Positions 1-64,000 of a DNA stretch of 64,000 nt are shown in pieces; the stretch's first letter is position 1, and each line of letters begins with the position of its first letter. The translations under genes were made by a program, and so were the position numbers. This stretch comes from a virus: IMG/VR virus record IMGVR_UViG_3300025732_000018; one strand, written 5' to 3'. The notes beneath the pieces are model-generated. The model made no database searches, was not told the origin of the DNA, and saw only the letters and a list, made by a program, of their open reading frames with translations.

Positions 1-146
1 ACTCGATGAAGAAGGCTGAGGACAAGCAGGACTTTGCTGCTAGACTCGCTAAGTCTCACGGCAGCTTTAAGGATGCTATCTCCGGCAAGCCTGCTGAGCC
101 TAAGAAGCCTAAGATCACTCTTGCCAAGTTCGCAGGTAAGAAATGA
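1..146 (+). CDS. 3' end of a gene truncated by the window edge (head-assembly region)
   Basis: Open frame ...SMKKAEDKQDFAARL...FAGKK stops at TGA 144-146, overlapping the next ATG. Confidence 0.55.
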   Translation, partial: SMKKAEDKQDFAARLAKSHGSFKDAISGKPAEPKKPKITLAKFAGKK

Positions 147-394
147 GTACTGTCTACAAGTTTCTAGGTACTCAGGTAGCTCTCAGCTCAGCTAACAACG
201 TTAACTCGAGCGGACTAATCAGAGTCATCAACAACAGCGCTACGGCGGGAGTTCTTACCGTAGCGTACGCCAACGGAACAACCTACGCTAACACCACCCT
301 AGGTCCCAACGAGTCTATCATCGTTGAGAAGGGTAAGACAGACACACTGGCCGGATCTAGCATGCTAGGCACACCAGTAGCTTACAGGAACTGA
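143..394 (+). CDS. hypothetical protein (head gene cluster)
   Basis: 83 aa ORF coupled to the upstream gene, directly before the prohead protease. Confidence 0.7.
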   Translation: MSTVYKFLGTQVALSSANNVNSSGLIRVINNSATAGVLTVAYANGTTYANTTLGPNESIIVEKGKTDTLAGSSMLGTPVAYRN

Positions 395-398
395 TCTA

Positions 399-1064
399 AT
401 GAAGCTCATTAGAGAGATCGTAGAAGAAGTTAAGTTCGTCAAAGAGGCGAACGAGAGCAAGGGCAAGGACTACTACATCGAGGGAGTGTTCATGCAGGCC
501 GAGCGAGTAAATCGCAACGGTCGCGTCTACCCGATGGGAGTCATGCTCAAGGAAGTAAACAGGTACTGCACCGAGAGCGTCGACAAGAATCGCGCCTACG
601 GTGAGCTAGGTCACCCATCGGGCCCTACCATCAACCTTGACCGCGTGTCTCACATGATCAAGGAGCTGAGAGTGGACGGGTCAAACATCATCGGACGCGC
701 CAAGATCATGGACACCCCGATGGGAAACATCGTCAAGAACCTCATGGACGAGGGAGCCTCCCTAGGAGTCTCTTCAAGAGCGATGGGAAGCCTGAAGCCG
801 AAGAACGGAGTGATGGAGGTACAAGAAGACTTCCACCTCGCCACGGCAGCCGACATCGTCGCGGATCCTTCTGCCCCTGACGCGTACGTTAGCGCGGTAA
901 TGGAGAGCGCCGACTGGGTCTACGTCGAGGGAAAGGGTTGGATAGAGCAGTTCATCGACGACGCTAAGAGGACTATAAAGAACGCCTCGTCCAATGAGTT
1001 GGCCGAGAAGAAGGTTCAAGTCTTCTCTCAGTTCATGAAGCTTCTGTCCGAGGGTAAGAATTAA
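399..1064 (+). CDS. gp21: prohead core protein protease (T4 gp21-like)
   Basis: YIEGVFMQAE-NRNGRVYP, GELGHP, GVSSRAMGS, ADIVADPSAPDA motifs; synteny before gp22/gp23. Confidence 0.96.
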   Translation: MKLIREIVEEVKFVKEANESKGKDYYIEGVFMQAERVNRNGRVYPMGVMLKEVNRYCTESVDKNRAYGELGHPSGPTINLDRVSHMIKELRVDGSNIIGRAKIMDTPMGNIVKNLMDEGASLGVSSRAMGSLKPKNGVMEVQEDFHLATAADIVADPSAPDAYVSAVMESADWVYVEGKGWIEQFIDDAKRTIKNASSNELAEKKVQVFSQFMKLLSEGKN

Positions 1065-1071
1065 GCTTTTT

Positions 1072-1079
1072 TATAAATA
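1072..1079 (+). promoter_or_regulatory. T4-type late promoter (TATAAATA)
   Basis: Exact gp55 consensus upstream of the scaffold gene; gp55 is in the window. Confidence 0.85.
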
Positions 1080-1106
1080 AAAAGAAGCGCTTCAAAGGAG
1101 TAGTAA

Positions 1107-2105
1107 ATGTCTAAAGATAAAAAGCAAGAGGAACTCGTTGAGTTCAAGGCTACCGGGGAGAACTCGATGGTAGCCGATCCGGTCGCCGGAGGCAACCCCC
1201 ACGCTAATCGTCCGGCCGACAAGACCGAGGGCGAGAAGGCTATGCCAAAGCTGACCAAGTACCAGATCCTCGCCGACATCATGGCCGCGGCTTCTAAGAT
1301 GAACAAGGAGAACCTCTCCTCGATTCACAGCAAGGTCAACGAGATGTGCGGACCTGGCACTAAGAAGAAGACCGTCAACGAGATGGTCAAGGAAGACATC
1401 ACCGAACTGTTCGGCAGCGAGTTGACTGAAGAGTTCATCGACAAGGCTTCGACGATCTTTGAGGCTGCAGTGTCGACTAAGGTAGAGACTGAGCTAGCTC
1501 GTCTCGAAGAAGAGTTTAATGCCAAGCTGACCGAAGAGACCGAGAAGCATCTCGCCGAGATGACCGAGAAGGTTGACCAGTACGTCACTTACATCGCAGA
1601 AGAGTGGATGAAGGAAAACGCCCTCGAGGTTGAGGCCGGACTCCGCACTGAAATGACAGAGAGCTTCCTCGCTGGTCTCAAGTCGCTCCTTGAAGAGCAC
1701 TACGTAGAGATCCCAGACGAAAAAGTGGAGGTTGTGGAAACCCTAGCCGAGAAGATCGAGGAGCTCGAAGCAAAGCTCAACGAGGAGATCGACTCCAAGG
1801 TAGCCATGAGAAAGACCATCGAGGAGATGCAGGCTCAGAAGATCCTTGACGAACTGACTGAAGGACTCGCTGAGACTCAGAAAGAGAAGTTCCGCACTCT
1901 TGCCGAGAACATTGAATACGCCGACAACGACGAGCTCAGGAAGAAACTTGAGATCCTCAAGGAGTCGTACTTCAAGGCCTCAGAGAAGGTGACCGGTAAG
2001 GAAGATGAGCTCATCTCTGACGCTGTTGAGCCTCTCAACGAGCAGACCGTCGATCCGAGAGTATCGAGGTACGTTACCGCTCTGTCGCGAACCATCAAGA
2101 AATAA
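1107..2105 (+). CDS. gp22: prohead core scaffold protein (T4 gp22-like)
   Basis: Acidic coiled coil with KASTIFEAAV, YIAEEWMKEN, ESFLAGLKSL; between protease and capsid genes. Confidence 0.93.
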   Translation: MSKDKKQEELVEFKATGENSMVADPVAGGNPHANRPADKTEGEKAMPKLTKYQILADIMAAASKMNKENLSSIHSKVNEMCGPGTKKKTVNEMVKEDITELFGSELTEEFIDKASTIFEAAVSTKVETELARLEEEFNAKLTEETEKHLAEMTEKVDQYVTYIAEEWMKENALEVEAGLRTEMTESFLAGLKSLLEEHYVEIPDEKVEVVETLAEKIEELEAKLNEEIDSKVAMRKTIEEMQAQKILDELTEGLAETQKEKFRTLAENIEYADNDELRKKLEILKESYFKASEKVTGKEDELISDAVEPLNEQTVDPRVSRYVTALSRTIKK

Positions 2106-2110
2106 TTGGT

Positions 2111-2118
2111 TATAAATA
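2111..2118 (+). promoter_or_regulatory. T4-type late promoter (TATAAATA)
   Basis: Exact consensus upstream of the major capsid gene. Confidence 0.87.
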
Positions 2119-2146
2119 AATCTAAGAAACAACAAGGAGCACTATA

Positions 2147-3508
2147 ATGTTTCTAAACGAAGAAGTTCAAAACAAGTGGAAGGCGGTCCTCGACCACGAG
2201 TCGCTTTCTCCGATTAAGGACACTCACCGCCGCTCGGTTACCGCGGTCCTCCTCGAGAACACCGAGAAGGAATCGGCTGCTCAGCGTGGTTGGGCTCCTC
2301 AGAGCCTCCTGGAAGCCGGTCCGGCTAACCAGATGGGTGCGTCTTCATCGACTGCATCTGACGGCGCTATCGACACCTACGATCCGGTTCTCATCTCGCT
2401 CGTTCGTCGCGCGGCTCCGAACCTGATCGCCTACGACCTCTGCGGCGTTCAGCCGATGACCGGTCCTACCGGCCTCATCTTCGCTATGCGCTCACGCTAC
2501 GCCAACCAGGTCGGCACTGAGGCCTTCTACAACGAAGCCAACACTGAGTTCGCCTCGGTCGGTTACAACGGCTCTGTAGCTGCTCCTGGCAGCCAGCAGG
2601 TCGGCACCGCTCCTGGCACCCAGACCGGTTACCTCGGTTCGGCTGGTGACGGCCTCGCGAGCGCCTACAACTACGCACAGGGTATGTCGACCGCTCAGGC
2701 TGAGCAGCTCGGCGACGTTGCCAACGCTGCCTTCGCTGAGATGGCTTTCTCGATCGAGAAGGTTACCGTCACTGCTAAGAGCCGCGCCCTCAAGGCTGAG
2801 TACACCATGGAACTGGCTCAGGACCTCAAGGCGATCCACGGACTGGACGCTGAGACCGAACTAGCCAACATCCTCAGCACCGAGATCCTGGCCGAAATCA
2901 ACCGCGAAGTAGTTCGTACCATCAACGTATCGGCCGTCCGCGGCGCGAACACTGGTACAACCACTGCCGGTATCTTCGACCTCGACACCGACTCAAACGG
3001 CCGCTGGTCGGTTGAAAAGTTCAAGGGCCTCATGTTCCAGCTCGAGCGTGAAGCTAACCAACTTGCCAAGGACACCCGTCGCGGCAAGGGTAACATCATC
3101 CTCTGCTCGTCAGACGTCGCGTCTGCCCTCCAGATGGCTGGTGTTCTTGACTACACCCCGGCTCTCAACAGCAACTCGCTGAACGTAGACGACACTGGCA
3201 ACACCTTCGCCGGCGTTCTCAACGGTCGCTTCAAGGTCTACATCGATCCGTACACCACTGGCAACTACGCTACTGTCGGTTACAAGGGCGCCTCGGCATT
3301 CGACGCCGGCCTCTTCTACTGCCCGTACGTTCCGCTGCAGATGGTTCGCGCGGTTGGTGAGAACAGCTTCCAGCCGAAGATCGGATTCAAGACCCGCTAC
3401 GGCATGGTCGCTAACCCGTTCTCACGCGGAGCTACCGCTTCTGACGGCACCATTCTCACCGCTCAGAACGTCTACTATCGCAGGATCGTTGTTAACAACA
3501 TCATGTAA
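2147..3508 (+). CDS. gp23: major capsid protein (T4 gp23-like)
   Basis: LIAYDLCGVQPMTGPTGLIFAMR, KSRALKAEYTMELAQDLKAIHGLDAE, FQPKIGFKTRYG. Confidence 0.98.
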   Translation: MFLNEEVQNKWKAVLDHESLSPIKDTHRRSVTAVLLENTEKESAAQRGWAPQSLLEAGPANQMGASSSTASDGAIDTYDPVLISLVRRAAPNLIAYDLCGVQPMTGPTGLIFAMRSRYANQVGTEAFYNEANTEFASVGYNGSVAAPGSQQVGTAPGTQTGYLGSAGDGLASAYNYAQGMSTAQAEQLGDVANAAFAEMAFSIEKVTVTAKSRALKAEYTMELAQDLKAIHGLDAETELANILSTEILAEINREVVRTINVSAVRGANTGTTTAGIFDLDTDSNGRWSVEKFKGLMFQLEREANQLAKDTRRGKGNIILCSSDVASALQMAGVLDYTPALNSNSLNVDDTGNTFAGVLNGRFKVYIDPYTTGNYATVGYKGASAFDAGLFYCPYVPLQMVRAVGENSFQPKIGFKTRYGMVANPFSRGATASDGTILTAQNVYYRRIVVNNIM

Positions 3509-3540
3509 TAATCAAGATCGGGGTTCACCCGATAAGACTA

Positions 3541-3565
3541 AGGGGGGCTTCGGCCCCCCTTTTTT
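3541..3565 (+). terminator. intrinsic terminator after gp23
   Basis: AGGGGGGC-TTCG-GCCCCCCT followed by a T-tract. Confidence 0.92.
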
Positions 3566-3854
3566 ATTCCCTAGAGATCTTCTTGCCAGTCTCTCGTAGC
3601 TTTCGATGCTCGTTTGGTACCATGTAGTACTCTAGAGCAGCTATGATAGAGTCTCGAAACTTGATCTGGTCGTTCATGTTCTCAGCTAGGTATGAGCTCT
3701 TGACTGGATCGACCGCCTCTGTCTCACGCGCGTTACCGATCTGCTCACACAGTAACAGGTAGTCCTGGGACAGTACGTCTCGCAGCACCTTGTCCAAGCT
3801 CTCAGGCTCGAGCTCCACGTTCATGGTGGCCTTCACCTTGATCTTACCGTTCAT
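3564..3854 (-). CDS. hypothetical protein
   Basis: 96 aa ORF with GGAG upstream on the - strand, downstream of the leftward tRNAs. Confidence 0.65.
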   Translation of the reverse strand: MNGKIKVKATMNVELEPESLDKVLRDVLSQDYLLLCEQIGNARETEAVDPVKSSYLAENMNDQIKFRDSIIAALEYYMVPNEHRKLRETGKKISRE

Positions 3855-3877
3855 AACAAATAGTCTCCAAATAGTGA

Positions 3878-3954
3878 TGGTGCCCGCGGTAGGACTCGAA
3901 CCTACACTTAGGAGGGTTTAAAGCTCTTGCCTCTGCCGGTTGGGCTACGCGGGC
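3878..3954 (-). tRNA. tRNA-Leu(TAA), short variable loop
   Basis: Reverse complement GCCCGCG...TTTAAAC loop...GTTCGAGTCC...CGCGGGC-ACCA; imperfect anticodon stem. Confidence 0.75.
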
Positions 3955-3957
3955 AAT

Positions 3958-4032
3958 TGGTGGGCGCGGTAGGACTCGAACCTACACTCAGACCGTTATG
4001 AGCGGCCGGCTTCACCTTTAAGCTACACGCCC
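3958..4032 (-). tRNA. tRNA-Ile2/Met(CAT)
   Basis: Reverse complement GGGCGTG...GGCCG-CTCATAA-CGGTC...GTTCGAGTCC...CGCGCCC-ACCA. Confidence 0.88.
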
Positions 4033-4069
4033 TATAGACCAGGGGATCGCACCCCCTGATCATTTATGC

Positions 4070-4318
4070 TTAGACCGACTGTTGAGCCAGAGCTCGGTAG
4101 CCGGCGGCGATCACTTCTCGCGACGGCGTGCCGAGGCGGTACTTCATAGTGATACCTTCCTTGGTCTTACGCTCGTTGAGGTAGATCGGGTAGCCCTGCA
4201 TGCGGAGAGACGAGATCGTGGCGGTGACGTTGGCCACCCCGTAACGAGACTCGATCTGAGCCTTGGTGAGCTCCTCGCCGTTCATGAAGGCATTCAGTAC
4301 GCGCTGTGCATTAGACAT
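4070..4318 (-). CDS. small winged-helix/HTH-like DNA-binding protein
   Basis: GEELTKAQIESRYGVANVTATISSLRMQGYPIY pattern; early promoter upstream. Confidence 0.65.
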   Translation of the reverse strand: MSNAQRVLNAFMNGEELTKAQIESRYGVANVTATISSLRMQGYPIYLNERKTKEGITMKYRLGTPSREVIAAGYRALAQQSV

Positions 4319-4390
4319 TCTAAAACCTCTTAGTTCGTTTCACATGTGTGCGGTCTTAGCTGACCGTATTATTAAAGTAAGCCATTATGA

Positions 4391-4678
4391 AAATAATGTC
4401 AACTAGATTAGTGAGGGGTCTCTAGGGAGCCGACCAGAACCATCCCAGCCAGAAAGAAACCGATCACCAGCCAGAACCAGACTCGCTGAAACTCGGGAGA
4501 ATCGATATGGTACATGTTAACCTCTTACCTTTCCTTATATTCTTATAGTAGTCCATTTCACAAATAATGTCAACCAGATCCTCTGGAATGGTTAACAGAA
4601 GGTTAATGGTCCTATCTAAAGGGCTTTTTATGTGTTGTCGTTATAACCTATTATAAGAGCTCTGGAAATAATGTCAAC
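4391..4678 (-). promoter_or_regulatory. three tandem leftward early promoters (GTTGACATTATTT)
   Basis: AAATAATGTCAAC on the + strand at 4391, 4562 and 4666; the same motif precedes early genes at 36823, 38571, 39155, 44355, 49907. Confidence 0.85.
4408..4515 (-). CDS. 35-aa single-pass membrane peptide (not in the ORF track)
   Basis: MYHIDSPEFQRVWFWLVIGFFLAGMVLVGSLETPH*, with AAGAGG SD, downstream of the 4562-4574 promoter. Confidence 0.6.
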   Translation of the reverse strand: MYHIDSPEFQRVWFWLVIGFFLAGMVLVGSLETPH

Positions 4679-4715
4679 CGAATAGAACGGCATAAATAGC
4701 ACAGGAGGACCGACC

Positions 4716-5228
4716 ATGGCAATCATAGAGAAGCAGCCTACGAATCCGAACTTTCTGACTGGAGCAGGGTTTCAGTTCAACCTGTCCAGGACACCAAACG
4801 TTAACTTCTTTGCCACGAGAGCCACCCTCCCGACGATCGATCTTGGATACATCGACGTGAACACTCCGTTCGTCAGGCTTCCGAACCCAGGAATCAACCT
4901 GACCTTCGGAGACTTCAACTTAACGTTCAAGGTCGACGAGGACATGAAGAACTACTTTGAGATATACGACTGGCTGATCCAGCTCGGCTTCCCAGACTCG
5001 TTCACTCAGTACACCGCAGGCCGCGTCTCTCCGACAGACAAGAACTACTCGGACGGAACTCTGATGGTCATGTCGAGCAAGCACAATCCCAACCTAGTAG
5101 TCACGTTCCAGGACATGTTTCCGATCCTGCTGTCAGAGCTGAGCTTCAGCTACGAGGATACGGACGTCGAGACACTAGAGGCTACCGTAACTTTCCGCTA
5201 CAAGAAGTTCTCCATAGAAAAGCTCTAA
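4716..5228 (+). CDS. gp3: tail completion/terminator protein (T4 gp3-like)
   Basis: NPNFL...FQF, LTFKVDEDMKNY-EIYDWL, ATVTFRY; CATAAATA late promoter at 4691; synteny with uvsY/uvsW. Confidence 0.85.
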   Translation: MAIIEKQPTNPNFLTGAGFQFNLSRTPNVNFFATRATLPTIDLGYIDVNTPFVRLPNPGINLTFGDFNLTFKVDEDMKNYFEIYDWLIQLGFPDSFTQYTAGRVSPTDKNYSDGTLMVMSSKHNPNLVVTFQDMFPILLSELSFSYEDTDVETLEATVTFRYKKFSIEKL

Positions 5229-5290
5229 TATCAGTTTACTTTTTTTACAGAGTTTGTTATATTAAAGAGTAGACCTATGGAGACTTTGAC

Positions 5291-5725
5291 ATGGACATCG
5301 CGGAAATTCACGACTTGTGGGATCAAGACTCTAAGATAGATCCAACCGACCTAGGGACCGCGAGCCTCATAATCCCACAGCTTCACGCCAAGTACATGCG
5401 TCTCTACACGACTGAGAAGCTGACTCTCAAGAAGATGGAGCAGGGACACAAGGAGCTCGTCCGACTGAAGTGGGAGTACTATGGCGGCACGCTTGACGAG
5501 GAGACTCTCTCCGAGAACGGATGGAGACCGAACCCTCTCAAGATCCTTCGCTCCGACATTCCGATGCACCTAGACTCGGATCAGGACATCATAAAGTCCA
5601 ACCTCAAGACCGCATACATAAGAGAGAAAGTCGATCTGTTAGAAGCGATCGTCAAGACTCTGAACAACCGAGGCTTCCTCATAAAGAACTACATAGACTG
5701 GTACAAGTTTACTAATGGGGCGTGA
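5291..5725 (+). CDS. uvsY: recombination mediator UvsY
   Basis: WDQDSKID...IPQLHAKY...RGFLIKNYIDW-KF. Confidence 0.9.
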   Translation: MDIAEIHDLWDQDSKIDPTDLGTASLIIPQLHAKYMRLYTTEKLTLKKMEQGHKELVRLKWEYYGGTLDEETLSENGWRPNPLKILRSDIPMHLDSDQDIIKSNLKTAYIREKVDLLEAIVKTLNNRGFLIKNYIDWYKFTNGA

Positions 5726-7185
5726 TGACTGACGTTATAATAAAGAAGCTCAACGACGTCTACTGCAAGGTTATCTCTGACACTGGGATAGCTCAAGAGC
5801 TCAGCGACTTGTTTACGTTCATGGTTCCTGGTGCAAAGTTCATGCCCCAGGTTCGTAACAAGTTCTGGGACGGTAAGATTCGCCTCTTTAATATGATGAA
5901 CAAGACGATATACGCCGGACTGACCTCCGAGATAGTGAAGTTCTGCGAGCTGAGAAGCTACACGTGCGAGGTCGACCCAGACCTGCAGATCCAGTTCTCA
6001 GTGGACGACGACTACCTCAACGACCTCATCAAGGAGCTGAAGGTAAAGCACGAGCCTCGCGACTACCAGCGAGAGGCCTTCATACACGCCGTCAATAACA
6101 ACCGCTCAGTTCTTCTCTCTCCTACGGGATCAGGTAAGTCTCTCATAATCTACCTGCTGACGCGTCACTACATGCTTGAGAACAAGCGAGTACTCGTCGT
6201 GGTTCCTACGACGTCGCTGGTTCACCAGATGAGGTCTGACTTCATCGACTACAACAACGGTAAGGACCTCGACATTCACATCATCATGTCAGGTCACGAG
6301 AAAGATACTCAGTCCGACATCACCATCACCACGTGGCAGTCGATCTTTAAGATGCCGATGGAGTGGTTCGAGAGGTTCAACGTAGTCATCGGTGACGAGG
6401 CTCATCTCTTCAAGGCCAAGTCTCTCACCGACATCATGACCAAGCTGGTAGACTGCCCGCACAGGTTTGGATTCACGGGAACGCTCGACGGCGCTCTGAC
6501 AAACAAGATGATCCTAGAGGGTCTGTTTGGTCCGGTTCATAAGGTCACGTCTACCAAGCAGCTTATGGACGACGAGCATCTGTCGACTCTCAGCATCAGC
6601 GTCATACGTCTAAAGTACACGGACGAGGAGAGAAAGCTTCTGAAGGGAGCTTCCTATCAAGATGAGATAGACTGGCTGGTTAGACACGAGCGTCGAAACG
6701 ACTTCATAACGAACATGGTAAAGTATGGTCTAAAAGAAAATACTCTTGTGCTGTTTCAATATGTTGACAAACATGGCAAAGTATTGTATGATAAGATAAG
6801 TGCCGCCGTGGGAGACAAGAGGAAGGTGTACTTTATCCATGGAGGAGTTGAGGCCGAGGAGCGAGAGCAGATAAGAGCTATCGTCGAGGCTGATAGCAGC
6901 GCGATCATCATAGCTAGCTACGGGACGTTCTCTACCGGTGTCAACATTAAGAACCTTCATAACGTGGTGTTCGCCTCTCCGACTAAGTCTAGGGTGAGGT
7001 CTCTTCAGTCCATCGGTCGCGGCCTAAGAATAACTGACACCAAGAAGACTGCAAAGCTATACGACTTCGCCGACGACTTGATCTATAAGTCACACGTCAA
7101 CCACACTATGAAGCACTTTATGGAGAGGGTGAAGATATATGACGAAGAAAAGTTCGACTACGTGGTAATAAACAGAGAGCTCTAA
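5722..7185 (+). CDS. uvsW: UvsW RNA/DNA helicase
   Basis: WDGKIRLF, SPTGSGKS, DEAH, QSIGRGLR SF2 motifs. Confidence 0.95.
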   Translation: MMTDVIIKKLNDVYCKVISDTGIAQELSDLFTFMVPGAKFMPQVRNKFWDGKIRLFNMMNKTIYAGLTSEIVKFCELRSYTCEVDPDLQIQFSVDDDYLNDLIKELKVKHEPRDYQREAFIHAVNNNRSVLLSPTGSGKSLIIYLLTRHYMLENKRVLVVVPTTSLVHQMRSDFIDYNNGKDLDIHIIMSGHEKDTQSDITITTWQSIFKMPMEWFERFNVVIGDEAHLFKAKSLTDIMTKLVDCPHRFGFTGTLDGALTNKMILEGLFGPVHKVTSTKQLMDDEHLSTLSISVIRLKYTDEERKLLKGASYQDEIDWLVRHERRNDFITNMVKYGLKENTLVLFQYVDKHGKVLYDKISAAVGDKRKVYFIHGGVEAEEREQIRAIVEADSSAIIIASYGTFSTGVNIKNLHNVVFASPTKSRVRSLQSIGRGLRITDTKKTAKLYDFADDLIYKSHVNHTMKHFMERVKIYDEEKFDYVVINREL

Positions 7186-7541
7186 TGGCAACCATAATGC
7201 ACCTGTCCGATGGGACTATGATCATGGGAGAGATCGAGGAATCGAGCTCCGGAAAAAAAGCCTTGACATTAAAGAATCCAATTGAGATAATAATGTCTAT
7301 GTCCTCCGAAGAGTCTTACGTATTCTATGGAAGACTCTGGATGCCGTTCGTAGATCAGCAGCAAATTACTCTCAACGCTGATCACGTCATAGCCTTTGGA
7401 ACTCCTACAGAAAAAGTTATGAAGTACTACACAAAGTTAATAGCTGAACCAGAAGAGCAAGAAGAGAAAGCGCAGCTTGACTCAGAAGACCTGAGCGAGG
7501 CCGTAGAACTTCTAGCCAAGCAGAAAGGGAGATACCACTGA
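7185..7541 (+). CDS. conserved T4-like hypothetical protein
   Basis: 118 aa coupled ORF between uvsW and gp55. Confidence 0.7.
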   Translation: MATIMHLSDGTMIMGEIEESSSGKKALTLKNPIEIIMSMSSEESYVFYGRLWMPFVDQQQITLNADHVIAFGTPTEKVMKYYTKLIAEPEEQEEKAQLDSEDLSEAVELLAKQKGRYH

Positions 7542-8101
7542 TGGAAGCTCCCATGAAGAAAGTACCTAGACACTACGTAGACAATAAGAAGTTCTACACC
7601 GCTATCATAAAGTACAAGCAGGACGTCAAGCACGCCGAGGAGCACGGCCTTGAGAAGCCTCGGATTCCTAACTACGTCGGAGAGTGTCTTCTTAACATCG
7701 CCAACCGTCTCTCGACGAGACCCAACTTCGTTAACTATCCCTTCAGGGAGGAGATGGTGTCCGACGGTATCGAGAACTGTCTTCAGTACTTTGATAACTT
7801 TAATCCTGAGAAGACGAGTAACCCGTTCTCATACTTTACTCAGATCATATACTACGCCTTTCTTCGACGCATCCACAAGGAGAAGCGTCAGCTGTACGTC
7901 AAGTACAAGACCCTTCAGAACCTTCACGTAATGGGAATGCTGGCGGCTCAAGGCGACGCTGACGACGCCAAGAGCGTTGACTTCATATCAGCTAACAACG
8001 AGTACATGGATAACCTAGTTAGATCCATCGAGAGCAAGATGAAGGTAAAGAAAGAAGTTAAACCTAAGACAGTGATGAGAAAGTTCTATGATAAAGAGTA
8101 A
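7541..8101 (+). CDS. gp55: late-transcription sigma factor (T4 gp55-like)
   Basis: HYVDNKKF, EMVSDGIENC, NPFSYFTQIIYYAFLRRI-KEKRQ. Confidence 0.95.
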   Translation: MEAPMKKVPRHYVDNKKFYTAIIKYKQDVKHAEEHGLEKPRIPNYVGECLLNIANRLSTRPNFVNYPFREEMVSDGIENCLQYFDNFNPEKTSNPFSYFTQIIYYAFLRRIHKEKRQLYVKYKTLQNLHVMGMLAAQGDADDAKSVDFISANNEYMDNLVRSIESKMKVKKEVKPKTVMRKFYDKE

Positions 8102-8276
8102 GATGCACCTGGTGCCGCAAGTGATCATTGATGTGGCGGAGTCCATTAAAGACAATGGTAACCCGAACTCACGCGAGATGTACATGGCTAGAATTGAAGC
8201 TATCAAAGACTTCTGCGAGTACGTGATAGCTAGAGAGAAAGCAGCCAAGTCGATCTCTGCAGTCAAGAGAAAGTAA
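8088..8276 (+). CDS. hypothetical protein
   Basis: Short coupled ORF between gp55 and gp47. Confidence 0.6.
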   Translation: MIKSKMHLVPQVIIDVAESIKDNGNPNSREMYMARIEAIKDFCEYVIAREKAAKSISAVKRK

Positions 8277-9346
8277 TGAAGGTAGCTCTTATAACAGACA
8301 CACACTGGGGTGTTCGCAACGACAGTCAGGTCTTTCTAGAAGCCAACCGTCGCTTCATGAACGACATCTTCTTTCCTAAGCTGATGGAAGAAGGAATCCA
8401 GCACGTCATCCACCTCGGAGACCTGGTCGACCGCCGTAAGTACATCAACTTCAATACGGCTAGAAGACTTCGCCACGACTTCCTTGAGCCCCTTAATTCA
8501 AGGGGCGACATTAAGGAGGTGCACATCATAGCCGGTAACCACGACACCTACTATAAGAACACGAACGAGATCAACGCCCTCCGCGAGCTGACACACGGCT
8601 ACGAGAAGATCAACATCTACGACGCTAACCCAGTAGAGATAAACATCGGCGGTCTGGACATCTTGCTTCTACCGTGGATCTGCGACGAGAACAGGAAGGA
8701 GACTCTCGATGCTATCAAAAGAACCAAGGCGCAAGTCGCTATGGGACACCTTGAGCTACAAGGTTTTGAGATGTATAGAGGAAGCATGGTCAGTCACGGT
8801 GACGATCCTGGTCTCTTTGATCGCTTTGATCTTGTTTGTTCTGGGCATTACCATCATCGCTCCTCTTCTGGTAGCATTCATTATCTTGGCTCTCATGCTG
8901 AGTTTACATGGAGCGATTACAATGATGCTCGGGGGTTCCACATCCTCGACACCGAGACGAGAGAACTAGAGTTCATCGAGAACCCTTATAGGATGTTCGA
9001 GAAGATCTTCTACGACGACTCTGAGATGAGCATAGATGAGATTAACTCTCGTGACTTTGACATGTACAGGGGAATGTGTCTCAAGGTCGTCATCAAGAAC
9101 AAGACCAATCCTTATATGTTCGACATGTTCATCGACCGACTAGAGAAAGTAAACCCGGCAGATCTCCAGATCGTCGAGGACCACCTCAACCTCGGTCTAG
9201 TCGAGGACGAGGATATAGTCGATGAGGCAGAAGATACGTTGACAATTTTTAGAAAGTATGTTAATAATATGACTATAGACGTCAGCAAAGAGAAGCTGAA
9301 CAAGACCATTACAGAGGTCTACGCCGAAGCTCTTGAGTTAAAGTGA
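8276..9346 (+). CDS. gp47: recombination endonuclease subunit (gp47, Mre11/SbcD-like)
   Basis: DTHWG, HLGDLVDRRK, GNHD, SGHYH metallophosphoesterase motifs. Confidence 0.95.
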   Translation: MKVALITDTHWGVRNDSQVFLEANRRFMNDIFFPKLMEEGIQHVIHLGDLVDRRKYINFNTARRLRHDFLEPLNSRGDIKEVHIIAGNHDTYYKNTNEINALRELTHGYEKINIYDANPVEINIGGLDILLLPWICDENRKETLDAIKRTKAQVAMGHLELQGFEMYRGSMVSHGDDPGLFDRFDLVCSGHYHHRSSSGSIHYLGSHAEFTWSDYNDARGFHILDTETRELEFIENPYRMFEKIFYDDSEMSIDEINSRDFDMYRGMCLKVVIKNKTNPYMFDMFIDRLEKVNPADLQIVEDHLNLGLVEDEDIVDEAEDTLTIFRKYVNNMTIDVSKEKLNKTITEVYAEALELK

Positions 9347-9349
9347 CAT

Positions 9350-11062
9350 ATGATCTTATTTAAGAAGATAAGGTGGAAGAACTTTCTTTCCACCGGAAAC
9401 ACGTTTACTGAGGTTGACTTTAACGCGTCTAACCTCACTCTCATAGTTGGAGACAACGGGGCAGGGAAGTCGACCATCCTCGACGCTCTCTGCTTCTCGC
9501 TGTTTAACAAGCCGTTCAGAAAGATCAACAAGCCTCAGCTGATAAACACAATCAACGGTAAAGACGCCGTAGTCGAGATCGAGTTCTCCGTAGGAAAGAA
9601 GAACTACAAGATTGTGCGCGGCTTGAAGCCGAACACTTTTGAGATCTATCTAGACGGAGCTATGGTCAATCAGGACGCAGACAAGCGCGACTATCAAGAC
9701 GTGCTTGAGAAGCAGATCTTGAAGCTTAACTTCAAGTCTTTCTGTCAGGTAGTGATCCTAGGATCGGCGTCGTTCGTTCCGTTCATGCAGCTTCCGACCG
9801 GCTCTAGACGAGAGATCATCGAGGACCTTCTCGACCTTCAGATATTCTCTCAGATGAACTCGGTGCTCAAGAAGAAGATAACTGAGAACAACGAGAAGAT
9901 CATCAGACAAGACTCTAGCAAGGACGGTCTCGAGCGCCTTATCGATGTCTCTAAGGAGCACATCAAGAAGATGCAAGAGAGCAACGAGAAGCTAGTGCAA
10001 GAGAAGTTGGATAGAATAGAGCAGACAGACAAAGAGATACAGAAGTACTCGTCGATCTACCATGACGTCGAAGAAGAGATCCAGTCTCTAGAGGTCGGAC
10101 TTGACGAGGAGTACTCTCTATCAAAGAAAGCCAGCAAGCTGGAGTCGCTCAGACACCAGATAGAAGCACGTGTAAAGATCATCAGCGGTGACCTCGAGTT
10201 CTTTACTAACAACGATGAGTGTCCAACCTGCAAGCAGCTCATCCTAGAGACACACAAGGCTGCCATGGTCGGGGAGAAGAGCGAGAAGCTAGTTGAGCTC
10301 AACGACGGTATCTCTAAGCTCGCTCTTGAGTACGACGAGACCAAGAAGCGCTTCGAAGAAGTTCTTAAGGTGAAGACCGCAGTCAACTCCAAGAAGATGG
10401 AGCTTCACAAGCATATGACGCAGGTTAACTCTCTCTTGAACTACAAGGAGATGCTCGAGAGGGAGATAAAGCAGACCGCGTCAGCCGACAACGTAGAGGA
10501 CGAGCTCAAGAAGATTGAGCAGCTACAGTCTGATCTTGACGAGGCGGTCAGAGCTTATAACGAGCTGGTAGAGGACGGTAAGGTATTCAACGTGGCGGCT
10601 GCGCTGATGCGAGACGACGGTATCAAGGCCAGGATCATTCGTCAGTACGTACCGATAATAAATAAGTTCATCAATAAGTATTTAGCTGCTATGGACTTCT
10701 TCGTCAACTTTGAATTGGATGAGAACTTCAATGAGACTATCAAGTCACGCTTTAGAGACGAGTTCTCTTACGCATCTTTCTCTGAGGGCGAGAAGATGCG
10801 CATTAATCTGGCTATCCTCTTTACATGGCGCGCGATCAGTAAGCTTCGAAACAGCGCTTCTACTAACCTTCTTATTATGGATGAAGTACTCGACGGCTCT
10901 CTTGACAGCAATGGCACGGATGAGTTTCTAAAGATCTTAGCCGGTCTAGTGACAGACACTAACACCTACGTCATCAGTCATAAGACCGACCAGCTCTACG
11001 ATAAGTTTACTAATGTCTTAAAGTTTGAGAAGCATAAGAACTTCTCGAGGATTGCCACGTGA
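9350..11062 (+). CDS. gp46: recombination ATPase subunit (gp46, Rad50/SbcC-like)
   Basis: GDNGAGKST, CPTC hook, FSEGEKMRI, MDEVLD. Confidence 0.96.
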   Translation: MILFKKIRWKNFLSTGNTFTEVDFNASNLTLIVGDNGAGKSTILDALCFSLFNKPFRKINKPQLINTINGKDAVVEIEFSVGKKNYKIVRGLKPNTFEIYLDGAMVNQDADKRDYQDVLEKQILKLNFKSFCQVVILGSASFVPFMQLPTGSRREIIEDLLDLQIFSQMNSVLKKKITENNEKIIRQDSSKDGLERLIDVSKEHIKKMQESNEKLVQEKLDRIEQTDKEIQKYSSIYHDVEEEIQSLEVGLDEEYSLSKKASKLESLRHQIEARVKIISGDLEFFTNNDECPTCKQLILETHKAAMVGEKSEKLVELNDGISKLALEYDETKKRFEEVLKVKTAVNSKKMELHKHMTQVNSLLNYKEMLEREIKQTASADNVEDELKKIEQLQSDLDEAVRAYNELVEDGKVFNVAAALMRDDGIKARIIRQYVPIINKFINKYLAAMDFFVNFELDENFNETIKSRFRDEFSYASFSEGEKMRINLAILFTWRAISKLRNSASTNLLIMDEVLDGSLDSNGTDEFLKILAGLVTDTNTYVISHKTDQLYDKFTNVLKFEKHKNFSRIAT

Positions 11063-12138
11063 GTGAAGAACCTGGACTAGTTCTATTTACTAGTAAGAAG
11101 CTCAATATAACTGACATAGGACTTCCTCTATGGATACCTCGCAAGTATCCGTGGGAGAGAAGTGTCAATAGAATAAACCATGAACTCGGTAAGATCACCG
11201 ACGCGTTCAACTACACAATATCTTGTGAGACTATAGAAGAGATCCTTAGGGACGAGCCTCAGAACAACAAGACTTTCGAGGAGCAAGCGTTCTCTACAGC
11301 CCTTGACATCAAGAGAAAGACGGGAGACTCTAGGGTCTATCTCATGTACAGTGGAGGCATAGACAGCACTTCTGCTCTAGTGTCTTTCATGGAGACGTGG
11401 GGCGACGACCTAGAGAGACTTCACATAGCGATGTCGTATAGGTCGATCGACGAGTTTCCAGAGATGTGGCCTCTCATAAACTCTAAGTTCAAGGGAAGAA
11501 TACATAACTCCTTAGCTGACACTGAGGAGTACTACAAGAGAGGATACGTCGTGACTGGAGAGCATGGAGACCAGATCTTTGGGAGCGACGTATTGTTTAA
11601 GGTGGTCGATACTTACGGAGAAGCCGGTATCCACATGAAGTGGAAGAATAACATAGACATGGTGTATCGTCGTATGTTTGGGATCCCATTTGCTCCGCAC
11701 ATATCCGACTTCATCGACAGACACTGCCAAGGAATAAAGCACTCTCCAGTTCCTATAAGATCGTGCTACGACTGGGTTTGGTGGTTTAACTTTGTAAACA
11801 AGTGGCAGTTCGTCAAATATAGACTTCTTGCTACTAAGCAACACAGCGATGCTAAGTTACACTTTAGCAAGATCATAAACTTCTATGATACACCATCTTG
11901 GCAGAGGTGGAGTATGGACAACCATCACCTTAAGATCAAGGGTACGATGTTGTCTTATAAATATGCAGCGAAGAAGTTTATTGTAGACAAGACTGGCTTC
12001 ATAGACTACATTAATAAGCCTAAGGTCGGAAGCCTTCAGTACGTCAAGTCTAACTTTATGTCTCCAGACGGCATAGATACTAATCTAGATATAATGCCTC
12101 TTGAGAGATGCTTGGAGTTCGTTAACAATGATCAATGA
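11059..12138 (+). CDS. asparagine-synthetase-like PP-loop ATP pyrophosphatase (paralog A)
   Basis: YSGGIDS PP-loop and VTGEHGDQIFG (cf. SGEGADELFG); no glutaminase domain. Confidence 0.75.
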   Translation: MSEEPGLVLFTSKKLNITDIGLPLWIPRKYPWERSVNRINHELGKITDAFNYTISCETIEEILRDEPQNNKTFEEQAFSTALDIKRKTGDSRVYLMYSGGIDSTSALVSFMETWGDDLERLHIAMSYRSIDEFPEMWPLINSKFKGRIHNSLADTEEYYKRGYVVTGEHGDQIFGSDVLFKVVDTYGEAGIHMKWKNNIDMVYRRMFGIPFAPHISDFIDRHCQGIKHSPVPIRSCYDWVWWFNFVNKWQFVKYRLLATKQHSDAKLHFSKIINFYDTPSWQRWSMDNHHLKIKGTMLSYKYAAKKFIVDKTGFIDYINKPKVGSLQYVKSNFMSPDGIDTNLDIMPLERCLEFVNNDQ

Positions 12139-12712
12139 GTATGTGGTCTACGTTGGGCATGACAATAGAATAGTTCACGCCGCGCACAACACTTCTATCT
12201 ATGTTCCAATAGTATACGAGAAGATTCTGTACTACTACATGGACTCTTTACCTCCCACAATGGACATATACGACTACTCCGTCATAAAGAAAGACGGAAA
12301 GAACACCTATATGAAGAGACTCGACATTACTGATCATATTCTAAAGGTGACTGAGAGTCAGAGAAACATAATTCGTATACTTGAAGACATGAATGACTTC
12401 TCTCGCTTCTACATGAGGGCGTACGAGACTAACTACGTGTCAAGGTACATGAACTTCTTTCTCTATGAAGAGATAGATGAGTATAAGAAGACTGGAGTAG
12501 TAGGTCCAATCTTAACATCGCTTAAAGACATTGATGACAGTTATAGCATTGACGATGTCGTAGATCGTGAGTCGATGAAGAGACAAGACGTGAAAAACAT
12601 GTTATCTTATCTTAACTCTGTAGAAGCTAAGGTACGAAAACTAATTAAGAAAGAAAAGTATGATGAGGCCTCGTTCTTCATCACCAAGGAGAGAGGTAAG
12701 ACGAGATGGTAA
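12128..12712 (+). CDS. hypothetical protein (paralog B)
   Basis: Start MINEYVV overlaps the previous stop; C-terminal half resembles the next ORF. Confidence 0.7.
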   Translation: MINEYVVYVGHDNRIVHAAHNTSIYVPIVYEKILYYYMDSLPPTMDIYDYSVIKKDGKNTYMKRLDITDHILKVTESQRNIIRILEDMNDFSRFYMRAYETNYVSRYMNFFLYEEIDEYKKTGVVGPILTSLKDIDDSYSIDDVVDRESMKRQDVKNMLSYLNSVEAKVRKLIKKEKYDEASFFITKERGKTRW

Positions 12713-13323
12713 GTGAATCGGACTCTTTCTATGGTGTGTTGATATACGCAGATACCGGCTCAAAGAAAAGAATCATTCGCGTAGTTCCTATGGAATATAG
12801 GAAAGCCAAGGTCTTAATGACCGGTGTGGCGACATACGTCTATCTTGGTGAGATAAGTCGCGACTGCATGGAGAACCCAAGTTACTACACCTATGACGTG
12901 CGAGAAGGATTGAAGTACGTAGGAGGTCCAATAGATGAGACGACCGAACAGAGACTGGTGTTGAAGAAGATCATGATTAGCTATCTAGAGAAGCTTGAGA
13001 ACGTCAAGCACATGTATAAAAGCGCGTTCATACGACCGATCATCGATGAGGACATTTACGACGCCCTCATCATATACGACGTCGGAGAGTACGAGAAGAG
13101 TGGTAAGATAAGCCCTCTCCTCCAGTCAATGTACAAGGAGAACAAAAAGTTCACCAACATGGACGTATACGTCGGCTTCATAAAGCAGCGCTATGAGGAT
13201 CTGAACTACCAGATGGCGTATCTCTATAAGTTTGAGAGAACGGTAAAAAAGCTTATCAAGAAGAAGAAGTTCTCTCTCGCTAACCAGCTATTGAACGCAG
13301 AGTTCGAGAAAAGAATGCTCTGA
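12706..13323 (+). CDS. hypothetical protein (paralog B')
   Basis: EYEKSGKISPLLQSM...VKKLIKKKKF aligns with EYKKTGVVGPILTSL...VRKLIKKEKY of B. Confidence 0.7.
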   Translation: MVSESDSFYGVLIYADTGSKKRIIRVVPMEYRKAKVLMTGVATYVYLGEISRDCMENPSYYTYDVREGLKYVGGPIDETTEQRLVLKKIMISYLEKLENVKHMYKSAFIRPIIDEDIYDALIIYDVGEYEKSGKISPLLQSMYKENKKFTNMDVYVGFIKQRYEDLNYQMAYLYKFERTVKKLIKKKKFSLANQLLNAEFEKRML

Positions 13324-14360
13324 TGGGGATCATCCTCTACACTTATCCGTTCAAAGATAAGACTCTCAGGTTCGAGAGACCATGGTGTCCTACCGTGTAT
13401 CCGTACACGCAGTCAGTGAACCGCGTCCGAACTGGTCTAGATCCGTTCGAGTACACTAACCTGTGCGAGAGCATAGTAGAGATCAAGAGCCTACCCCAGT
13501 CGAAGAAGACGTTCTCAGAGATGTGCTTTGAGACAGCCGACCGCTTAAACAAGACCATTGACAAAAAAATGTACTTGTACTATAGTGGTGGAATGGACAG
13601 CGCCGCTGCTCTTCTTTCATTTAGAAAGATGATGTCAAAACAAGACCTTGAGAAGCTCTATATCGTGGCTTCTCACCATAGCATGCTAGAGTTTCCAGAG
13701 TTGTGGACTGAGATACACTATCAGTTTGCTGGTAGGATCATCAGTTCGTATGCTAATATGGAAGACTTGGCGACCGATGGTGTAGTTATAACGGGTCAAC
13801 ACGCAGACCATCTTCTTGGGTCCGATAACATCAGGAGAGTGTATAACACGCACGGAAACGAAGGAATAACTATGCCGTGGAGAGACGCGATGCTCCCCAT
13901 ATATACGGCTCAGTTCGGTGCAGAGACCGCTAGAAATTTCATTGATGTGTACGGAGAGACTACGTGTGAGTGCCCTTTCCCGATAGTCACTGCATTTGAC
14001 TGGGTGTGGTGGTTCGGCTTCACTAATAAGTGGCAGCATGCCAGATACAAGTTTCTAGGTTATAAGCCATGGAAGAATCCAAAGAAAACATATAAGAACG
14101 TCGTTCACTTCTTTGACACACCAGAGTGGCAGAAGTGGAGCCTGGACAATCACGACTTGAAAGTAGTGACTAACATAAAAGACTACAAGCACACGATACG
14201 CTCTTTTGTAATAGACGAGAGTGGTCATAAGTCATACGTAAAAAAGAAGAAAGAATCTAGTCTTAGAATGCTCTGGTATAACAAAGAGTTTTGCTATGGT
14301 GTGGCAGATGACTTTAGCGAGCTTACCAAGTATCAAAGCCTAGAGTTCATAGGTAGGTGA
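13323..14360 (+). CDS. asparagine-synthetase-like PP-loop ATP pyrophosphatase (paralog A')
   Basis: YSGGMDS, ITGQHADHLLGSD, DWVWWF-F-NKWQ and DTP-WQ-WS-DNH shared with paralog A. Confidence 0.75.
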   Translation: MGIILYTYPFKDKTLRFERPWCPTVYPYTQSVNRVRTGLDPFEYTNLCESIVEIKSLPQSKKTFSEMCFETADRLNKTIDKKMYLYYSGGMDSAAALLSFRKMMSKQDLEKLYIVASHHSMLEFPELWTEIHYQFAGRIISSYANMEDLATDGVVITGQHADHLLGSDNIRRVYNTHGNEGITMPWRDAMLPIYTAQFGAETARNFIDVYGETTCECPFPIVTAFDWVWWFGFTNKWQHARYKFLGYKPWKNPKKTYKNVVHFFDTPEWQKWSLDNHDLKVVTNIKDYKHTIRSFVIDESGHKSYVKKKKESSLRMLWYNKEFCYGVADDFSELTKYQSLEFIGR

Positions 14361-14364
14361 AAAG

Positions 14365-15042
14365 ATGATTATTAAAACCGGAAAGACAAACGAGAGAATC
14401 GACCTTACGCATACCATGTACCCATGTGTGGCCTATATGGTTCGCGGTGAACTTCAGTCGTTCGAGCATAAGCACTCGACCGTCTACGGGTTTACGACTA
14501 AAGGTGCGAGGATATGCCTCACTGATGAGAGTCGTGACTTCGAAGAGATCGTACTTAAGAAGAATAGTTACTTCTGTATTCCAGTTCGTGGAAACGACGT
14601 GACTATCGAGAGCGACGAGTGCTTCGCTGTGTTTAAGCTAGGCTTCAATGGAATGGAGGCGTACGGTCGCCACCGGGACGAGCTAGGTCGTCTGTCTTAC
14701 ATCGACGGATGCTCTGACTCGCTTCTAGCGTTTCCACCTCGTCTTGGAGACCCGTCACTCAACTACCTCTACTTTCCACCGGGCATCGACCAGTCGTTCC
14801 ATACTCATCCGAGCATCCGAATCGGCTGTGTCATTCAGGGTTCTGGTAAGTCGAGTCTTCGTGACAAAGAGATCGACCTGGTTCCAGGAGTCATGTTTGC
14901 TCTTGAAGAGAAAGAGCTTCATCGGTTCAGAACTTCTGCCTCTGGAGATGTCATGAAGATCATAGCTTTCCATCCAGATGGAGACTGGGGTCCTACAGAT
15001 GAAAACCACACTATGCTTAACAGGACTTATATAGCGAAGTAA
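14365..15042 (+). CDS. cupin-domain protein
   Basis: HTHPSIRIG-VIQG-G ... LHRF ... FHPD metal-binding cupin pattern. Confidence 0.75.
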   Translation: MIIKTGKTNERIDLTHTMYPCVAYMVRGELQSFEHKHSTVYGFTTKGARICLTDESRDFEEIVLKKNSYFCIPVRGNDVTIESDECFAVFKLGFNGMEAYGRHRDELGRLSYIDGCSDSLLAFPPRLGDPSLNYLYFPPGIDQSFHTHPSIRIGCVIQGSGKSSLRDKEIDLVPGVMFALEEKELHRFRTSASGDVMKIIAFHPDGDWGPTDENHTMLNRTYIAK

Positions 15043-15233
15043 TGAGCATGTTTAAGGTATTGAACTACTTATACTATTCTAACATAAACATCAGTATCAA
15101 CTTGAACCCGGTCTTCTGGAAGCTTCGGGCCTTCTATGACCGTCCGAATGAGATAGATCCGGGATGTCACTTTTTCTGTTTACAAATATTGCCAATCCGT
15201 ATATCATTGATTATAGACAATGGTGACTACTAA
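15042..15233 (+). CDS. hypothetical protein
   Basis: 63 aa coupled ORF. Confidence 0.55.
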   Translation: MSMFKVLNYLYYSNINISINLNPVFWKLRAFYDRPNEIDPGCHFFCLQILPIRISLIIDNGDY

Positions 15234-15241
15234 GGTGATAT

Positions 15242-15778
15242 ATGAACATATTCTATGTAGACGAGGACCCGGTCAAGGCAGCTCAGGCCCTCGTCGATAA
15301 GCACGTCGTCAAGATGATTCTTGAGTCGGCTCAGCTTCTATCCACTGCTCACCGAGTTTTGGACGGAGTCGAGTCGACTGCTCTGTCTAAGACCGGTCGC
15401 AAGAAAAAAGTATGGGCCCTCGGTGACAGCCGAGACTCTATCCTGTATCAAGCTACACACATCAACCATCCTTCAGCTGTATGGTGTCGCTACTCAGTCG
15501 AGAACTATCTCTGGCTGGTCGAGCACTTCTACGCTCTTCTTGACGAGTATACCTACCGCTACGGCAAGCGTCACAAGTGCTACGACTTAGCCTACACGCT
15601 TCAGTCGCCTCCGCACAACATGCGCCTGCACGAGGGTAGTCCCATGCCTTCAGCTATGGCTGACGAGTACAAGGTCGGATCAGACCCGTTGACAAATTAT
15701 CGTAACTATTATAAGTTTGGTAAATCATCCATGCATAAGTGGACCAAGCGACAACCTCCGGAGTGGATTGCAGCATGA
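15242..15778 (+). CDS. pyrimidine dimer DNA glycosylase-like protein (DenV family)
   Basis: MNIFY-D-DP--AA----DKHVVKMILESAQLLSTAH, THINHPS-VW. Confidence 0.8.
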   Translation: MNIFYVDEDPVKAAQALVDKHVVKMILESAQLLSTAHRVLDGVESTALSKTGRKKKVWALGDSRDSILYQATHINHPSAVWCRYSVENYLWLVEHFYALLDEYTYRYGKRHKCYDLAYTLQSPPHNMRLHEGSPMPSAMADEYKVGSDPLTNYRNYYKFGKSSMHKWTKRQPPEWIAA

Positions 15779-16011
15779 AGAAGAGCAAGGACTATCTCGA
15801 GGGGTTCTATGACGGGTTTATGGCTGCACGCGTAAGCGGAGTTGTAACTCCTCAGCCGCCTACAGTAGACACTAAATGCCACGTATGTGGAATGGACTTT
15901 GCCAATAAGGTCTGGGGATATGTCTGTAATCATAATCAATGTCCAAGCAAGATGTCTTGGGCTGCTCGAGCAGCAACAGCAACTATGATGGGAAATAATA
16001 ATGAGTCGTGA
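15775..16011 (+). CDS. small Cys-containing hypothetical protein
   Basis: MKKSKDYLEG start overlaps the previous stop; CHVC...CNHNQCP. Confidence 0.6.
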   Translation: MKKSKDYLEGFYDGFMAARVSGVVTPQPPTVDTKCHVCGMDFANKVWGYVCNHNQCPSKMSWAARAATATMMGNNNES

Positions 16012-16405
16012 CTGGGTAAAAGATATTTGGAGAATGCACAAACACTACGGCGTACATCCCGTAGTCGAGAGCATGGACGCAGACACTCTCAAGAAGTTTC
16101 TTGAGTTTCGCGTTAACTTCCTTCAGGAAGAGCTGGACGAGCTAAAGGCTAACAAGGATAACCCTGAAGAGATCGTCGACGCCCTCATCGACCTATGCGT
16201 CGTAGCCATCGGTACCCTCGACGGCTTTGCAGTTGACTCACACGCGGCTTGGGACGCAGTTCTCGAGGCTAACATGAACAAGACTCCGGGCGTGAAGGCC
16301 ACCCGTCCTAACCCCCTCGGTCTTCCAGACCTCATCAAGCCTGAAGGCTGGACAGCACCTAGCCACGCCGGCAATCACGGACTCTTAACTAAGATGGTTG
16401 AATAA
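16001..16405 (+). CDS. MazG/PRA-PH-like nucleotide pyrophosphohydrolase
   Basis: FLQEELDE...EIVDALIDL...V--ANM-K...KPEGW. Confidence 0.85.
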   Translation: MSRDWVKDIWRMHKHYGVHPVVESMDADTLKKFLEFRVNFLQEELDELKANKDNPEEIVDALIDLCVVAIGTLDGFAVDSHAAWDAVLEANMNKTPGVKATRPNPLGLPDLIKPEGWTAPSHAGNHGLLTKMVE

Positions 16406-16417
16406 GGAGAGAAAACC

Positions 16418-16993
16418 ATGTTAGACTTCAGCGGTGAAGTCATTGCAACTTTGTCAAGCTTAAATAAAGTTGTCGATATGAGAGAGCATAAGGCCGACCT
16501 AGACATGATGGTCGCGACTAACTGGAAGCGCGAGATGCTACGTAAAGGCCCCAGGTCTTACGACGTAGTTAAAAGAAATACGGCTACCGGTCTAGGTGCC
16601 GAGATTGCAGTTCAATCAACTGGCTTCTTCAAGCAATCTTCACCTATCACCGAAGACGCCAAAGATCTCACTTTCGCTCAGAGAAAGACCGACGTGATTT
16701 GCGAGGGTAAGAACGGCGAGGTTAAGACTATGAATGCTAAGTACCCTTACTGGTACATTAGCAACGGTCAAGTCGAGTCAGTCAACTACTCAACTCGCTT
16801 CAACCAGTTCTTTCTGATCGTGGCCTACGAGGAGGTCCAACCGCTGAAGTACCGCTATCGCCCGCGTTATCTAGTTGACAGCAATAAGCTTTCAGGATAT
16901 ATTGTAAAGAATAACACTGGGTACAGCCCGTATCGCTTTGACCACGTGCGGGCCATCAAGAACGGCGACTGCATCGACCTATGGAGCAACTAA
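16418..16993 (+). CDS. DenB (endonuclease IV)-like nuclease
   Basis: GLGAEIAV...TDV...GEVKT...WYIS pattern, collinear with my recollection of T4 DenB (YAEFFV...WDV...VEVKT...WISV). Confidence 0.6.
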   Translation: MLDFSGEVIATLSSLNKVVDMREHKADLDMMVATNWKREMLRKGPRSYDVVKRNTATGLGAEIAVQSTGFFKQSSPITEDAKDLTFAQRKTDVICEGKNGEVKTMNAKYPYWYISNGQVESVNYSTRFNQFFLIVAYEEVQPLKYRYRPRYLVDSNKLSGYIVKNNTGYSPYRFDHVRAIKNGDCIDLWSN

Positions 16994-17460
16994 TGTTTAC
17001 AATTCAACCGAATCATGAACGCGAGTCTGTCAAGGTACTCCGCGAGTGCATCGACCTGCAGCTCAAGAAGTCTCAAGACTACCAGAACCCGAACTCTAAC
17101 GTAGTTCAGGCCATGCACTATCGTCGCGGCATCGACTCGATCCATGACATCCTTCAAGGCAAGCTCTATCGAGCCCAGTCACTAATCGAGTCTGGTCGTG
17201 CTGACTCTGCTAACTTCGAGTCCCTTGAAGATACCTACAAGGATCTTATCAACTACGCCTCGTTCGCAGTCGCGTGGCTTCGCTACGGCGTTCCCGGCCA
17301 AGACAAAGAGCGCGACATCTTCAATCGAAAGAAGTCGACCTACAGCATCAATAGTCAGATCACTGACTCTGTAACTCAGTCTGGTACTTATCGCCCTGCT
17401 GACAATACGGTTAAGTTCAATCATGAGACCGGGGCTTATACCATCAACATGGGCTCGTAA
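16993..17460 (+). CDS. nucleotide-modification-associated MazG-like protein (DUF1599/Nmad1-like)
   Basis: LQLKKSQDY...KLYR...ESLEDTYKDLINYA. Confidence 0.7.
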   Translation: MFTIQPNHERESVKVLRECIDLQLKKSQDYQNPNSNVVQAMHYRRGIDSIHDILQGKLYRAQSLIESGRADSANFESLEDTYKDLINYASFAVAWLRYGVPGQDKERDIFNRKKSTYSINSQITDSVTQSGTYRPADNTVKFNHETGAYTINMGS

Positions 17461-17462
17461 GT

Positions 17463-18158
17463 ATGACCCTTTCCATTCAGCGCATCCGTTCTATCTTCCG
17501 GTTCATGCACGAGTCAGAAGACTACGTTATTGATAAGACTGGCGCTAAGATGATCGAGATCGTCAACGCTAGTTTCATCGCTGATGAAACTTCTATCTTT
17601 GGCACTGTCAATGAGAACTACGTCCAGCGAGAGCTCGAGTGGTACCGATCTCTCTCGCGTAACGTCAATGACATTCCCGGTGGTCCTCCTACTATCTGGA
17701 AAGAGGTAGCTGACAGTCGCGGCTTCATCAACTCTAACTACGGTTGGTGTATCTGGTCTGATGCTAATGGTCGTCAGTACAATCGGGTTCTAGAAGAGCT
17801 TCGAAAGAACCCGTACTCACGGCGAGCGGTGATGATCTACACGCGTCCTAGCATGTGGAACGACTACAATAAGGACGGAATGTCCGACTTTATGTGCACC
17901 AACGCGGTTCAGTATCTCATCCGCAATGGTAAGCTCAATGCCGTCGTTCAGATGCGATCTAACGATGCTGTCTTTGGCTACAAGAATGACTATGCCTGGC
18001 AACAGTACGTGCTCTCTCATCTAGCTAGAGAGCTTGACGTCGAGCCCGGAACTATCTATTGGAACGCAGGGAGCTTGCACGTATATGAGCGACACTTCAA
18101 GCTGGTCGTGGACTCAGAAGTATCTAAATCTAGCGAAGCACATTTCCAGCTGGTCTAA
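17463..18158 (+). CDS. gp42: dCMP hydroxymethylase-like thymidylate synthase homolog (T4 gp42-like)
   Basis: RELEWY, INSNYGW, FMCTN, MRSNDAVFGYKND (Asp at the dCMP-specificity position), GSLHVY-RHF. Confidence 0.88.
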   Translation: MTLSIQRIRSIFRFMHESEDYVIDKTGAKMIEIVNASFIADETSIFGTVNENYVQRELEWYRSLSRNVNDIPGGPPTIWKEVADSRGFINSNYGWCIWSDANGRQYNRVLEELRKNPYSRRAVMIYTRPSMWNDYNKDGMSDFMCTNAVQYLIRNGKLNAVVQMRSNDAVFGYKNDYAWQQYVLSHLARELDVEPGTIYWNAGSLHVYERHFKLVVDSEVSKSSEAHFQLV

Positions 18159-18627
18159 GGATCCAAGCTCAAAGATAGGAGCAGTGGCTGTGGGTAACCA
18201 TGGCCAGATCCTGTCTCAAGGTTACAATGGGTTTCCTCGCGGCATCGAGGACTCGTCCGACCGTCTCTACAATCGAGAGAAGAAGTATAAGTATGTGGTT
18301 CATGCAGAGATGAACTGCATATATAATGCCACGCTGAATGGAATAAGTCTAAATAACGCTGACCTCTACGTTCATGGACTTCCGGTTTGCTCAGATTGTG
18401 CCAAAGGAGTCATTCAGGTCGGTGTGAAGCGTGTGTTTATCTGTCAGCCCACTGTGATAGCACCGAGCTGGCACGAGTCTTACATGCACACCGAGTCGAT
18501 GTTCGTAGAGGCCGGCGTTGAGGCAGTTTGTTATGACAATGAAGGCAATGTTCTCCATGACACGAAGCGAAAAGCGCGTACTGATAGTGGGAATCAACCC
18601 ATCTGGCTCGGACCCTACCCGAGTTAG
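18085..18627 (+). CDS. cd: dCMP deaminase
   Basis: SKDPSSKIGA, GYNGFPRG, HAEMN, PVCSDC. Confidence 0.92.
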   Translation: MSDTSSWSWTQKYLNLAKHISSWSKDPSSKIGAVAVGNHGQILSQGYNGFPRGIEDSSDRLYNREKKYKYVVHAEMNCIYNATLNGISLNNADLYVHGLPVCSDCAKGVIQVGVKRVFICQPTVIAPSWHESYMHTESMFVEAGVEAVCYDNEGNVLHDTKRKARTDSGNQPIWLGPYPS

Positions 18628-18931
18628 CCAGTCCATCAAGAGACTCTGTAAGTGGACTGAGTCTCTCGGCTTAACTTTCTTCTCTTTCGTAAACTGTATC
18701 TCGCGACCAGGACCCTACCGAGAGTCCGACGTCGACTACGAGATGCTGCAAGAGTGTGTGAAAGGCTATAAGAAAGTAATAGCTCTTGGAAACTTTCCGT
18801 CGATGGCTCTCTCGAAGATCGAAGTCGAGCACTTCATGCTGCCTCATCCGTCTGGGCTAAATAGAAAGTTAAATGACAAGTCTTACGAGACAAAGATTCT
18901 GGAGGAGTGCCGTGAGTACATCGAGGCTTAA
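18518..18931 (+). CDS. uracil-DNA-glycosylase-superfamily-like small protein
   Basis: VLIVGINPS ... VIALGN ... LPHPSGLNR; start uncertain. Confidence 0.65.
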   Translation: MRQFVMTMKAMFSMTRSEKRVLIVGINPSGSDPTRVSQSIKRLCKWTESLGLTFFSFVNCISRPGPYRESDVDYEMLQECVKGYKKVIALGNFPSMALSKIEVEHFMLPHPSGLNRKLNDKSYETKILEECREYIEA

Positions 18932-19811
18932 AGTTCTAATCACTGGCGTGCAAGGTTACATTGGTTCGACTCTCGCTCGTGAGATTCATCTTAATCACAA
19001 AGACAATATATGTGTGCATGGAACTGACCTAGTCGAGTCGGTTAACCAGAGTCAACAGTATGTTGAGAAGTACTTCAAGGCTGATGTCAGAAATGACTGG
19101 TCTCTTACTATGGCCAGTCTGCCGGAGTATGACTGCGTGGTGCACTTGGCTGGACTCATCTCAGTCGCCGAGTCAACGAATAAACCGACCGAGTATACTT
19201 TAACAAACGTCAATGGCACAATCAACGTGCTCGAGTGGTTCAACCCTAGAAACTTTATCTTTGCCTCAACGGCCGGAGCGTTTGATCCTATCAATCCATA
19301 TGCCCAAACAAAGATCTTAGCTGAGAGCATCATTCGTCAGTATGCTCATGAGTACACCATCTTTCGCTTCTTTAACGTTGCTGGATCTGACGGTGTAAAT
19401 CGACAGATTGGTGACTCGACTCATCTAGTTCGCATCGCCGCCGAGACCGCCGCCGGAAAGTGGAACAGTATGGACCTCTATGGTACTGACTATGATACTT
19501 CGGACGGAACATGTATCCGCGACTACATTCACGTATCAGATCTAGTTGACAGTATTGTTAAAGCAATTTACAATCCAAAGAATACTAAATATGAGTGTCT
19601 CGGTAACGGTAAAGGGTACACCAATCGAGAAGTCATAAACATGATGAAGAAAGTAAGTGGTCAGGACTTTGAGGTGGTAGAACGTGGACGACGAACCGGT
19701 GATCCGGCGTTTCTAGCTCTAAGACCAAATGAGGTCAGTTCTCTTGTAGAGAGCAAATATACACTAGAAGACATGTGCAGAAGCGCTTATCTTATTGCGG
19801 AGTCAGAATGA
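18912..19811 (+). CDS. galE: UDP-glucose 4-epimerase (GalE-like)
   Basis: ITGVQGYIGS, VHLAGLISVAES, YAQTK, FRFFNVAG, DGTCIRDYIHVSDL, RRTGDP; GTG start after GGAGGAG. Confidence 0.9.
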   Translation: MSTSRLKVLITGVQGYIGSTLAREIHLNHKDNICVHGTDLVESVNQSQQYVEKYFKADVRNDWSLTMASLPEYDCVVHLAGLISVAESTNKPTEYTLTNVNGTINVLEWFNPRNFIFASTAGAFDPINPYAQTKILAESIIRQYAHEYTIFRFFNVAGSDGVNRQIGDSTHLVRIAAETAAGKWNSMDLYGTDYDTSDGTCIRDYIHVSDLVDSIVKAIYNPKNTKYECLGNGKGYTNREVINMMKKVSGQDFEVVERGRRTGDPAFLALRPNEVSSLVESKYTLEDMCRSAYLIAESE

Positions 19812-20908
19812 AAAAGATCCTTATAACTGGAATGAACGCTGCTCAGTGCAAGAAAGATTACTTCTTGCAGCAGGAACTTCAGGTAGTTCCGTCTCACTAC
19901 GCTCTTATCCGAGTGCTGGAAGATATGGGATACCAAGTCGAGCAACGACCTATCTTACTTGGCGAGGATCTCTCTGGATACGACGAGGTCATCGTTTACA
20001 TGCACAGCATCCAAGCTTTTTGTCAGCGTCTCTTCGGCGGTCTATATGCCATGGGCGCGCGACAAGACTGTATCTTAGCCTTTGACGACTGGCAGGTAGA
20101 CCAGATCTATACCAGCTTTAGAAACTACATGGACGACCTTCGTGACGATCCTCAGAAGGCGTATCGCGAGTATCTGCTCGAGCTCTATCAGGGCAAGGAG
20201 TCTCTTGAAGACATCAAGAAGTACCACGACGTGTACGTTCAAGGTTGTGAGCTAGTCCTTCGCAAAAACAGTCGTCTGCTCGTGTCGGCTTTCGCCGGAG
20301 GAGACCTGTCGCTTCTGAAGCTACAGTGGAACGAGAACAAGGTGTTCCAGTTCAACCCTAACCCGTACCATCTCAACCGTCGACCGGACAACAATTACGG
20401 CGAGCCTGGATCTATTCTTTCTTTTGCCGGCAACAACGACGTCAACCCTGCCTCTAAGCTGAGAGTCTGGAACTTCGCGTCGCTCGTTCAGAAGAAGACT
20501 CAGAAGTGGCTCAAGCAGCAGAACATCAACAAGTGGGACATCAACTTCTACGGCGCTCGGCGCGGCGAGGAAGTAAAGCAGCAGCGTCTCACCGAGTCTG
20601 AGATGTGCCGAGTCTATAACTCTCAGTGGGGCTGCTTGATGCCGGGCTACTTTCACTCTGGGTCCGGTTGGTGGCGAGCTCGGCCTCTTCAGGTAGCCGA
20701 CGCCGGATCTATCCTCGTGTGCGACGATCGTGAGGGTTCAGTCTACGGCGAGGCCTACACCGGTCTTACTGCCGACAAGGTGGAAGGCATGACGCTGGAG
20801 GATCTTATCAAGACCGCGCGCTATCAGAAAGAGTGCTTGTACGAGAAGCACCCTCTGACTAAGGCAGTCACCAAGATGGAGATTAGTGCCATCCTGGAGT
20901 CTAAGTGA
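19808..20908 (+). CDS. putative DNA-base glycosyltransferase (GT-B/BGT-like fold)
   Basis: KILITG start, AFDDWQ, C-terminal Y---WGCLMPGY...GWWRAR-LQ; between galE and glf in the hmC locus. Confidence 0.6.
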   Translation: MKKILITGMNAAQCKKDYFLQQELQVVPSHYALIRVLEDMGYQVEQRPILLGEDLSGYDEVIVYMHSIQAFCQRLFGGLYAMGARQDCILAFDDWQVDQIYTSFRNYMDDLRDDPQKAYREYLLELYQGKESLEDIKKYHDVYVQGCELVLRKNSRLLVSAFAGGDLSLLKLQWNENKVFQFNPNPYHLNRRPDNNYGEPGSILSFAGNNDVNPASKLRVWNFASLVQKKTQKWLKQQNINKWDINFYGARRGEEVKQQRLTESEMCRVYNSQWGCLMPGYFHSGSGWWRARPLQVADAGSILVCDDREGSVYGEAYTGLTADKVEGMTLEDLIKTARYQKECLYEKHPLTKAVTKMEISAILESK

Positions 20909-21903
20909 TGGCTAAGTATCTCGTAGTTGGAGCTGGTCTCTCGGGTGCTACCATCGCCCGAGAGCTTGCTGATGCCGGTCACACGGTAATAGTGATAGAC
21001 TCTCGAACTCATATCGCCGGTAACGCGTACGATGAGACCAACGAGTACGGTATTAGGGTACACAAGTACGGACCCCATCTATTTCATACTAACAACGAGA
21101 AAGTATTTGAGTATCTTAGTCGCTTTACAGAGTGGGTCGAGTATGACCACCGCGTAAAGGCTCTTCTTGAAGACGGACGCTACGTAACTTTTCCTCCTAA
21201 CAAAGAGACCAAGGAGATCGTTGGAGCAGAAAACGTAGTAGATACCTTCTATCGGCCGTACACCAAGAAGATGTGGGGAAAGGAGCTTGAGGAAGTCGCT
21301 CCAAAGATATTAGACCGCGTTCCCGGTCGCGACGACATGGAGGACAGATACTTTCCTAATGACAAGTACTGCTTCATGCCCGTAGAAGGGTACACTAAGA
21401 TGGTCGAAAACATGCTAGATCATCAAAACATTAGAGTCTGGCTAGCATACCCATTTAAGAAGCACATGGAAGACTCGTATGATCACGTGTTCAACAGCAT
21501 GGCGATCGACGAGTACTACGGCTATCAGTTTGGTGAGCTCGAGTATCGATCAATCAAGTTTCACACTACGACTGCACCTATTCCTAAAGCTCTTCCAGCT
21601 ACTACAGTCAACTTTACTAACGACGGTCCACTTACGCGAGTGACCGAATGGAAGAACCTGCCGCGTCACGGAAACAACCCGTACTTCACGACTCTTACTG
21701 CGGAAGAACCGTGCGACTATAAAGATAACAACTACGAGCGATACTATCCTATCTCTGATGATATAAATAAGGACAGGTACGCCAAGTACGCATCTATCAA
21801 GAACGATAAAGTTACGTTCATCGGCCGCTGCGGGCAGTACGTCTACATTGATATGCACCAGGCGGTCAACTCCGCCCTTAGAATCGCGATGGATTACAAG
21901 TGA
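20905..21903 (+). CDS. glf: UDP-galactopyranose mutase
   Basis: VVGAGLSG, HIAGNAYD, VHKYGPHLFHT, YTKKMWG, RYYP, GRCGQY-Y-DM. Confidence 0.93.
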   Translation: MMAKYLVVGAGLSGATIARELADAGHTVIVIDSRTHIAGNAYDETNEYGIRVHKYGPHLFHTNNEKVFEYLSRFTEWVEYDHRVKALLEDGRYVTFPPNKETKEIVGAENVVDTFYRPYTKKMWGKELEEVAPKILDRVPGRDDMEDRYFPNDKYCFMPVEGYTKMVENMLDHQNIRVWLAYPFKKHMEDSYDHVFNSMAIDEYYGYQFGELEYRSIKFHTTTAPIPKALPATTVNFTNDGPLTRVTEWKNLPRHGNNPYFTTLTAEEPCDYKDNNYERYYPISDDINKDRYAKYASIKNDKVTFIGRCGQYVYIDMHQAVNSALRIAMDYK

Positions 21904-23102
21904 CCTTCACACACGCATCAATCGTTCCCCTCATCGGCGGCGAGACTCTCGGCACCGAGCAAGCCTTCGGTCGCCCTCCCGAGTACCTTATGTCGTACGA
22001 GCCTTTCTGGGCAAACGACCGACACCTCGTCAACCACTACCGCGGCGAGATTCCCTACTACGTTCTAGACAAGAACGAGAAGCCAGACAAGAAGGTCGAC
22101 GTCATCGGGTCAGTCTGCCCGTGCGCTGGCCTCAGCATGCTTTCTCACGGCTACGGCGACGACAACGCTAACAACCGGTGGATGATCGAGACGGCTAAGT
22201 TCGTTCTCGGTGAGATGAAACCTAAGGTGTTCTGGGGCGAGAACGCTCCGGGCTTCGCCGGCAAGGTGGGTAAGAACATCCGAACCCAGATGTACAACAT
22301 CGGTCGAGAGAACGGGTACACGTTCACGGTGTATAGAACCAAGTCTCTCTTCCACGGCGTGCCTCAGATCCGAGAGAGGTCGTTCTACTTCTTCTGGCAG
22401 TCTGACAAGACTCCCAAGCTGAACTACTACAACACCCCACACAAGAGCATCGAGCAGACCATCCTAGACGCTCGAGGCAACACGCTGCAGGAGCCGATCA
22501 ACAAGAAGACCCCGTCACAGGATCCATACTACCGCTACATCCTAGAGCACATCAACGGCGGAATGACTCACCGCGAGTTCTCAGCTCAGGTCGAGCCTTC
22601 TCGGGCCAGAGGGAACGACACGTTCTCTTACATCGAGAAGCAGGGGATCACCTACGACAAGGTCTCTGAGTGGATGACTGCCAACGGATACGAGCGAGAG
22701 GCTGCGAGCTGCATGCGAAAGTACGAGAAGCTTAAGTCCGGCGGCTCGATCATGCGTCGCGGAACTGTCGTCCCTAAGGACTACATCGGGGCCTTCGTCG
22801 GCCACTATCCAGTCTCCCTCACGCATCCGATCGAGGATCGCTACATTACGTATCGAGAGGGGTTGACAATTATGGGACTTCCTGATACATTTGAACTATT
22901 GGATCCTAAGGACAGCGCCAACCACATGTGCCAGAACGTACCAGTTCAGACGGCCCGTGACATGGCTACTGAGATTCTAGGTTGGTTGAACGGTGAGCGC
23001 GAAGAGTTCAATTCAAACTACGTCTATCAATATAATGGAACAAAGACACATGAGTTCGGTGACATACAAGATGGCTCGAGAAAAATCTCCTCCTTCCTAT
23101 AA
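21900..23102 (+). CDS. C5 DNA cytosine methyltransferase-like protein with degenerate motif I
   Basis: CPCAGLS (motif IV), GENAPG (VI), PQIRER (VIII), R-IT-RE---MGLPD and QNVP (IX/X); motif I reads IVPLIGG instead of FxGxGG. Confidence 0.8.
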   Translation: MTFTHASIVPLIGGETLGTEQAFGRPPEYLMSYEPFWANDRHLVNHYRGEIPYYVLDKNEKPDKKVDVIGSVCPCAGLSMLSHGYGDDNANNRWMIETAKFVLGEMKPKVFWGENAPGFAGKVGKNIRTQMYNIGRENGYTFTVYRTKSLFHGVPQIRERSFYFFWQSDKTPKLNYYNTPHKSIEQTILDARGNTLQEPINKKTPSQDPYYRYILEHINGGMTHREFSAQVEPSRARGNDTFSYIEKQGITYDKVSEWMTANGYEREAASCMRKYEKLKSGGSIMRRGTVVPKDYIGAFVGHYPVSLTHPIEDRYITYREGLTIMGLPDTFELLDPKDSANHMCQNVPVQTARDMATEILGWLNGEREEFNSNYVYQYNGTKTHEFGDIQDGSRKISSFL

Positions 23103-23370
23103 GTTTAATGAGGAAAACCTCCTCAATGAGCTACACGCTTACATCGCTAATACATACACACAGCACTACATCGGTAGGGATAACATCCAGGCCTTTGAGC
23201 TGATCTCGGCTGCAGGTCACGGCATGGGCTTCACCATCGGTGACATCATCAAGTACGCCTCTCGCTACGGCAAGAAGAACGGCCGCAACCGAGCCGACCT
23301 CCTAAAGATCCTTCACTACGGGATCCTAGCCCTCTACATTCATGACAAGGAAACCGCTGATGGAAATTAA
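23071..23370 (+). CDS. DUF3310-like protein
   Basis: YKFNE...TY-QHY...GDIIKYASRYGKK-G-NR-DL-K-LHY. Confidence 0.7.
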   Translation: MAREKSPPSYKFNEENLLNELHAYIANTYTQHYIGRDNIQAFELISAAGHGMGFTIGDIIKYASRYGKKNGRNRADLLKILHYGILALYIHDKETADGN

Positions 23371-24235
23371 GATCGACCTAGAGCAGATTAGGAAGCTTAA
23401 GCTGTTCGTAGCTACACCTATGTACGGCGGTCAGTGCGCCGGCATGTACAACAAGTCGATGTGCGACTTAACGACCATGTGCGTTAAGTATGGTATCGAT
23501 ATGCGGGCTTACTATCTCTTCAACGAGTCTCTCATCACTCGAGCTCGTAACTACTGCGTCGACGAGTTTCTTCGCAGCGACGCTACCCACATGCTCTTCA
23601 TTGACTCCGACATCGGCTTCAATCCTCAGGACGTTCTCGCCATGCTGGCGCTCATGACGCCGGAGTCTGAGTACGACGTTCTGGGCGCGCCCTATCCTAA
23701 GAAGACTATCTCTTGGGAGAAGATCAAGCATGCCGTCAACGTTGGTGCGGCAGACAAGGATCCTAGCTACCTAGAGAACTTCGTCGGCGACTACGTCTTC
23801 AATCCAGTCGGAGACAAGAAAGAGATCCCGATCGGTGAGCCTGCAGAGGTTCTTGAGACCGGCACCGGATTTATGATGATTCGTAGGAAGACTCTCGAGA
23901 AGTACGCGGAGGCTTACCCACAACACAGCTATCGTCCTGACCACGCTCGCTCAGAGTCGTTCGACGGCTCACGAGAGATCTTGATGTACTTCCAGGCTGA
24001 CATCGACCCGGAGAGCAGGCGATACCTGTCAGAGGACTACCTGTTCTGCCAGAACGCTCGCAAGATCGGACTTAAGGTTTGGCTCTGCCCGTGGATGAAG
24101 CTGCAGCACGTTGGAATGTACATCTTCGGAGGTAGCCTAGCCGCCATCGCTTCTATCGGCGCGTCTCCTACAGTCGATGAGGCTAAGTTAGGTAAGAACC
24201 TAAAGAAGAAACAGAAGTTCAAAGGAAGAAGGTAA
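23360..24235 (+). CDS. GT-A fold glycosyltransferase-like protein
   Basis: VATPMYGG, ESLITRARN, FIDSDI (DxD), GTGFMMI, LSEDY-FC. Confidence 0.8.
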   Translation: MEIKIDLEQIRKLKLFVATPMYGGQCAGMYNKSMCDLTTMCVKYGIDMRAYYLFNESLITRARNYCVDEFLRSDATHMLFIDSDIGFNPQDVLAMLALMTPESEYDVLGAPYPKKTISWEKIKHAVNVGAADKDPSYLENFVGDYVFNPVGDKKEIPIGEPAEVLETGTGFMMIRRKTLEKYAEAYPQHSYRPDHARSESFDGSREILMYFQADIDPESRRYLSEDYLFCQNARKIGLKVWLCPWMKLQHVGMYIFGGSLAAIASIGASPTVDEAKLGKNLKKKQKFKGRR

Positions 24236-24245
24236 GAGGTAAATT

Positions 24246-24905
24246 ATGAAGATCAGTGAAAACACAATTAACACTCTCAAGAGCTTCTCGGTCATCAACC
24301 AGTCCATCATGGTTCGACCGGGGTCGAAGATCAGCACGATGTCTCCCTCCGAGACTATCATTGCATCGGCCAAGGTCGAGGAGGAGTTTCCGACGCAGTT
24401 CTGCATCTACGAGCTTCCTCGATTCCTAGGCGTCGTGTCTCTGTTTGAAGATCCTGACTTCGACTTCAGCGACACCGCGGTCACGATTCGCAGCGGAAAG
24501 AAGAAGACGTCGATCACTTACGCCGCTCCAGGAATGATCGTCACACCTCCTGCTGGCGACATCAACTTTCCTGAGCCCGAGGTAGAGTTCAAGCTGGCCG
24601 GCACCGACCTTCTCAACATTCTCAAGGCTGCGACTGTGATGCAGCTTCCTGAGGTGGCTATCACCGGCAACGGTGGCAGTATCTTGCTCGAGGCCATCGA
24701 CAACAAGAACCCAACGGCCGACACTTACTCAATTGCGGTAGGTGAGACTAACAAGACGTTTCGCATGATCTTTAAGATCGAGAACCTGAAGCTCATCAAC
24801 TCAGACTATCACGTCTCAGTATCGTCTCGCGGTCTCAGCAAGTTCTCGAACGACAAGCTAACTTACTTCGTGGTGACGGAGGCTACTTCAACGTACGAGG
24901 GTTGA
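24246..24905 (+). CDS. gp45: sliding clamp (gp45)
   Basis: MKISENTINTLKSFSVINQSI, F-IYEL-RFL; synteny with gp44/gp62. Confidence 0.92.
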   Translation: MKISENTINTLKSFSVINQSIMVRPGSKISTMSPSETIIASAKVEEEFPTQFCIYELPRFLGVVSLFEDPDFDFSDTAVTIRSGKKKTSITYAAPGMIVTPPAGDINFPEPEVEFKLAGTDLLNILKAATVMQLPEVAITGNGGSILLEAIDNKNPTADTYSIAVGETNKTFRMIFKIENLKLINSDYHVSVSSRGLSKFSNDKLTYFVVTEATSTYEG

Positions 24906-24907
24906 CA

Positions 24908-25162
24908 ATGTCTTACGATTATGATACTATCAAACTATATCTTAAGACCATGAACGGAGTCGTCAGCTTCAAGAAGCGAGACGGCTCACTTAGAACGATG
25001 AAGTGCACGCTCAGGGGAGAAGCCCTCCCTGAGCAGACCGACATAGAGGAACACGCCTCGGCTCCTAACAAGGAGTACCTCGCGGTGTGGGACCTCGATA
25101 AGAATGGATGGAGGTCGTTTAGGATTGACTCTATAGAGGACATCACCTTCGTCACCGCTTGA
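24908..25162 (+). CDS. WYL/SH3-like small protein (DUF2693-like)
   Basis: F-KRDGS-R-M-CTL ... VWDLDKNGWRSFR. Confidence 0.7.
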   Translation: MSYDYDTIKLYLKTMNGVVSFKKRDGSLRTMKCTLRGEALPEQTDIEEHASAPNKEYLAVWDLDKNGWRSFRIDSIEDITFVTA

Positions 25163-25180
25163 TCATTTGGAGTCTATATT

Positions 25181-26125
25181 ATGAACGTACGTGAAGAATT
25201 TCTCTGGGTCGAAAAGTATCGGCCCAAGACTATCGAAGATGCCGTCCTGCCGGCAGACCTGAAGAACACTTTTCAACAGTTCGTTGATCAGGGTAACATC
25301 CCTAACTTACTTCTTAGCGGGTCTGCCGGCGTCGGTAAGACGACTGTAGCCAGGGCCATGCTCGAGCAGCTCGGCTGTAACTACATCGTCATCAACGGCT
25401 CGATGAACGGTAACATCGACACCCTTCGCGTCGAGATCCAGTCGTTCGCCTCTACTGTCTCCTTCAAGGGAGGAAGAAAGTACGTCATCATCGACGAGGC
25501 TGACTATCTCAACGCCAACTCTACTCAGCCAGCCCTTCGTAACTTCATGGAGGAGTTCTCCAGCAACTGCGGCTTCATTCTTACGTGTAACTTCAAGAAC
25601 CGCATCATCGAGCCGCTCCACTCTCGCTGCTCGGTCATCGAGTTTAAGATCAGTAAGAAGGACATGCCTAAGCTCGCCTCTCAGTTCATGAAGCGAGCAC
25701 AGACGATTCTAGAGACCGAGCGAGTAGAGTACGACCGCGCGGTGCTAGCCGAGGTCATTCAGAACCACTTTCCTGACTGGCGACGAGTACTCAACGAGTT
25801 ACAGCGCTACTCGGCTACCGGCAAGATCGACAGCGGAATCTTGTCGCGACTAGAGGACGAGTCATTCTCGGCCCTCGTGTCTACGCTTAAGAAGAAAGAC
25901 TTCAACTCGATGCGCAAGTGGGTAGGTGAGAACTCTGACACCGACTCGAGCATCTTGTTTCGACGTCTCTACGATCAAGCCTACGATCTAATCAAGCCTA
26001 ACAGTATCCCTCAGCTGGTCCTCATTCTCTCGGACTATCAGTACAAGGCGGCGTTCGCTGCAAACCAGGAGATTAACCTCGCGGCGGCTCTGACACACGT
26101 CATGGCCGACGTGGAGTTTGTCTAA
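25181..26125 (+). CDS. gp44: clamp loader large subunit (gp44)
   Basis: LWVEKYRP, GSAGVGKTT, IDEAD, PLHSRC. Confidence 0.96.
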   Translation: MNVREEFLWVEKYRPKTIEDAVLPADLKNTFQQFVDQGNIPNLLLSGSAGVGKTTVARAMLEQLGCNYIVINGSMNGNIDTLRVEIQSFASTVSFKGGRKYVIIDEADYLNANSTQPALRNFMEEFSSNCGFILTCNFKNRIIEPLHSRCSVIEFKISKKDMPKLASQFMKRAQTILETERVEYDRAVLAEVIQNHFPDWRRVLNELQRYSATGKIDSGILSRLEDESFSALVSTLKKKDFNSMRKWVGENSDTDSSILFRRLYDQAYDLIKPNSIPQLVLILSDYQYKAAFAANQEINLAAALTHVMADVEFV

Positions 26126-26340
26126 TGTACTACTCAGCCTGGTGCTTGGCTGGAGAGAAAGACTCAGCTAAGAAGTGCGACGGGTGTGACTGTGAGTTCA
26201 TAAAGGGCACTCGCTACATGAACGTCAAGTTCACGCTTGAGGACGGATCTAACGTCGTGCGCCTCATGAATATCTTCCTCTGTACTACCTGTATAGAGGA
26301 CTTTAGCGACTTCGTGGAGGGACCTGATGAACCCGTTTGA
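26125..26340 (+). CDS. small Cys-rich hypothetical protein
   Basis: CDGC...CTTC; coupled between gp44 and gp62. Confidence 0.6.
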   Translation: MYYSAWCLAGEKDSAKKCDGCDCEFIKGTRYMNVKFTLEDGSNVVRLMNIFLCTTCIEDFSDFVEGPDEPV

Positions 26341-26704
26341 TTACGTCAACGCCATCAACGCTGGGAAGGACATCATCAGAGAGTCCGACTCACGAGAGGC
26401 GGCCGAGAAGGGCTACAACCCCTACATGGCTAACATAGCCCTGTCTTACCACCCAGACACCGTCATGTTCGCCAACGAGATGAACGTTAACCACTGGGCA
26501 GACCGTCTGCTTCAATATGACTATCTTATAAATACTGTCAGAAAGCGTAAGAGATTTTCTAAGTGGTACAAGCCTGACTCCGAAGAGATAGACCTTATAA
26601 AGGAGTACTACGGGGTAGGGCCTGAGATCGCTAAGCAGTATCTAAGAGTCTTATCGGCGGAACAGTTGGCCGACCTGAGAAAAAGAATAATAAAAGGTGG
26701 TTGA
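26327..26704 (+). CDS. gp62: clamp loader small subunit (gp62)
   Basis: PFDYVNAIN, Y-PYM-N-ALS, ANEMN, RKRKRFSKW-K, IKEYY. Confidence 0.9.
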   Translation: MNPFDYVNAINAGKDIIRESDSREAAEKGYNPYMANIALSYHPDTVMFANEMNVNHWADRLLQYDYLINTVRKRKRFSKWYKPDSEEIDLIKEYYGVGPEIAKQYLRVLSAEQLADLRKRIIKGG

Positions 26705-27096
26705 TGATTGAGAACTTCGTTGAGGTGAGACTCAAGGAGAAGGAAGACTTTCTAAAGATAAAGGAGACGCTGACTAGGATCGGCGTCGCTTCTAAGAAAG
26801 ACAACACTCTCTACCAGTCCTGCCACATACTTCACAAGCAGTCTAGGTACTACATCGTTCACTTCAAGGAGCTGTTTCTCCTTGATGGAAAGACAGCAGA
26901 TCTGTCTGAGAGTGATATAGGCAGGAGAAACACGATAGCTAAGCTTCTAGCTGAGTGGGACCTTCTGGACATAGTCGACCCGAGTCGCATCCAGGAGCCT
27001 CAGACCAGTCTCAGTCAGATCAAGATTATTCCGTTCAAAGAGAAGAACAACTGGACTCTAGAAGCAAAGTACACTATCGGTAAAAAGAAGGGTTGA
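26701..27096 (+). CDS. regA: translational repressor RegA
   Basis: DFLKIKETLTRIG, LYQSCHILHK, YYIVHFKELF-LDG, RRNTIA-LL--W. Confidence 0.96.
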   Translation: MMIENFVEVRLKEKEDFLKIKETLTRIGVASKKDNTLYQSCHILHKQSRYYIVHFKELFLLDGKTADLSESDIGRRNTIAKLLAEWDLLDIVDPSRIQEPQTSLSQIKIIPFKEKNNWTLEAKYTIGKKKG

Positions 27097-27127
27097 CATC
27101 TCTAGGAAGAGATACTATATTATAAGA

Positions 27128-27179
27128 GTAGTCGCCTAATGGGGCTACGAATCTATGTCTCGCTTAATAGGAGAAAAAC
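27128..27179 (+). promoter_or_regulatory. ROSE-like RNA thermometer in the hsp20 5' UTR
   Basis: Hairpin GTAGTC..GGCTAC, then TCTC-G-CT-TAAT-AG-GAGA: UCGCU motif with a bulged G pairing to the SD. Confidence 0.7.
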
Positions 27180-27698
27180 ATGACAGACTGGCGTACATAC
27201 AAGTTTGACCACACTTTTGCGGATCTTGACAAGTTCAACAAGTTCTTCGTCGGCTCCGACAAGCTGGTTCAAAAGGTCACAGAGACCGTCGAGCACATCG
27301 CTAAGACAGCCGGCTCTACCTTCCCACCTTTCAATCTCAAGAAGACTGACGACAATACCTACGTCATCGAGATGGCGGTTGCTGGCTTCGGCAAGCAAGA
27401 CGTCGAGCTTACTCTCGAGGACAACAAGTTAGTCATCAAGGGCCAGACTACGGTCGAGACCCTCACCGATGATGGTATTAACGTCCAGTACCTTCACAAG
27501 GGTATTGCCGACCGAGCGTTCACTCGCACCTTCTCTCTAGCAGACAACGTAGTAGTCAACAACGCTGCCATGATGAACGGAATCTTGAAGATCTGGCTTG
27601 AGCACATCATTCCAGAAGACAAGAAGCCTAAGAAGATTGACATCGCTGACTCAGTAGAACCTGCTAAGAAGACGAAGAAGCAGCTCCTCACCGAGTAA
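27180..27698 (+). CDS. small heat shock protein Hsp20 (IbpA-like)
   Basis: FPPFNL, IEMAVAGF, YLHKGIA-RAF-R-F, NGIL-I-L. Confidence 0.93.
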   Translation: MTDWRTYKFDHTFADLDKFNKFFVGSDKLVQKVTETVEHIAKTAGSTFPPFNLKKTDDNTYVIEMAVAGFGKQDVELTLEDNKLVIKGQTTVETLTDDGINVQYLHKGIADRAFTRTFSLADNVVVNNAAMMNGILKIWLEHIIPEDKKPKKIDIADSVEPAKKTKKQLLTE

Positions 27699-27784
27699 TC
27701 TCAAACTTTGTTATGATAAAAGAGTGGCTGGGTAACTCCCGGCCACTTACTCATTTCACACGCGTACTAGAAAGAATAATAACA

Positions 27785-27955
27785 ATGCCTAAGATACTTA
27801 AAAACATGCTCAAGAAATACAAGAACTACAAGCTATATGCCAAGACCGTCGACGAGCTGTCTGCTCTTTCTGACAAGGACCTCAAGGACATCGGCATCTC
27901 GAGGTCTGAGATCAAGTCTGTAGCTACCAGGCAGTACATTCGCAAGGCAAAATAA
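27785..27955 (+). CDS. DUF1127 (YjiS-like) small protein
   Basis: T--ELSALSDKDLKDIGISRSEI signature. Confidence 0.85.
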   Translation: MPKILKNMLKKYKNYKLYAKTVDELSALSDKDLKDIGISRSEIKSVATRQYIRKAK

Positions 27956-27984
27956 ATATCGCAGAACCTTTATAGGAGAGTGCG

Positions 27985-28593
27985 ATGTTAACTATGGAAC
28001 AGCTGTCTCGATGCTTTGAGACTGATAAGTCAATTCTAGAGAAGTATCTAGTTCCGCTGATCAAGTGCTTCGACAGATTCGAGATCAACACCTCAGAGAG
28101 AATCGCAATGTTTCTCGCTCAAGTTGGTCACGAGTCTGCCGGCCTTAAGACCGTCAAGGAGAACCTGAATTACTCGGCAGAGAGATTGATTCAGGTGTTT
28201 CCTAAGTACTTTAGAAACGTCAGCGCGACTTCATACGCTCGGAACCCAGAGAAGATAGCCAACCGAGTCTACGCCAACAGGATGGGAAACGGTCCTGAGG
28301 AGTCTGGGGACGGTTGGAAGTACAGGGGGCGCGGAGCCATACAGCTGACCGGAAAAGACAACTACGGTCGATTCGCGAAGTCGATGGGAATGAAGTTAGA
28401 AGACGTTCCCGCCTACCTCGAGACTCCAGAGGGAGCCATCATGTCTGCTGGTTGGTTCTGGGACGTCAATAAGCTCAACGAGTCTGCTGACGCCGAAGAC
28501 GTCGAAGCGTCGACTAGAAAGATCAACGGTGGCGTCAACGGCCTCGACGACCGAAAGAAGCACTACAAGAAGATCAGATCTATAATCGGTTGA
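27985..28593 (+). CDS. glycoside hydrolase family 19 endolysin
   Basis: FLAQVGHES, ENLNYS, YANRMGNG, YRGRG-IQLTGK-NY, INGG-NGL-DR. Confidence 0.92.
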   Translation: MLTMEQLSRCFETDKSILEKYLVPLIKCFDRFEINTSERIAMFLAQVGHESAGLKTVKENLNYSAERLIQVFPKYFRNVSATSYARNPEKIANRVYANRMGNGPEESGDGWKYRGRGAIQLTGKDNYGRFAKSMGMKLEDVPAYLETPEGAIMSAGWFWDVNKLNESADAEDVEASTRKINGGVNGLDDRKKHYKKIRSIIG

Positions 28594-28645
28594 CAATTTT
28601 TTAGATCCTTGATATATTGGTATAGTATTCTCAGCACAGGTGATC

Positions 28646-31177
28646 ATGTCAAGGTTCTACACACACGTCGATCTCGTCCGAAACGAGATCTTGCTCAGGG
28701 GCTATCAGAACGGCAAGCGCATTCAAGAGCGAATGCCGTACCGTCCCTACCTCTTCCTTCCTAAGAAGGACGGGCCGTACAAGACTCTCGACGGGGTAGC
28801 GGTCGACAAGATCGAGTTTGAGTCGGCTTCAGAGGCGCGCGACTTCATCAAGAAGTACAGCGAGGTCTCTAACTTCTCGTGGTACGGTCTCAACAACTTC
28901 CTCTACACCTTCATCTACGACGAGTATCAGGGCGAGATCGACTACGATCCGTCGTTAATCTCCGTCGTCAGCATCGACATCGAGACTCCGACTGACTCTG
29001 GCTTTCCAGACCCGCACGTCGCCAATGTCCCCATCAGCAACATCACAGTATCTAAGAACGGCAAGATCGTGGTCTTTGGCTGCGAGTACTACAAGCCTAA
29101 GCTCGACAACGTTCACTACGTCATGTGTAAGGACGAGCACGACCTGCTCAGTCGCTTCATCGTCCTGTGGCACAGCGATGAGTGGAAGCCTGACGTCGTG
29201 ACCGGGTGGAACATCGATGGGTTCGACATTCCATATCTGTACAACCGGTTAGAGCGTGTTCTCGGTGAGCGAGAAGGTCGCAAGCTCTCCCCGTGGGGTT
29301 ACGTTGAGCAACGAGAGATTATTCGTGGCAAGTCTGCTTCTCGCGGTGGCAAAGGAATTGATGACAGAATTGAAGCGTTTTATGAAATACGTGGTGTATC
29401 GTCTCTTGACTACATGGAGCTGTACAAGAAGTTCTCTTTCTCCAACCAGGAGAGCTACTCCCTTAATCACATAGCTAAGGTAGTTCTCGATCAAGAGAAG
29501 CTGGACTACTCTGAGTTCAACAGCCTGTATGAGTTCTACAAGAAAGACTACGAGCGGTTCGTGGACTACAACATTCACGACGTCGTTCTCGTCGACAGAC
29601 TCGAGGACAAGCTCGGCTTTATCAAGCAGGTGTTCGCTCTAGCGTACGACGCCAAGGTGAACTATATGGACACGATGACAACGGTGCGTCCGTGGGACGT
29701 CATCATCCACAACTACCTGATGGACAGAAAGATCGTCATTCCGCAGCGGTTAGACTCGAGCGAGGACTTCGACTTAGTCGGGGGGTACGTCAAGGACCCT
29801 CAGAACGGAATGCACCAGTGGGTAGTCTCGTTCGACTTGAACTCTCTCTACCCTCACTTGATCATGCAGTACAACATCTCTCCCGAGACGTACGTAGGAA
29901 AGCTAGAGGGCTTCTCCATCGAGTCGAGCCTGAAGGGTGTCCATGACTCCTTTCAAAAGGAGATGAAGGAACATAACGTCTGCGTAGCCGCCAACGGCTG
30001 TGCCTACACCAAGGAGCGTCACGGCTTCCTCCCTGAGATCATGGAGAAGATGTACAACGACCGCGTCGAGTACAAGAACAAGATGATTGAGGCGAAGAAG
30101 CAGTACGAGAAGACTCCCACCAAGGATCTTGAGAAGCTCATCTCTCGCTACCACAACATGCAGTTCGTTAAGAAGATCCAGCTCAACTCAGCCTACGGCG
30201 CACTCGGCAACAAGTACTTTCGCTGGTTCGACCTCAAGCACGCCGAGGCTATCACTACCTCCGGTCAGCTCGCGATTAGATACATAGAGAATGAGATCAA
30301 CGAGTATCTCAACAAGTTGCTCAATACCAAGGAGAAAGACTATGTCATTGCGAGCGATACGGATTCAATCTATATTACTCTTGACGCGCTTGTCGGTCAA
30401 CTTGGTAAAGACAAACCTGAGACTCTTAAGATCGTCTCCATCATTGATAAATTCTGTCAGGCTAAACTTGAACCGTTTATTGATGATGCTTACGAGCGCC
30501 TTGGCCGACGCGTTAATGCCTACTCCCAAAAGATGAGGATGAAGCGCGAGAACATCGCTAACAAGGGTATCTGGACAGCGAAGAAGCGCTACATCCTAAA
30601 CGTGTATGACCAAGAGGGCGTGGCCTTCACTGAGCCCAAGCTAAAGATGATGGGCATCGAGGCAATCAGGTCCTCTACTCCGGCCTCGTGTAAGGACAAC
30701 ATTAAGAAGGCACTCAAGATCATCATGTCGTCTGACGAGCGAGAGCTCAGGAAGTTCGTAGAAAACTTCAGACGTGAGTTCTCTCAGATGCCGTTCGATG
30801 AGGTCGCCTTCCCACGTACGTGCAATAAAATGGCACTTTATGCCGACGCAGCTTCTATATACAAGAAGGGTACTCCTATCCACGTTCGCGGTGCCCTTCT
30901 TTATAACAATCTCATCAAGCAGCAGAAGATGGCTGACAAGCTTCCTAGGATCATGAACGGCGACAAGATAAAGTTTGCTTACATGAAGCTTCCTAACCCC
31001 ATCAGGGAGAACGTCTTCTCGACGCCTGGAGAGATGCCGAGAGAGCTCGAGCTTGATAAATACATCGACTACGAACTGCAGTTCGAGAAAGCCTTCATTG
31101 ACCCTATCATGAGCATCCTCAAGGCCATTGGTTGGGATCTCGAGGAGAGGGCAACACTGAGTAAGTTCTGGAGCTAA
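28646..31177 (+). CDS. gp43: family B DNA polymerase (gp43)
   Basis: DIET, GWNIDGFD, SFDLNSLYP, KIQLNSAYG, SDTDS, KKRY; uninterrupted. Confidence 0.98.
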   Translation: MSRFYTHVDLVRNEILLRGYQNGKRIQERMPYRPYLFLPKKDGPYKTLDGVAVDKIEFESASEARDFIKKYSEVSNFSWYGLNNFLYTFIYDEYQGEIDYDPSLISVVSIDIETPTDSGFPDPHVANVPISNITVSKNGKIVVFGCEYYKPKLDNVHYVMCKDEHDLLSRFIVLWHSDEWKPDVVTGWNIDGFDIPYLYNRLERVLGEREGRKLSPWGYVEQREIIRGKSASRGGKGIDDRIEAFYEIRGVSSLDYMELYKKFSFSNQESYSLNHIAKVVLDQEKLDYSEFNSLYEFYKKDYERFVDYNIHDVVLVDRLEDKLGFIKQVFALAYDAKVNYMDTMTTVRPWDVIIHNYLMDRKIVIPQRLDSSEDFDLVGGYVKDPQNGMHQWVVSFDLNSLYPHLIMQYNISPETYVGKLEGFSIESSLKGVHDSFQKEMKEHNVCVAANGCAYTKERHGFLPEIMEKMYNDRVEYKNKMIEAKKQYEKTPTKDLEKLISRYHNMQFVKKIQLNSAYGALGNKYFRWFDLKHAEAITTSGQLAIRYIENEINEYLNKLLNTKEKDYVIASDTDSIYITLDALVGQLGKDKPETLKIVSIIDKFCQAKLEPFIDDAYERLGRRVNAYSQKMRMKRENIANKGIWTAKKRYILNVYDQEGVAFTEPKLKMMGIEAIRSSTPASCKDNIKKALKIIMSSDERELRKFVENFRREFSQMPFDEVAFPRTCNKMALYADAASIYKKGTPIHVRGALLYNNLIKQQKMADKLPRIMNGDKIKFAYMKLPNPIRENVFSTPGEMPRELELDKYIDYELQFEKAFIDPIMSILKAIGWDLEERATLSKFWS

Positions 31178-31179
31178 CG

Positions 31180-31461
31180 ATGAGCGACTACAACTTTGAC
31201 TTTGGTTTCTCCGCCGTCACAGAGGAGGAGCTGGCCGCCGTCCAAAAGAAGGACGAGGAGATAAAGTCCGCCACTGACGCCGCGGCGTCTGCTGCAGCAG
31301 AAGCAGCGAAGGCTCATGACAAGGCTAACCAGATGTATAAGATGATCACTCCTCTCTTGGACAACCTCGTAAAGGATCCTGAGAAAGAGTACATCTACTG
31401 GCCGAACCGTCAAGCGAAGATCAAGGCCTTCAAAGAGCAGCTTCAAAAAATCCTTAAATGA
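31180..31461 (+). CDS. conserved hypothetical protein
   Basis: FDFGFSAV...PLL-NL-KDPEKEYIYWPNR. Confidence 0.7.
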   Translation: MSDYNFDFGFSAVTEEELAAVQKKDEEIKSATDAAASAAAEAAKAHDKANQMYKMITPLLDNLVKDPEKEYIYWPNRQAKIKAFKEQLQKILK

Positions 31462-32261
31462 TAAACTATCTAGCACTGGTCGTAGCGCTGTGTCTGTCGG
31501 CAGTGTCAGCATACTACTCCATAGTAGGTCTGACTGCGCTGTTCGCTGCCGCGTTCTGGCCGGTGGTGGTAATGGGAACCGCGCTCGAGGCTGGAAAGCT
31601 GGTCACGGCCAGCTGGCTCTATAGAAACTGGAGAACGGCGCCTGAGATACTGAAGGCCTATCTCTTGCTCTCGATCATAGTTCTCATGTTCATCACCAGC
31701 ATGGGAACGTTCGGGTTTCTGACCAAAGCTCACATCGACCAAACTCTCCGGATGACTGGAGAGACAGACCAACAGGTGCAGATAATCGACCAGAAGATCG
31801 AGAACATAAAGCTAGCAGTCGCCGACATCGACAAGCAAGTATCTCAGATCGACGCCGCAGTGAACAAGATGACAGATCGTGGACAAGCCACTTCCTCGCT
31901 CAGGGCGGCTGAGCAGCAGAGGAAGACCCGAGACGCTCTTACAAAGAAAAGAGACGATCATGTCAAAGATATTTCCGAACTCACGACCGAAAGAGTCAGA
32001 CTCAAGTCTGAAGTTAGAAAGCTCGAAGCCGAAGTTGGGCCGCTCAAGTACATATCTGAGATCATCTACGATAATCAGTCGCCTGAGAACCTTGAAAGAA
32101 GCGTTCGCATTGTTATTATTCTTCTTGTTAGCGTTTTTGATCCACTGGCTATCGTTCTACTGATAGCAGCAAATCATGGAATCGCCACATCAAGACGGTT
32201 GACAATTATAGGGCAAAAGGATACTATAGAAATAACCGACAATGACATCCTGAAAATCTAG
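31458..32261 (+). CDS. membrane protein with coiled coil
   Basis: Three N-terminal TM segments, a coiled coil, C-terminal TM with FDPLA. Confidence 0.75.
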   Translation: MINYLALVVALCLSAVSAYYSIVGLTALFAAAFWPVVVMGTALEAGKLVTASWLYRNWRTAPEILKAYLLLSIIVLMFITSMGTFGFLTKAHIDQTLRMTGETDQQVQIIDQKIENIKLAVADIDKQVSQIDAAVNKMTDRGQATSSLRAAEQQRKTRDALTKKRDDHVKDISELTTERVRLKSEVRKLEAEVGPLKYISEIIYDNQSPENLERSVRIVIILLVSVFDPLAIVLLIAANHGIATSRRLTIIGQKDTIEITDNDILKI

Positions 32262-32267
32262 TGTGAG

Positions 32268-33320
32268 GTGAATATGTCTCTCAAGGACAAGCTTATTAAG
32301 AACTCGACAATCGATCTTACGTCGACCCTGCTCGACAGCAAGATCTTTACTAAGAAGGACATGATCCCTACGTCCGTGCCGATGATCAACGTGGCCCTGT
32401 CCGGTACGGTCGACGGGGGTATCACTCCAGGCCTAACCATGTTGGCCGGCCCATCCAAGCACTTTAAGACCGGCTTCGCCCTTCTTCTAGCATCGGCCTT
32501 CCTAAAGAAGTACAACGACGGCGTCGTGCTTTTCTACGACTCTGAGTTCGGTACTCCTCAGTCATACTTTAACACTTTCAAGATACCTCTCGAGTCGGTG
32601 GTTCATACGCCTATTACCGACATCGAGGAGCTCAAGTTCGACATCATGCAGCAGATGAAGAACCTCGAGCGCACTGACCGAGTCATGATCATCATCGACT
32701 CGATCGGTAACCTCGCCTCGAAGAAGGAGGTTGAGGACGCGATGGAAGGTAAGTCCGTCGCCGACATGACGCGAGCCAAGCAGCTCAAGTCTCTGTTCCG
32801 AATGGTCACGCCTCACCTGTCTCTTAAGGACATTCCGATGGTAGTGATCAACCACACTTACAAGACTATGGAGCTCTACGCCAAGGACGTCGTCGGAGGC
32901 GGAACTGGCTCGTACTACGGCTCAGACAACATCTGGATCCTAGGGAGGCAGCAGGACAAGGATGGCACCGAGATACAAGGCTACCACTTCGTCATTAACG
33001 TGGAGAAGAGTCGCTATGTCAAGGAGAAGTCGAAGATCCCGATCACAGTCTCATTCAACGGTGGTATCAATCGCTGGAGCGGTCTTCTGGATGTCGCTCT
33101 GGACGGTGGTTATATTGCTAAGCCTAAAGCTGGGTGGTACGCCGTAGTCGACAAGACGACCGGCGAGCTTCAGCAGCCGAACATGCGCGCGGCCGACATA
33201 GTGAACAACAAGGAGTTCTGGATGAAGATCTTCGAGTCCACTGACTTCGCACGCTACATCGAGAACCGGTACAAGATAGCCATCGGTTCTATCATGGACG
33301 ACGACTCCGAGGACAATTGA
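32268..33320 (+). CDS. uvsX: RecA-like recombinase UvsX
   Basis: AGPSKHFKT, FYDSEFG, IDSIGNLAS, DMTRAK-LKSLFR. Confidence 0.96.
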   Translation: MNMSLKDKLIKNSTIDLTSTLLDSKIFTKKDMIPTSVPMINVALSGTVDGGITPGLTMLAGPSKHFKTGFALLLASAFLKKYNDGVVLFYDSEFGTPQSYFNTFKIPLESVVHTPITDIEELKFDIMQQMKNLERTDRVMIIIDSIGNLASKKEVEDAMEGKSVADMTRAKQLKSLFRMVTPHLSLKDIPMVVINHTYKTMELYAKDVVGGGTGSYYGSDNIWILGRQQDKDGTEIQGYHFVINVEKSRYVKEKSKIPITVSFNGGINRWSGLLDVALDGGYIAKPKAGWYAVVDKTTGELQQPNMRAADIVNNKEFWMKIFESTDFARYIENRYKIAIGSIMDDDSEDN

Positions 33321-34699
33321 TGCTTGAGGAGGTAATTCTCTCCAACCTGCTGCTCAACGAGGAGTACAGCAGGAAGGTGGTGCCGTTCTTGAAGGAGGAG
33401 TACTTCTCTCAGCAGCAGCACCGAGTCGTGTACTCGCTCATCGACGAGTACATCAAGAAGTACAACGGCCTCCCTACTAAGGAGGCCCTCGTCATCGAGC
33501 TGTCCGAGAAGACTGGCCTCAGCGAGCAGGTGTTCAACGAGGCTAAGTCTACAGTAGTCGCTCTCGCGCCGAGCGACACTCAGATCGACTGGCTTCTCGA
33601 CAACACAGAGAAGTTCTGCCAGGACAAGGCGATCTACAACGCCATCATGCAGTCGATCACCATCATCGACGACAAGACTGGCAACGCCTCGAAGGGAGCA
33701 ATCCCTAAGATCCTGCAGGACGCGCTCGGAGTCTCTTTCGACTCCAGCGTCGGCCACGACTACCTGCAGGACTCTGACATTCGATACGACTTCTACCACC
33801 GCAAGGAAGACCGCATCCCGTTCGACCTGACCTTGTTAAACTCCATCACTCGCGGTGGGTTGCCCAGGAAGACACTCAACGTCATCCTGGCCGGCACCGG
33901 CGTCGGCAAGTCTCTCTTCATGTGTCATGCCGCTGCCAACAACCTGTGTCAGAACAGGAACGTCCTCTACATCACCCTCGAGATGGCCGAGGAGAAGATC
34001 GCCGAGCGCATCGACGCTAACCTGCTCAACGTGTCGATCGACGAGCTCATGACCCTGCCGAAGGAGTCGTACGACAAGAAGATCAACAAGCTGAGAGAGA
34101 AGTACGTCGGTAAGCTAATAGTCAAGGAGTATCCAACCGCGTCGGCCGGATCAGCACACTTTAGGCACCTGCTCAATGAACTCAGAATTAAGCGTAACTT
34201 TGTACCAGACATTATCTATATTGACTATCTTAATATCTGTAGCAGCAGTCGCATACGCGCTGGCTCTAATGTCAATAGCTATACGTACATTAAGGCAATC
34301 GCAGAAGAGCTCAGAGGACTCGCTGTTGAGTTTAACGTTCCTCTCGTCTCGGCTACGCAGACGACTAGAAGCGGATACAGCAACTCCGACATCGACCTCA
34401 CAGACACCTCAGAGTCCTTCGGCCTCCCGGCGACCGCCGACTTCATGATAGCTCTCATCAAGTCTGATGACCTTAACGAGCTCGATCAGATCATGATAAA
34501 GCAACTAAAGAACCGCTACAACGATCCGAACATAAATAAGAAGTTCGTGGTCGGAGTAGACCGACCTAAGTTCAGACTCTACGACGTCGAGGAGTCTGCA
34601 CAGAATGATATTCTAGATGGACCCGTGTTTGACAAGACCCCCTATGGAGCCGGATCCAGCTCTGACTTTAAAGAAAAGTTGAAAGGATTACTGTCATGA
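33317..34699 (+). CDS. gp41: replicative DNA helicase (gp41)
   Basis: AGTGVGKSL, LEMAEE, IDYLNI, SATQTTR, SESFGLPATAD, KQLKNRY. Confidence 0.96.
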   Translation: MMLEEVILSNLLLNEEYSRKVVPFLKEEYFSQQQHRVVYSLIDEYIKKYNGLPTKEALVIELSEKTGLSEQVFNEAKSTVVALAPSDTQIDWLLDNTEKFCQDKAIYNAIMQSITIIDDKTGNASKGAIPKILQDALGVSFDSSVGHDYLQDSDIRYDFYHRKEDRIPFDLTLLNSITRGGLPRKTLNVILAGTGVGKSLFMCHAAANNLCQNRNVLYITLEMAEEKIAERIDANLLNVSIDELMTLPKESYDKKINKLREKYVGKLIVKEYPTASAGSAHFRHLLNELRIKRNFVPDIIYIDYLNICSSSRIRAGSNVNSYTYIKAIAEELRGLAVEFNVPLVSATQTTRSGYSNSDIDLTDTSESFGLPATADFMIALIKSDDLNELDQIMIKQLKNRYNDPNINKKFVVGVDRPKFRLYDVEESAQNDILDGPVFDKTPYGAGSSSDFKEKLKGLLS

Positions 34700-35397
34700 T
34701 TGAGTCAATTCATAAGCACGGACTCTTCGCGATTCCAATCTACAAGTTAAAGTTCTCGCGACACGAGGAGCTCAAACAGCAGTTCATAGACTATATGGAG
34801 ACTGAAGATGAGTGGTCTCTGACGACCGCGCCTACCCTTAACTTCACCGCCGCCAACCTTCACAAGGTCAAGCTGTTCGAGCCTTTCGTAGAGTTCGTCG
34901 AAGAGGGCCTGAGACGCGTGATGGACGATCAAGGATACGTGCCGAGCGTTAAGGTCACTGGAATGTGGGGTACTAAGCATGACGACGGTGGGTTTCATCA
35001 TCGACACACGCATCACAACACGTTCCTGGCGGGAGTCTATTACCTACACGGAAACGAAAGCTGCTCGGGTACATCATTCTATAACGTGCACAGTTACCAT
35101 TCCATAATTCATCCAGCAAGGCAGAGGGGAAGGTCACAGAACAGAAACTCTTTGAGTAGCCACACTGAAAGGTTCGAAGAGGGTACACTGATCATCTTTC
35201 CGGCCTGGCTCCCCCACGACACGGCCAGGAACAACATGCAGAGAACAAACACGACTCGGTACATCTTGTCGTTCAACTCCATGCCGGTAGGTTCAACCAA
35301 CGTCGACATGTTTGATAGGTACGACTATCCAGATCCGTCTAAGATGAAACTAATTACGAAGCTAGACGACAAGTTCGACCATCGAAGAGGCAGTTGA
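34696..35397 (+). CDS. putative 2OG-Fe(II) oxygenase (TIGR02466-like)
   Basis: LFAIPIY, H-H---LAGVYY, EGTLIIFPAWLPH, R--LSFN. Confidence 0.82.
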   Translation: MIESIHKHGLFAIPIYKLKFSRHEELKQQFIDYMETEDEWSLTTAPTLNFTAANLHKVKLFEPFVEFVEEGLRRVMDDQGYVPSVKVTGMWGTKHDDGGFHHRHTHHNTFLAGVYYLHGNESCSGTSFYNVHSYHSIIHPARQRGRSQNRNSLSSHTERFEEGTLIIFPAWLPHDTARNNMQRTNTTRYILSFNSMPVGSTNVDMFDRYDYPDPSKMKLITKLDDKFDHRRGS

Positions 35398-35428
35398 CAA
35401 ACTTACTCAACTGACATATATTATACAC

Positions 35429-35656
35429 ATGGTCATGAAGTGGACCCGTCACAGGGACAATCTTGGTAATGCGTGGTACGAGGGCAGGGTCGCCGGGGCT
35501 CTAGAAGCTAGGGTCTGGCACGACCCTGCCAGTCGTCTAAACTATAAATGGTTATGTAGGATACGAAATCATGCGCCGTTCTCAAAAAGATCGGCTATTC
35601 TTTGTAAGAAAGATGCGGATGCGATAGTTTCGACTTTCTATAACCCGCTATTGTGA
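35429..35656 (+). CDS. hypothetical protein
   Basis: Follows a TTGACA-type promoter at about 35394. Confidence 0.55.
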   Translation: MVMKWTRHRDNLGNAWYEGRVAGALEARVWHDPASRLNYKWLCRIRNHAPFSKRSAILCKKDADAIVSTFYNPLL

Positions 35657-35699
35657 TGACAGTTTGTGGTACCTCAACTCGCTTGAAGGATACCTGTAA

Positions 35700-36188
35700 A
35701 TGTCTAAAGAAGTAAAGAGACTGACCAGAGAGGTCAAAAAGCTAACTGGAAACGTCTCTAAGAGAAAGCTGGTCAAGGAGTCGGCTGCTTTCTTCAAAGA
35801 GTATCTATTTAGAGACAATCCCCGCCTAGCCAACTTTGTATACGTCGACTTGAAGCTAAGGTCCGGAATGGACTGTTTCGGCGAGGTCTGCTGGCAAGAC
35901 AGCAACCTTAGGCCGCGCGAGTTCGACATGACTATAAACATGGACCTTCCGAACTATGACATCGTGTCTACCGCAGCCCACGAGATGGTCCACGTGTGGC
36001 AGTACTCGACCGGTAGGTTCAAGAACTATCTAGACGGAAACGACTACTTCAACGGTCGTCTCTACAAGAGAGACCTCTCGTACGAGAAAAGACCGTGGGA
36101 GAAAGAAGCCTACAGGATGGAGACTAGACTGGTGAAAAAGTGGATCAAACACGTAAAGAAGAACGGACTCTATGAGCTTAAGTCTTGA
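35700..36188 (+). CDS. zinc metallopeptidase-like protein (HEXXH)
   Basis: AHEMVHVWQ ... Y--RPWE-EAY. Confidence 0.78.
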   Translation: MSKEVKRLTREVKKLTGNVSKRKLVKESAAFFKEYLFRDNPRLANFVYVDLKLRSGMDCFGEVCWQDSNLRPREFDMTINMDLPNYDIVSTAAHEMVHVWQYSTGRFKNYLDGNDYFNGRLYKRDLSYEKRPWEKEAYRMETRLVKKWIKHVKKNGLYELKS

Positions 36189-36387
36189 AAGACAACTCGA
36201 GCTTCGAAGCCTGATTCTAGCAGACCTCGAGGCTACGGACCAGATTAACGGAAGAGAAGCCGCTAGAGACATAGCGGTAGCTCAGCTATACTACTCTACG
36301 GAGTGGCTGGTCAAGACCTATCCTAGGGAGAAAGTCATAGAGTTACTCGAGACACAGCTTCGGAACATTAGAGCAAAGAAGTGGTAG
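36172..36387 (+). CDS. hypothetical protein
   Basis: 71 aa overlapping ORF. Confidence 0.6.
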   Translation: MSLSLERQLELRSLILADLEATDQINGREAARDIAVAQLYYSTEWLVKTYPREKVIELLETQLRNIRAKKW

Positions 36388-36392
36388 ATCTT

Positions 36393-36532
36393 TAAGTTAT
36401 TGAAAAACCATAGCTTTTTCTAAGCCTTTGAAAAGACACAGTTTTTTCTAAGTCATTGAAATACCATAGCTTTTCTTAAGCCGTTGAAGACATTGAGCTT
36501 TTCCTAAGCCATTGATCTTCAACGGCTATTTT
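36393..36532. repeat. five 28-bp tandem repeats (TAAGnnnTTGA core)
   Basis: TAAG starts at 36393, 36421, 36449, 36477, 36505 (exact 28-bp period); the last units form AGCCGTTGAAGA/TCTTCAACGGCT followed by a T-tract. Confidence 0.9.
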
Positions 36533-36611
36533 TTTTTTCAAAAAGCTGCACTTTTTGGTGTACATTATTTGTAAGATGGACTACTATAAGAATATAAGGA
36601 ATGAGGAACTA

Positions 36612-36827
36612 ATGTCCATCTACACGACCACCAAGAAAGCCACCCCTGAGATCGACTCCCTGATCCAGGCCTTCTCCGGTAAGATCACGGTCTGCCGTCC
36701 CGGCCGGAAGTTCAAGACCTTCCGCCAGCGTGGCACTTGGGAGGCCATGGCCGCCAAGAACGGCTGCGAGACCTTCGTTACCCAAGGTCAACGAAATTCT
36801 TCCTCCATGAACCGCTCTAGGGGTTGA
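36612..36827 (+). CDS. early hypothetical protein
   Basis: GAGGAA SD; follows promoter cassette 36557-36604. Confidence 0.65.
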   Translation: MSIYTTTKKATPEIDSLIQAFSGKITVCRPGRKFKTFRQRGTWEAMAAKNGCETFVTQGQRNSSSMNRSRG

Positions 36828-36852
36828 CATTATTTCCCAGACCGGCTATAAT
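36823..36852 (+). promoter_or_regulatory. early sigma70-type promoter
   Basis: GTTGACATTATTT, 17-bp spacer, TATAAT. Confidence 0.85.
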
Positions 36853-36858
36853 CATACT

Positions 36859-37197
36859 ATGGAAAACAGGAACAAACAAGTGACTCGTCAACGTACATCT
36901 GACTACGCCTTTACCACCACTAACCCTAACGACAGTCGGATTGCCGATCTCAAGCTGCACGCTCTCATCATGGGCATGGAGAACAAGATCATCGAGCTCA
37001 AGAATCCTGACGTCGCCAAGCGTAAGTTCAAGTCTCGCTACCGTGTGGTCGTCCGCGGCCGTCTCGGCAAGGACAATCCTAACGCTCACCTCTATCGAGT
37101 CGGCGGTCCCCTGAAGCGTAGCACGTCTCAGGACATCCGGCACGAGCATGCCCAGCGGTTCGACGTGTACCTCCGCGAGGTCCGCATCTACCGTTGA
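36859..37197 (+). CDS. early hypothetical protein (basic)
   Basis: ORF directly after an early promoter; highly expressed codon style. Confidence 0.7.
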   Translation: MENRNKQVTRQRTSDYAFTTTNPNDSRIADLKLHALIMGMENKIIELKNPDVAKRKFKSRYRVVVRGRLGKDNPNAHLYRVGGPLKRSTSQDIRHEHAQRFDVYLREVRIYR

Positions 37198-37259
37198 CAT
37201 AATTACTGGTACCTGATACTATCTGACTATAAACTGTGAAAACCTGAAAGGACTATATC

Positions 37260-37706
37260 ATGAAGATCGAAATGTCGTTCGCGGACTTCTCCGCTGGTGT
37301 CTCCTCTGTCGGCCGTGCCTTCGAGCAGTCCAAGGCCATCTTCTACGTCAAGTGCCCCAAGGGTGGCAAGGTTGAGCTCAACCTGCACTCCGGCACCTTC
37401 ACCGTAGGCTCCGGCTGCAAGCTCCGCGAGGTCATCACCGCGGCTGTCGAGAAGTCTGGCTTCAAGATCGCCAAGCGCGCCAAGGGTTGGACCGTGGTCT
37501 CGGCCGACGGCTACGACCAGGGAGACCTGCTCGCTCACTTCTGCGCCCTCTACAAGGTCGTCGAGGGTGCGGTCGCCGCTTCCTCGGCCAAGGCCACCAA
37601 GGCCAAGGCAGTCGCCAAGGGCAAGCTCGAGCTCTCAGACATGCTGAACTCGGCCCTCGGCGGCAAGACTAAGTCGACGAAGTCAGTCAGCCGCAAGGCT
37701 GCCTGA
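37260..37706 (+). CDS. early hypothetical protein with Ala/Lys-rich tail
   Basis: Promoter GTTGACATAAT...TACTAT at about 37193; AAGGA SD. Confidence 0.75.
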   Translation: MKIEMSFADFSAGVSSVGRAFEQSKAIFYVKCPKGGKVELNLHSGTFTVGSGCKLREVITAAVEKSGFKIAKRAKGWTVVSADGYDQGDLLAHFCALYKVVEGAVAASSAKATKAKAVAKGKLELSDMLNSALGGKTKSTKSVSRKAA

Positions 37707-38183
37707 TGACCCTCTTTCGCGGAGTGCCGTCAGACGGCCCGTGTCATACCGCCAACTGCCAGCTGTGGGAGGTCTTCGTTGACCAGATCAAGAAGCGAAC
37801 CGGCCGAGAGCCGTCCCACGGCTGGACAGAGGCGGAAGTCGTCCAGTGGCTCGACCTCGAGGGAGATCAAGTCCTTCACGGGGATGACCGAGGGCGGAGC
37901 CAACCGAATAGCGCGCTTCTACCAGCAGATGGGGAAGCGAGTGCTCGCGCGGCCTGAGTACAACCCAGAGACCACTCTCTGGGAGTTCGAGGTGGAGTGG
38001 TGAGATGTTCGTCTTCAAGGCGTCTCTCACCGTCCTACTGCTGATCTTCGTCCTGAGGCAGGCTCGAGAGCTGGCCATCGGGCCGGTAGAGGTCAGACTG
38101 ATTCTTCGCTACGTCTCGATCGCTCTGTGGGCAGTGTTCGGCCTGCTGCTGGTGATCGGCGTCTGGACCGCATGAGGTAACAA

Positions 38184-38531
38184 ATGAGACTCGCCAAGAC
38201 ACTCGCCTGCGTCGCATCCCTAGGACTGGGCGGCTGCGTAGTCGCCGCGGTGCCAGATCCATACGTCGGCCCGGTGGTCACCGGCGCGTACGTGTCGCCC
38301 GTCCCTCAAGTGACAGTCGTCGGTGGTGGCTACTACCCGCCCGTCGCCCCTGTCGTATACGGCGCCTGGAGAGGACCGTACTACGGCGGTGGCTACTGGG
38401 GAGGGGGAGGCTACTATGGCCCTCGTCCTGGATGGGGTCCTCGTCCCTACGGTCCTCCCGGCCCTCCAGGGCCTCGTCCAGGCCCCAGACCGGCCCCTAG
38501 ACCTGGTCCAGGGCCATATCAAGGCCGCTAA
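38184..38531 (+). CDS. Pro/Gly/Tyr-rich lipoprotein
   Basis: Signal peptide with lipobox LGGC; GPRP repeats; GAGG SD. Confidence 0.75.
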   Translation: MRLAKTLACVASLGLGGCVVAAVPDPYVGPVVTGAYVSPVPQVTVVGGGYYPPVAPVVYGAWRGPYYGGGYWGGGGYYGPRPGWGPRPYGPPGPPGPRPGPRPAPRPGPGPYQGR

Positions 38532-38570
38532 GCCATTGACTTTCCTTATGAAAAAAACTTAAAAATAGTG

Positions 38571-38600
38571 GTTGACATTATTTCTTAAATAGACTACTAT
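38571..38600 (+). promoter_or_regulatory. early promoter
   Basis: GTTGACATTATTT-N-TACTAT with 17-bp spacer. Confidence 0.85.
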
Positions 38601-38631
38601 AAGAATATAAGGAATGGATAGGAAAAACGAC

Positions 38632-38904
38632 ATGGCTACCGACTTCAACGAGCTCCTCAAGTTCATCGCCCAAGATGCCAACACCGACCAGATCAAGCAG
38701 ATCGTCAACGCGGTCAACTTCCGCCGCGACATCTTGAACCGCCAGAACAAGTTCATGTTCAAGGTCGGCCAGAAGGTCTGCTTCACGAAGCGCGACGGAG
38801 TAGTAGAGACCGGCATGGTCCAGAAAGTCGCCATCAAGAAAGCTCAGGTCAAGGTCGGCAACACGCTGTGGACCGTTCCCTTCAACATGCTCAAGGCTGC
38901 TTAA
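38632..38904 (+). CDS. early hypothetical protein (SH3/KOW-like)
   Basis: FKVGQKV-F...G-V-KV--KKAQV...W-VP. Confidence 0.7.
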   Translation: MATDFNELLKFIAQDANTDQIKQIVNAVNFRRDILNRQNKFMFKVGQKVCFTKRDGVVETGMVQKVAIKKAQVKVGNTLWTVPFNMLKAA

Positions 38905-38906
38905 TC

Positions 38907-39107
38907 ATGACGAACGAAGAGATTGCACGTAACATCCGCTACAAGTTGTTCGCTGACCGCGACTCTATCAAAGAAGCCGTCGACTACGCGTTCGAGGTCT
39001 TCCGCAGGCTCGGTCCGGACGGTGAGATCGCCGCGACCACCGCTATGATGGTCGTCCTGAACACGCTCTCGAACAAGATCCTCGAGAACGAGGGTGTAAA
39101 ATCGTGA
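38907..39107 (+). CDS. early hypothetical protein
   Basis: Coupled ORF MTNEEIARN... Confidence 0.6.
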   Translation: MTNEEIARNIRYKLFADRDSIKEAVDYAFEVFRRLGPDGEIAATTAMMVVLNTLSNKILENEGVKS

Positions 39108-39134
39108 CACTTTATGTGACACTTTGTGTGACAC
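39104..39134. repeat. three GTGACAC direct repeats with 12-bp period
   Basis: GTGACACTTTAT-GTGACACTTTGT-GTGACAC, just upstream of the promoter at 39155. Confidence 0.8.
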
Positions 39135-39154
39135 GGCGTGTCTGAGAAAAAGTG

Positions 39155-39184
39155 GTTGACATTATTTCTCAGATGGTCTACTAT
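39155..39184 (+). promoter_or_regulatory. early promoter
   Basis: GTTGACATTATTT...TACTAT. Confidence 0.85.
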
Positions 39185-39224
39185 AACATAGTAAGCTGAC
39201 AAACCAACTCAAGGATTCTATATC

Positions 39225-40196
39225 ATGGCTCATATGATTGAGATGATCAACGGCAAGGCGCAGATGGCGTACGCCGGTGATACGCCCTGGCACGGCCTCG
39301 GCACTCGCGTTCCTAACGACCTCACTCCGGTCCAGATGCTCGAGGCTGCTGGTCTTAACTGGTCCGTCGAGCCGGTCGAGTCGTACATCAAGCACAACGG
39401 CACCGAGATCCCGACCGGCATGAAGTCTCTGGTCCGCTCTCTCGACTCCAAAGTCCTTACCAACATCGGTGAGAACTGGGAACCCGTGCAGAACGTCGAG
39501 GCCTTCGAGTTCTTCAACGACTTCGTCATGGCTGGCGACATGGAGATGCACACCGCTGGCTCGCTTCGCGACGGTCAGATCGTCTGGGCTCTCGCCAAGG
39601 TGAAGGAGTCGTTCTCTCTCGCCACCAAGAAGGGCGAGGACGTCGTCGAGTCGTACCTCTTGTTCTCCAATCCGCACAAGTACGGCTTCGCCCTCGACGT
39701 GCGCTTCACACCGATCCGTGTCGTGTGCAACAACACGCTGACTCTCTCCCTGCAGGCCAAGGGCGACAACATGGTGCGCCTCAACCACCGTCGCAAGTTC
39801 AACGCTGACGAGGTCAAGGAGACTCTCGGCATCGCCAAAGACAAGCTGGCTGCCTACAAGGAGATGGCTCAGTTCCTCTCGACCAAGCGCTACACCAAGG
39901 ACAATCTGGTCGAGTACTTCTCCGGACTGTTCCCGAAGCACAACGTCGAGTCGGTCAAGGAGGTCAAGGACCTGTCGCGCAACGCGGTCCGCGCCATCGA
40001 GGTTCTCGACACTCAGCCCGGCGCCGAGATGGGCGAGGGTACGTGGTGGCAGGCATACAACGCGGTCACCTACCTAGCCGACCACGAGCTCGGTCGCAGC
40101 GCCGACTCGCGTCTCACCTCGGCCTGGTACGGCACCAACCGCAACCTCAAGATGCGCGCCCTTGACACGGCGGTAGAAATGGCGGAGGCGGCTTGA
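39225..40196 (+). CDS. DUF932 / TIGR03299-family phage-plasmid protein
   Basis: PWHGLG, VQN-EAF-FF, TAGSL--G--VWALA, TPIRVVCNNTL, GTWWQAYNAVT. Confidence 0.88.
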   Translation: MAHMIEMINGKAQMAYAGDTPWHGLGTRVPNDLTPVQMLEAAGLNWSVEPVESYIKHNGTEIPTGMKSLVRSLDSKVLTNIGENWEPVQNVEAFEFFNDFVMAGDMEMHTAGSLRDGQIVWALAKVKESFSLATKKGEDVVESYLLFSNPHKYGFALDVRFTPIRVVCNNTLTLSLQAKGDNMVRLNHRRKFNADEVKETLGIAKDKLAAYKEMAQFLSTKRYTKDNLVEYFSGLFPKHNVESVKEVKDLSRNAVRAIEVLDTQPGAEMGEGTWWQAYNAVTYLADHELGRSADSRLTSAWYGTNRNLKMRALDTAVEMAEAA

Positions 40197-41032
40197 GCCG
40201 CTTCCCCTCTCACGGGAGTCACTGAAATGATGGTGTTCATAGTCATGGTCGACAAGAAGAACGGTGCGACCGAGGTCAACGGCGTCTTCTCTGATCATAA
40301 GAAAGCGTACGAGTGGGTTGACTCGCTCAAGGGTCGTCAAGGCGTCGTCGACGTGTGGGTCACTCGACGCCTGGTCGAGGACTTCAAAGTTGTCTGACAA
40401 CACCAACAAGTTTCTCGACGCTGTAGAGAAGATGATCGACGCGCAGGATGACATGTGGCATGAAGAACAGCACTGTAACTACCGAGAAGTTGAGCGTATC
40501 CGCGACGAGGTCTATAAGCCGGCCCGAGAAGCAGCGCGCTGGTACTTCAGGCAAGCGATCCGGGAGATCGTTAAAGAAAGCCAATAGACACGTAGTCCTA
40601 GAGTACAACCAGGCTCCAACCGACAACGGTGAGCTGGCAAAGATGCTATACGACACTATGGATCACTACCACTACCTCGTCTGCCCCCATAAGACCGACG
40701 AGGAGAGGGAGTACATGAACTCTCAGACTATCTTCGGAATCATCGACCTGGCCAAGACCGAGAACGAGCTTTTCGGCCACTCCTACAGAGCCTTCATCAT
40801 CAACAAGATCAACTTCTACCGAAAGATGATTGAGTTCAACCACGTCGACGACCATACCGTCGGCTACAACCCCACCAAGACGAGGTGGATGAAGTGACTC
40901 AGTCTTTCGAGGAGAGGAACCGAAAGGTCCTCAAGAAGGTCGGCTATTTCAATATCAAAAAGAAAAGAGACCAGGAGAAGGCGAAGGAATCAGTTGACAA
41001 TTTTTACAGGTCTGTGTATGGTATAAATACAA

Positions 41033-41266
41033 GTGGAGCTAAGAAAAATGCAGCGTCCTGGTAAGGTACATAAGGCCGGTCTGGCAGACGGCACACGGTT
41101 TGACATTCGGGTTCTTCTGTCCTATCTGCACGACGCCACAAAGGCTCTGGAATCCGCCGGTGATTCGGAAGCAGCGTTTCGCTTCGAGATGCTGTACGAC
41201 TATCTCAAGAATCACTACAACCCATCGAAACCTCTGAGGTTTGAAAACAAACATTTGGGGCTATAA
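41033..41266 (+). CDS. hypothetical protein
   Basis: After a TTGACA promoter and TATAAATA near 41022. Confidence 0.6.
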   Translation: MELRKMQRPGKVHKAGLADGTRFDIRVLLSYLHDATKALESAGDSEAAFRFEMLYDYLKNHYNPSKPLRFENKHLGL

Positions 41267-41409
41267 TGGTATACGTAGCGACTGAAGAAGGCGTACTAGT
41301 TGCGCTGGTCATCGGATCCCTAGCCGGTATCTTGGCTGGGTTCGTCTTATCTCACATCACCTATAGATAAGATCTACACCCTCAGAGGTTTTCCTGGAAA
41401 GGAAGACTA

Positions 41410-41853
41410 ATGCGTAAACTCTTGCACATTTTTCCGGCTCTGCTTATAGCCGGGTGCACGACCACCGCCGACTTGGACATGTCAGCGTCAGCAAAGGACC
41501 GAGTGGTCTATGAGCTGGTTACCAAGAAGGCAGAGGAAAACAACGTCCCAGTGAAGCTCGCTCACGCGGTCATTCGCCTGGAGTCTAACTACAACCCAAA
41601 GACGCGCGGCCGCCAGGGTGAGATTGGACTGGGACAGATCAAGTGTCAGACCGCTAGGGGTGTCGGCTTCTCAGGAAACTGTGCCAAGCTCTACGACCCG
41701 GAGACCAACTTGACTTACTCTATGCGATACCTTAGGGAGGCTCTTAACCGAGCCGGGAACAACGAGTGCCACGCCGCCACGCTCTACAACGCGGGGCTCG
41801 GTGCTCGAATGAAGTCGTCTGCGTACTGCAGAAAAGTAATGGCTCAGCTCTGA
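41410..41853 (+). CDS. lytic transglycosylase (SLT domain) lipoprotein
   Basis: Lipobox LIAGC; ESNYNP, GLGQI, LYDPETN---MRYL, YNAG. Confidence 0.88.
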   Translation: MRKLLHIFPALLIAGCTTTADLDMSASAKDRVVYELVTKKAEENNVPVKLAHAVIRLESNYNPKTRGRQGEIGLGQIKCQTARGVGFSGNCAKLYDPETNLTYSMRYLREALNRAGNNECHAATLYNAGLGARMKSSAYCRKVMAQL

Positions 41854-41861
41854 GCCAAGAC

Positions 41862-41953
41862 GGGGGTGGGTGTTGGTACACAGGGAGACCTTATAAGTCT
41901 TTCAGCGCCCGATTAGCGTTCTCGACTCGGTTCGAATCCGGGCACCCCTACCA
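41862..41953 (+). tRNA. atypical tRNA with TAT (Ile, AUA) anticodon and long variable arm
   Basis: GGGGGTG/CACCCCT acceptor, GTGT-TGGT-ACAC D arm, GAGAC-CTTATAA-GTCTT, extra arm, TTCGAAT, ACCA. Confidence 0.75.
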
Positions 41954-41976
41954 ATTCACTGTAAGGAGAATATGAA

Positions 41977-42489
41977 ATGCGTAACACAATCATTGCAATC
42001 GCTACTTTAATCGCTGGCTCGGCAGTCGCCGCAGACCTTCCGTCTCGCTCGGCACCGCCTGCTCCAGTCGTTCAGGCTCCGGTCTCGTGGTACGTCGGTC
42101 TCAACGGCGGCACCATCGCCGGCAACTCCGGCACTGTCGGTGTCAACGGCGGCCTTCAGTACGGACAGTACGTTCGCGTAGAAGGCGCTTATGACTACGC
42201 TAACACCGGTGGTGGAAACCTTCTCGGTCAGAACACCAACCTGCTGACTGGAAACTTCATCGTTCAGTATCCGGTCGACCAGTTCAAGGTTACGCCGTAC
42301 GCTCTCGCCGGTGCTGGCTACCGCTGGTCGTCGGTCAAGAACGAGCCAATCTACAACGTCGGCGGCGGCGTCCGCTACGGCCTTACCAGCAACGTCGACC
42401 TCGACGCTCGCTATCGCTACGTGTCGTCGACTTCTGACTCGACTCGTAACGCCAGCGTCTACACCCTCGGCGTGAACTACAAGTTCTAA
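41977..42489 (+). CDS. outer-membrane beta-barrel protein (Omp25/RopB-like)
   Basis: Signal peptide, AADLPSRSAPPAP, W-YVGLNGG, PYALAGAG, C-terminal GVNYKF. Confidence 0.88.
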   Translation: MRNTIIAIATLIAGSAVAADLPSRSAPPAPVVQAPVSWYVGLNGGTIAGNSGTVGVNGGLQYGQYVRVEGAYDYANTGGGNLLGQNTNLLTGNFIVQYPVDQFKVTPYALAGAGYRWSSVKNEPIYNVGGGVRYGLTSNVDLDARYRYVSSTSDSTRNASVYTLGVNYKF

Positions 42490-42496
42490 TCGAATA

Positions 42497-42574
42497 GGTC
42501 CCTTAGCTCAGCTGGACTAGAGCAACAGCCTTCTAAGCTGTGGGTCGGTGGTTCGAATCCACCAGGGATCGCCA
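42497..42574 (+). tRNA. tRNA-Arg(TCT)
   Basis: ACAGC-CTTCTAA-GCTGT; GCCA end. Confidence 0.95.
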
Positions 42575-42599
42575 ATATATAGACCAGGAGGAATTTGAT

Positions 42600-42812
42600 A
42601 TGTCTTTTGATCATCTCATGGTCGAGCTCGGCTCGCGATACAAGTACAAGAACATCTTTCTCGTCTTAGACGAGCTGCAGCAGTTCATCAAGGAGGAGGG
42701 ATACAAGTGCTCCCTCCTCCGTCCGTCTGACTACCACATCGACGTGGACGAGAACAGAGTAAGCGTGCTCATCAATACTAAGGATGAGATAACCGGATTC
42801 ATGTTAGGATAG
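42600..42812 (+). CDS. hypothetical protein
   Basis: GGAGGA SD; start moved downstream of the tRNA. Confidence 0.65.
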   Translation: MSFDHLMVELGSRYKYKNIFLVLDELQQFIKEEGYKCSLLRPSDYHIDVDENRVSVLINTKDEITGFMLG

Positions 42813-42815
42813 AGA

Positions 42816-43256
42816 ATGGATCAACTAGTCGAAGACATGAAGAGGCTGCTGGCCACTACCTTTTCTTTCTACCTCAAGGCCCATAACTTTCACTGGAACG
42901 TAGAAGGTCAGAACTTTCTTGATCTTCACGAGTTCTTTAAGGACATCTACGAGCAGGTGCACGGCGACGTTGACGCCATCGCTGAGGAGACTCGCGCGCT
43001 AGGATCGTATGTCCCTGGATCGTACTCACGATTCTCGGAGCTGACGGTGATTAACGATGAGACGTCAATCCCTGCGGCTTACGCGATGGTGGCTAAGCTG
43101 GCCTCTGACAACACGACTCTGATGGCCATGCAGAAGAAGGCATACGCCTCGGCTGAGGCTGTCGGCGAGATGGGTCTGTCGAACTTCCTGCAGGACCTGT
43201 ACGACAAGCATAAGAAGATGCAGTGGATGCTCACCTCCCTCAATAAGGGAGAGTGA
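42816..43256 (+). CDS. dps: Dps DNA-protecting ferritin-like protein
   Basis: KAHNFHWNVEG--F--LH-FF---Y, D-IAE--RALG, H-K--WML. Confidence 0.92.
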   Translation: MDQLVEDMKRLLATTFSFYLKAHNFHWNVEGQNFLDLHEFFKDIYEQVHGDVDAIAEETRALGSYVPGSYSRFSELTVINDETSIPAAYAMVAKLASDNTTLMAMQKKAYASAEAVGEMGLSNFLQDLYDKHKKMQWMLTSLNKGE

Positions 43257-43263
43257 GCTAGTT

Positions 43264-43355
43264 GGTGGGGTGGCCGAGAGGCTGAAGGCAGCGGTTTGCT
43301 AAATCGCCGTACCTGGAAACGGGTACCGTGGGTTCGAATCCCACTCCCACCGCCA
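43264..43355 (+). tRNA. tRNA-Ser(GCT)
   Basis: TTGCTAA loop, long variable arm, GCCA. Confidence 0.95.
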
Positions 43356-43368
43356 GTTATAAATATAG

Positions 43369-43442
43369 CGCGGGATAGAGAAACGGTAACTCGGCAGGCT
43401 CATTACCTGCAGATGATGGTTCAACTCCATCTCCCGCAACCA
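43369..43442 (+). tRNA. tRNA-fMet(CAT)-like
   Basis: C1:A72 mismatch (CGCGGGA/TCCCGCA); loop CTCATTA. Confidence 0.88.
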
Positions 43443-43444
43443 GG

Positions 43445-43518
43445 ATCGGTGAAGTGTTACGGTAGCACAGCGGTCTCCAAAACCGCGGGCGTAGGTTCGA
43501 CTCCTACCACCGGTGCCA
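43445..43518 (+). tRNA. tRNA-Trp(CCA)
   Basis: GCGGT-CTCCAAA-ACCGC; GCCA. Confidence 0.93.
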
Positions 43519-43524
43519 TTCTTA

Positions 43525-43797
43525 TCAGTCGCGCGACGGCCAGAGTCCGTTGATGCAGATGATGAACGATGGCTCTCCGTTCTCGTAGCCGTAGTACTTG
43601 TTACCATGAGCGTCAGTCTTCCTCAAGTCAGGAAGCTTGAAGTTATGGACGCCATCTCCGCCGTAGTTATTTCCTAGCAGCGCGAACAGCGCTTGATTGT
43701 GGGAGATGTCTAAGGTTTGACCGGCGCAGAAGGCCCACTCTCTCGGTGGGAAGTTGCCGGCGAACATTCTAATTTCTGCTAAGTAGCCTTCCATCAT
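43525..43797 (-). CDS. stand-alone phage tail collar domain protein
   Basis: EIRMFAGNF-P--WAFC-GQ-L-I--NQALFALLG--YGGDG---F-LPDLR; GGAG SD. Confidence 0.85.
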   Translation of the reverse strand: MMEGYLAEIRMFAGNFPPREWAFCAGQTLDISHNQALFALLGNNYGGDGVHNFKLPDLRKTDAHGNKYYGYENGEPSFIICINGLWPSRD

Positions 43798-43852
43798 ATC
43801 TCTCCATGATGTTGGTGTGGGTGAACACAGTATTTATCACGTGAGAGTAGTC

Positions 43853-44344
43853 ATGCGAGTACACATCGGTAAGTATCCTAACAATCCAGACAAAGAGCGC
43901 AAGATCTCAGTCAAGATCGACAAGTGGGACACCTGGTCGATGGACCACACGCTCGCACTCATCATCCACCCCATGCTGGTCCAGCTCAAGGAAACTAAGC
44001 ACGGCGGTCCTTATGTCGACAACGAGGACGTACCGGAGGAGCTGTGGAACACCGACGAGCATGTAGATCCATACGCCTTAGACGATAAGTACTTTGACCG
44101 ATGGGACTACGTTCTTGATGAGATGATCTTTACCTTCGAGAGCCTAACTAAAGACTGGGAGGGAGAGTACTTTATCTCTCACGGCGAGCACGAGTTCGTC
44201 GAGCACGACGACGGGTCCGGCAACGCCACCCTCAACTGGATCAAGAAGCCAGAGGTGGACCGTGAGGGTATGGAGGCCCACGGGGACCGGATCAAGAACG
44301 GCCTGAGGCTTTTCGGTAAGTATTATATGGCCCTCTGGGACTGA
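43853..44344 (+). CDS. conserved phage hypothetical protein
   Basis: KIDKWDTWSMDHTLA-II-PML, RWDYVLDEMI, GLRLFGKYY--LWD. Confidence 0.8.
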   Translation: MRVHIGKYPNNPDKERKISVKIDKWDTWSMDHTLALIIHPMLVQLKETKHGGPYVDNEDVPEELWNTDEHVDPYALDDKYFDRWDYVLDEMIFTFESLTKDWEGEYFISHGEHEFVEHDDGSGNATLNWIKKPEVDREGMEAHGDRIKNGLRLFGKYYMALWD

Positions 44345-44354
44345 AAAAATAGTG

Positions 44355-44391
44355 GTTGACATTATTTCTAAGGTGGTTTATATTATAAATA
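44355..44391 (+). promoter_or_regulatory. overlapping early (TTGACA-17-TATATT) and late (TATAAATA) promoters
   Basis: TTGACA 44356-44361, TATATT 44379-44384, TATAAATA 44384-44391. Confidence 0.8.
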
Positions 44392-44493
44392 ATGGCAATG
44401 ACATATACACACGAGACTAGAATGAAGCCAACGACGAAGTCACACTTTAGGTCGATCCAGCCGCGAGTCAATTGCGGAGCTGCCGTCTCATGA
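44392..44493 (+). CDS. putative 33-aa attenuator leader peptide
   Basis: MAMTYTHETRMKPTTKSHFRSIQPRVNCGAAVS*; ATG at the predicted TSS; stop codon lies inside the antiterminator strand. Confidence 0.65.
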   Translation: MAMTYTHETRMKPTTKSHFRSIQPRVNCGAAVS

Positions 44494-44523
44494 CATGATC
44501 TAAACCAGATCAGAGTTCAAGAG

Positions 44524-44549
44524 GCGGGACCAAGAGTCCCGCTTTTTTT
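44524..44549 (+). terminator. intrinsic terminator (attenuator) upstream of the tRNA array
   Basis: GCGGGAC-CAAGA-GTCCCGC-TTTTTTT. Confidence 0.88.
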
Positions 44550-44646
44550 ATGTTCAACAACAAGAAACTTTGTTGAACATATCGGTTGACAATATTCTCT
44601 AGGCGTGATAGACTAACAATACAGGCTGTTTGAAAATAAACTAACT

Positions 44647-44719
44647 AGACTCCTGGCTCAACGGTGAGAGCGCCGGCCTTTTAAGCCGTGAGGTTCGGGT
44701 TCGAGTCCCGAGGAGTCTG
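44647..44719 (+). tRNA. tRNA-Lys(TTT), CCA not encoded
   Basis: AGACTCC/GGAGTCT; CTTTTAA loop. Confidence 0.85.
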
Positions 44720-44720
44720 C

Positions 44721-44795
44721 TGGCGCGTAGCTCAGCGGAAGAGCAAACGCTTGATAAGCGTTAGGTCGCTGGTTCAATCCCAGCCGCGCCAACCA
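44721..44795 (+). tRNA. tRNA-Ile(GAT)
   Basis: AACGC-TTGATAA-GCGTT; ACCA. Confidence 0.93.
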
Positions 44796-44800
44796 ATTAC

Positions 44801-44876
44801 GGACTGTTAGCTCAGTTGGTAGAGCAGGAGACTCTTAATCTCTTGGTCGTAGGTTCGAGTCCTGCACGGTCCACCA
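44801..44876 (+). tRNA. tRNA-Lys(CTT)
   Basis: GGAGA-CTCTTAA-TCTCT; ACCA. Confidence 0.94.
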
Positions 44877-44881
44877 AATTC

Positions 44882-44958
44882 GCTCCGTTCGTCTAGCGGT
44901 CTAGGACACTGCCCTCTCAAGGCAGAGATCACGGGTTCAAATCCCGTACGGAGTACCA
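44882..44958 (+). tRNA. tRNA-Glu(CTC)
   Basis: CTGCC-CTCTCAA-GGCAG; ACCA. Confidence 0.94.
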
Positions 44959-44964
44959 ATACGT

Positions 44965-45042
44965 TCGGCGGTAGCACTCTAGGTGAGCGCGCTCGGCTGT
45001 TAACCGAGAATGAGGTTGGTTCGAATCCAACCCGCCGAGCCA
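44965..45042 (+). tRNA. tRNA-Asn(GTT)
   Basis: CTCGG-CTGTTAA-CCGAG; GCCA. Confidence 0.92.
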
Positions 45043-45048
45043 AGTTTC

Positions 45049-45123
45049 GGGTGGTTAGCTCAGGGGTAGAGCGGCTGTTTTACACGCAGCGGGTCGGGAG
45101 TTCGATCCTCTCACCACCCACCA
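45049..45123 (+). tRNA. tRNA-Val(TAC)
   Basis: GCTGT-TTTACAC-GCAGC; ACCA. Confidence 0.94.
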
Positions 45124-45297
45124 TTAATGTACCGTAAGACACAACGCTACTGAACCGATTGGTCGTCGGGTGTAGGGTAGCTGGAAGACTTACGCCTCTC
45201 TGCTTTGGAGATTGACCGCCAAAAGCACGTCGAGGAGGGCGCTGGTGCTGACCAGCAGGCAACCGTAGGAGATACGGATCAGCAACATTTTTTTTTT

Positions 45298-45381
45298 GGA
45301 GGATGGCGTGCATGGTGCACACAGAGTCTTGAAAACTCCGCCACCGAAAGGTTGATGGTTCGATTCCTTCATCCTCCGCCA
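45298..45381 (+). tRNA. tRNA-Ser(TGA), possibly 8/4 cloverleaf
   Basis: GGAGGATG/CATCCTCC 8-bp acceptor is possible; CTTGAAA loop; variable arm; GCCA. Confidence 0.85.
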
Positions 45382-45480
45382 ATTCGCTGGATTACTATAG
45401 AGACGGTGTCCTAGGTCTGTCTCTTGTGCTTACCAGTAGAGGAAGCCCGGAAACCTCTATAAACATACGGGTAGAATTTT

Positions 45481-45556
45481 GGGCTCTTAGCTCAGCTGGG
45501 AGAGCAGTAGCTTTGCAAGCTTCAGGTCGTCGGTTCGATCCCGACAGAGTCCACCA
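45481..45556 (+). tRNA. tRNA-Ala(TGC)
   Basis: G3:U70, TTTGCAA loop, ACCA. Confidence 0.94.
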
Positions 45557-45666
45557 CGTTTGAGAGTGAGCCTATGGCGTCTACAGGCTTATTGAGAAGT
45601 ACTGGTTAGGGTTGGATCCCAACACCTCGGTGACACAACAGCCTCATAGCTCTCAAAGCAATTACT

Positions 45667-45871
45667 ACCTGAATACGAGTAGACGCGTGCAAACAAGGTC
45701 GACCGTCAGAATGTCAGGGGTAGCGGGAATACTGACCTGAAGGCCCGCACTAGAAGCGTCGTGTTTGTCCGAGCGTCGTGGATCTCGCTGATAAATGGTT
45801 CAGCATCGGACTCCAGTTTTAGAGTTTTGGCAGAGTTCGGACGAAACTGCCTTGACTTGCACGGTTCAGGT
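45667..45871 (+). ncRNA. candidate structured non-coding RNA
   Basis: Closing stems ACCTGAA/TTCAGGT and CGTGCAA/TTGCACG enclose several hairpins; no credible ORF. Confidence 0.45.
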
Positions 45872-46017
45872 CCTGTGCTTGTGACTGTCGCTTCGGCTGA
45901 CGTTTCAGACCAGATATACTCATGGCTGCTCGGGGGTTATGAGAAGAATTAAATCTGGGGCCGTCGTTATGACCGCCATGGATAGCCCGAGCCAATTTGA
46001 ATAGCTGAGAGGTAAAA

Positions 46018-46359
46018 ATGAGAGAATATATACCAGACAATTGGGTTATTTTTAAAATAATCAAAGATGGTTTTATAATATACAAAGTTCTTGGAGGTTG
46101 GTCTGGTGGTTATCTTCACGGCAGTTCTTGGCAAATGAACAGTGGAATTGTAGGTGTTACAGAAAACGCTTCTTATTATCACTTCAAAGGTTATTCTGGA
46201 TCACTATATAAATGCTCCAAAACATCGTATGGTATTCGTATGAATATCGCAGCAGTTGCGGATAATTTGTTGAAGAAATATCCCGATACAGTTACGTTAA
46301 TGTCTGAAGATACCAATTGGTTCGATTTGGATTTTAATACAAGTTTGGCTCAGAGTTAG
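46018..46359 (+). CDS. hypothetical protein (AT-rich insertion)
   Basis: PDNWV...YKVLGGWSGGYL-GSSW-MNSGI; visibly lower GC. Confidence 0.8.
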   Translation: MREYIPDNWVIFKIIKDGFIIYKVLGGWSGGYLHGSSWQMNSGIVGVTENASYYHFKGYSGSLYKCSKTSYGIRMNIAAVADNLLKKYPDTVTLMSEDTNWFDLDFNTSLAQS

Positions 46360-46419
46360 AGGGATTGTAGGTAGGACCTGTAATATAACCGCCAAGGCGA
46401 TGATTGACTGGGCAACCTT

Positions 46420-46538
46420 CATTATAACTGATGAACACTAGGCTATCATACCGATCCTCCGAGATCGTGACAACAGGCAAAGGTGGCGGGTACCACCGAT
46501 GCAGGATGGGAAACCCCCTAGTGTTCTTCTGTTATAAT
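46420..46538 (+). ncRNA. candidate structured RNA abutting tRNA-Tyr
   Basis: Long terminal stem CATTATAAC-TGATGAACACTAGG / CCTAGTGTTC-TTCTGTTATAATG enclosing small hairpins. Confidence 0.45.
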
Positions 46539-46623
46539 GGGAGAGTGTCCCGAGCGGCAAAGGGGGAGGACTGTAAATCCTTTGGCTAAGCCTGCGTAGG
46601 TTCGAGTCCTACCTCTCCCACCA
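46539..46623 (+). tRNA. tRNA-Tyr(GTA)
   Basis: CTGTAAA loop, variable arm, ACCA. Confidence 0.94.
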
Positions 46624-46641
46624 ATTCTAAGTGAGGTTGCT

Positions 46642-47439
46642 ATGGAAAATCGCTGCATCGTGTTCTCTATCAAGTGGGTGAACGTTCATAGTCTTAGAGA
46701 CAATGAGCACTATCACATGCTGCTGCACTCACTGAGAAGCATTAGAAAGCACAGTGACATAGACATAGTCGTCTATACCGACCCGATCGATCTTCTATTG
46801 GAGGATGAGCACCTTAGGGAAATCGCCGGCATCCAACTCATGGAGTTCGATTCGTCCAAGTTCAAGGTAGAGGGAGACCCGTGGCTGTGGGAGTGGTCAG
46901 AAGTCGTCCTCCATAAGTGGCCGAACTGTGTAGATCTGCTTCTCAATCATAGGTACGATCGCGTGTTCTTCAGTGACCCCGACGTTCACTTCTATCAGGA
47001 CCCTAACCGCATCTTCGACGCCTATACGGACCCGAGCAAGGTCTACATAAAGCGAGAAGACTGGGGTGCGGTCAAAGGGTTCAACGACGGGACGTTCATC
47101 TTGAGTCGCGAGGTTGCCGAGAAGCTGGTTGACTACATGACTCTCTATCCCCCCATCAGGGAGAAGATGATAGCCGACTATCGCGAGAGCAAGAAGTTTG
47201 ATCCCGCGAAGCTCAAGCAGTTTAGGTGGGTCACCTATCAACACGCTACTCGTTACATGTTTGACGAACTAGGAATAGAGGTCGAGTGGCTGGACAAGCG
47301 TTACGTCAGAAAGATGGATGACGAGCCAGGAGAGAACTGGGTCGATGAGTTCGTGACTGACGACCTCGTGGCGGTGCACTACTACAGACACCATGCCAGA
47401 AGGTTCGTGCCGTACTTCAAGTACAGGCAGAAGTTATGA
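46642..47439 (+). CDS. nucleotide-diphospho-sugar transferase (GT-A)
   Basis: SLRSIRKH, VFFSDPDVHF (DxD), FNDG-F, late HY. Confidence 0.72.
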   Translation: MENRCIVFSIKWVNVHSLRDNEHYHMLLHSLRSIRKHSDIDIVVYTDPIDLLLEDEHLREIAGIQLMEFDSSKFKVEGDPWLWEWSEVVLHKWPNCVDLLLNHRYDRVFFSDPDVHFYQDPNRIFDAYTDPSKVYIKREDWGAVKGFNDGTFILSREVAEKLVDYMTLYPPIREKMIADYRESKKFDPAKLKQFRWVTYQHATRYMFDELGIEVEWLDKRYVRKMDDEPGENWVDEFVTDDLVAVHYYRHHARRFVPYFKYRQKL

Positions 47440-47501
47440 CGGAATCGGTTGGTCGCGACAAATAGACCCGCCGGGAGCCACGGTCAGCTCCCAACAGTTT
47501 C

Positions 47502-47577
47502 GCCCGTATAGCTCATCAGGTAGAGCGCCTGTTTTGTACTCAGGAGGCGGTGGGTTCGAGTCCTGCTGCGGGCTCCA
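47502..47577 (+). tRNA. tRNA-Thr(TGT)
   Basis: CCTG-TTTTGTACT-CAGG; TCCA. Confidence 0.9.
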
Positions 47578-47582
47578 AGACT

Positions 47583-47658
47583 GGTCTCGTAGTATAATGG
47601 TCTATTATGCTCGACTGTCCATCGAGAGACGAGGGTTCGATTCCCTTCGAGACCGCCA
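47583..47658 (+). tRNA. tRNA-Asp(GTC)
   Basis: CTCGA-CTGTCCA-TCGAG; GCCA. Confidence 0.92.
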
Positions 47659-47666
47659 CTATATTT

Positions 47667-47743
47667 GCCTGGAGGGGGGTATTGGCTATCCCACCATCCT
47701 CATAAGATGGCTCAAGCTGGTTCGATGCCAGCTCTAGGCACCA
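47667..47743 (+). tRNA. tRNA-Met(CAT)
   Basis: CCATC-CTCATAA-GATGG; ACCA; unusual D arm. Confidence 0.82.
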
Positions 47744-47745
47744 AT

Positions 47746-47820
47746 CCTGCGCGTGGTGTAAAGGAAGCACGAGAGATTGTGGCTCTCTTAGCCCTGGTTC
47801 GATACCAGGCCGCAGGACCA
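47746..47820 (+). tRNA. tRNA-His(GTG), alphaproteobacterial type (A73, no G-1)
   Basis: AGAGA-TTGTGGC-TCTCT; ACCA; T at position -1. Confidence 0.87.
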
Positions 47821-47828
47821 ATATATAA

Positions 47829-47907
47829 CTGGGTGTAGCGTAGTCTGGTTTATCGCGCCTGATTTGGAGTCAGGAGATCGCAGGTTCGAATCCTGCCACC
47901 CAGACCA
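47829..47907 (+). tRNA. tRNA-Pro(TGG)
   Basis: CCTGA-TTTGGAG-TCAGG; ACCA. Confidence 0.94.
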
Positions 47908-48024
47908 GTTAGGGAGAGAGCGATGACTCTGAAGGAGTGGCTAGAGGTGCTGTTATACGTGGCGTGGATGCCACTGACGGTGCTCGCCGTCCTCGCGTTA
48001 TACATCTCTCTCCTCTTAGAATGA

Positions 48025-48098
48025 TGGGAGATAGTTTAACGGTAGAACAGTGGACTCTGACTCCTCTAGTCTTGGTTCGAATCCAGGTCTCCCAACCA
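48025..48098 (+). tRNA. tRNA-Gln(CTG)
   Basis: CTCTGAC loop; TGGGAGA/TCTCCCA; ACCA. Confidence 0.92.
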
Positions 48099-48099
48099 T

Positions 48100-48174
48100 G
48101 GTGCCTGAGTGGGACGGTAACGCACGGGACTGCAAATCCTTGAGAACCCGGTTCGACTCCGGGAGGCACCTCCA
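48100..48174 (+). tRNA. tRNA-Cys(GCA)
   Basis: CTGCAAA loop; U73 (TCCA). Confidence 0.9.
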
Positions 48175-48181
48175 AAGAATT

Positions 48182-48258
48182 GGTTCCGTAGCTCAACTGA
48201 AGAGAGCATCGCGCTACGAACGCGAAGGTTGAGGGTTTGAATCCTTCCGGGACCTCCA
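48182..48258 (+). tRNA. tRNA-Arg(ACG)
   Basis: TCGCG-CTACGAA-CGCGA; TCCA. Confidence 0.9.
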
Positions 48259-48287
48259 TTATATCATGCCAACAGAAGAGGTATATC

Positions 48288-48515
48288 ATGTTTTGGTATG
48301 TAATACTCGTAGTGATCAACGCAAACGGCACTGCAAACGCCACGACACACTATCCAAAGTCTCCAGCTTACAACAACGAGACTAACTGTCGCGAGTACGC
48401 CACTGTGTTGGCCGATAAGGTTCAACTTGAGAAGGGTACCAGCAACGCGAAAGTGTTCTGGAAGTGCGAGTCACTCTCGTACGAGACAATTGCTAAGACC
48501 CTCCCTCGTACGTGA
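48288..48515 (+). CDS. small secreted/membrane hypothetical protein
   Basis: GAGG SD, hydrophobic N-terminus, two Cys. Confidence 0.65.
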   Translation: MFWYVILVVINANGTANATTHYPKSPAYNNETNCREYATVLADKVQLEKGTSNAKVFWKCESLSYETIAKTLPRT

Positions 48516-48554
48516 AGTATAAATGTATAGTTAGAATCAGCGCAGAGAGCATCA

Positions 48555-49430
48555 ATGATCCTCATAACGTCGGCAGTCGAGACTTATCCTAGAAAGATAA
48601 TAGACTGCATCAAGAGCAGATCAAGGGTGCCGGCGATAGTAGTCAACCTCAAGAGAGACCCGCGCTTGCTCAGGAACTTGAACCCGAGTCTGACGCTAGT
48701 GCACTTCAGAGGAACTGGTTATAATGCCCTCACGCGCGACGGAAGGTTTGAGATCATAAACAGCCTCGAGTCGATCACCAACACGACGAGAAAACACTAT
48801 GGCCAGATGAAGGCTATCTCTCTCGGAATACGCAGTCCCGACACGGATCCACTTCCGATAGAAGGTGGAAGTCTAGCCGTCATAGAGTCGCGCGTCGCCG
48901 CTGCGTTCGAGAGTAGGGGATGGACTAGCTGCGTCATAAAGCCGTCGACGTCGCGCGGACAGGGCGTCTTCGTCCTGAAGCTAGAACGAGACACGTTTAG
49001 AGAGACGCTCATGGGTATCAACCTCGAGATACCGGAGTGGTTCATTCAGGAGACTGTCTCTTTCAAGAGACTAGTTCGAGTCATGACTATCGGAGGCAAG
49101 ATCGTCGAGGGGGCTGTAACTTACGACTACCCAAGAGACGGGAACTGGAAGTGCAGCGTGTGCATGAACCCACTAGCACTTCACGAGAGAGATCCAAGCC
49201 CGGAGCTTCTTGACTTCATACGGTTGATAACTCAGCGACTAACCCTTACAGACAGTCGAGGCATATCTTATATCGACGTCTTTGAGACCGAAAATGGATA
49301 CGTCTATAATGAGACTAATACTAGTTGCAACCTAGTGCATCAAGAGAGAATAACTGGAGTGCCTCTAGCAGACATGACTGCCGAGTACCTACTCGGTGAG
49401 CATGACAGGCATCTATCCAGGCGGCCGTAG
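48555..49430 (+). CDS. RimK-like ATP-grasp ligase
   Basis: VIKP---RGQGVF, FIQE, VRV--IGG, NWK, IDVFE--NGYV-NE-N. Confidence 0.82.
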   Translation: MILITSAVETYPRKIIDCIKSRSRVPAIVVNLKRDPRLLRNLNPSLTLVHFRGTGYNALTRDGRFEIINSLESITNTTRKHYGQMKAISLGIRSPDTDPLPIEGGSLAVIESRVAAAFESRGWTSCVIKPSTSRGQGVFVLKLERDTFRETLMGINLEIPEWFIQETVSFKRLVRVMTIGGKIVEGAVTYDYPRDGNWKCSVCMNPLALHERDPSPELLDFIRLITQRLTLTDSRGISYIDVFETENGYVYNETNTSCNLVHQERITGVPLADMTAEYLLGEHDRHLSRRP

Positions 49431-49495
49431 CTCAATGGTAGAGCAAGACGTTGCCAACGTTTAGACGAGGAGTTCGATTCTCCCCGGCCGCTCCA
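49421..49495 (+). tRNA. tRNA-Gly(GCC)
   Basis: TTGCCAA loop; TCCA; overlaps the ATP-grasp stop codon. Confidence 0.93.
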
Positions 49496-49500
49496 ATATC

Positions 49501-49578
49501 GCCCCACTAGCCCAACTGGTTAGAGGTGCTTGCCTTAGAAGCAAGAGGTTCTCCGTTCGAATCGGAGGTGGGGCACCA
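49501..49578 (+). tRNA. tRNA-Leu(TAG), short variable loop
   Basis: CTTGC-CTTAGAA-GCAAG, 5-nt variable loop, ACCA. Confidence 0.88.
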
Positions 49579-49597
49579 AACAAACTTACTAGCGTTC

Positions 49598-49674
49598 GGT
49601 CACGTAGCTCAGCAGGACAGAGCATCGGTTTCCTAAACCGAGGGTCGGAGGTTCGAGTCCTCCCGTGATCACCA
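49598..49674 (+). tRNA. tRNA-Arg(CCT)
   Basis: TCGGT-TTCCTAA-ACCGA; ACCA. Confidence 0.93.
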
Positions 49675-49689
49675 ACACAGGAGAGTCAG

Positions 49690-49911
49690 ATGGGTGGAGC
49701 AGCCTGGAACCCTAAGAACAAGACTCCGGAAGAACTTTTCCAAGAACTCGCGATAGATAAGCCAGAGTACTACGACCTAGAACCGCCGACTCTTGAGGAT
49801 TACAAGAAAGCTAGGTGGAACGAGCTCGTAAATAAGCCTAGCGGAATGGCGGCCAACTGGTCTTGGAGCATCAAGATTGAGCGAGAATATAAGGAAAAGT
49901 ATGGGGGTTGA
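49690..49911 (+). CDS. hypothetical protein
   Basis: AGGAG SD. Confidence 0.65.
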   Translation: MGGAAWNPKNKTPEELFQELAIDKPEYYDLEPPTLEDYKKARWNELVNKPSGMAANWSWSIKIEREYKEKYGG

Positions 49912-50109
49912 CATTATTTTAGATCTATGATACTATCTAAAAATGATGATTTGAAAGGATAACGGCATGCTTCTTACTGACATCTACCGCGAGTTTCGGA
50001 CCCTCAACACCTCCACCGAGCGGGTCGAGTACCTTCGCACCCTCCAGACACTCAACCTCCACTTCGACATCAACTACGACAACCTCATCGAGTACTGGTC
50101 CACACACTG

Positions 50110-50928
50110 ATGCGTCCTACAGTAAAGTACGCGGTTCAGGCCTGCGACAAGTTCTCTAACCAGAACCAGAAAAGATACTGCGGCGACGACCGGCTTCTTC
50201 TGTGTAAGAAGTCGATCACGTCGCTTCTGTCGTCCATTGAGAACAGCCTCGACGAACATCAGAACCATGGACCGCTTCATGTGGTTCGCATATTTAACGA
50301 TCGATCCTCGTACGAGTATACTCAGTTCATGGCTGCAGCCGTCCGGAGATTCTCGTCGATGAACCTCATAGTAGAGGTCGTCAACACTAAGAAACCTGGA
50401 ATCATGCAGTCGATTCGCGAGTGCTACGAGTGGCTCATCGAGGGAGCCTCGGCGCTGGTGTACCAGGTACAAGACGACTATCTCTTCCGTCACGACGCTA
50501 TCTACCAGATGATAGACATATTTCGTCAGGTGAAGTTCGCGGTGAACACTGAGCCGGTCATATCTTCCTACAATGACCCATGGCTGTTCTTGAACAGCGA
50601 CTCATACGCGTATCGTCCGACGCCGAGGACGATCATTCCTGGAGCGAGACAGTACTGGCTTCAGTACTACGACATGAGCTGCTCGTTCATGACTAGCCCT
50701 AAGGTCATCAAGGACAACTACGATCTGATCGAGAAGTTCCTGTCTCTCCCACCGAACGGCGACGATCAGAAGAGACTCGAGTCTATCTCTCTGAACTACA
50801 TGCTCACACGGCGCGGAGTCCTTGGCCTCATGCCGTTCAGCTCGGTCGGTCTGCACATGCAGGCTGAGACTGAGAAAGATCCATACATAGACTGGAAGTC
50901 TTGGTGGGACTCAGTCGAGGAGATCTAG
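50110..50928 (+). CDS. GT2-like glycosyltransferase
   Basis: IFNDRSS, VYQVQDDYLF, late H. Confidence 0.68.
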   Translation: MRPTVKYAVQACDKFSNQNQKRYCGDDRLLLCKKSITSLLSSIENSLDEHQNHGPLHVVRIFNDRSSYEYTQFMAAAVRRFSSMNLIVEVVNTKKPGIMQSIRECYEWLIEGASALVYQVQDDYLFRHDAIYQMIDIFRQVKFAVNTEPVISSYNDPWLFLNSDSYAYRPTPRTIIPGARQYWLQYYDMSCSFMTSPKVIKDNYDLIEKFLSLPPNGDDQKRLESISLNYMLTRRGVLGLMPFSSVGLHMQAETEKDPYIDWKSWWDSVEEI

Positions 50929-50931
50929 GGA

Positions 50932-51933
50932 ATGAAGAGACTGCTGGTAAGTGGAGGAGCCGGTTTCATCGGCCATCACTTTATCGATTACGTGCTTAGA
51001 GTCACAGACTGGGAAGTGATCAGTCTAGACAGACTAGACTTTTCAGGTAACTTAAATCGGTTGAGCGACGTTCTCAAAGATGATCCAAACAGAACGCGTG
51101 TGAAGATCGTGTTTCACGACCTTCGAGCTGAAGTCAACGAGCACACGAAGAGTTTAATTGGAGACGTTGACTACTTCGTTCACATGGCAGCTGCTTCTCA
51201 CGTAGATCGTTCTATAGAAGATCCAATGTCGTTTGTTCAAGACAACGTCGTAGGAACTTGCAACGCTCTTAACCTGGCTAGAAAGCTCGACCTAGAACGG
51301 TTCATATACTTCTCTACTGACGAGGTGTTTGGTCCAGCTCCAGTCGGAGTAGACTATGAGGAGTACGATCGTTATAACTCTACCAATCCATACTCGGCCA
51401 CCAAAGCCGGCGGTGAGGAGCTAGCAGTAGCCTTTAGAAACACCTATGATCTTCCGATAGTCATCACGCATACCATGAACGTCTTTGGAGAGCGACAGCA
51501 TCCCGAGAAGTTTATACCTTCTTGCATCAAGAAGATTCGAGACGGAGAGACTGTCACCATTCATAGCGATAAGACTAAGACTGTTCCAGGAAGCCGCCAC
51601 TACATACACGCTGCGGACGTCGCTGAGGCCGTCATGTTTATCTTGGGTCTAGATGACAGCTCTTTGAAAACGGTATGTCCCAAGTACAACATCGTTGGAA
51701 AGCAGGAAATAAATAACCTTGAGCTAGCAGAGATAATAGCCGCGGCTCAAGAAAAGACTCTTAGCTATGAGATGGTTGACTTTCACTCCTCTCGACCCGG
51801 CCACGACTTGAGGTACAGTCTGAGCGGTGAGAAGATGAAGTCCCTAGGATGGGAACCTAAGATAGACCTCACTGATAGAATAAAGCAAGTAGTTGATTGG
51901 ACGCTGGCGCGTCCAGATTGGATGATGAAATGA
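50932..51933 (+). CDS. rfbB: dTDP-glucose 4,6-dehydratase (RmlB/RfbB-like)
   Basis: GGAGFIG, HMAAASHVDRSI, STDEVFG, PYSATKA, QHPEKFIP, RPGHDLRY. Confidence 0.92.
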   Translation: MKRLLVSGGAGFIGHHFIDYVLRVTDWEVISLDRLDFSGNLNRLSDVLKDDPNRTRVKIVFHDLRAEVNEHTKSLIGDVDYFVHMAAASHVDRSIEDPMSFVQDNVVGTCNALNLARKLDLERFIYFSTDEVFGPAPVGVDYEEYDRYNSTNPYSATKAGGEELAVAFRNTYDLPIVITHTMNVFGERQHPEKFIPSCIKKIRDGETVTIHSDKTKTVPGSRHYIHAADVAEAVMFILGLDDSSLKTVCPKYNIVGKQEINNLELAEIIAAAQEKTLSYEMVDFHSSRPGHDLRYSLSGEKMKSLGWEPKIDLTDRIKQVVDWTLARPDWMMK

Positions 51934-52607
51934 AGAGATGCATATTTGCCGCTTACAACTTTCAAGTAGACCCTCGCTATCCAGAGCTTCACTTCAGGGT
52001 CTGCGACAAGCTAAAGACAGAAGACATCGACTATATGCCCCTGCGCTACGACAAACCTGACGGACAGGTAGTTCACTGGCAGGTGCTTGACTACGCTCTC
52101 CCCGAGCTGTTCTACAAGAGCGGGTACGACAGCGTGATGGTCCTCGACCTCGACTGCATTCCTCTCTCGCGTGATGCCTTGATCGACACCTTTAAGTCTG
52201 CCGAAGCCGGAGCCCTCGTCGGAAACGCGCAGAGGTCAAACCACATCGAGAACGACCAGCACGTATACGTCGGGTCTTCTTGCTTCACGCTAACGCGCGA
52301 CTTCTACGAGAAGATGGGTAAGCCATCGACCGGCCTCACTTACAGATCTGACACGATCGAGGAGTTCACCTACGCCTGTGAGGAGAAGAGTCTTCCAGTA
52401 GTGAAGTACATGCCTGAGTCTTACGAGGCTATTCCCTACAGACAGAGCGAGCCATGGAAGCTAGCCGATGGAATGCCGGAGTATGGCATTGGAACTACTT
52501 TCGTCGACGTCGACAAGAGACATATGTTCTATCACTTGTTCGAGTCTCGGTATCATGGTAACATTGGAAAGTTCATTGCAAAATGCGATACGATCTTGAA
52601 GCGATAA
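51930..52607 (+). CDS. putative glycosyltransferase (GT-A)
   Basis: VMVLDLDCIPL DxD motif; in the sugar cluster. Confidence 0.62.
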   Translation: MKRCIFAAYNFQVDPRYPELHFRVCDKLKTEDIDYMPLRYDKPDGQVVHWQVLDYALPELFYKSGYDSVMVLDLDCIPLSRDALIDTFKSAEAGALVGNAQRSNHIENDQHVYVGSSCFTLTRDFYEKMGKPSTGLTYRSDTIEEFTYACEEKSLPVVKYMPESYEAIPYRQSEPWKLADGMPEYGIGTTFVDVDKRHMFYHLFESRYHGNIGKFIAKCDTILKR

Positions 52608-53149
52608 TTCGAGGGGCTACCCTTGAAAGAGTTAACGACTTCCCATACGAGAAGATCGCCCCCCTAATTAACTCATTTAGACACTTTGATGGAGTCTATG
52701 CTCCTCCAGGTCGAGAGCACTACAGACTCTTGTCATACCTAGCTTCTCATTTTAACGGTGACGTTCTCTACGACGTAGGGACGTGGACAGGTCTATCGGC
52801 CATCTCAATGGCTACGAACCAGAGCAACCGCATAATCTCGTACGACATAGGATTCTTTATTGAGGTTAACCGTCCAGAGAACGTCGAGTTTCGTATCGGT
52901 GACGTGTTCAACGAGAAAACTATCTTCGAGTCGCCCTTCATATTCGTAGACGTCGACCCGCACGACGGCATCTTCGAGAAGCTGTTCATCGAGCATCTCA
53001 GGAAGAACAAGTACAAGGGTCTAGTCGGCTTCGACGACATCCACCTCAACGAGGAGATGCGCGAGATCTGGGCCAGCATCACCGAGAAGAAGTTCGACCT
53101 CACCGAAGTAGGACACTGGTCTGGTACCGGACTGGCTATCTTTGAATGA
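52583..53149 (+). CDS. class I SAM-dependent methyltransferase (likely sugar O-MTase)
   Basis: YDVGTWTGLSA, IFVD-DPHDG, FDDI. Confidence 0.78.
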   Translation: MRYDLEAIIRGATLERVNDFPYEKIAPLINSFRHFDGVYAPPGREHYRLLSYLASHFNGDVLYDVGTWTGLSAISMATNQSNRIISYDIGFFIEVNRPENVEFRIGDVFNEKTIFESPFIFVDVDPHDGIFEKLFIEHLRKNKYKGLVGFDDIHLNEEMREIWASITEKKFDLTEVGHWSGTGLAIFE

Positions 53150-53742
53150 TCTCTATCGTAGTTCCCTATCTCTCGAGCTCAAGGTATATCGACTACCTCA
53201 AGCTCAAGCTTGAAGAGAACACTAGCCATGACTACGAGCTCATAGAGATAGTCGACGAGAAAGACGTCTACTACGCGTACAACCGCGGAGTGTACCAGGC
53301 GAAGTACGACAGCGTTGTCCTGATGAACGACGACATGGTCCCGGCTCCGAACTGGGACATGTTCTTCGCACCGATGATAGCGCCGGGAGTGGTAGTAACC
53401 GGCCACGTCGTCGAGCCGGATCCCGGATCTGTAACTAGAGGCAAGGGATTCTTCTCAAACATAAAGTACGACTGCGGTCGGACCATCGACGAGTTCGACT
53501 ACGAGAAGTTCGTAGAGTTCGCCGAGAGGTACTCGAAGAATCAGCCCGACATGTCTAGCGGCTTCGGCTGGTACATGCCGGTCGGATTCCACAAGTCGAC
53601 GTTCGTGTCGTACCCGAACCTGAAGAAGTTTCCGTACCCGAACGACATCCTGCTTCTTGACGACATCCTTCCGTCGCTGGGCTACAGGTTCGGTCGGGCG
53701 AACTCTCTCTTCTATCACTTTCAGAGCAAGTCGTGGAAGTGA
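53146..53742 (+). CDS. GT2 glycosyltransferase
   Basis: MISIVVP, AYNRGV--AK, LMNDDM, YHF. Confidence 0.8.
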   Translation: MISIVVPYLSSSRYIDYLKLKLEENTSHDYELIEIVDEKDVYYAYNRGVYQAKYDSVVLMNDDMVPAPNWDMFFAPMIAPGVVVTGHVVEPDPGSVTRGKGFFSNIKYDCGRTIDEFDYEKFVEFAERYSKNQPDMSSGFGWYMPVGFHKSTFVSYPNLKKFPYPNDILLLDDILPSLGYRFGRANSLFYHFQSKSWK

Positions 53743-53758
53743 GATATATAGAAGGCAC

Positions 53759-53832
53759 GCTCCTATAGTTAAATGGCATAACGCGTCCTTGGTAAGGACG
53801 TATCCCAAGTTCGATTCTTGGTGGGAGCACCA
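53759..53832 (+). tRNA. tRNA-Thr(GGT)
   Basis: CGTCC-TTGGTAA-GGACG; ACCA. Confidence 0.93.
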
Positions 53833-53890
53833 TTCTAGTTGACAATATTCTTTGTTCGTGGTATGGTTATATCTTAATGGAGAGAGTGAC

Positions 53891-54151
53891 ATGAGCAAGA
53901 GACTGTATATGGTCGAGATCCTTACCACGTTTCGAAACTCGTTCGCCATCGAGGCCGAGTCCTCTAAGGTAGCCGAGGATCTAGCAATGACCGAGTGTGT
54001 CGACGGATTCAGTCAGCTCCACCTAGGGGATCAACTCTACCGAACGAGGGAGATCACCGAGGAAGAGTACCTGAGGACGTTCGACGGCGACAACGACTAC
54101 CTGTCTAGTATACCGACTGAAAGAAAGTTGAGCTACATCCTCAAATCTTAA
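53891..54151 (+). CDS. hypothetical protein
   Basis: GGAG SD; TTGACA promoter upstream. Confidence 0.7.
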   Translation: MSKRLYMVEILTTFRNSFAIEAESSKVAEDLAMTECVDGFSQLHLGDQLYRTREITEEEYLRTFDGDNDYLSSIPTERKLSYILKS

Positions 54152-54164
54152 TATATAGAAATAT

Positions 54165-54239
54165 GCGGGCGTGGTATATTGGTGGTGCCTCAGCCTTCCA
54201 AGCTGATGAGGACCGGTTCGATTCCGGCCGTCCGCTCCA
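54165..54239 (+). tRNA. tRNA-Gly(TCC)
   Basis: TCAGC-CTTCCAA-GCTGA; TCCA. Confidence 0.93.
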
Positions 54240-54259
54240 TCTACTCTGAGATAAATCCA

Positions 54260-54730
54260 ATGAAAAAGTTCGACCTAGACGAGGTGAGAGAGTTTATAGC
54301 TAGCTCGTCTGAGACCACGCGCGTGTACATAGGAGCTGACTCCGAGAGATACCGCAGGGGCGACCAGTGGTGGGCTGACTACACGGTAGCCGTCGTCATC
54401 CATCGCGACGGGTCGAAGGGGTGCAAGGTGTTCGGCAAGTCTGAGACAGAGCGAGACTTCGACCAGAAGAAAGATCGTCCGTCGTATCGTCTGATGAACG
54501 AGGTCTATAAGGCCGCCGAGGTGTACATGCAGCTAGCCGAGTCAATAGGAGACAGACATGTTGAAGTACACCTTGATATTAACCCTGATGTTATGCACGG
54601 TAGTAGCTGTGTGGTACAGCAGGCAATCGGGTATATACGCGGAACTTGTAACATGGTGCCTCGCATTAAGCCTGACGCTTTCGCTGCTAGTTATGCTGCT
54701 GATCGGTTGAAGGAGATCCTCGCTGCATGA
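54260..54730 (+). CDS. RNase H-like YkuK/DUF458 family protein
   Basis: YIGADS, RL-NEV, EVHLDIN, KPDAFAASYAAD. Confidence 0.85.
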   Translation: MKKFDLDEVREFIASSSETTRVYIGADSERYRRGDQWWADYTVAVVIHRDGSKGCKVFGKSETERDFDQKKDRPSYRLMNEVYKAAEVYMQLAESIGDRHVEVHLDINPDVMHGSSCVVQQAIGYIRGTCNMVPRIKPDAFAASYAADRLKEILAA

Positions 54731-54996
54731 GCTTTACAGGTCTGGAGCTGCTTCTAGCAGTCGCGTGCGCGTATCTAGGTATCATGTCGGCTAGGAGCAA
54801 CATATATCTAGTACTCGATTGGATGACCAGCAAGGTCGGTCGCGAGAGAGGTCTGAAGCTTCTCTCCCTGGTCGACGTGATCATTCTCTCCGGCATGGTC
54901 TATCTCGGTTACTGGGGAATCATCCTGATTACGTTCTTCTTGTCTAAGGCCTTCTACCTGTTTAAGGTGGACTATGAGACGACGTTGAGCCAATAA
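54727..54996 (+). CDS. small membrane protein
   Basis: Hydrophobic segments; coupled start. Confidence 0.6.
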   Translation: MSFTGLELLLAVACAYLGIMSARSNIYLVLDWMTSKVGRERGLKLLSLVDVIILSGMVYLGYWGIILITFFLSKAFYLFKVDYETTLSQ

Positions 54997-55042
54997 ATAG
55001 TCCGCCTCAACGTCGAGGTGCCACAACAGGAGTCTTCATGCG

Positions 55043-55399
55043 ATGGCAAATTACTGGGGTTATCATCTCATCCTAGACTGCGCCGGGTGCGACCCGAACG
55101 CGATCAGGGACTACGACACCATCTATAAATTCACAAAGCAGCTCGTCAAGGACATCGACATGGTGGCCTACGGCGAGCCCCAGATCGTGGACTTCGGGTC
55201 CGGCAACAAGGCCGGATACACCCTCGTCCAGCTTATTGAGACCAGTAACATCTGCGCTCACTTCGTAAACGAAGACAACACGATGTATCTCGACGTCTTC
55301 TCGTGCAAGGAGTACGACAACGACATCGTCATCAGACTCGTCCAGGAATACTTCGGCGCGATCTACGTCCGTCCTTCATTCATCACAAGACAAGCCTAA
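55043..55399 (+). CDS. speD: S-adenosylmethionine decarboxylase proenzyme-like
   Basis: GYHLILDC--C, GYT---LIETSNI-AH (pyruvoyl Ser), LDVFSCK. Confidence 0.85.
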   Translation: MANYWGYHLILDCAGCDPNAIRDYDTIYKFTKQLVKDIDMVAYGEPQIVDFGSGNKAGYTLVQLIETSNICAHFVNEDNTMYLDVFSCKEYDNDIVIRLVQEYFGAIYVRPSFITRQA

Positions 55400-55414
55400 C
55401 ATCAGGAGTTCGCT

Positions 55415-56068
55415 ATGAGCTACGTGAGACTGGTTGCTGTAAGCAAGCCAGAGATACCGGGATTGGAGAACGCGGGTGACCTAGTCGCCTACTGTGCCCG
55501 CGTCTCCAACCCCTCCAACCAGATGAACGCCGAGACGGCACCCAAGCTTCTCAGGTACCTCGTCAACAACAAGCACTGGTCTCCCTTCGAGATGGTGAGT
55601 CTCACCATGGAGATCGAGACCACTCGAGACATCGCCCGTCAGATCCTTCGCCACCGCTCATTCTCGTTCCAAGAGTTCAGCCAGCGCTACGCGGACCCTC
55701 GCGAGGGTCTCGGGTTCGTCACTCGTGATGCTCGACTCCAGGATCAGAAGAATCGTCAGAACAGCGTCGAGACCGACGACGAGAAGCTGATGGCCGAGTG
55801 GAAGAACAAGCAGAAGTATCTCTCGTCTCTGGCTGAGCTGACATACGACTGGGCAGTCACTAACGGCATCGCTAAGGAGCAGGCTCGCGCGGTCCTACCC
55901 GAAGGTCTGACCGTATCTAGACTCTACATGGCCGGCACGCTCAGGTCGTGGATCCACTACTGCGAGCTTCGAATGAAGAACGGAACTCAGAAGGAGCACT
56001 CAGAGGTGGCCGACCAGTGTTGGCGGATTATCACCCAGCAGTTTCCATCAATCTCAGGGCTCCTCTAG
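55415..56068 (+). CDS. thyX: flavin-dependent thymidylate synthase
   Basis: HWSPFE, RQILRHRSFSFQEFSQRY, AKEQAR-VLP, RSW-H---LR, TQ-EH. Confidence 0.95.
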   Translation: MSYVRLVAVSKPEIPGLENAGDLVAYCARVSNPSNQMNAETAPKLLRYLVNNKHWSPFEMVSLTMEIETTRDIARQILRHRSFSFQEFSQRYADPREGLGFVTRDARLQDQKNRQNSVETDDEKLMAEWKNKQKYLSSLAELTYDWAVTNGIAKEQARAVLPEGLTVSRLYMAGTLRSWIHYCELRMKNGTQKEHSEVADQCWRIITQQFPSISGLL

Positions 56069-56082
56069 GGGGCCCTTTTTTT
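56056..56082 (+). terminator. intrinsic terminator after thyX
   Basis: AGGGCTCCT-CTAG-GGGGCCCT followed by a T-tract. Confidence 0.8.
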
Positions 56083-56083
56083 C

Positions 56084-56091
56084 TATAAATA
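56084..56091 (+). promoter_or_regulatory. late promoter TATAAATA
   Basis: Exact consensus opening the late gene block. Confidence 0.85.
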
Positions 56092-56107
56092 TGCTAGGAG
56101 ATAACAG

Positions 56108-57169
56108 ATGCCAGCAAAACTCAACGAAGGCGACATCCTCGAGGGCATATTCTGTCTTGCGGCCGGACTGCTTCTCGCTTACGAGACAGTCGACAAGAAT
56201 AAGCTCAACCAGCTGAGGACCGTCGTCGACCCTAACAAGTTCTTAGACGGACGAGAGAGCGTCGTTATCATCAAGGATCGAGCCGACGGCCTTGACCGGA
56301 ACTCGGTGACCTGCGTCATAAGACTCAAGGCCGCGACGACGTCCAGCGCCTTTGGTAAGGACTACGAGGTCCTCTACGCCAGTCAAAAAGACATCGGCAA
56401 GATCGACCAGAAGGTCACCACCATCCAGAACCTGGTCAACTCGACGTCGTTCGCAGGAAAGCTGCTGGCGCTGAAGAAGAAGTACACCACCAATAGGACC
56501 GCGGAGTCACTCGACTTCGTAGTGACCGCCGACGGGATAGCCGGTGAGTCGTCGGGTGGAGAGATCAAGGGGGACGTTGCAGTTAAGTTCGACGTCAAGG
56601 ACTTCAGAGGAAAGGTGATCGGCTCTGAGACCCTCAACTACTCCATCAAGTCCAAGTCTGTCACCGTGTCGAACCTCAGCCCCTACAAGGGAATGATCAA
56701 GATGGCCGAGGCGTTCGGAGTCACTTCGACGCGACTCATCGAGAAGTACAAGCCTATCTTCGAGAAGCCGGCTAGGGACGACGCTACCAAGGCGGCGGTT
56801 AACCAGGCCATGAACGAGATGTACGGCATCATTCAGGACGAGGTGATCAAGAAGAACAACGACCCCAACTTCACGACCAAGGCGTTCAACTTCATCAAGA
56901 AAGAGATCTTCGGGTCGGACCTCGCGGACCTGGTCGACATCCAGGACAAGAAGATTAAGGAGATCACTAAGGACTACGTCGATCACATATCTAAGAACGT
57001 CAAGGTGAAGGCGGTGAAGGCCGGTCAGTACCTCAGGATCGTGGCGGTCACCGACCCGAAGAGCGTCCTGTTCTCGATACGTCTCAAGGTGAGGACGGGA
57101 TCGTCGGGATCCGTCGAGAGAAAGTTCTACATAGAGTCGGGTAACATGCTATACGGCGGAAAGAAATGA
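56108..57169 (+). CDS. late hypothetical protein (possible PD-(D/E)XK-like fold)
   Basis: 353 aa after the late promoter; KGDV...YSIK. Confidence 0.7.
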   Translation: MPAKLNEGDILEGIFCLAAGLLLAYETVDKNKLNQLRTVVDPNKFLDGRESVVIIKDRADGLDRNSVTCVIRLKAATTSSAFGKDYEVLYASQKDIGKIDQKVTTIQNLVNSTSFAGKLLALKKKYTTNRTAESLDFVVTADGIAGESSGGEIKGDVAVKFDVKDFRGKVIGSETLNYSIKSKSVTVSNLSPYKGMIKMAEAFGVTSTRLIEKYKPIFEKPARDDATKAAVNQAMNEMYGIIQDEVIKKNNDPNFTTKAFNFIKKEIFGSDLADLVDIQDKKIKEITKDYVDHISKNVKVKAVKAGQYLRIVAVTDPKSVLFSIRLKVRTGSSGSVERKFYIESGNMLYGGKK

Positions 57170-58395
57170 GAAGCCTCAGGGGATTCATAACCGAGTCCAA
57201 GAACACACACATGGAGCACCTAGAGGACAACGTCCTCAACGCCGGCTACGACGGAGCGCGAGAGGCTGTCGACTTCTTGAAGAACCTCAAGGACACCCTC
57301 GACGGAAGGACCAAGAACAAGGTTAACCTCTCAGTCAAGTGGGACGGGGCTCCGGCGGTGTTCGCTGGAATAGATCCTACTGACGGAAAGTTCTTCGTGG
57401 CCAAGAAGGGTATCTTTAACAAGAACCCGAAGGTGTACAAGACAGCCGCCGAGATCGACGCGGACACCGAGGGTGACCTGGCGTCTAAGCTCAAGGACGC
57501 ACTCAGGTACCTTCCTAAGATCGGAATCAAGGGTGTGATTCAGGGCGACTTCCTCTTCTCGAAGAAGGACCTCAAGGTCCAGACAATCAACGGCGAGAAG
57601 TACCTGACGTTTCACCCGAACACCATCATATACGCGGTGCCGGTCGACTCAGTCATGGCGAAGCAGCTCAAGTCCGCCAAGATTGGAATAGTCTGGCACA
57701 CGTCCTACAGCGGGAAAGACTTCTCGTCGATGAAGGCTACCTACAACAAGGCCCTGTCTCTCCAGCTCAGGCCGTCGAAGGACGTGTGGTTCACCGACGC
57801 CATCTATCGAGACGTCTCTGGAACTACTACCATGACGGCGTCTGAGACCGAGGCCGTCGACTCCATAGTAGGAAAGGCCGAGTCCCTTCTGGCCTCCATA
57901 GAGCCTAAGACCCTCAACTCTATATCTGACAACGAGGAGCTCCTGATCCTCGTCAAGACCTACAACAACTCGAAGGTCAGGGCAGGTGAGAAAGTGACCG
58001 ACCTGTCGGCCCACGTAGACGGCCTGGTAGACTTCATATCGTCGAAGTTCGCCAAGGAGGCCGAGAAGAGAAAGTCTGACACGGGTAAGGCCAGCATAGA
58101 GACCAAGAAGAACGCCATCCTAGGCTACCTGTCTAACACACCGAAGGCTGAGCTGATCAAGATCTTCGAGCTCATGAACGTCATAGTCGACGCGAAGCAC
58201 GCCTTCGTCAAGAAGCTCAATGCCGTTAAGAGCATAAATACCTACTTAAGTACCAACGCCGGATTCAAGAAGACCGGGCACGAGGGCTTCGTGGTGTCTG
58301 ACCACCTGAACAAGAGCGCAGTCAAGCTCGTCGACAGGTACGAGTTCAGCTACGCCAACTTCAGCCCGGACGTCCTAAAGGGATGGCAGAGATAG
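57166..58395 (+). CDS. conserved T4-like protein with ligase-type KxDG motif (DUF6267-like), probable internal head protein
   Basis: KNTHMEHLED, SVKWDGAPAVFAG, QGDF, HEGFV, VKLVDR-EFS-ANF; N-terminus MRSLRGFITE. Confidence 0.75.
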   Translation: MRSLRGFITESKNTHMEHLEDNVLNAGYDGAREAVDFLKNLKDTLDGRTKNKVNLSVKWDGAPAVFAGIDPTDGKFFVAKKGIFNKNPKVYKTAAEIDADTEGDLASKLKDALRYLPKIGIKGVIQGDFLFSKKDLKVQTINGEKYLTFHPNTIIYAVPVDSVMAKQLKSAKIGIVWHTSYSGKDFSSMKATYNKALSLQLRPSKDVWFTDAIYRDVSGTTTMTASETEAVDSIVGKAESLLASIEPKTLNSISDNEELLILVKTYNNSKVRAGEKVTDLSAHVDGLVDFISSKFAKEAEKRKSDTGKASIETKKNAILGYLSNTPKAELIKIFELMNVIVDAKHAFVKKLNAVKSINTYLSTNAGFKKTGHEGFVVSDHLNKSAVKLVDRYEFSYANFSPDVLKGWQR

Positions 58396-58396
58396 A

Positions 58397-59710
58397 ATGG
58401 CACAGTTTAGAAAAGACACGCATCAATACCTAGCTGATGGAAAGACCATCTTCGAGGTGATGATGCTCGCTGACCAATATGGAAGTCTAGTAGGACCAGC
58501 CAACCCATCCGGCATGGCAGTCGACGCCTTCGGCAGGGCCAGGATGTCGACCCCACTCACTCTCTTTGACTCCTCTCACAGGTACAAAGACAACGGTCTG
58601 TGGGCTACCTCGAACACCGCGACAGCCACGTACAGCCACAGCGCTAACTCTGGAATGATCTCTCTTACAGTCGACACCACGGCGAACGCCGAAGTCGTTA
58701 GAGAGACTACAAAGGTCTTCTCGTATCAACCTGGTAAGTCTCTGCAGGTACTAAGCACCTTCGTGTTTAACCCTGCGAAGACTAATCTCAGGCAGAGAGT
58801 CGGCTACTTCGGCGCTCAGAACGGCATTTACTTAGAACAGGACGGAACTAACATCTACTTTGTAGAAAGGTCTTACTCTGGAAACTCGCTGTCGGAGACT
58901 CGAGTCTCTCAGGCAAACTGGAACGTAGACACCCTGCTCGGTGCAGTTCCTTCGAGCCCGTCGCAGAAGACTCTAGACCTGAGTAAGGCTCAGATCCTTT
59001 TCACCGACGTCGAGTGGCTCGGACTCGGCACGGTGAGGTGCGGATTCGTCATCGACGGAAAGCTGATTCACTGTCACTCGTTTCATCACGCAAACTTGAT
59101 TGATTCTACATACATGACGACTGCTTCTCTACCAGTTCGCTACGAGATTAAGAACACTGGAACAACCTCGAGCAGTTCAACGATGAAGCAAGTCTGCTCT
59201 TCCGTCATCAGTGAGGGAGGATACGAGCTTAGAGGAGACCAGAGATCCGTCGGCACACCCGTTCAAACACCTAAAACGCTGACGACGGCTGGAACTTACT
59301 ATCCTATCGTTTCTATTCAACTAAGATCAACGACCCTCGACGCGATTGTCATCTTAACAGCACTATCTATTTTAGGCATCAACAGCAATCCCTGCAGCGT
59401 TGCTTGGAGACTGTACAGAGGTGCTACCCTTACTTCACCCTCTTGGACTCCGAGCGACTCTGACAGCGCCGTCGAATACGACACGGCTGCTACAGGTCTA
59501 AGTGGCGGGAAGGTGCTAGCACAGGGATTTGTCGGAATTAACAACCAATCGTCACAGACGATCGACGTGCTAAAAGAGGCTCTATTTAAGTTTCAGTTAC
59601 AAAGAAACGGTCTAACGAGCACGGCAGAGCCACTGACGATTGCATTGGCCGCTTCGGTCAACTCCGTCAGCGCGCTCGCTTCAATGGACTGGGAAGAAGT
59701 CACGAGATGA
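58397..59710 (+). CDS. putative virion structural protein
   Basis: DAFGR-R-S-P-TLF, YQPGKS, WLG-G-VR-GF; beta-rich late protein. Confidence 0.7.
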   Translation: MAQFRKDTHQYLADGKTIFEVMMLADQYGSLVGPANPSGMAVDAFGRARMSTPLTLFDSSHRYKDNGLWATSNTATATYSHSANSGMISLTVDTTANAEVVRETTKVFSYQPGKSLQVLSTFVFNPAKTNLRQRVGYFGAQNGIYLEQDGTNIYFVERSYSGNSLSETRVSQANWNVDTLLGAVPSSPSQKTLDLSKAQILFTDVEWLGLGTVRCGFVIDGKLIHCHSFHHANLIDSTYMTTASLPVRYEIKNTGTTSSSSTMKQVCSSVISEGGYELRGDQRSVGTPVQTPKTLTTAGTYYPIVSIQLRSTTLDAIVILTALSILGINSNPCSVAWRLYRGATLTSPSWTPSDSDSAVEYDTAATGLSGGKVLAQGFVGINNQSSQTIDVLKEALFKFQLQRNGLTSTAEPLTIALAASVNSVSALASMDWEEVTR

Positions 59711-60960
59711 AGAAGATAGTCGTCGGCTGGGGAAGAATGAACCCCATAACTATTGGGCACGAGCTGCTGGTCAACAAGATCAAGTCAGTCGCTAGGTCCA
59801 TGGGCGCCGAGGCTGCTGTCTACCTGACTCACTCTCACGACTCTAAGAAGAACCCCTTGGACTATGGCTCAAAGGTTAGCTACGCCAGAAAGGCATTTGG
59901 CTCGGTGGTGAGGGTGTCCCCTCACAAGAACATCATCGACGTCATGAAGAGCCTCAAGGGCTACGACGAGGTGACTATTATAGTGGGGTCCGACAGGGTC
60001 CTAGAGTTCAAGACGTTCTTAAATAAATACAACGGTAAAGAGTTCAACATAAAGAAGCTAGAGGTCGTTTCCGCCGGCGAGAGAGATCCGGACGCGGACG
60101 ACGTCTCTGGCATGTCGGCATCAAAGATGAGGGCCCTAGCCGCGGCACAGGACCTCAATGGGTTCAAGTCAGGACTGCCAGAGAGACTCAGGACGAGCGC
60201 CTCGGCTATCATGAAGAAAGTAAGAAAAGGACTGATGATGGAAGACGTCAGCGATCACATCGAGGAAGAAGTCTCTGAGGGTCTAGACTACGCTCAGAGG
60301 AGAAAGCGCGCCCAAGTTTTCAAGAAGTACTCGGCCAAGATCACAGCGGCTCGTCGTCGAGCCATGTCAAGGTCGTCTACCTCTAAGGGAATCATGAAGA
60401 GGGCGCGCCGCGAGGCCATCGGTCGAATGAAGGCGCGCATGTCTAGAGGCAGGGACGTCGCCACTCTCTCCTCGCCTGAGAAGGCTAGGATCGAGGACAT
60501 CATCGCCAAGAGAAAGAACGCCATCGTCAGGATGGCCACCAGGCTTCAGCCGATAGTCAGGAAGCGCGAGAAGATGAGGCTGTCCGGTGGAAGACACGCC
60601 GGGACGATCAACCCGTTCGCTGAGGAGGTCTCAAAGAAAGACGCCGAGGTGAACGTGAAGACCAAGAAGACGGTGGTCAAAGACATTAACAACAAGAAGT
60701 ATCTAGAGTTCTTCAGCGCCGACTCGATGAAGGAAGAGTTTAACGAGTTCCTAGTCAAGGGTGGGTTCTTCTCAGCAGACGAGCTAGTCGAGATGAACGT
60801 GACCGAGCTAGTGGACGAAGTAATGAGCGAGGGCTCTGAGGGTCTCTGGGCCAACATACACGCAAAGCGTGAGAGAATCAAGAGAGGTTCCGGCGAGCGC
60901 ATGCGCAAGCCAGGAGAGAAGGGTCGCCCGACTGAGGCTGACTTCAAAGCGTCTAAGTGA
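59707..60960 (+). CDS. cytidylyltransferase-like (HxGH) nucleotidyltransferase with extended C-terminus
   Basis: GRMNP-TIGH, KNPL, VGSDRV, SAGERDPD, MSASKMR. Confidence 0.85.
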   Translation: MKKIVVGWGRMNPITIGHELLVNKIKSVARSMGAEAAVYLTHSHDSKKNPLDYGSKVSYARKAFGSVVRVSPHKNIIDVMKSLKGYDEVTIIVGSDRVLEFKTFLNKYNGKEFNIKKLEVVSAGERDPDADDVSGMSASKMRALAAAQDLNGFKSGLPERLRTSASAIMKKVRKGLMMEDVSDHIEEEVSEGLDYAQRRKRAQVFKKYSAKITAARRRAMSRSSTSKGIMKRARREAIGRMKARMSRGRDVATLSSPEKARIEDIIAKRKNAIVRMATRLQPIVRKREKMRLSGGRHAGTINPFAEEVSKKDAEVNVKTKKTVVKDINNKKYLEFFSADSMKEEFNEFLVKGGFFSADELVEMNVTELVDEVMSEGSEGLWANIHAKRERIKRGSGERMRKPGEKGRPTEADFKASK

Positions 60961-60970
60961 CACAGGAGAA

Positions 60971-61210
60971 ATGAACATGGAAATTATAATTGCAGTAGTA
61001 CTCATCGGGATCGCTGGTTACTTTGCGTACAAGGTGGCAGTAGGAACTGACCCGATCGACGACGCCAAGAAAGCGGCAGACGTCAACGGTGACGGAAAGC
61101 TCGACGTAAAAGACGTCAAGGCGGCCGCGAAGAAAGTTCGCACACGCGCCAAGAGAGTCGTCGAGAAAGAAGTTGAGAAAGCTAAGACCACGAGGTCAAA
61201 GAAGAAATGA
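60971..61210 (+). CDS. small membrane protein with EF-hand-like DxNxDG motif
   Basis: TM helix, then ADVNGDGKLDVKD. Confidence 0.7.
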   Translation: MNMEIIIAVVLIGIAGYFAYKVAVGTDPIDDAKKAADVNGDGKLDVKDVKAAAKKVRTRAKRVVEKEVEKAKTTRSKKK

Positions 61211-61839
61211 AGTCCTTCAAGGAACTCATCAGAGAGGACGTGCCTAGACACCCTCTCAGCACAATGATAAAGAACCACCCAGGGGTGCACCCCCTGCAGG
61301 TGGATCCGGCTGTTAAGCACGCTCTGACGAACAAAGACAGGGACGTCGACGGCGACGTCGACAAGTACGACAGACCAAAGTCAAAAGTGCCCGATGAGAT
61401 TCCTGTAGGAAGTCAGAAGCTCAACCGGGTCATGACTAATAAGTACGCCGGTGAGCTCAAGCACATTCACAAAGGTATAGCTTATGAGCACGTCATTCCA
61501 TTCGGGGAGTTCATTGACGAGGGTGTGATCGAGGAGGATTTCGTCGTCACCGGTGAGGAGCTATACGAGGACTGGGGCGAGCCTCTCGAGGAAGCTGAGT
61601 ACCAAGGTCGAAAGGTAAAGCTTGGGAAGCCGTTCCTCACCCCAGACGGACCAAAGAAGAGAGCAGTGTACGTTCAGAACGACAAGGGAAACGTCGTGAA
61701 GGTAAACTTCGGCGACCCTAACATGAAGATCAAGAAGAACATTCCGGCCAGAAGGAAGAGCTTCAGGGCCAGACATCACTGCGACACGAATCCCGGACCT
61801 AGGCATAAGGCGCGCTACTGGTCCTGCAAAGCCTGGTAA
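61207..61839 (+). CDS. conserved late protein (probable processed head protein)
   Basis: MKSFKELIRE start; EAEYQGRKV-L-KP...RRKSFRARH-C...ARYWSC. Confidence 0.75.
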   Translation: MKSFKELIREDVPRHPLSTMIKNHPGVHPLQVDPAVKHALTNKDRDVDGDVDKYDRPKSKVPDEIPVGSQKLNRVMTNKYAGELKHIHKGIAYEHVIPFGEFIDEGVIEEDFVVTGEELYEDWGEPLEEAEYQGRKVKLGKPFLTPDGPKKRAVYVQNDKGNVVKVNFGDPNMKIKKNIPARRKSFRARHHCDTNPGPRHKARYWSCKAW

Positions 61840-61851
61840 CGGAGAAGAAGA

Positions 61852-62169
61852 ATGATAAACGACCTACCAAAGTCACTCATAGAAGCAGCTAAGGCCATCA
61901 AGGTCGACGTCAAGAAGAACACTCACGACGTCAACCTTCGGAAGAGAGAGAAAGAGATAGCGGCTTCTCACAAGGCCAACGTCAAGGAAGAGGTCAAGCA
62001 GGTTGACGAGGCCCTCAAGGGAGGTCAACACAAGCTAGACGTCGACAAGGACGGAAAGCTCGAGAAGTCAGACTTTAAGAAGCTCAGGTCTAAGAAGACC
62101 AATGAGGAAGTACAGTTCTCAGACAAAGAGCTGGCTCGAATCCAAGAGATAATTGGTACCGATAAATAA
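61852..62169 (+). CDS. hypothetical late protein with DxDxDG motif
   Basis: Q-KLDVDKDGKL---DFKKLR. Confidence 0.7.
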   Translation: MINDLPKSLIEAAKAIKVDVKKNTHDVNLRKREKEIAASHKANVKEEVKQVDEALKGGQHKLDVDKDGKLEKSDFKKLRSKKTNEEVQFSDKELARIQEIIGTDK

Positions 62170-62196
62170 CAATAAGAAGAAGCAAGGAGCACAATA

Positions 62197-63033
62197 ATGT
62201 CTCAATGGAAGAAAGACGACAGCGCAGCCAACTCAGTGCTGTGGGCAGTCGCAGGATACAACAAGCCGGCTAACAGCACCACACAGGCTGCTTTCTACGG
62301 CAACACCACCGCCAGCGCCTTCATCAGCGGCATGGCCGTCGGCCAGTTCGGCGTCGACGCGGCTGAGGCCGGTGTCGGTGGCAAGGTGGCTGCCGGCGTC
62401 ATAACCTACGCCGGTTCTGGCTACACAGCTAACGCCACCGTGACCCTCACGGCCACCAACGGCGGAACGAGCGCGACTGCTAACGCGACAGCAACGTCCG
62501 GCAAGATCACCGCGATCAACATCTCGGCAGTCGGTTCTGGCTACACCACCGCTCCGACAGCGGCCATCGCGGCTCCGGCCAACACCACCTTCAACGCTTC
62601 TTCTGCGGTGACAGGTGGAACCGGCAACGGCGCTAACAACGTCATAGCGATCAGCTCGGCTGGATCGTTCGCTGCCGGTGACAAGATCATCTATCGCGTG
62701 GCTGCAGGCAACACTGCCATCAGCCCTCTGACCTCTGGAACAACCTACTACGTCCAGCACGCTAACTCGACTGTAGTCGCTCTTGCCACTACCTCAGGCG
62801 GAGCGAGAATCGCTCTTACTCCTGGATCTTCTGAGACCGGTCACGCCCTTCAGGGTGACACCGCTACTGGCTACACCACGGTATCCGGCGGTAAGGCAGT
62901 AGCTCACGCCGGCTGGGTAGTCCGCAAGGAAGGCACCGGCGGCCGCGCAGGTCGCGTCCAGTACGAGACCCTGGTGGCTATGGGATCGATGACCGGCGAC
63001 GGTTCAGACGACACCATCCTTCCAGACAGCTGA
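62197..63033 (+). CDS. virion structural protein (Ala/Gly/Thr-rich)
   Basis: GSGYT repeats, HAGWV...GGRAGRVQYETLVAM; GATAAATA upstream. Confidence 0.75.
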   Translation: MSQWKKDDSAANSVLWAVAGYNKPANSTTQAAFYGNTTASAFISGMAVGQFGVDAAEAGVGGKVAAGVITYAGSGYTANATVTLTATNGGTSATANATATSGKITAINISAVGSGYTTAPTAAIAAPANTTFNASSAVTGGTGNGANNVIAISSAGSFAAGDKIIYRVAAGNTAISPLTSGTTYYVQHANSTVVALATTSGGARIALTPGSSETGHALQGDTATGYTTVSGGKAVAHAGWVVRKEGTGGRAGRVQYETLVAMGSMTGDGSDDTILPDS

Positions 63034-63050
63034 TAGCATAGGGGTGCCTC

Positions 63051-63338
63051 ATGGCTAACAAGAAAGTAACTGAGCTTGCCGCCGCGACGGCACCCGTAGC
63101 TAACGACGTCCTCCTCATAGTGACAGACGTAGCTAACACGGCGGTGACTAAGAAGGTCACCGCCAACACTCTCTTCAACGCCATCCCGGCAGGTAAGATT
63201 CAGCTGGCCAACACTACCAACGCTCCGGCCAGCAGCTCGGCTACTGGGACCGTGGGTGAGGTGAGGGCGACCAGCACGTACTTATACGTCTGCACAGCGA
63301 CAAACACCTGGAAGAGGGTGGCACTAGAAACATTTTGA
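63051..63338 (+). CDS. small structural protein
   Basis: KKVTEL, G--GE----YLYVC-ATNTWKR. Confidence 0.7.
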   Translation: MANKKVTELAAATAPVANDVLLIVTDVANTAVTKKVTANTLFNAIPAGKIQLANTTNAPASSSATGTVGEVRATSTYLYVCTATNTWKRVALETF

Positions 63339-63727
63339 TAATGAAGCTTGATGAGACTAACTTCTTGCTGTACGCGGCCAAGAACTACGAGAACCCGCAG
63401 TGCTTCGACACCCTAGAGTTCTACGAGGACCTGAAGCACTTTAAGTACATCAAGCGTCTCTTCAACAAGTACGTCGAGACCGGTGACCTGAAAGAGAGAC
63501 TGATCATCAATCACCTGGTGATCATATATAATATGTTCGGCGTCGAGGCTGCTACAAGGATGCTGTTCTTCAAGCTCAGAGGCTACGAGAAGCTCCTAAA
63601 GCCATTCTTAGTCTACATGAACTACATGCCGGAAGTCGTGAGAGAGATCGGTATAACTGCCGAGAACATCAAGAGCTCAGACATTCCGATGGACCATAAC
63701 ATAATAACGACTCTCAGGAAGATCTAA
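63335..63727 (+). CDS. conserved T4-like hypothetical protein
   Basis: NFLLYAAK-Y-NP, EF-EDLK-FKYIKRL, ERLIINH. Confidence 0.8.
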   Translation: MIMKLDETNFLLYAAKNYENPQCFDTLEFYEDLKHFKYIKRLFNKYVETGDLKERLIINHLVIIYNMFGVEAATRMLFFKLRGYEKLLKPFLVYMNYMPEVVREIGITAENIKSSDIPMDHNIITTLRKI

Positions 63728-64000
63728 TGCCAGAGACAACCCCGCAGAACGTGAAGAACATACCAGGCAAGGCCTCGGTCTTCGGACAGGGCTCGGGTGT
63801 CATGCGCGCGCTGGACCTCTTCCTAGTCTACCAGTTCTTAAAGAGACTTCTCCTTCCGTTCGACAAGTGGCCGGCGTACCAGGCTGGAATCATCGACGCC
63901 GACGGCAAGGTCCTCAGGAAGAGGAACACTCTCTCCGGGCCAGAGAGAGGCGTCTGGGGTCTCTTCGACGTCATGACCGCTAACATCAAGAAGCTGATCA
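63727..64000 (+). CDS. conserved T4-like hypothetical protein, truncated by the window edge
   Basis: YQFLKRL--PFDKWPAY-AGIID-DG. Confidence 0.7.
   Translation, partial: MPETTPQNVKNIPGKASVFGQGSGVMRALDLFLVYQFLKRLLLPFDKWPAYQAGIIDADGKVLRKRNTLSGPERGVWGLFDVMTANIKKLI

Follow-up and report, generated by a model that had tools for sequence, protein, structure and literature searches.

A candidate gene cluster for galactofuranosylated 5-hydroxymethylcytosine in an uncultured T4-like phage

Glycosylated cytosines in phage DNA

The T-even glucosyl-5-hydroxymethylcytosine (glucosyl-hmC) pathway comprises T4 gp56 dCTPase, gp42, the gp1 kinase, the Cd deaminase and the alpha- and beta-glucosyltransferases. 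In clusters of a C5-methyltransferase, a TET (5mYOX) enzyme and a glycosyltransferase (GT), phage GT-A or GT-B enzymes transfer sugars to 5hmC in DNA, and the activity of a GT requires the sugar-nucleotide tailoring enzyme encoded beside it (PMC8256090; bioRxiv 10.1101/2023.12.21.572611). Such pairs put varied sugars on 5hmC (bioRxiv 10.1101/2023.12.21.572611), and both texts are silent on mutases and furanose sugars. In RB69 and DLP3, a thymidylate synthase (TS)-family enzyme and GT-B transferases, encoded among the replication genes of a T4-like phage, are associated with arabinofuranosylated 5-hydroxycytosine (5hoC); the phage-encoded arabinose-donor route runs through arabinose-5-phosphate isomerase, phosphatase, kinase and nucleotidyltransferase. 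Rhizobium phage RL38J1 (Pootjesviridae) has galactosyl/glucosyl-5hoC and a phage UDP-galactopyranose mutase, Glf (PMC13326640, 2026). The idea that a phage Glf feeds UDP-galactofuranose (UDP-Galf) to DNA glycosylation was already proposed for RL38J1 and is not new here (PMC13326640).

We analysed a window, that is, the whole 64,000-nt stretch of DNA, from an uncultured T4-like phage (IMGVR_UViG_3300025732_000018), in which twelve plus-strand ORFs are packed within 16001-24235 (Table 1). The run lies between gp46 and gp45, in the nucleotide-metabolism/replication module and not in the structural module, and its genes overlap or are separated by at most 12 nt throughout. Like T4, the locus holds this replication-module position in a T4-like genome and encodes an orthologue of gp42 with an identical active-site signature, a dCMP deaminase and an all-alpha-superfamily pyrophosphatase, as well as a GT-B enzyme whose nearest solved folds are the T4 beta- and alpha-glucosyltransferases. 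Departures from T4 are a GT-B with no detectable sequence-family relationship to the T4 enzymes, a sugar predicted to be a furanose, a dTMP supply that would run through ThyX instead of Td, and additional conserved C5-methyltransferase-like, MUG-like, DUF1599 and DUF3310 genes. The locus also has donor-tailoring genes of its own, galE and glf, both of which T4 lacks because it draws on host UDP-glucose.

The locus resembles the TET clusters in its predicted sugar transfer to DNA 5hmC, its pairing of a GT with an adjacent sugar-nucleotide enzyme and its C5-methyltransferase-like gene, but a gp42-type enzyme would make its 5hmC ahead of replication, and no TET gene was found within the window. 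With RB69 and DLP3 it shares a predicted furanose on a modified cytosine, a phage-encoded donor route, and a TS-family enzyme with a GT-B in the replication region, whereas their base is 5hoC, their sugar is a pentose and their donor is made by different enzymes. It is like RL38J1 in having a phage Glf as proposed source of UDP-Galf for a C5-oxygenated cytosine that a TS-family enzyme makes in advance of replication. However, the RL38J1 base is 5hoC, which comes from an Asn169 enzyme and is joined through its ring by a direct ether bond; its Glf, only 36% identical in related Pootjesviridae, does not adjoin the transferase, and a tblastn search at E 1e-5 matched none of its transferases with the GT-B or GT-A of the window.

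Table 1 Features of the gene run and related elements in the window
Feature	Position	Strand	Evidence
MazG-like all-alpha NTP pyrophosphohydrolase	16001..16405	+	Pfam PRA-PH 5.7e-6; phrog_671 5e-18
191-aa protein, possible remote DenB (T4 endonuclease IV)-like nuclease	16418..16993	+	weak pairwise/profile matches
DUF1599 / Nmad1 (nucleotide modification associated domain 1)	16981..17460	+	Pfam 5.5e-6; phrog_1485 1.9e-14
gp42-type dCMP hydroxymethylase (5hmdCMP synthase)	17463..18158	+	Pfam 1.9e-22; T4 gp42 60% identity
dCMP deaminase	18085..18627	+	Pfam dCMP_cyt_deam_1 8e-18
Small MUG/TDG-like protein, uracil-DNA-glycosylase superfamily	18533..18931 (ORF opens 18518)	+	sub-cut-off Pfam UDG; Mug motifs
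GalE-like UDP-hexose 4-epimerase	18873..19811	+	TIGR01179; PDB matches
GT-B glycosyltransferase, 366 aa, phrog_14998	19808..20908	+	AlphaFold2 model, fold matches
UDP-galactopyranose mutase (Glf)	20905..21903	+	Pfam GLF 2.3e-50; PDB mutases 1e-65
TATAAATA, T4 late-promoter consensus	21762..21769	+	consensus match only; 130 nt 5' of methyltransferase-like gene
Divergent phage cytosine-C5 DNA methyltransferase-like protein	21900..23102	+	Pfam DNA_methylase 5.9e-20
DUF3310 protein	23071..23370 (ORF opens 22993)	+	Pfam 3e-11; phrog_480 1.8e-30
GT-A glycosyltransferase, phrog_1574	23342..24235	+	AlphaFold2 model, fold matches
ThyX flavin-dependent thymidylate synthase	55415..56068	+	Pfam Thy1 1.3e-43; context, dTMP supply

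Base-making and flanking genes

The initial annotation described a tightly coupled modification locus, and the co-directional, closely packed layout agrees with this. Its MazG-like, Nmad1, dCMP deaminase, GalE, GT-B, Glf, C5-methyltransferase-like, DUF3310 and GT-A assignments are each backed by a family, motif or fold, and the ThyX gene that it noted elsewhere in the window is indeed present. In all, 10 of the 12 genes have such support, the exceptions being the "DenB-like" and "UDG-like" proteins.

With T4 gp42 the TS homolog shares 60% identity (E 7e-100). In ThyA numbering, Cys146 and Asp169 are kept, and Leu143 and Asn177 are both replaced by Asp; the FGYKND motif, earlier taken to hold the dCMP-specifying Asp, was found, and its Asp is the equivalent of ThyA Asn177. 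The RSND...ND pattern, Asp169 included, is kept in all 74 clade homologs. Asn169, by comparison, is the signature of all tested 5hodCMP synthases (PMC13326640), and in our alignment RB69 gp48 has Asn at this position. Because Asp169 is retained, the product would be 5-hydroxymethyl-dCMP and not 5-hydroxy-dCMP, so that of the two bases first suggested, hmC is favoured, as in T4 gp42, and 5-hydroxy-C is not. It is thus very probable, as read from these residues, that cytosine is replaced by 5-hydroxymethylcytosine in this phage.

The neighbouring genes fit such a replacement to differing degrees. The only PDB match of the MazG-like protein is weak (DR2231, E 0.002); we infer a role as dCTPase, analogous to T4 gp56, that would supply dCMP and exclude dCTP. 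In almost every related locus the DUF1599/Nmad1 gene adjoins that of the TS homolog. The dCMP deaminase ORF opens at 18034, and its in-frame codons point to the ATG at 18085 as the likely start. The 191-aa protein matched no Pfam, PHROG or NCBIfam family; BLASTP gave E 0.005 against T4 DenB and E 0.038 against a DenB-like protein of phage 25, and hhalign a probability of 74% (E 2.9e-5, 102 columns), with AE, D and G..E.K(T/S) positions in common. A DenB-like nuclease therefore keeps weak profile-profile support while lacking a family match. Similarly, the protein first called UDG-like scores below the Pfam UDG cut-off (23.3 against 24.3 bits) and found no match in a PDB sequence search, but it aligns with E. 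coli Mug, than which it is ~35 aa shorter, over GINP and LP(N/H)PSGL(S/N)R.

On the right flank, the C5-methyltransferase-like protein matches PDB 3g7u (1e-9) and M.HhaI (4e-7) and has motifs IV, VI, VIII, IX and X, with PLIGG, CPCAGLS, ENAPG, QIRERSF, YREG..GLPD and QNVPV all seen. Its gene forms the constant right-hand border of the hmC clusters of two sister clades, and sister phages exchange the sugar cassette to its left. A conserved C5-methyltransferase would be odd if cytosine were wholly replaced. Other PHROGs show the DUF3310 domain in fusion with nucleotide kinases. The GT-A model (AlphaFold2, pLDDT 74.5) carries a DSD motif and is best matched by STIV A197 (Z 15.1, Foldseek 1.9e-7), followed by other GT-A enzymes. 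It is also found at this place ahead of gp45 in DLP_6, Cr30 and phiM12, all of which lack gp42 and GT-B. Judged from this position, it is a core gene of the lineage beside gp45 and not specific to the sugar module, and it may or may not be the second-sugar enzyme suggested at first.

Nine copies of the late-promoter consensus occur in the window, all on the plus strand, against 0.71 expected. A scan of the window found none preceding GalE, GT-B or Glf. Two sigma70-like matches (11 of 12) lie within the run at 16875 and 19546, which is weak evidence on expression.

The GT-B transferase and its sugar-nucleotide partners

The GT-B model is of high quality (AlphaFold2, pLDDT 92). T4 beta-glucosyltransferase ranks first among its matches by both Foldseek (E 7e-7) and VIA-align (Z 16.6, rmsd 3.8 over 290 residues), and T4 alpha-glucosyltransferase ranks third (Z 15.8). 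Glycogen synthase and PimA score within about 1 Z unit of the beta-enzyme, a margin too narrow for the fold to establish DNA as the acceptor. No Pfam family, that of T4 beta-glucosyltransferase included, matched the protein. From the model and its gene neighbours, GT-B is predicted to be a DNA hmC glycosyltransferase.

For the GalE-like SDR, which shows GxxGxxG and YxxxK, the best family is TIGR01179 galE (3e-62, 210 bits, below the 262 cut-off) and the next, non-GalE family reaches 63 bits; the top 33 PDB matches are all UDP-glucose 4-epimerases (best 1.3e-43). Glf scores 282.6 bits against the TIGR00031 cut-off of 303.75; it has a ~35-aa deletion relative to the Deinococcus enzyme and retains the equivalents of Trp184, Arg198 and Tyr209. 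That both proteins fall under their NCBIfam equivalog cut-offs counts against the reading that we prefer.

We surveyed 106 distinct metagenomic (IMG/VR) loci carrying GT-B. Among the 73 with at least 3 kb upstream, 58 have a gp42-type TS, 11 a TET, none both and four neither, so that 69 (95%) have one of two unrelated kinds of 5hmC-forming enzyme in their vicinity. Glf follows GT-B in 65 of the 99 loci with enough downstream flank and abuts it in 64 of these 65. GalE-like genes are restricted to Glf loci: all 22 architecture-classed loci with GalE also carry Glf. The glf-GT pair occurs in three unrelated contexts, namely after motA, after TET, and between deaminase and methyltransferase. In Aeromonas phage 25 and Erwinia phage FBB1, with gp42 homologs of 60-64% identity, it follows motA and no other recognisable transferase adjoins it; phage C48C1 lacks a gp42 homolog and has TET/JBP, GT and glf in succession, and the order TET-(GalE)-GT-Glf recurs in IMG/VR loci L107-L122 and L172. 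Among cultured phages, Aeromonas phages Aes508 and phiAS4 and Stenotrophomonas phage IME13 carry the pair as well. Glf is absent from 34 of 101 distinct GT-B loci, in at least two clades; in a first set of 60 GT-B sequences, the Glf-less loci formed a single clade (SH-aLRT 100) and the outgroups all had Glf. No residue positions separating Glf-linked from Glf-less transferases were found. The Glf-less third implies that the GT-B family either accepts a different donor as well or draws UDP-Galf from the host.

Taken together, the survey and gene order support a route in which GalE, Glf and GT-B put galactofuranose on hydroxymethylcytosine. The initial annotation's proposal of a galE-GT-glf module for Galf transfer to hmC holds insofar as the GT-B family is tied to Glf and to 5hmC makers, and is weakened by the third of relatives without Glf.

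Competing readings and a proposed pathway

It is unlikely that GT-B adds an ordinary pyranose hexose (glucose or galactose) to hmC, with Glf and GalE feeding a second sugar, for example through GT-A, or a non-DNA target. In its favour, a third of the GT-B homologs lack an adjoining Glf, T4 beta-glucosyltransferase uses UDP-glucose, and 2.4 kb downstream there is the GT-A; enzymes of this fold commonly serve as DNA glycosyltransferases, and the galactofuranosyltransferases GlfT2 and GfsA are among its fold matches. However, these two match no better than dozens of other GT-A enzymes, the presence of GT-A does not track Glf across loci, and the pair, abutting almost invariably, travels together into its three contexts, in phages 25 and FBB1 with no further transferase beside it.

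That galE-GT-glf instead glycosylates virion proteins or remodels the host envelope, leaving DNA with bare or otherwise modified hmC, is improbable. The GT-B and GT-A folds are generic, and the window has one more sugar-nucleotide gene outside the run, similar to dTDP-glucose dehydratase. Against this stand the location of the genes in the nucleotide-metabolism/replication module, the 5hmC makers near nearly all sufficiently flanked GT-B homologs, the DNA-modifying enzyme as top structural match and the missing late-promoter motif before the three genes.

Still less probable is arabinofuranose as the sugar, with the GalE-like protein as UDP-xylose/UDP-arabinose 4-epimerase and the Glf homolog as UDP-arabinopyranose mutase. 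Arabinofuranosylated cytosines do exist in RB69 and DLP3, in Morganella and Providencia phages weak GT-B homologs (24% identity) adjoin genes for arabinose-5-phosphate isomerase, and both enzymes fall short of their equivalog cut-offs. However, the known phage arabinose-donor route uses other enzymes, the top solved matches are all UDP-glucose 4-epimerases and UDP-galactopyranose mutases, and the window holds no UDP-glucuronate decarboxylase/UDP-xylose synthase, its second SDR being dTDP-glucose 4,6-dehydratase-like (254 bits, against 39 for the UDP-xylose synthase model). The UDP-pentose option raised at first consequently lacks a feeding enzyme in the window. Finally, a glycosylated 5hoC as in RB69, DLP3 and RL38J1 is highly improbable: both enzyme kinds share the TS-family scaffold, Asp177 and an acidic residue at 143, and RL38J1 pairs a 5hoC synthase with a phage Glf, but Asp169 here and the identity to T4 gp42 speak against it.

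We therefore propose, at a little better than an even chance, T4-style pre-replicative cytosine replacement combined with a sugar cassette making galactofuranosyl-5-hydroxymethylcytosine. Galactofuranose on 5hmC is the most likely product; we infer the sugar, its ring form, anomer and attachment, and the DNA acceptor. The MazG-like pyrophosphatase would convert dCTP to dCMP, and the gp42-type enzyme, identified by family and diagnostic residues, would convert dCMP to 5-hydroxymethyl-dCMP. No dNMP kinase was found within the window, and a kinase from outside it would form the triphosphate for incorporation by the phage polymerase; dTMP would be supplied via dCMP deaminase and ThyX. After replication, GT-B would transfer a sugar onto the hydroxymethyl group, the donor most likely being UDP-Galf, made from host UDP-glucose through UDP-galactopyranose by phage GalE and then by ring contraction by Glf. 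The MUG-like glycosylase may excise U or 5hmU arisen through deamination, and DNA that contains cytosine may be a target of the DenB-like protein. The C5-methyltransferase-like enzyme may be expressed late and may methylate leftover unmodified cytosines; GT-A could add another sugar or have no such role.

The predicted pathway would be a variant of T4 DNA sugar-coating with a five-membered-ring sugar. If it is true, galactofuranosyl-hmC would protect the phage DNA against restriction enzymes and Cas nucleases as well as against nucleases directed at glucosyl-hmC.

Genome setting and gene content of the run

The window comes from a phage of the T4 superfamily. The genes gp47 and gp46 lie on one side of the run and gp45, gp44, gp62 and RegA on the other; further along, the window encodes a DnaB-type helicase and a UvsX-like protein. 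Between gp46 and gp45 we found 12 co-directional ORFs that are separated by gaps of at most 12 nt or overlap by 1 to ~90 nt. This tight twelve-gene run is real, and family searches recovered most of the genes listed in the initial annotation, namely a MazG/PRA-PH protein, a DUF1599 (Nmad1) protein, a thymidylate synthase (TS) homolog, a dCMP deaminase, an SDR enzyme whose best family is GalE, the UDP-galactopyranose mutase Glf, a C5 DNA methylase and DUF3310; the ThyX reported elsewhere in the window is also present. The observation itself is thus confirmed. Its interpretation, in which galE, a glycosyltransferase (GT) and glf make and transfer Galf, or alternatively Araf, onto 5-hydroxymethylcytosine (hmC) or 5-hydroxycytosine, is partly supported. 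A megablast search of the 8.2-kb run against 50,697 phage records returned no match, indicating that no close sequenced relative is among them.

Two of the original gene labels hold only in part. The 'UDG-like' ORF carries GINPS and LPHPSGLNR, which align with E. coli Mug and correspond to the Mug/TDG active-site motifs GINP and LP(N/H)PSGL(S/N)R, but at ~130 aa (compared with 168 aa) and a Pfam score of 23.3 bits, below the cut-off of 24.3, it is not a full-length domain above threshold. This miniature MUG/TDG-like glycosylase is conserved in many relatives of the clade and may remove U or 5hmU opposite G. For the 191-aa 'DenB-like' protein, Pfam, PHROG, NCBIfam and pairwise BLAST (E 0.005 and 0.038) did not confirm the label, and its Atlas clusters are viral and of unknown function, while hhalign against a DenB profile of two sequences gave a moderate, remote similarity (probability 74%, E 2.9e-5).

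The late-promoter consensus TATAAATA occurs nine times in the window against 0.71 expected, and these repeats fit T4-type late promoters. As consensus matches only, a T4 late promoter lies 130 nt ahead of the methyltransferase gene, and sigma70-like elements lie ahead of the TS gene and of the GT gene. Of the ORFs that separate gp46 from the hmC module, four matched no family in those of the Pfam, PHROG and NCBIfam collections against which they were run, except for two chance-level Pfam matches. Elsewhere in the window, the genes for an S-adenosylmethionine decarboxylase and a RimK-like ligase may have auxiliary roles connected with polyamines or glutamylation.

Coordinates of the run, its flanks and other features of the window
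Feature	Coordinates	Strand	Remarks
gp47/gp46	8276-11062		
ORFs separating gp46 from the hmC module	11059-15042		4 ORFs with no assigned family
Cupin/AraC-binding domain product	14365-15042		8e-8
Twelve-gene run	16001-24235		
'DenB-like' ORF	16418-16993		
TS homolog (gp42 type)	17463-18158		
'UDG-like' ORF	18533-18931		
GalE-like epimerase	18873-19811		
GT-B transferase	19808-20908		366 aa
Glf	20905-21903		
C5-methyltransferase-like protein	21900-23102		
GT-A	23342-24235		
gp45, gp44, gp62, RegA	24246-27096		
Hsp20 small heat-shock protein	27180-27698		between regA and DNA polymerase
Glycoside hydrolase family 19 (chitinase-like)	27985-28593		between regA and DNA polymerase
2OG-Fe(II) oxygenase	34696-35397		directly after replicative helicase
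RimK-like ATP-grasp ligase	48555-49430		
SDR, dTDP-glucose 4,6-dehydratase-like	50932-51933		TIGR01181 254 bits; phrog_540
S-adenosylmethionine decarboxylase	55043-55399		1.5e-20, adjoins ThyX
ThyX	55415-56068		
TATAAATA sites	1072, 2111, 11956, 21762, 26527, 41022, 43358, 44384, 56084	+	consensus match only

The predicted base and sugar donor

The TS homolog matches the Pfam family Thymidylat_synt (1.9e-22) and is 60% identical to T4 gp42 over 221 residues (E 7e-100). Positions are given in ThyA numbering, from an alignment that also contains E. coli ThyA, T4 gp42 and RB69 gp48. The catalytic Cys146 is aligned and present, and both Leu143 and Asn177 are replaced by Asp, in the motifs SDFMCT and FGYKND (SDFMCT and FGFRND in T4 gp42). 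In the experimental work of Lee et al. (PMC13326640), Asp177 together with an acidic residue 143 marks non-methylating, dCMP-using enzymes, with residue 177 setting dCMP specificity and residue 143 water access, and Asn169 is the signature of TS homologs producing 5-hydroxy-dCMP. The last of these would be the source of a 5-hydroxycytosine base, the second of the two bases first considered. RB69 gp48 indeed has Asn169 (MRSQN), but the window enzyme retains Asp169 as gp42 does (MRSND), and RSND...ND is kept in 74/74 homologs from related metagenomic loci, so we rejected a 5-hydroxy-dCMP synthase of the RB69 gp48 type. Because Asp169 is kept, Asp occupies positions 143 and 177, and the homologs agree throughout, the base is hmC as far as sequence decides. 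The TS homolog is accordingly predicted to be a dCMP hydroxymethylase of the T4 gp42 type, forming 5hmdCMP from dCMP and methylene-tetrahydrofolate, and replacement by hmC is, in our judgment, very probable.

The TET route found in other phages was also sought in the window. A tblastn search with the TET protein of phage C48C1 gave noise only, and the 2OG-Fe(II) oxygenase belongs to the family 2OG-FeII_Oxy_5 (phrog_81) and not to TET/JBP (Tet_JBP).

Glf is well supported as a UDP-galactopyranose mutase. It matches PF03275 (2.3e-50) and NAD_binding_8 (6.8e-18), carries the N-terminal FAD-binding Rossmann motif VGAGLSG at residues 8-14, and aligns with solved UDP-galactopyranose mutases at 1e-65. 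Its TIGR00031 score of 282.6 bits is just under the NCBIfam equivalog cut-off of 303.75, with the match split into two stretches by a ~35-aa deletion. Equivalents of W184, R198 and Y209 in the substrate-binding mobile loop are kept in an alignment to 3hdq (numbering by count on the alignment). The epimerase is an extended SDR with GVQGYIG (GxxGxxG) and YAQTK (YxxxK); GalE is by far its best family (TIGR01179, 3e-62; 210 bits against an equivalog cut-off of 262), and its best 33 matches among solved structures are all UDP-glucose 4-epimerases.

The Araf alternative, in which the pair would act on UDP-pentoses, fared poorly, as a UDP-xylose synthase that could supply it is absent from the window. 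Besides the epimerase, the window has only one SDR, which is dTDP-glucose 4,6-dehydratase-like and was rejected as a pentose-route enzyme; it sits among four family-less ORFs (50110-53742), with which it may form a 6-deoxyhexose pathway. On balance, we consider the whole chain with galactofuranose as the sugar slightly more likely than not.

The GT-B transferase and its neighbours across phages

At E 0.01, the GT-B transferase had no family match in Pfam, including the Pfam T4 beta-glucosyltransferase family, or in NCBIfam. Its sole family match is phrog_14998 (function unknown), and relatives in metagenomes number at least 672. An AlphaFold2 model built with 41 sequences reached a pLDDT of 92. 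T4 beta-glucosyltransferase ranked first in Foldseek (E 7e-7) and again in an independent structural search of representatives (Z 16.6, rmsd 3.8, 290 residues), in which T4 alpha-glucosyltransferase ranked third (Z 15.8); the arabinosyltransferase-type GT of phage HY126 scored Z 12.9 against the model. The window protein is thus similar to T4 beta-glucosyltransferase (CAZy GT63) in its two-domain fold, although it falls outside the sequence family of that enzyme. Since further GT-B enzymes score within one Z unit of the top match, the modeled fold shows a GT-B enzyme and only hints at a DNA acceptor. It is the gene neighbourhood from which we predict sugar transfer to hmC in duplex DNA, and we regard action of the GT-B transferase on DNA hmC as likely.

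The genes for the GT-B transferase and Glf occur together in three or more genomic settings that are unrelated to each other. A glf-GT pair directly follows motA in Aeromonas phage 25 and its relatives, in Stenotrophomonas phage IME13 and in Erwinia phage FBB1; according to the annotation of phage 25, the pair is not conserved in phage 44RR. The gp42 homologs of phages 25 and FBB1, the two searched, show 60-64% identity. TET is the other known route to hmC in phage DNA (PMC8256090). In the Kyanoviridae phage C48C1, in which we found no gp42 homolog, a TET/JBP dioxygenase (3.3e-17) lies immediately upstream of GT-glf (L001:7598-11045, the locus fetched from this phage), with no GalE between TET and GT. 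The IMG/VR loci L107-L122 and L172 likewise have no gp42-type enzyme and show the order TET/JBP, GalE-like, GT-B, Glf. Such TET-(GalE)-GT-B-Glf loci are the post-replicative counterpart of the window module.

A survey of the co-occurrence of glf, gp42 and this GT, as proposed in the initial annotation, bore out the association. We collected 154 IMG/VR loci in two scans, tallied their neighbours by tblastn, and obtained 106 distinct transferases. Upstream sequence of at least 3 kb was available for 73 loci, of which 58 carry a gp42-type TS, 11 carry TET, none carries both and four carry neither. Where at least 1.2 kb was available downstream (n=99), Glf is present in 65 loci and abuts the GT in 64 of these. 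GalE-like genes occur only alongside Glf (22/22 architecture-classed GalE loci, including the TET-GalE-GT-Glf type). Such a pattern would be expected of a transferase that acts on hmC in DNA and receives its donor from GalE and Glf.

A quick maximum-likelihood analysis in IQ-TREE, covering the first 60 transferases, placed all loci without Glf in a single clade (SH-aLRT 100) that lies within the Glf-linked loci. The second scan contained at least one further Glf-less group, and two or more clades have lost Glf. At a threshold of at least 85% conservation within each group, no residues separated Glf-linked from Glf-less GT-B transferases.

We read the locus as a variant of known hmC glycosylation, with its chemistry predicted from genes. 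T4 is the source of the backbone paradigm. Furanose (arabinose) sugars are established on 5-hydroxycytosine (PMC13326640), and for phage RL38J1 in the same study Glf was proposed to make UDP-galactofuranose, as we predict here, but the base there is 5-hydroxycytosine. Pairs of phage GT and sugar epimerase put varied sugars on TET-made hmC (bioRxiv 10.1101/2023.12.21.572611); the text describing them has no mutase or furanose, whereas the window has Glf and a predicted furanose. Full-text literature searches (galactofuranose, galactopyranose mutase, Aeromonas phage) returned no report of galactofuranosyl-hmC and no chemical description of such a nucleobase.

Conserved flanks, proposed exchange of sugar cassettes and their meaning

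The initial annotation proposed that the GT-A may add a second sugar within the module. Its GT-A fold stood up (STIV A197, Z 15.1, 21% identity, with many other GT-A enzymes matching), as did a DSD (DxD) motif at residues 88-90, and its Atlas clusters are labelled GT2 or Anp1. A special tie to the hmC module did not, since homologs likewise stand directly ahead of gp45 in three phages with neither a gp42-type enzyme nor GT-B, namely Stenotrophomonas phage DLP_6, Caulobacter phage Cr30 and Sinorhizobium phage phiM12. The GT-A is a lineage core gene. The absence of gp42 and GT-B from these phages might suggest that it is unrelated to DNA, but Tet_JBP genes lie nearby in DLP_6 (1e-20) and Cr30 (9e-23), so it may or may not act on DNA. 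The DLP_6 gene (L018:3452-4798 in the fetched locus, record 27179-28525), annotated 'SNF2 DNA repair protein', is three genes upstream of the GT-A homolog. Tet_JBP was found neither in phiM12 nor in two small Manatee Spring phages.

The C5-methyltransferase-like protein (Pfam 5.9e-20) is 62-93% identical within the clade, where almost all loci have its gene after the sugar genes. Motifs IV, VI, VIII, IX and X (CPCAGLS, ENAPG, QIRERSF, YREG..GLPD and QNVPV) do not vary between three lineages, and the catalytic Cys, ENA, QxRxR and QNVP are retained. Motif I is unusual, PL(I/V)GG (PLIGG in the window protein) compared with the canonical FxGxG, and motif IV is PC(A/S)G, with PCA for PCQ. The first 56 residues of the window protein lie outside the Pfam alignment and are aligned in the homolog from Pseudoalteromonas phage XG4. 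Cyanophage S-TIM5 also has a homolog, and three genes away from it lies a TS homolog in which Asn177 is replaced by Asp. In a distant GT-epimerase-methyltransferase group we detected no Tet_JBP in four fragmentary contigs, an uninformative absence in contigs just 7-25% complete.

The XG4 cluster comprises a gp42-type TS, a nucleotidyltransferase, a different GT, an unknown gene and then the methyltransferase homolog. Ranking IMG/VR loci on the XG4 protein revealed a sister group with the order MazG, DUF1599, gp42-type TS, optional nucleotidyltransferase, XG4-type GT, methyltransferase-like, GT-A and gp45, in which GT-B and Glf are absent and RSND..ND is kept in all 20 TS genes seen. Because this group shares both flanks and swaps GT-B/Glf for the XG4-type GT, what varies is the sugar cassette, and the flanks to its left and right stay the same. 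The divergent methyltransferase-like subfamily is a constant right flank in two sister T4-like clades (the window; loci L105:84-6564 and L187-L238), which carry different sugar cassettes. The gene orders suggest that sugars diversify by cassette exchange between two conserved flanks.

In the tentative mechanism that we propose, a fixed hmC backbone would consist of MazG-DUF1599-gp42 on the left and the C5-methyltransferase-like protein, GT-A and gp45 on the right, with sugar cassettes exchanged between them among sister lineages. The methyltransferase-like enzyme would be no bystander; it would act as a late hypermodification step that clears residual cytosine or acts on hmC. Our best guess for its retention despite pre-replication dCMP hydroxymethylation is mop-up methylation of residual cytosine. 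As a tentative joint proposal, in which we have less confidence than in its parts, the virion DNA of this phage and of many GT-B/Glf carriers would contain galactofuranosyl-5-hydroxymethylcytosine, on a fixed hmC backbone with swapped cassettes and a functional late methyltransferase step.

Glycosylated hmC is the textbook means by which phages evade restriction enzymes and CRISPR nucleases, to which bacteria reply with type IV enzymes recognising particular sugars. To our knowledge, mammals have no galactofuranose. If present, galactofuranosyl DNA could find practical use in orthogonal labelling or in screens for new modification-dependent nucleases, where it would be the substrate. The predicted galactofuranose version appears widespread in environmental T4-like phages, and its presence in cultured Aeromonas, Erwinia and Stenotrophomonas phages puts the chemistry within reach of a direct test. 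The conserved methyltransferase-like gene poses the question of what job a cytosine methyltransferase has where no unmodified cytosine should exist. A furanose hexose on hmC, if true, would be a new DNA base and would show how the sugar can diversify while the base-making backbone is kept.

Follow-up and report, generated by a model that had tools for sequence, protein, structure and literature searches.

In the leader-peptide attenuators that precede enterobacterial amino-acid operons and pheST (trpL, hisL, leuL, thrL, ilvL and pheL), a short ORF is followed by an intrinsic terminator, the antiterminator shares bases with that terminator, and the 5′ arm of the antiterminator is covered once a ribosome reaches the stop of the leader ORF, so that complete translation favours termination while stalling favours read-through. 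The leader described here, which precedes the tRNA genes of a phage, has the same order of parts and the same predicted exclusion of one fold by the other. It differs from the trp/his type in having neither a run of regulatory codons nor a conserved anti-antiterminator (1:2) helix, and since no conserved 1:2 helix is present, the absence of translation should give read-through and not termination. Other differences are that the predicted start of the ORF coincides with the RNA 5′ end or directly adjoins it, that a dual early and late promoter lies ahead of it with a second promoter behind the terminator, and that the target is a set of phage tRNA genes where the trp/his-type leaders control biosynthetic genes.

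The closest functional analogues are the vmlR and bmrCD leaders of B. subtilis (PMC9226507, PMC4191407) and the leader ORF toiL upstream of topAI in E. coli (bioRxiv 10.1101/682021), which sense general translation stress and in which ribosome progress, rather than one amino acid, sets the level of read-through. In these leaders the signal is an antibiotic and the genes controlled are resistance or toxin genes, and toiL works through Rho, whereas in the leader described here stalling is putative. Leaders of the vmlR, bmrCD or toiL type are not known from phage or from a position before tRNA genes, and a full-text literature search yielded no report of attenuation ahead of tRNA genes in phage.

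The window, by which we mean the whole 64,000 nt stretch of DNA that was analysed (IMGVR_UViG_3300025732_000018), is from a T4-like freshwater phage. It encodes a family B DNA polymerase with ~51% identity to cyanomyovirus polymerases, a clamp loader, a gp46-like SMC ATPase and three head proteins, namely the protease, the scaffold and the major head protein. Near-identical DNA was present in several freshwater metagenome runs. Nearly all genes in the window are on the + strand, and there are 29 tRNA genes in the window as a whole. A tRNA with anticodon UUA (reading UAA, suppressor type) was called by ARAGORN on the - strand at 3878-3954, beside a tRNA-Met and the head genes. Among the tRNA genes there are also genes for a Dps/ferritin-like protein (42816-43256) and for an OmpA-like beta-barrel protein of the outer membrane that carries a signal peptide (41977-42489), the latter suggesting a Gram-negative host. 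Between two tRNA groups lies a gene for a 90-aa protein with a phage tail-collar domain (43525-43797, - strand), which is conserved in all relatives and is the only clear minus-strand gene of that region.

We read the leader region at 44355-44650 as a ribosome-dependent transcription attenuator which acts on the transcript from promoter P1 ahead of the main tRNA array, the presumed regulated target, and we put the probability of this reading at about 0.5. Conservation, statistics and the thermodynamic balance of the predicted folds all speak for an attenuator architecture, while the start sites, ORF translation, the timing and the role in the cell are inferred. The features are listed in Table 1. 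The initial annotation of this DNA had described a pair of early and late promoters before a 33-codon ORF using 17 amino acids, a strong terminator at 44524-44549 and a second promoter near 44585; each of these was found where it had been placed, the promoter pair and the terminator being retained in all seven alleles of the leader that are described below.

Table 1. Features of the leader region and its surroundings, with positions in the window.
Feature	Position	Strand	Details
Gene adjoining the leader	43853-44344		PHROG 11543, no function assigned
P1, early promoter of sigma-70 type	44356-44384	+	TTGACA 44356-44361, 17-nt spacer, TATATT 44379-44384; 11 of 12 consensus matches
Putative T4-type late promoter element	44384-44391	+	TATAAATA; overlaps P1 -10, abuts ATG 44392; invariant in all alleles
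Leader ORF, 33 codons	44392-44493	+	In-frame ATGs 44392, 44398, 44422; stop TGA 44491-44493
Small hairpin inside ORF	44459-44475	+	CCGCGA / TTGCGG; predicted in folds of all alleles
Candidate antiterminator	44483-44527	+	Outer helix CCGTCTC 44483-44489 / GAGGCGG 44521-44527; second helix TGA(C)/(G)TCA
Intrinsic terminator	44519-44549	+	GCGGGAC 44524-44530, loop CAAGA, GTCCCGC 44536-44542, T7 44543-44549
11-bp inverted repeat	44550-44580	no strand	ATGTTCAACAA-N9-TTGTTGAACAT; just upstream of P2 -35
P2, second early promoter	44586-44614	+	TTGACA 44586-44591, 17 nt, TAGACT 44609-44614, TGn extension; directly before tRNA array
Main tRNA array	44647-49674	+	Lys-UUU first at 44647; 21 tRNAs interrupted by a few ORFs

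The adjoining PHROG 11543 gene was used as bait for metagenomic phage contigs with the same leader, and seven distinct leader alleles from three sublineages were recovered (the window, L083, L084, the L085 type, L093, the L104 type and L108). Identity to the window at the DNA level is ~90% for L083 and ~86% for L084, while the neighbouring protein is 58-59% identical in L093, L104-L107 and L108. The contigs L104 (95 kb) and L105 (157 kb) both carry the leader before the main tRNA array, with a tRNA order that differs from that of the window; in the L104 lineage this array has 18 tRNAs. A cluster-mate of the neighbouring protein was also found on a 249-kb contig. L085-L091 represent the same phage as the window and are identical to it elsewhere, with a recombinant patch over 43800-44510. 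In a comparison over ~8 kb, L085 and the window were identical save for this patch, which covers the adjoining gene and the leader ORF. In L085/L086 the patch is a recombination mosaic, in which ~27% of nucleotides differ in the gene and ~10% in the leader and which has its right border at the inner hairpin.

A layout of ORF, antiterminator and terminator before the tRNA arrays of relatives had been named as a check in the initial annotation and was present in all seven alleles and all three sublineages. Common to the seven are P1 with TATAAATA, three in-frame ATGs, the ORF, the same TGA, the terminator, both alternative structures, the inverted repeat and P2. This layout is retained although the neighbouring gene drops to 59% amino-acid identity, and the reading frame, the three ATGs and the stop codon are retained across ~30-45% nucleotide divergence plus an in-frame indel. 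The seven alleles form one narrow clade and share ancestry.

The leader was not found beyond this clade in the phage collection, in IMG/VR, in a pattern scan of JGI metagenomes or in L046. A DNA-level search of the phage collection gave no record matching the window, and phiM12-like, Limnohabitans and other phages with protein-level relatives of the neighbouring gene did not share the leader. In IMG/VR, nhmmer found no leader at 80 loci with the neighbouring gene, exact patterns gave 0 matches and the 265-aa gene of the array had no relative, while the JGI pattern scan matched a single contig which was already known. Contigs of P0006, P0014, P0015 and P0025 had a different gene context and were rejected. 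L046, from a more distant phage, was also rejected; it has the same neighbouring gene before a tRNA array, but a plain promoter, no terminator and a small membrane-like ORF.

P1 is preceded by an A-tract and is kept in all alleles, its -10 hexamer being TATTAT in five relatives. Together with P2 it belongs to a promoter family of ~14 copies, all on the + strand, defined by GGTTGACAttattt, a 17-nt spacing and a TAyTAT-like -10 hexamer, and the hexamers of P2 are invariant in all alleles extending that far. The element TATAAATA occurs nine times on the + strand of the window and is absent from the - strand. The scaffold and major head genes follow the copies at 1072 and 2111, and sites of this kind stand 24-36 nt ahead of scaffold, major head and other genes. 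Because of the strand bias and the position before head genes, it is well supported that TATAAATA would act as a T4-type late promoter, and the site at 44384 is probably used in this manner.

There is no copy of TATAAATA between 44392 and 56084, so that late transcription must cross the terminator at 44524-44549 to reach the tRNA array. The late sites upstream of the array are at 44384, 43358 and 41022 and a transcript from any of these would meet the terminator. P2 lies behind the terminator, which means that the array could be expressed early without any need for read-through. Dependence of the regulated genes on read-through, as in the trp/his type, would here be confined to late transcription driven by TATAAATA. 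Judged from the sequence and the T4 paradigm, a gate at the leader would matter mostly late in infection.

Several other elements were observed in this part of the window. A second tandem of early and late promoters is found at 40994-41029, where TTGACA-17-TATGGT overlaps TATAAATA, and is followed by a normal GGAG leader, an ORF of ~72 codons and a terminator-like hairpin (41319-41340). The copy of TATAAATA at 43358-43365 lies between tRNA-Ser(GCU) and tRNA-Met, 3 nt before the tRNA, and may be a late promoter which starts at the tRNA 5′ end or may be due to chance. The inverted repeat between the terminator and P2 has the same spacing in L104/L108 with a different spacer and one uncompensated mismatch, and in L084 an 11-nt insertion stands beside it; this pattern would fit a dimeric protein-binding site better than an RNA stem. 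At the predicted start of the P2 transcript (44622-44640) there is a conserved GCTGTTTGAAA, which reads GYTGTTTGAAA in L084 and L104. We take this sequence to resemble the boxA of rRNA operons at ~9 of 12 positions, a likeness which could hint at processive antitermination through the array.

A strong promoter and a strong terminator of its own, with P2 directly after, are also what would be expected if the leader were a separate mini unit. P1 would then drive a small protein gene or a small RNA of ~155 nt which ends at a constitutive terminator, the terminator would shield P2 from upstream transcription and P2 alone would drive the array, while the long hairpin would be a 3′ stabilising structure that overlaps the terminator without regulatory use. 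T4-like phages carry many tiny early genes, which adds to the appeal of this explanation.

The ORF is open in 7/7 alleles with 32 or 33 codons, always starts ATG-NNN-ATG and ends at the same TGA, and its sole indel is of 3 nt; the other two frames of the leader carry stops. Over the 5′ 66 nt, where 28 of 66 columns are invariant, all nine bases of the three ATGs are invariant (hypergeometric P = 2e-4), and invariant columns number 12, 9 and 7 of 22 at codon positions 1, 2 and 3, respectively. The third positions of two Ala/Val codons inside the antiterminator 5′ arm (GCC, GYC) never vary whereas those elsewhere do, which points to RNA-level constraint. Constraint on the peptide was assessed by placing the observed substitutions again at random and comparing the peptide pair scores. 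The peptide was better conserved than under random placement for the window vs L093 (P = 0.0035) and for L093 vs L104 (P = 0.006), and several pairs were not significant (P = 0.13-0.27; window vs L104 or L108, P = 0.13-0.19). Some protein-level constraint in two comparisons would suit a small protein gene, but this constraint is weak and inconsistent and to that extent argues against one. We read the result as selection for an open frame and for its starts with a weakly constrained peptide, as expected of a regulatory leader.

Chance has to be weighed at the same point, since an open frame might be an accident within a conserved spacer between promoter and terminator and its complementarity a by-product of the G+C-rich terminator. 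Random substitution sets left the frame open on one branch in ~33-42% of cases and the alleles all share ancestry, as such an origin would have it, but the invariance of the ATGs at P = 2e-4 is not accounted for in this way. Chance is weighed again below with the complementarity.

From textbook promoter-to-start spacing, transcription would start at ~44391/2 from the early promoter and at ~44397 from the late promoter, so that the first and second ATG would each begin on the start site or one base after it. These two ATGs are six bases apart and both are invariant in all relatives, and leaderless translation from 44392 or 44398 would be consistent with this arrangement. An ATG directly after the promoter element is found only at 44384; the other early and late promoters are followed by a leader of 15-40 nt with a strong Shine-Dalgarno sequence (AAGGAG, GGAG or AAGGA), so that leaderless starts here would be an exception. 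An alternative may be a start at the third ATG (44422), which in every allele is preceded at 6-7 nt by a Shine-Dalgarno-like GAGA/GGGA or AGGA and would give a 23-codon version of the ORF. The small hairpin inside the ORF has an invariant stem and a loop that varies in L093, ends 7 nt before the 5′ arm of the antiterminator and is possibly a pause hairpin.

The codon content of the ORF is ordinary. The initial annotation had seen in it a design of rare codons and a broad sensor of the tRNA pool, and neither idea was supported. Mean RSCU values of 0.94-1.16 are typical of the genes of this phage, and ~15% of 33-residue stretches, whether random or real, use as many as 17 amino acids (P about 0.15). 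No repeated run of regulatory codons was found in the leader ORF. Exactly cognate to the anticodons of window tRNAs are 50-61% of leader codons vs a background of 55% in long ORFs, and no meaningful match of the leader codons to the array, which covers 18 amino acids, was obtained. Three Arg codons match three phage tRNA-Arg genes in the window allele and are not kept in L093. For Gln, leader and array agree in both the window and L104. The window leader has Phe and the window is without tRNA-Phe, while the L104 array has a tRNA-Phe and its leader is without Phe. If the ORF senses anything, it is ribosome progress in general, and a link to anticodon nucleases is speculation.

The initial annotation had also proposed that CCGTCTCATGA (44483-44493) pairs with TCAAGAGGCGG (44517-44527) around an inner hairpin TGATCT/AGATCA. 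We recovered both structures, the former with 10 of 11 positions paired, one G-U and one A-A mismatch, and the latter at 44496-44512 (arms 44496-44501 and 44507-44512). The predicted antiterminator is a conserved imperfect hairpin of 17-18 bp with variable loops, and in every allele the stop codon is situated where the outer helix gives way to the second. Its outer helix (44483-44489 / 44521-44527) shares GCGG with the terminator stem, which can be extended to 12 pairs.

Stepwise folding of the nascent RNA indicated that the antiterminator is the MFE structure once 44527 has been made, with a gain of 10-12 kcal/mol. Hairpin energies across the seven alleles were -18.9 to -28.7 kcal/mol for the antiterminator and -15.8 to -18.0 kcal/mol for the terminator. 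When local states from the 5′ arm to the T tract were compared (absolute energies -20 to -31 kcal/mol across alleles), the outer helix and the terminator with inner hairpin differed by 0-1.6 kcal/mol in six alleles, while in the window allele the terminated state was ahead by 4.2 kcal/mol. For the whole leader at full length, the MFE contained the antiterminator in L083, L084, L085, L093 and L104 and the terminator in the window and L108. In these predictions the balance of the two states is kept while the sequences change.

Addition of the 3′ arm in the window gave a gain of -12.1 kcal/mol vs -4.8 +/- 2.4 in 1000 dinucleotide shuffles of the upstream RNA, of which 4/1000 were as good, and the same test in four relatives gave 0-1/1000, so that p <= 0.004 applies overall to the five alleles. 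Some strong competitor for the GGCGG stretch was yielded by 3.5-11% of shuffles, a frequency which leaves room for accidental complementarity, but the energy gain itself (p <= 0.004) and the balance of states that persists despite changed sequences both count against chance, which together with the ATG invariance makes that explanation highly improbable.

The same folds bear on the mini unit. In its favour, the predicted equilibrium fold of the window allele is the terminated one. In 6/7 alleles, however, the competing hairpin is equal to or stabler than the terminated state and it forms first, which is a poor fit to an unconditional terminator, and the complementarity is unlikely by chance in shuffles and is kept across sublineages. 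We therefore consider a separate small gene or small RNA with a constitutive terminator to be rather unlikely.

The hairpin at 44483-44527 could instead be a site of binding or cleavage for a protein, such as a phage antiterminator or RNase III, or for an RNA, with the ORF being incidental; such a factor would decide between termination and read-through, or would separate the tRNA precursor from the RNA upstream of it. In the early RNAs of T7 and T4, long imperfect hairpins serve as RNase III sites, and a conserved 17-18 bp imperfect hairpin with variable loops, alternative states that are near-isoenergetic and the weak, inconsistent constraint on the peptide would all be in keeping with this. 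An incidental ORF is difficult to reconcile with a frame, three ATGs and a stop retained through ~30-45% nucleotide divergence and an in-frame indel, or with a stop codon whose place in the 5′ arm does not change between alleles. A search of 44355-44646 against Rfam 15 gave no match at E <= 1, T-box included, with only the tRNAs scoring, and no candidate factor was found. We regard control by such a factor as distinctly unlikely.

Covariation, which had been suggested as a check, was not seen: no pair was altered on both sides in the fixed-column alignment, and none was changed on both sides in a covariance-model alignment in which the three divergent alleles were not realigned structurally. 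In the outer helix a U-G pair in the window corresponds to C-G elsewhere, in the second and inner helices U-A is exchanged with U-G, and in the terminator C-G with U-G and G-U with G-C. Stem substitutions are wobble-compatible while loops and junctions vary freely, and in the terminator 94% of cells over the seven alleles are paired with all changes wobble-compatible. The three divergent alleles have their inner helices rebuilt in a shifted register, with the A-A mismatch replaced by a bulged A and one pair inserted, and one U-A appears in them as C-G when aligned by structure. We take this as a conserved structure in which pairs have changed on one side, and do not count it as covariation. 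In the outer helix both arms are under a second constraint, the 5′ arm as the C-terminal codons and stop and the 3′ arm as part of the terminator stem. The helix equivalent to an anti-antiterminator (1:2) was not conserved among the alleles, as GAGAC can pair with GUCUC in the window allele alone and a T>C change disrupts this helix in relatives.

The ribosome was modelled as a mask reaching from -12 to +15 relative to the P site. When the P site holds the last sense codon, the ribosome covers ~44476-44503 and with it the whole 5′ side of the antiterminator, whereas with the P site at or before ~codon 25 the 5′ arm is left free. Folding with and without a masked ribosome segment had been put forward in the initial annotation, and with a mask at the stop the terminator was the predicted fold in every allele. 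The stem of the terminator starts 31 nt past the stop and is outside the footprint, so that a terminating ribosome would not itself block the terminator (compare PMC4824070). Taken as a whole, the earlier comparison with trp/his-type attenuators stands for the layout, which is conserved and has balanced folds, and fails for the regulatory codons, the anti-antiterminator and the dependence on read-through.

The proposed mechanism of the attenuator would be as follows. P1 would fire early through its sigma-70-type promoter and late through the T4-type TATAAATA, with starts at or beside the first two AUGs, and the short ORF would be translated as 33 codons, or as 23 from the third AUG with its preceding Shine-Dalgarno sequence. 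A ribosome on the last codons or the stop (footprint ~44476-44505) as GAGGCGG at 44521-44527 emerges would block the outer helix, upon which the terminator would fold and RNA polymerase would stop at 44549. If the ribosome were late, stalled or absent, the hairpin 44483-44527 would form first and hold the base of the terminator stem, and with the antiterminator formed the polymerase would read across P2 into the tRNA genes. In this way slow decoding would raise transcription of the tRNA genes. P2 would supply translation-independent early expression, and late transcription would be the gated part.

RNA and DNA libraries gave limited coverage of the locus. In the freshwater metatranscriptome X7, a contig of 389 nt at depth 5 matches 44412-44800 without difference and bridges the terminator, P2 and the first two tRNAs; DNA carry-over is possible in such a library and contigs are not single molecules, so that it is a weak hint of read-through RNA and an equally weak point against a constitutive terminator. 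In X7 no contig covers 44019-44369 and one starts at 44412, at a depth of 2-6 which indicates neither a start site nor silence. X22 and X23 had nothing on the leader, with contig depths of 2-6 that are too low to indicate absent transcription. The DNA run X2 contained a joint 44498>44606 in one contig with a 30-nt side, which is not interpretable.

The order of tRNA genes behind the leader differs strongly between sublineages. In L084 an extra ~200 nt (880-1084) between P2 and tRNA-Lys holds a structured segment and a tRNA-Phe(GAA), a tRNA that is absent from the window, and in L104 a tRNA-Phe is found deeper in the array.

The tRNA genes of phages are usually regarded as cargo with constitutive expression. 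A fuller version of the attenuator reading would be that a leaderless test ORF, transcribed from early and late promoters, measures decoding capacity, that a ribosome at its stop gates late transcription into the 21-tRNA array, and that the supply of tRNA is thereby homeostatic when translation slows, the leader being a lineage-specific version of a wider, unpublished class of phage leader-ORF attenuators. We offer this version tentatively, as possible but doubtful. Were the mini unit correct, the locus would be a tiny gene and a terminator next to a tRNA promoter and of little interest. The element is ~200 nt in length and the strength of the antiterminator varies among its natural alleles (a U-G pair in the window where relatives have C-G), which makes it well suited to reporter assays and Term-seq. 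If the fuller version is true, a slowing of translation by host tRNA shortage, tRNA-targeting defence or host shut-off would lead to more phage tRNA. A ribosome-operated switch ahead of a tRNA array would imply that phages adjust their tRNA supply by feedback from translation itself, which would bear on why large phages carry tRNA sets and on how they might answer tRNA-directed host defences.
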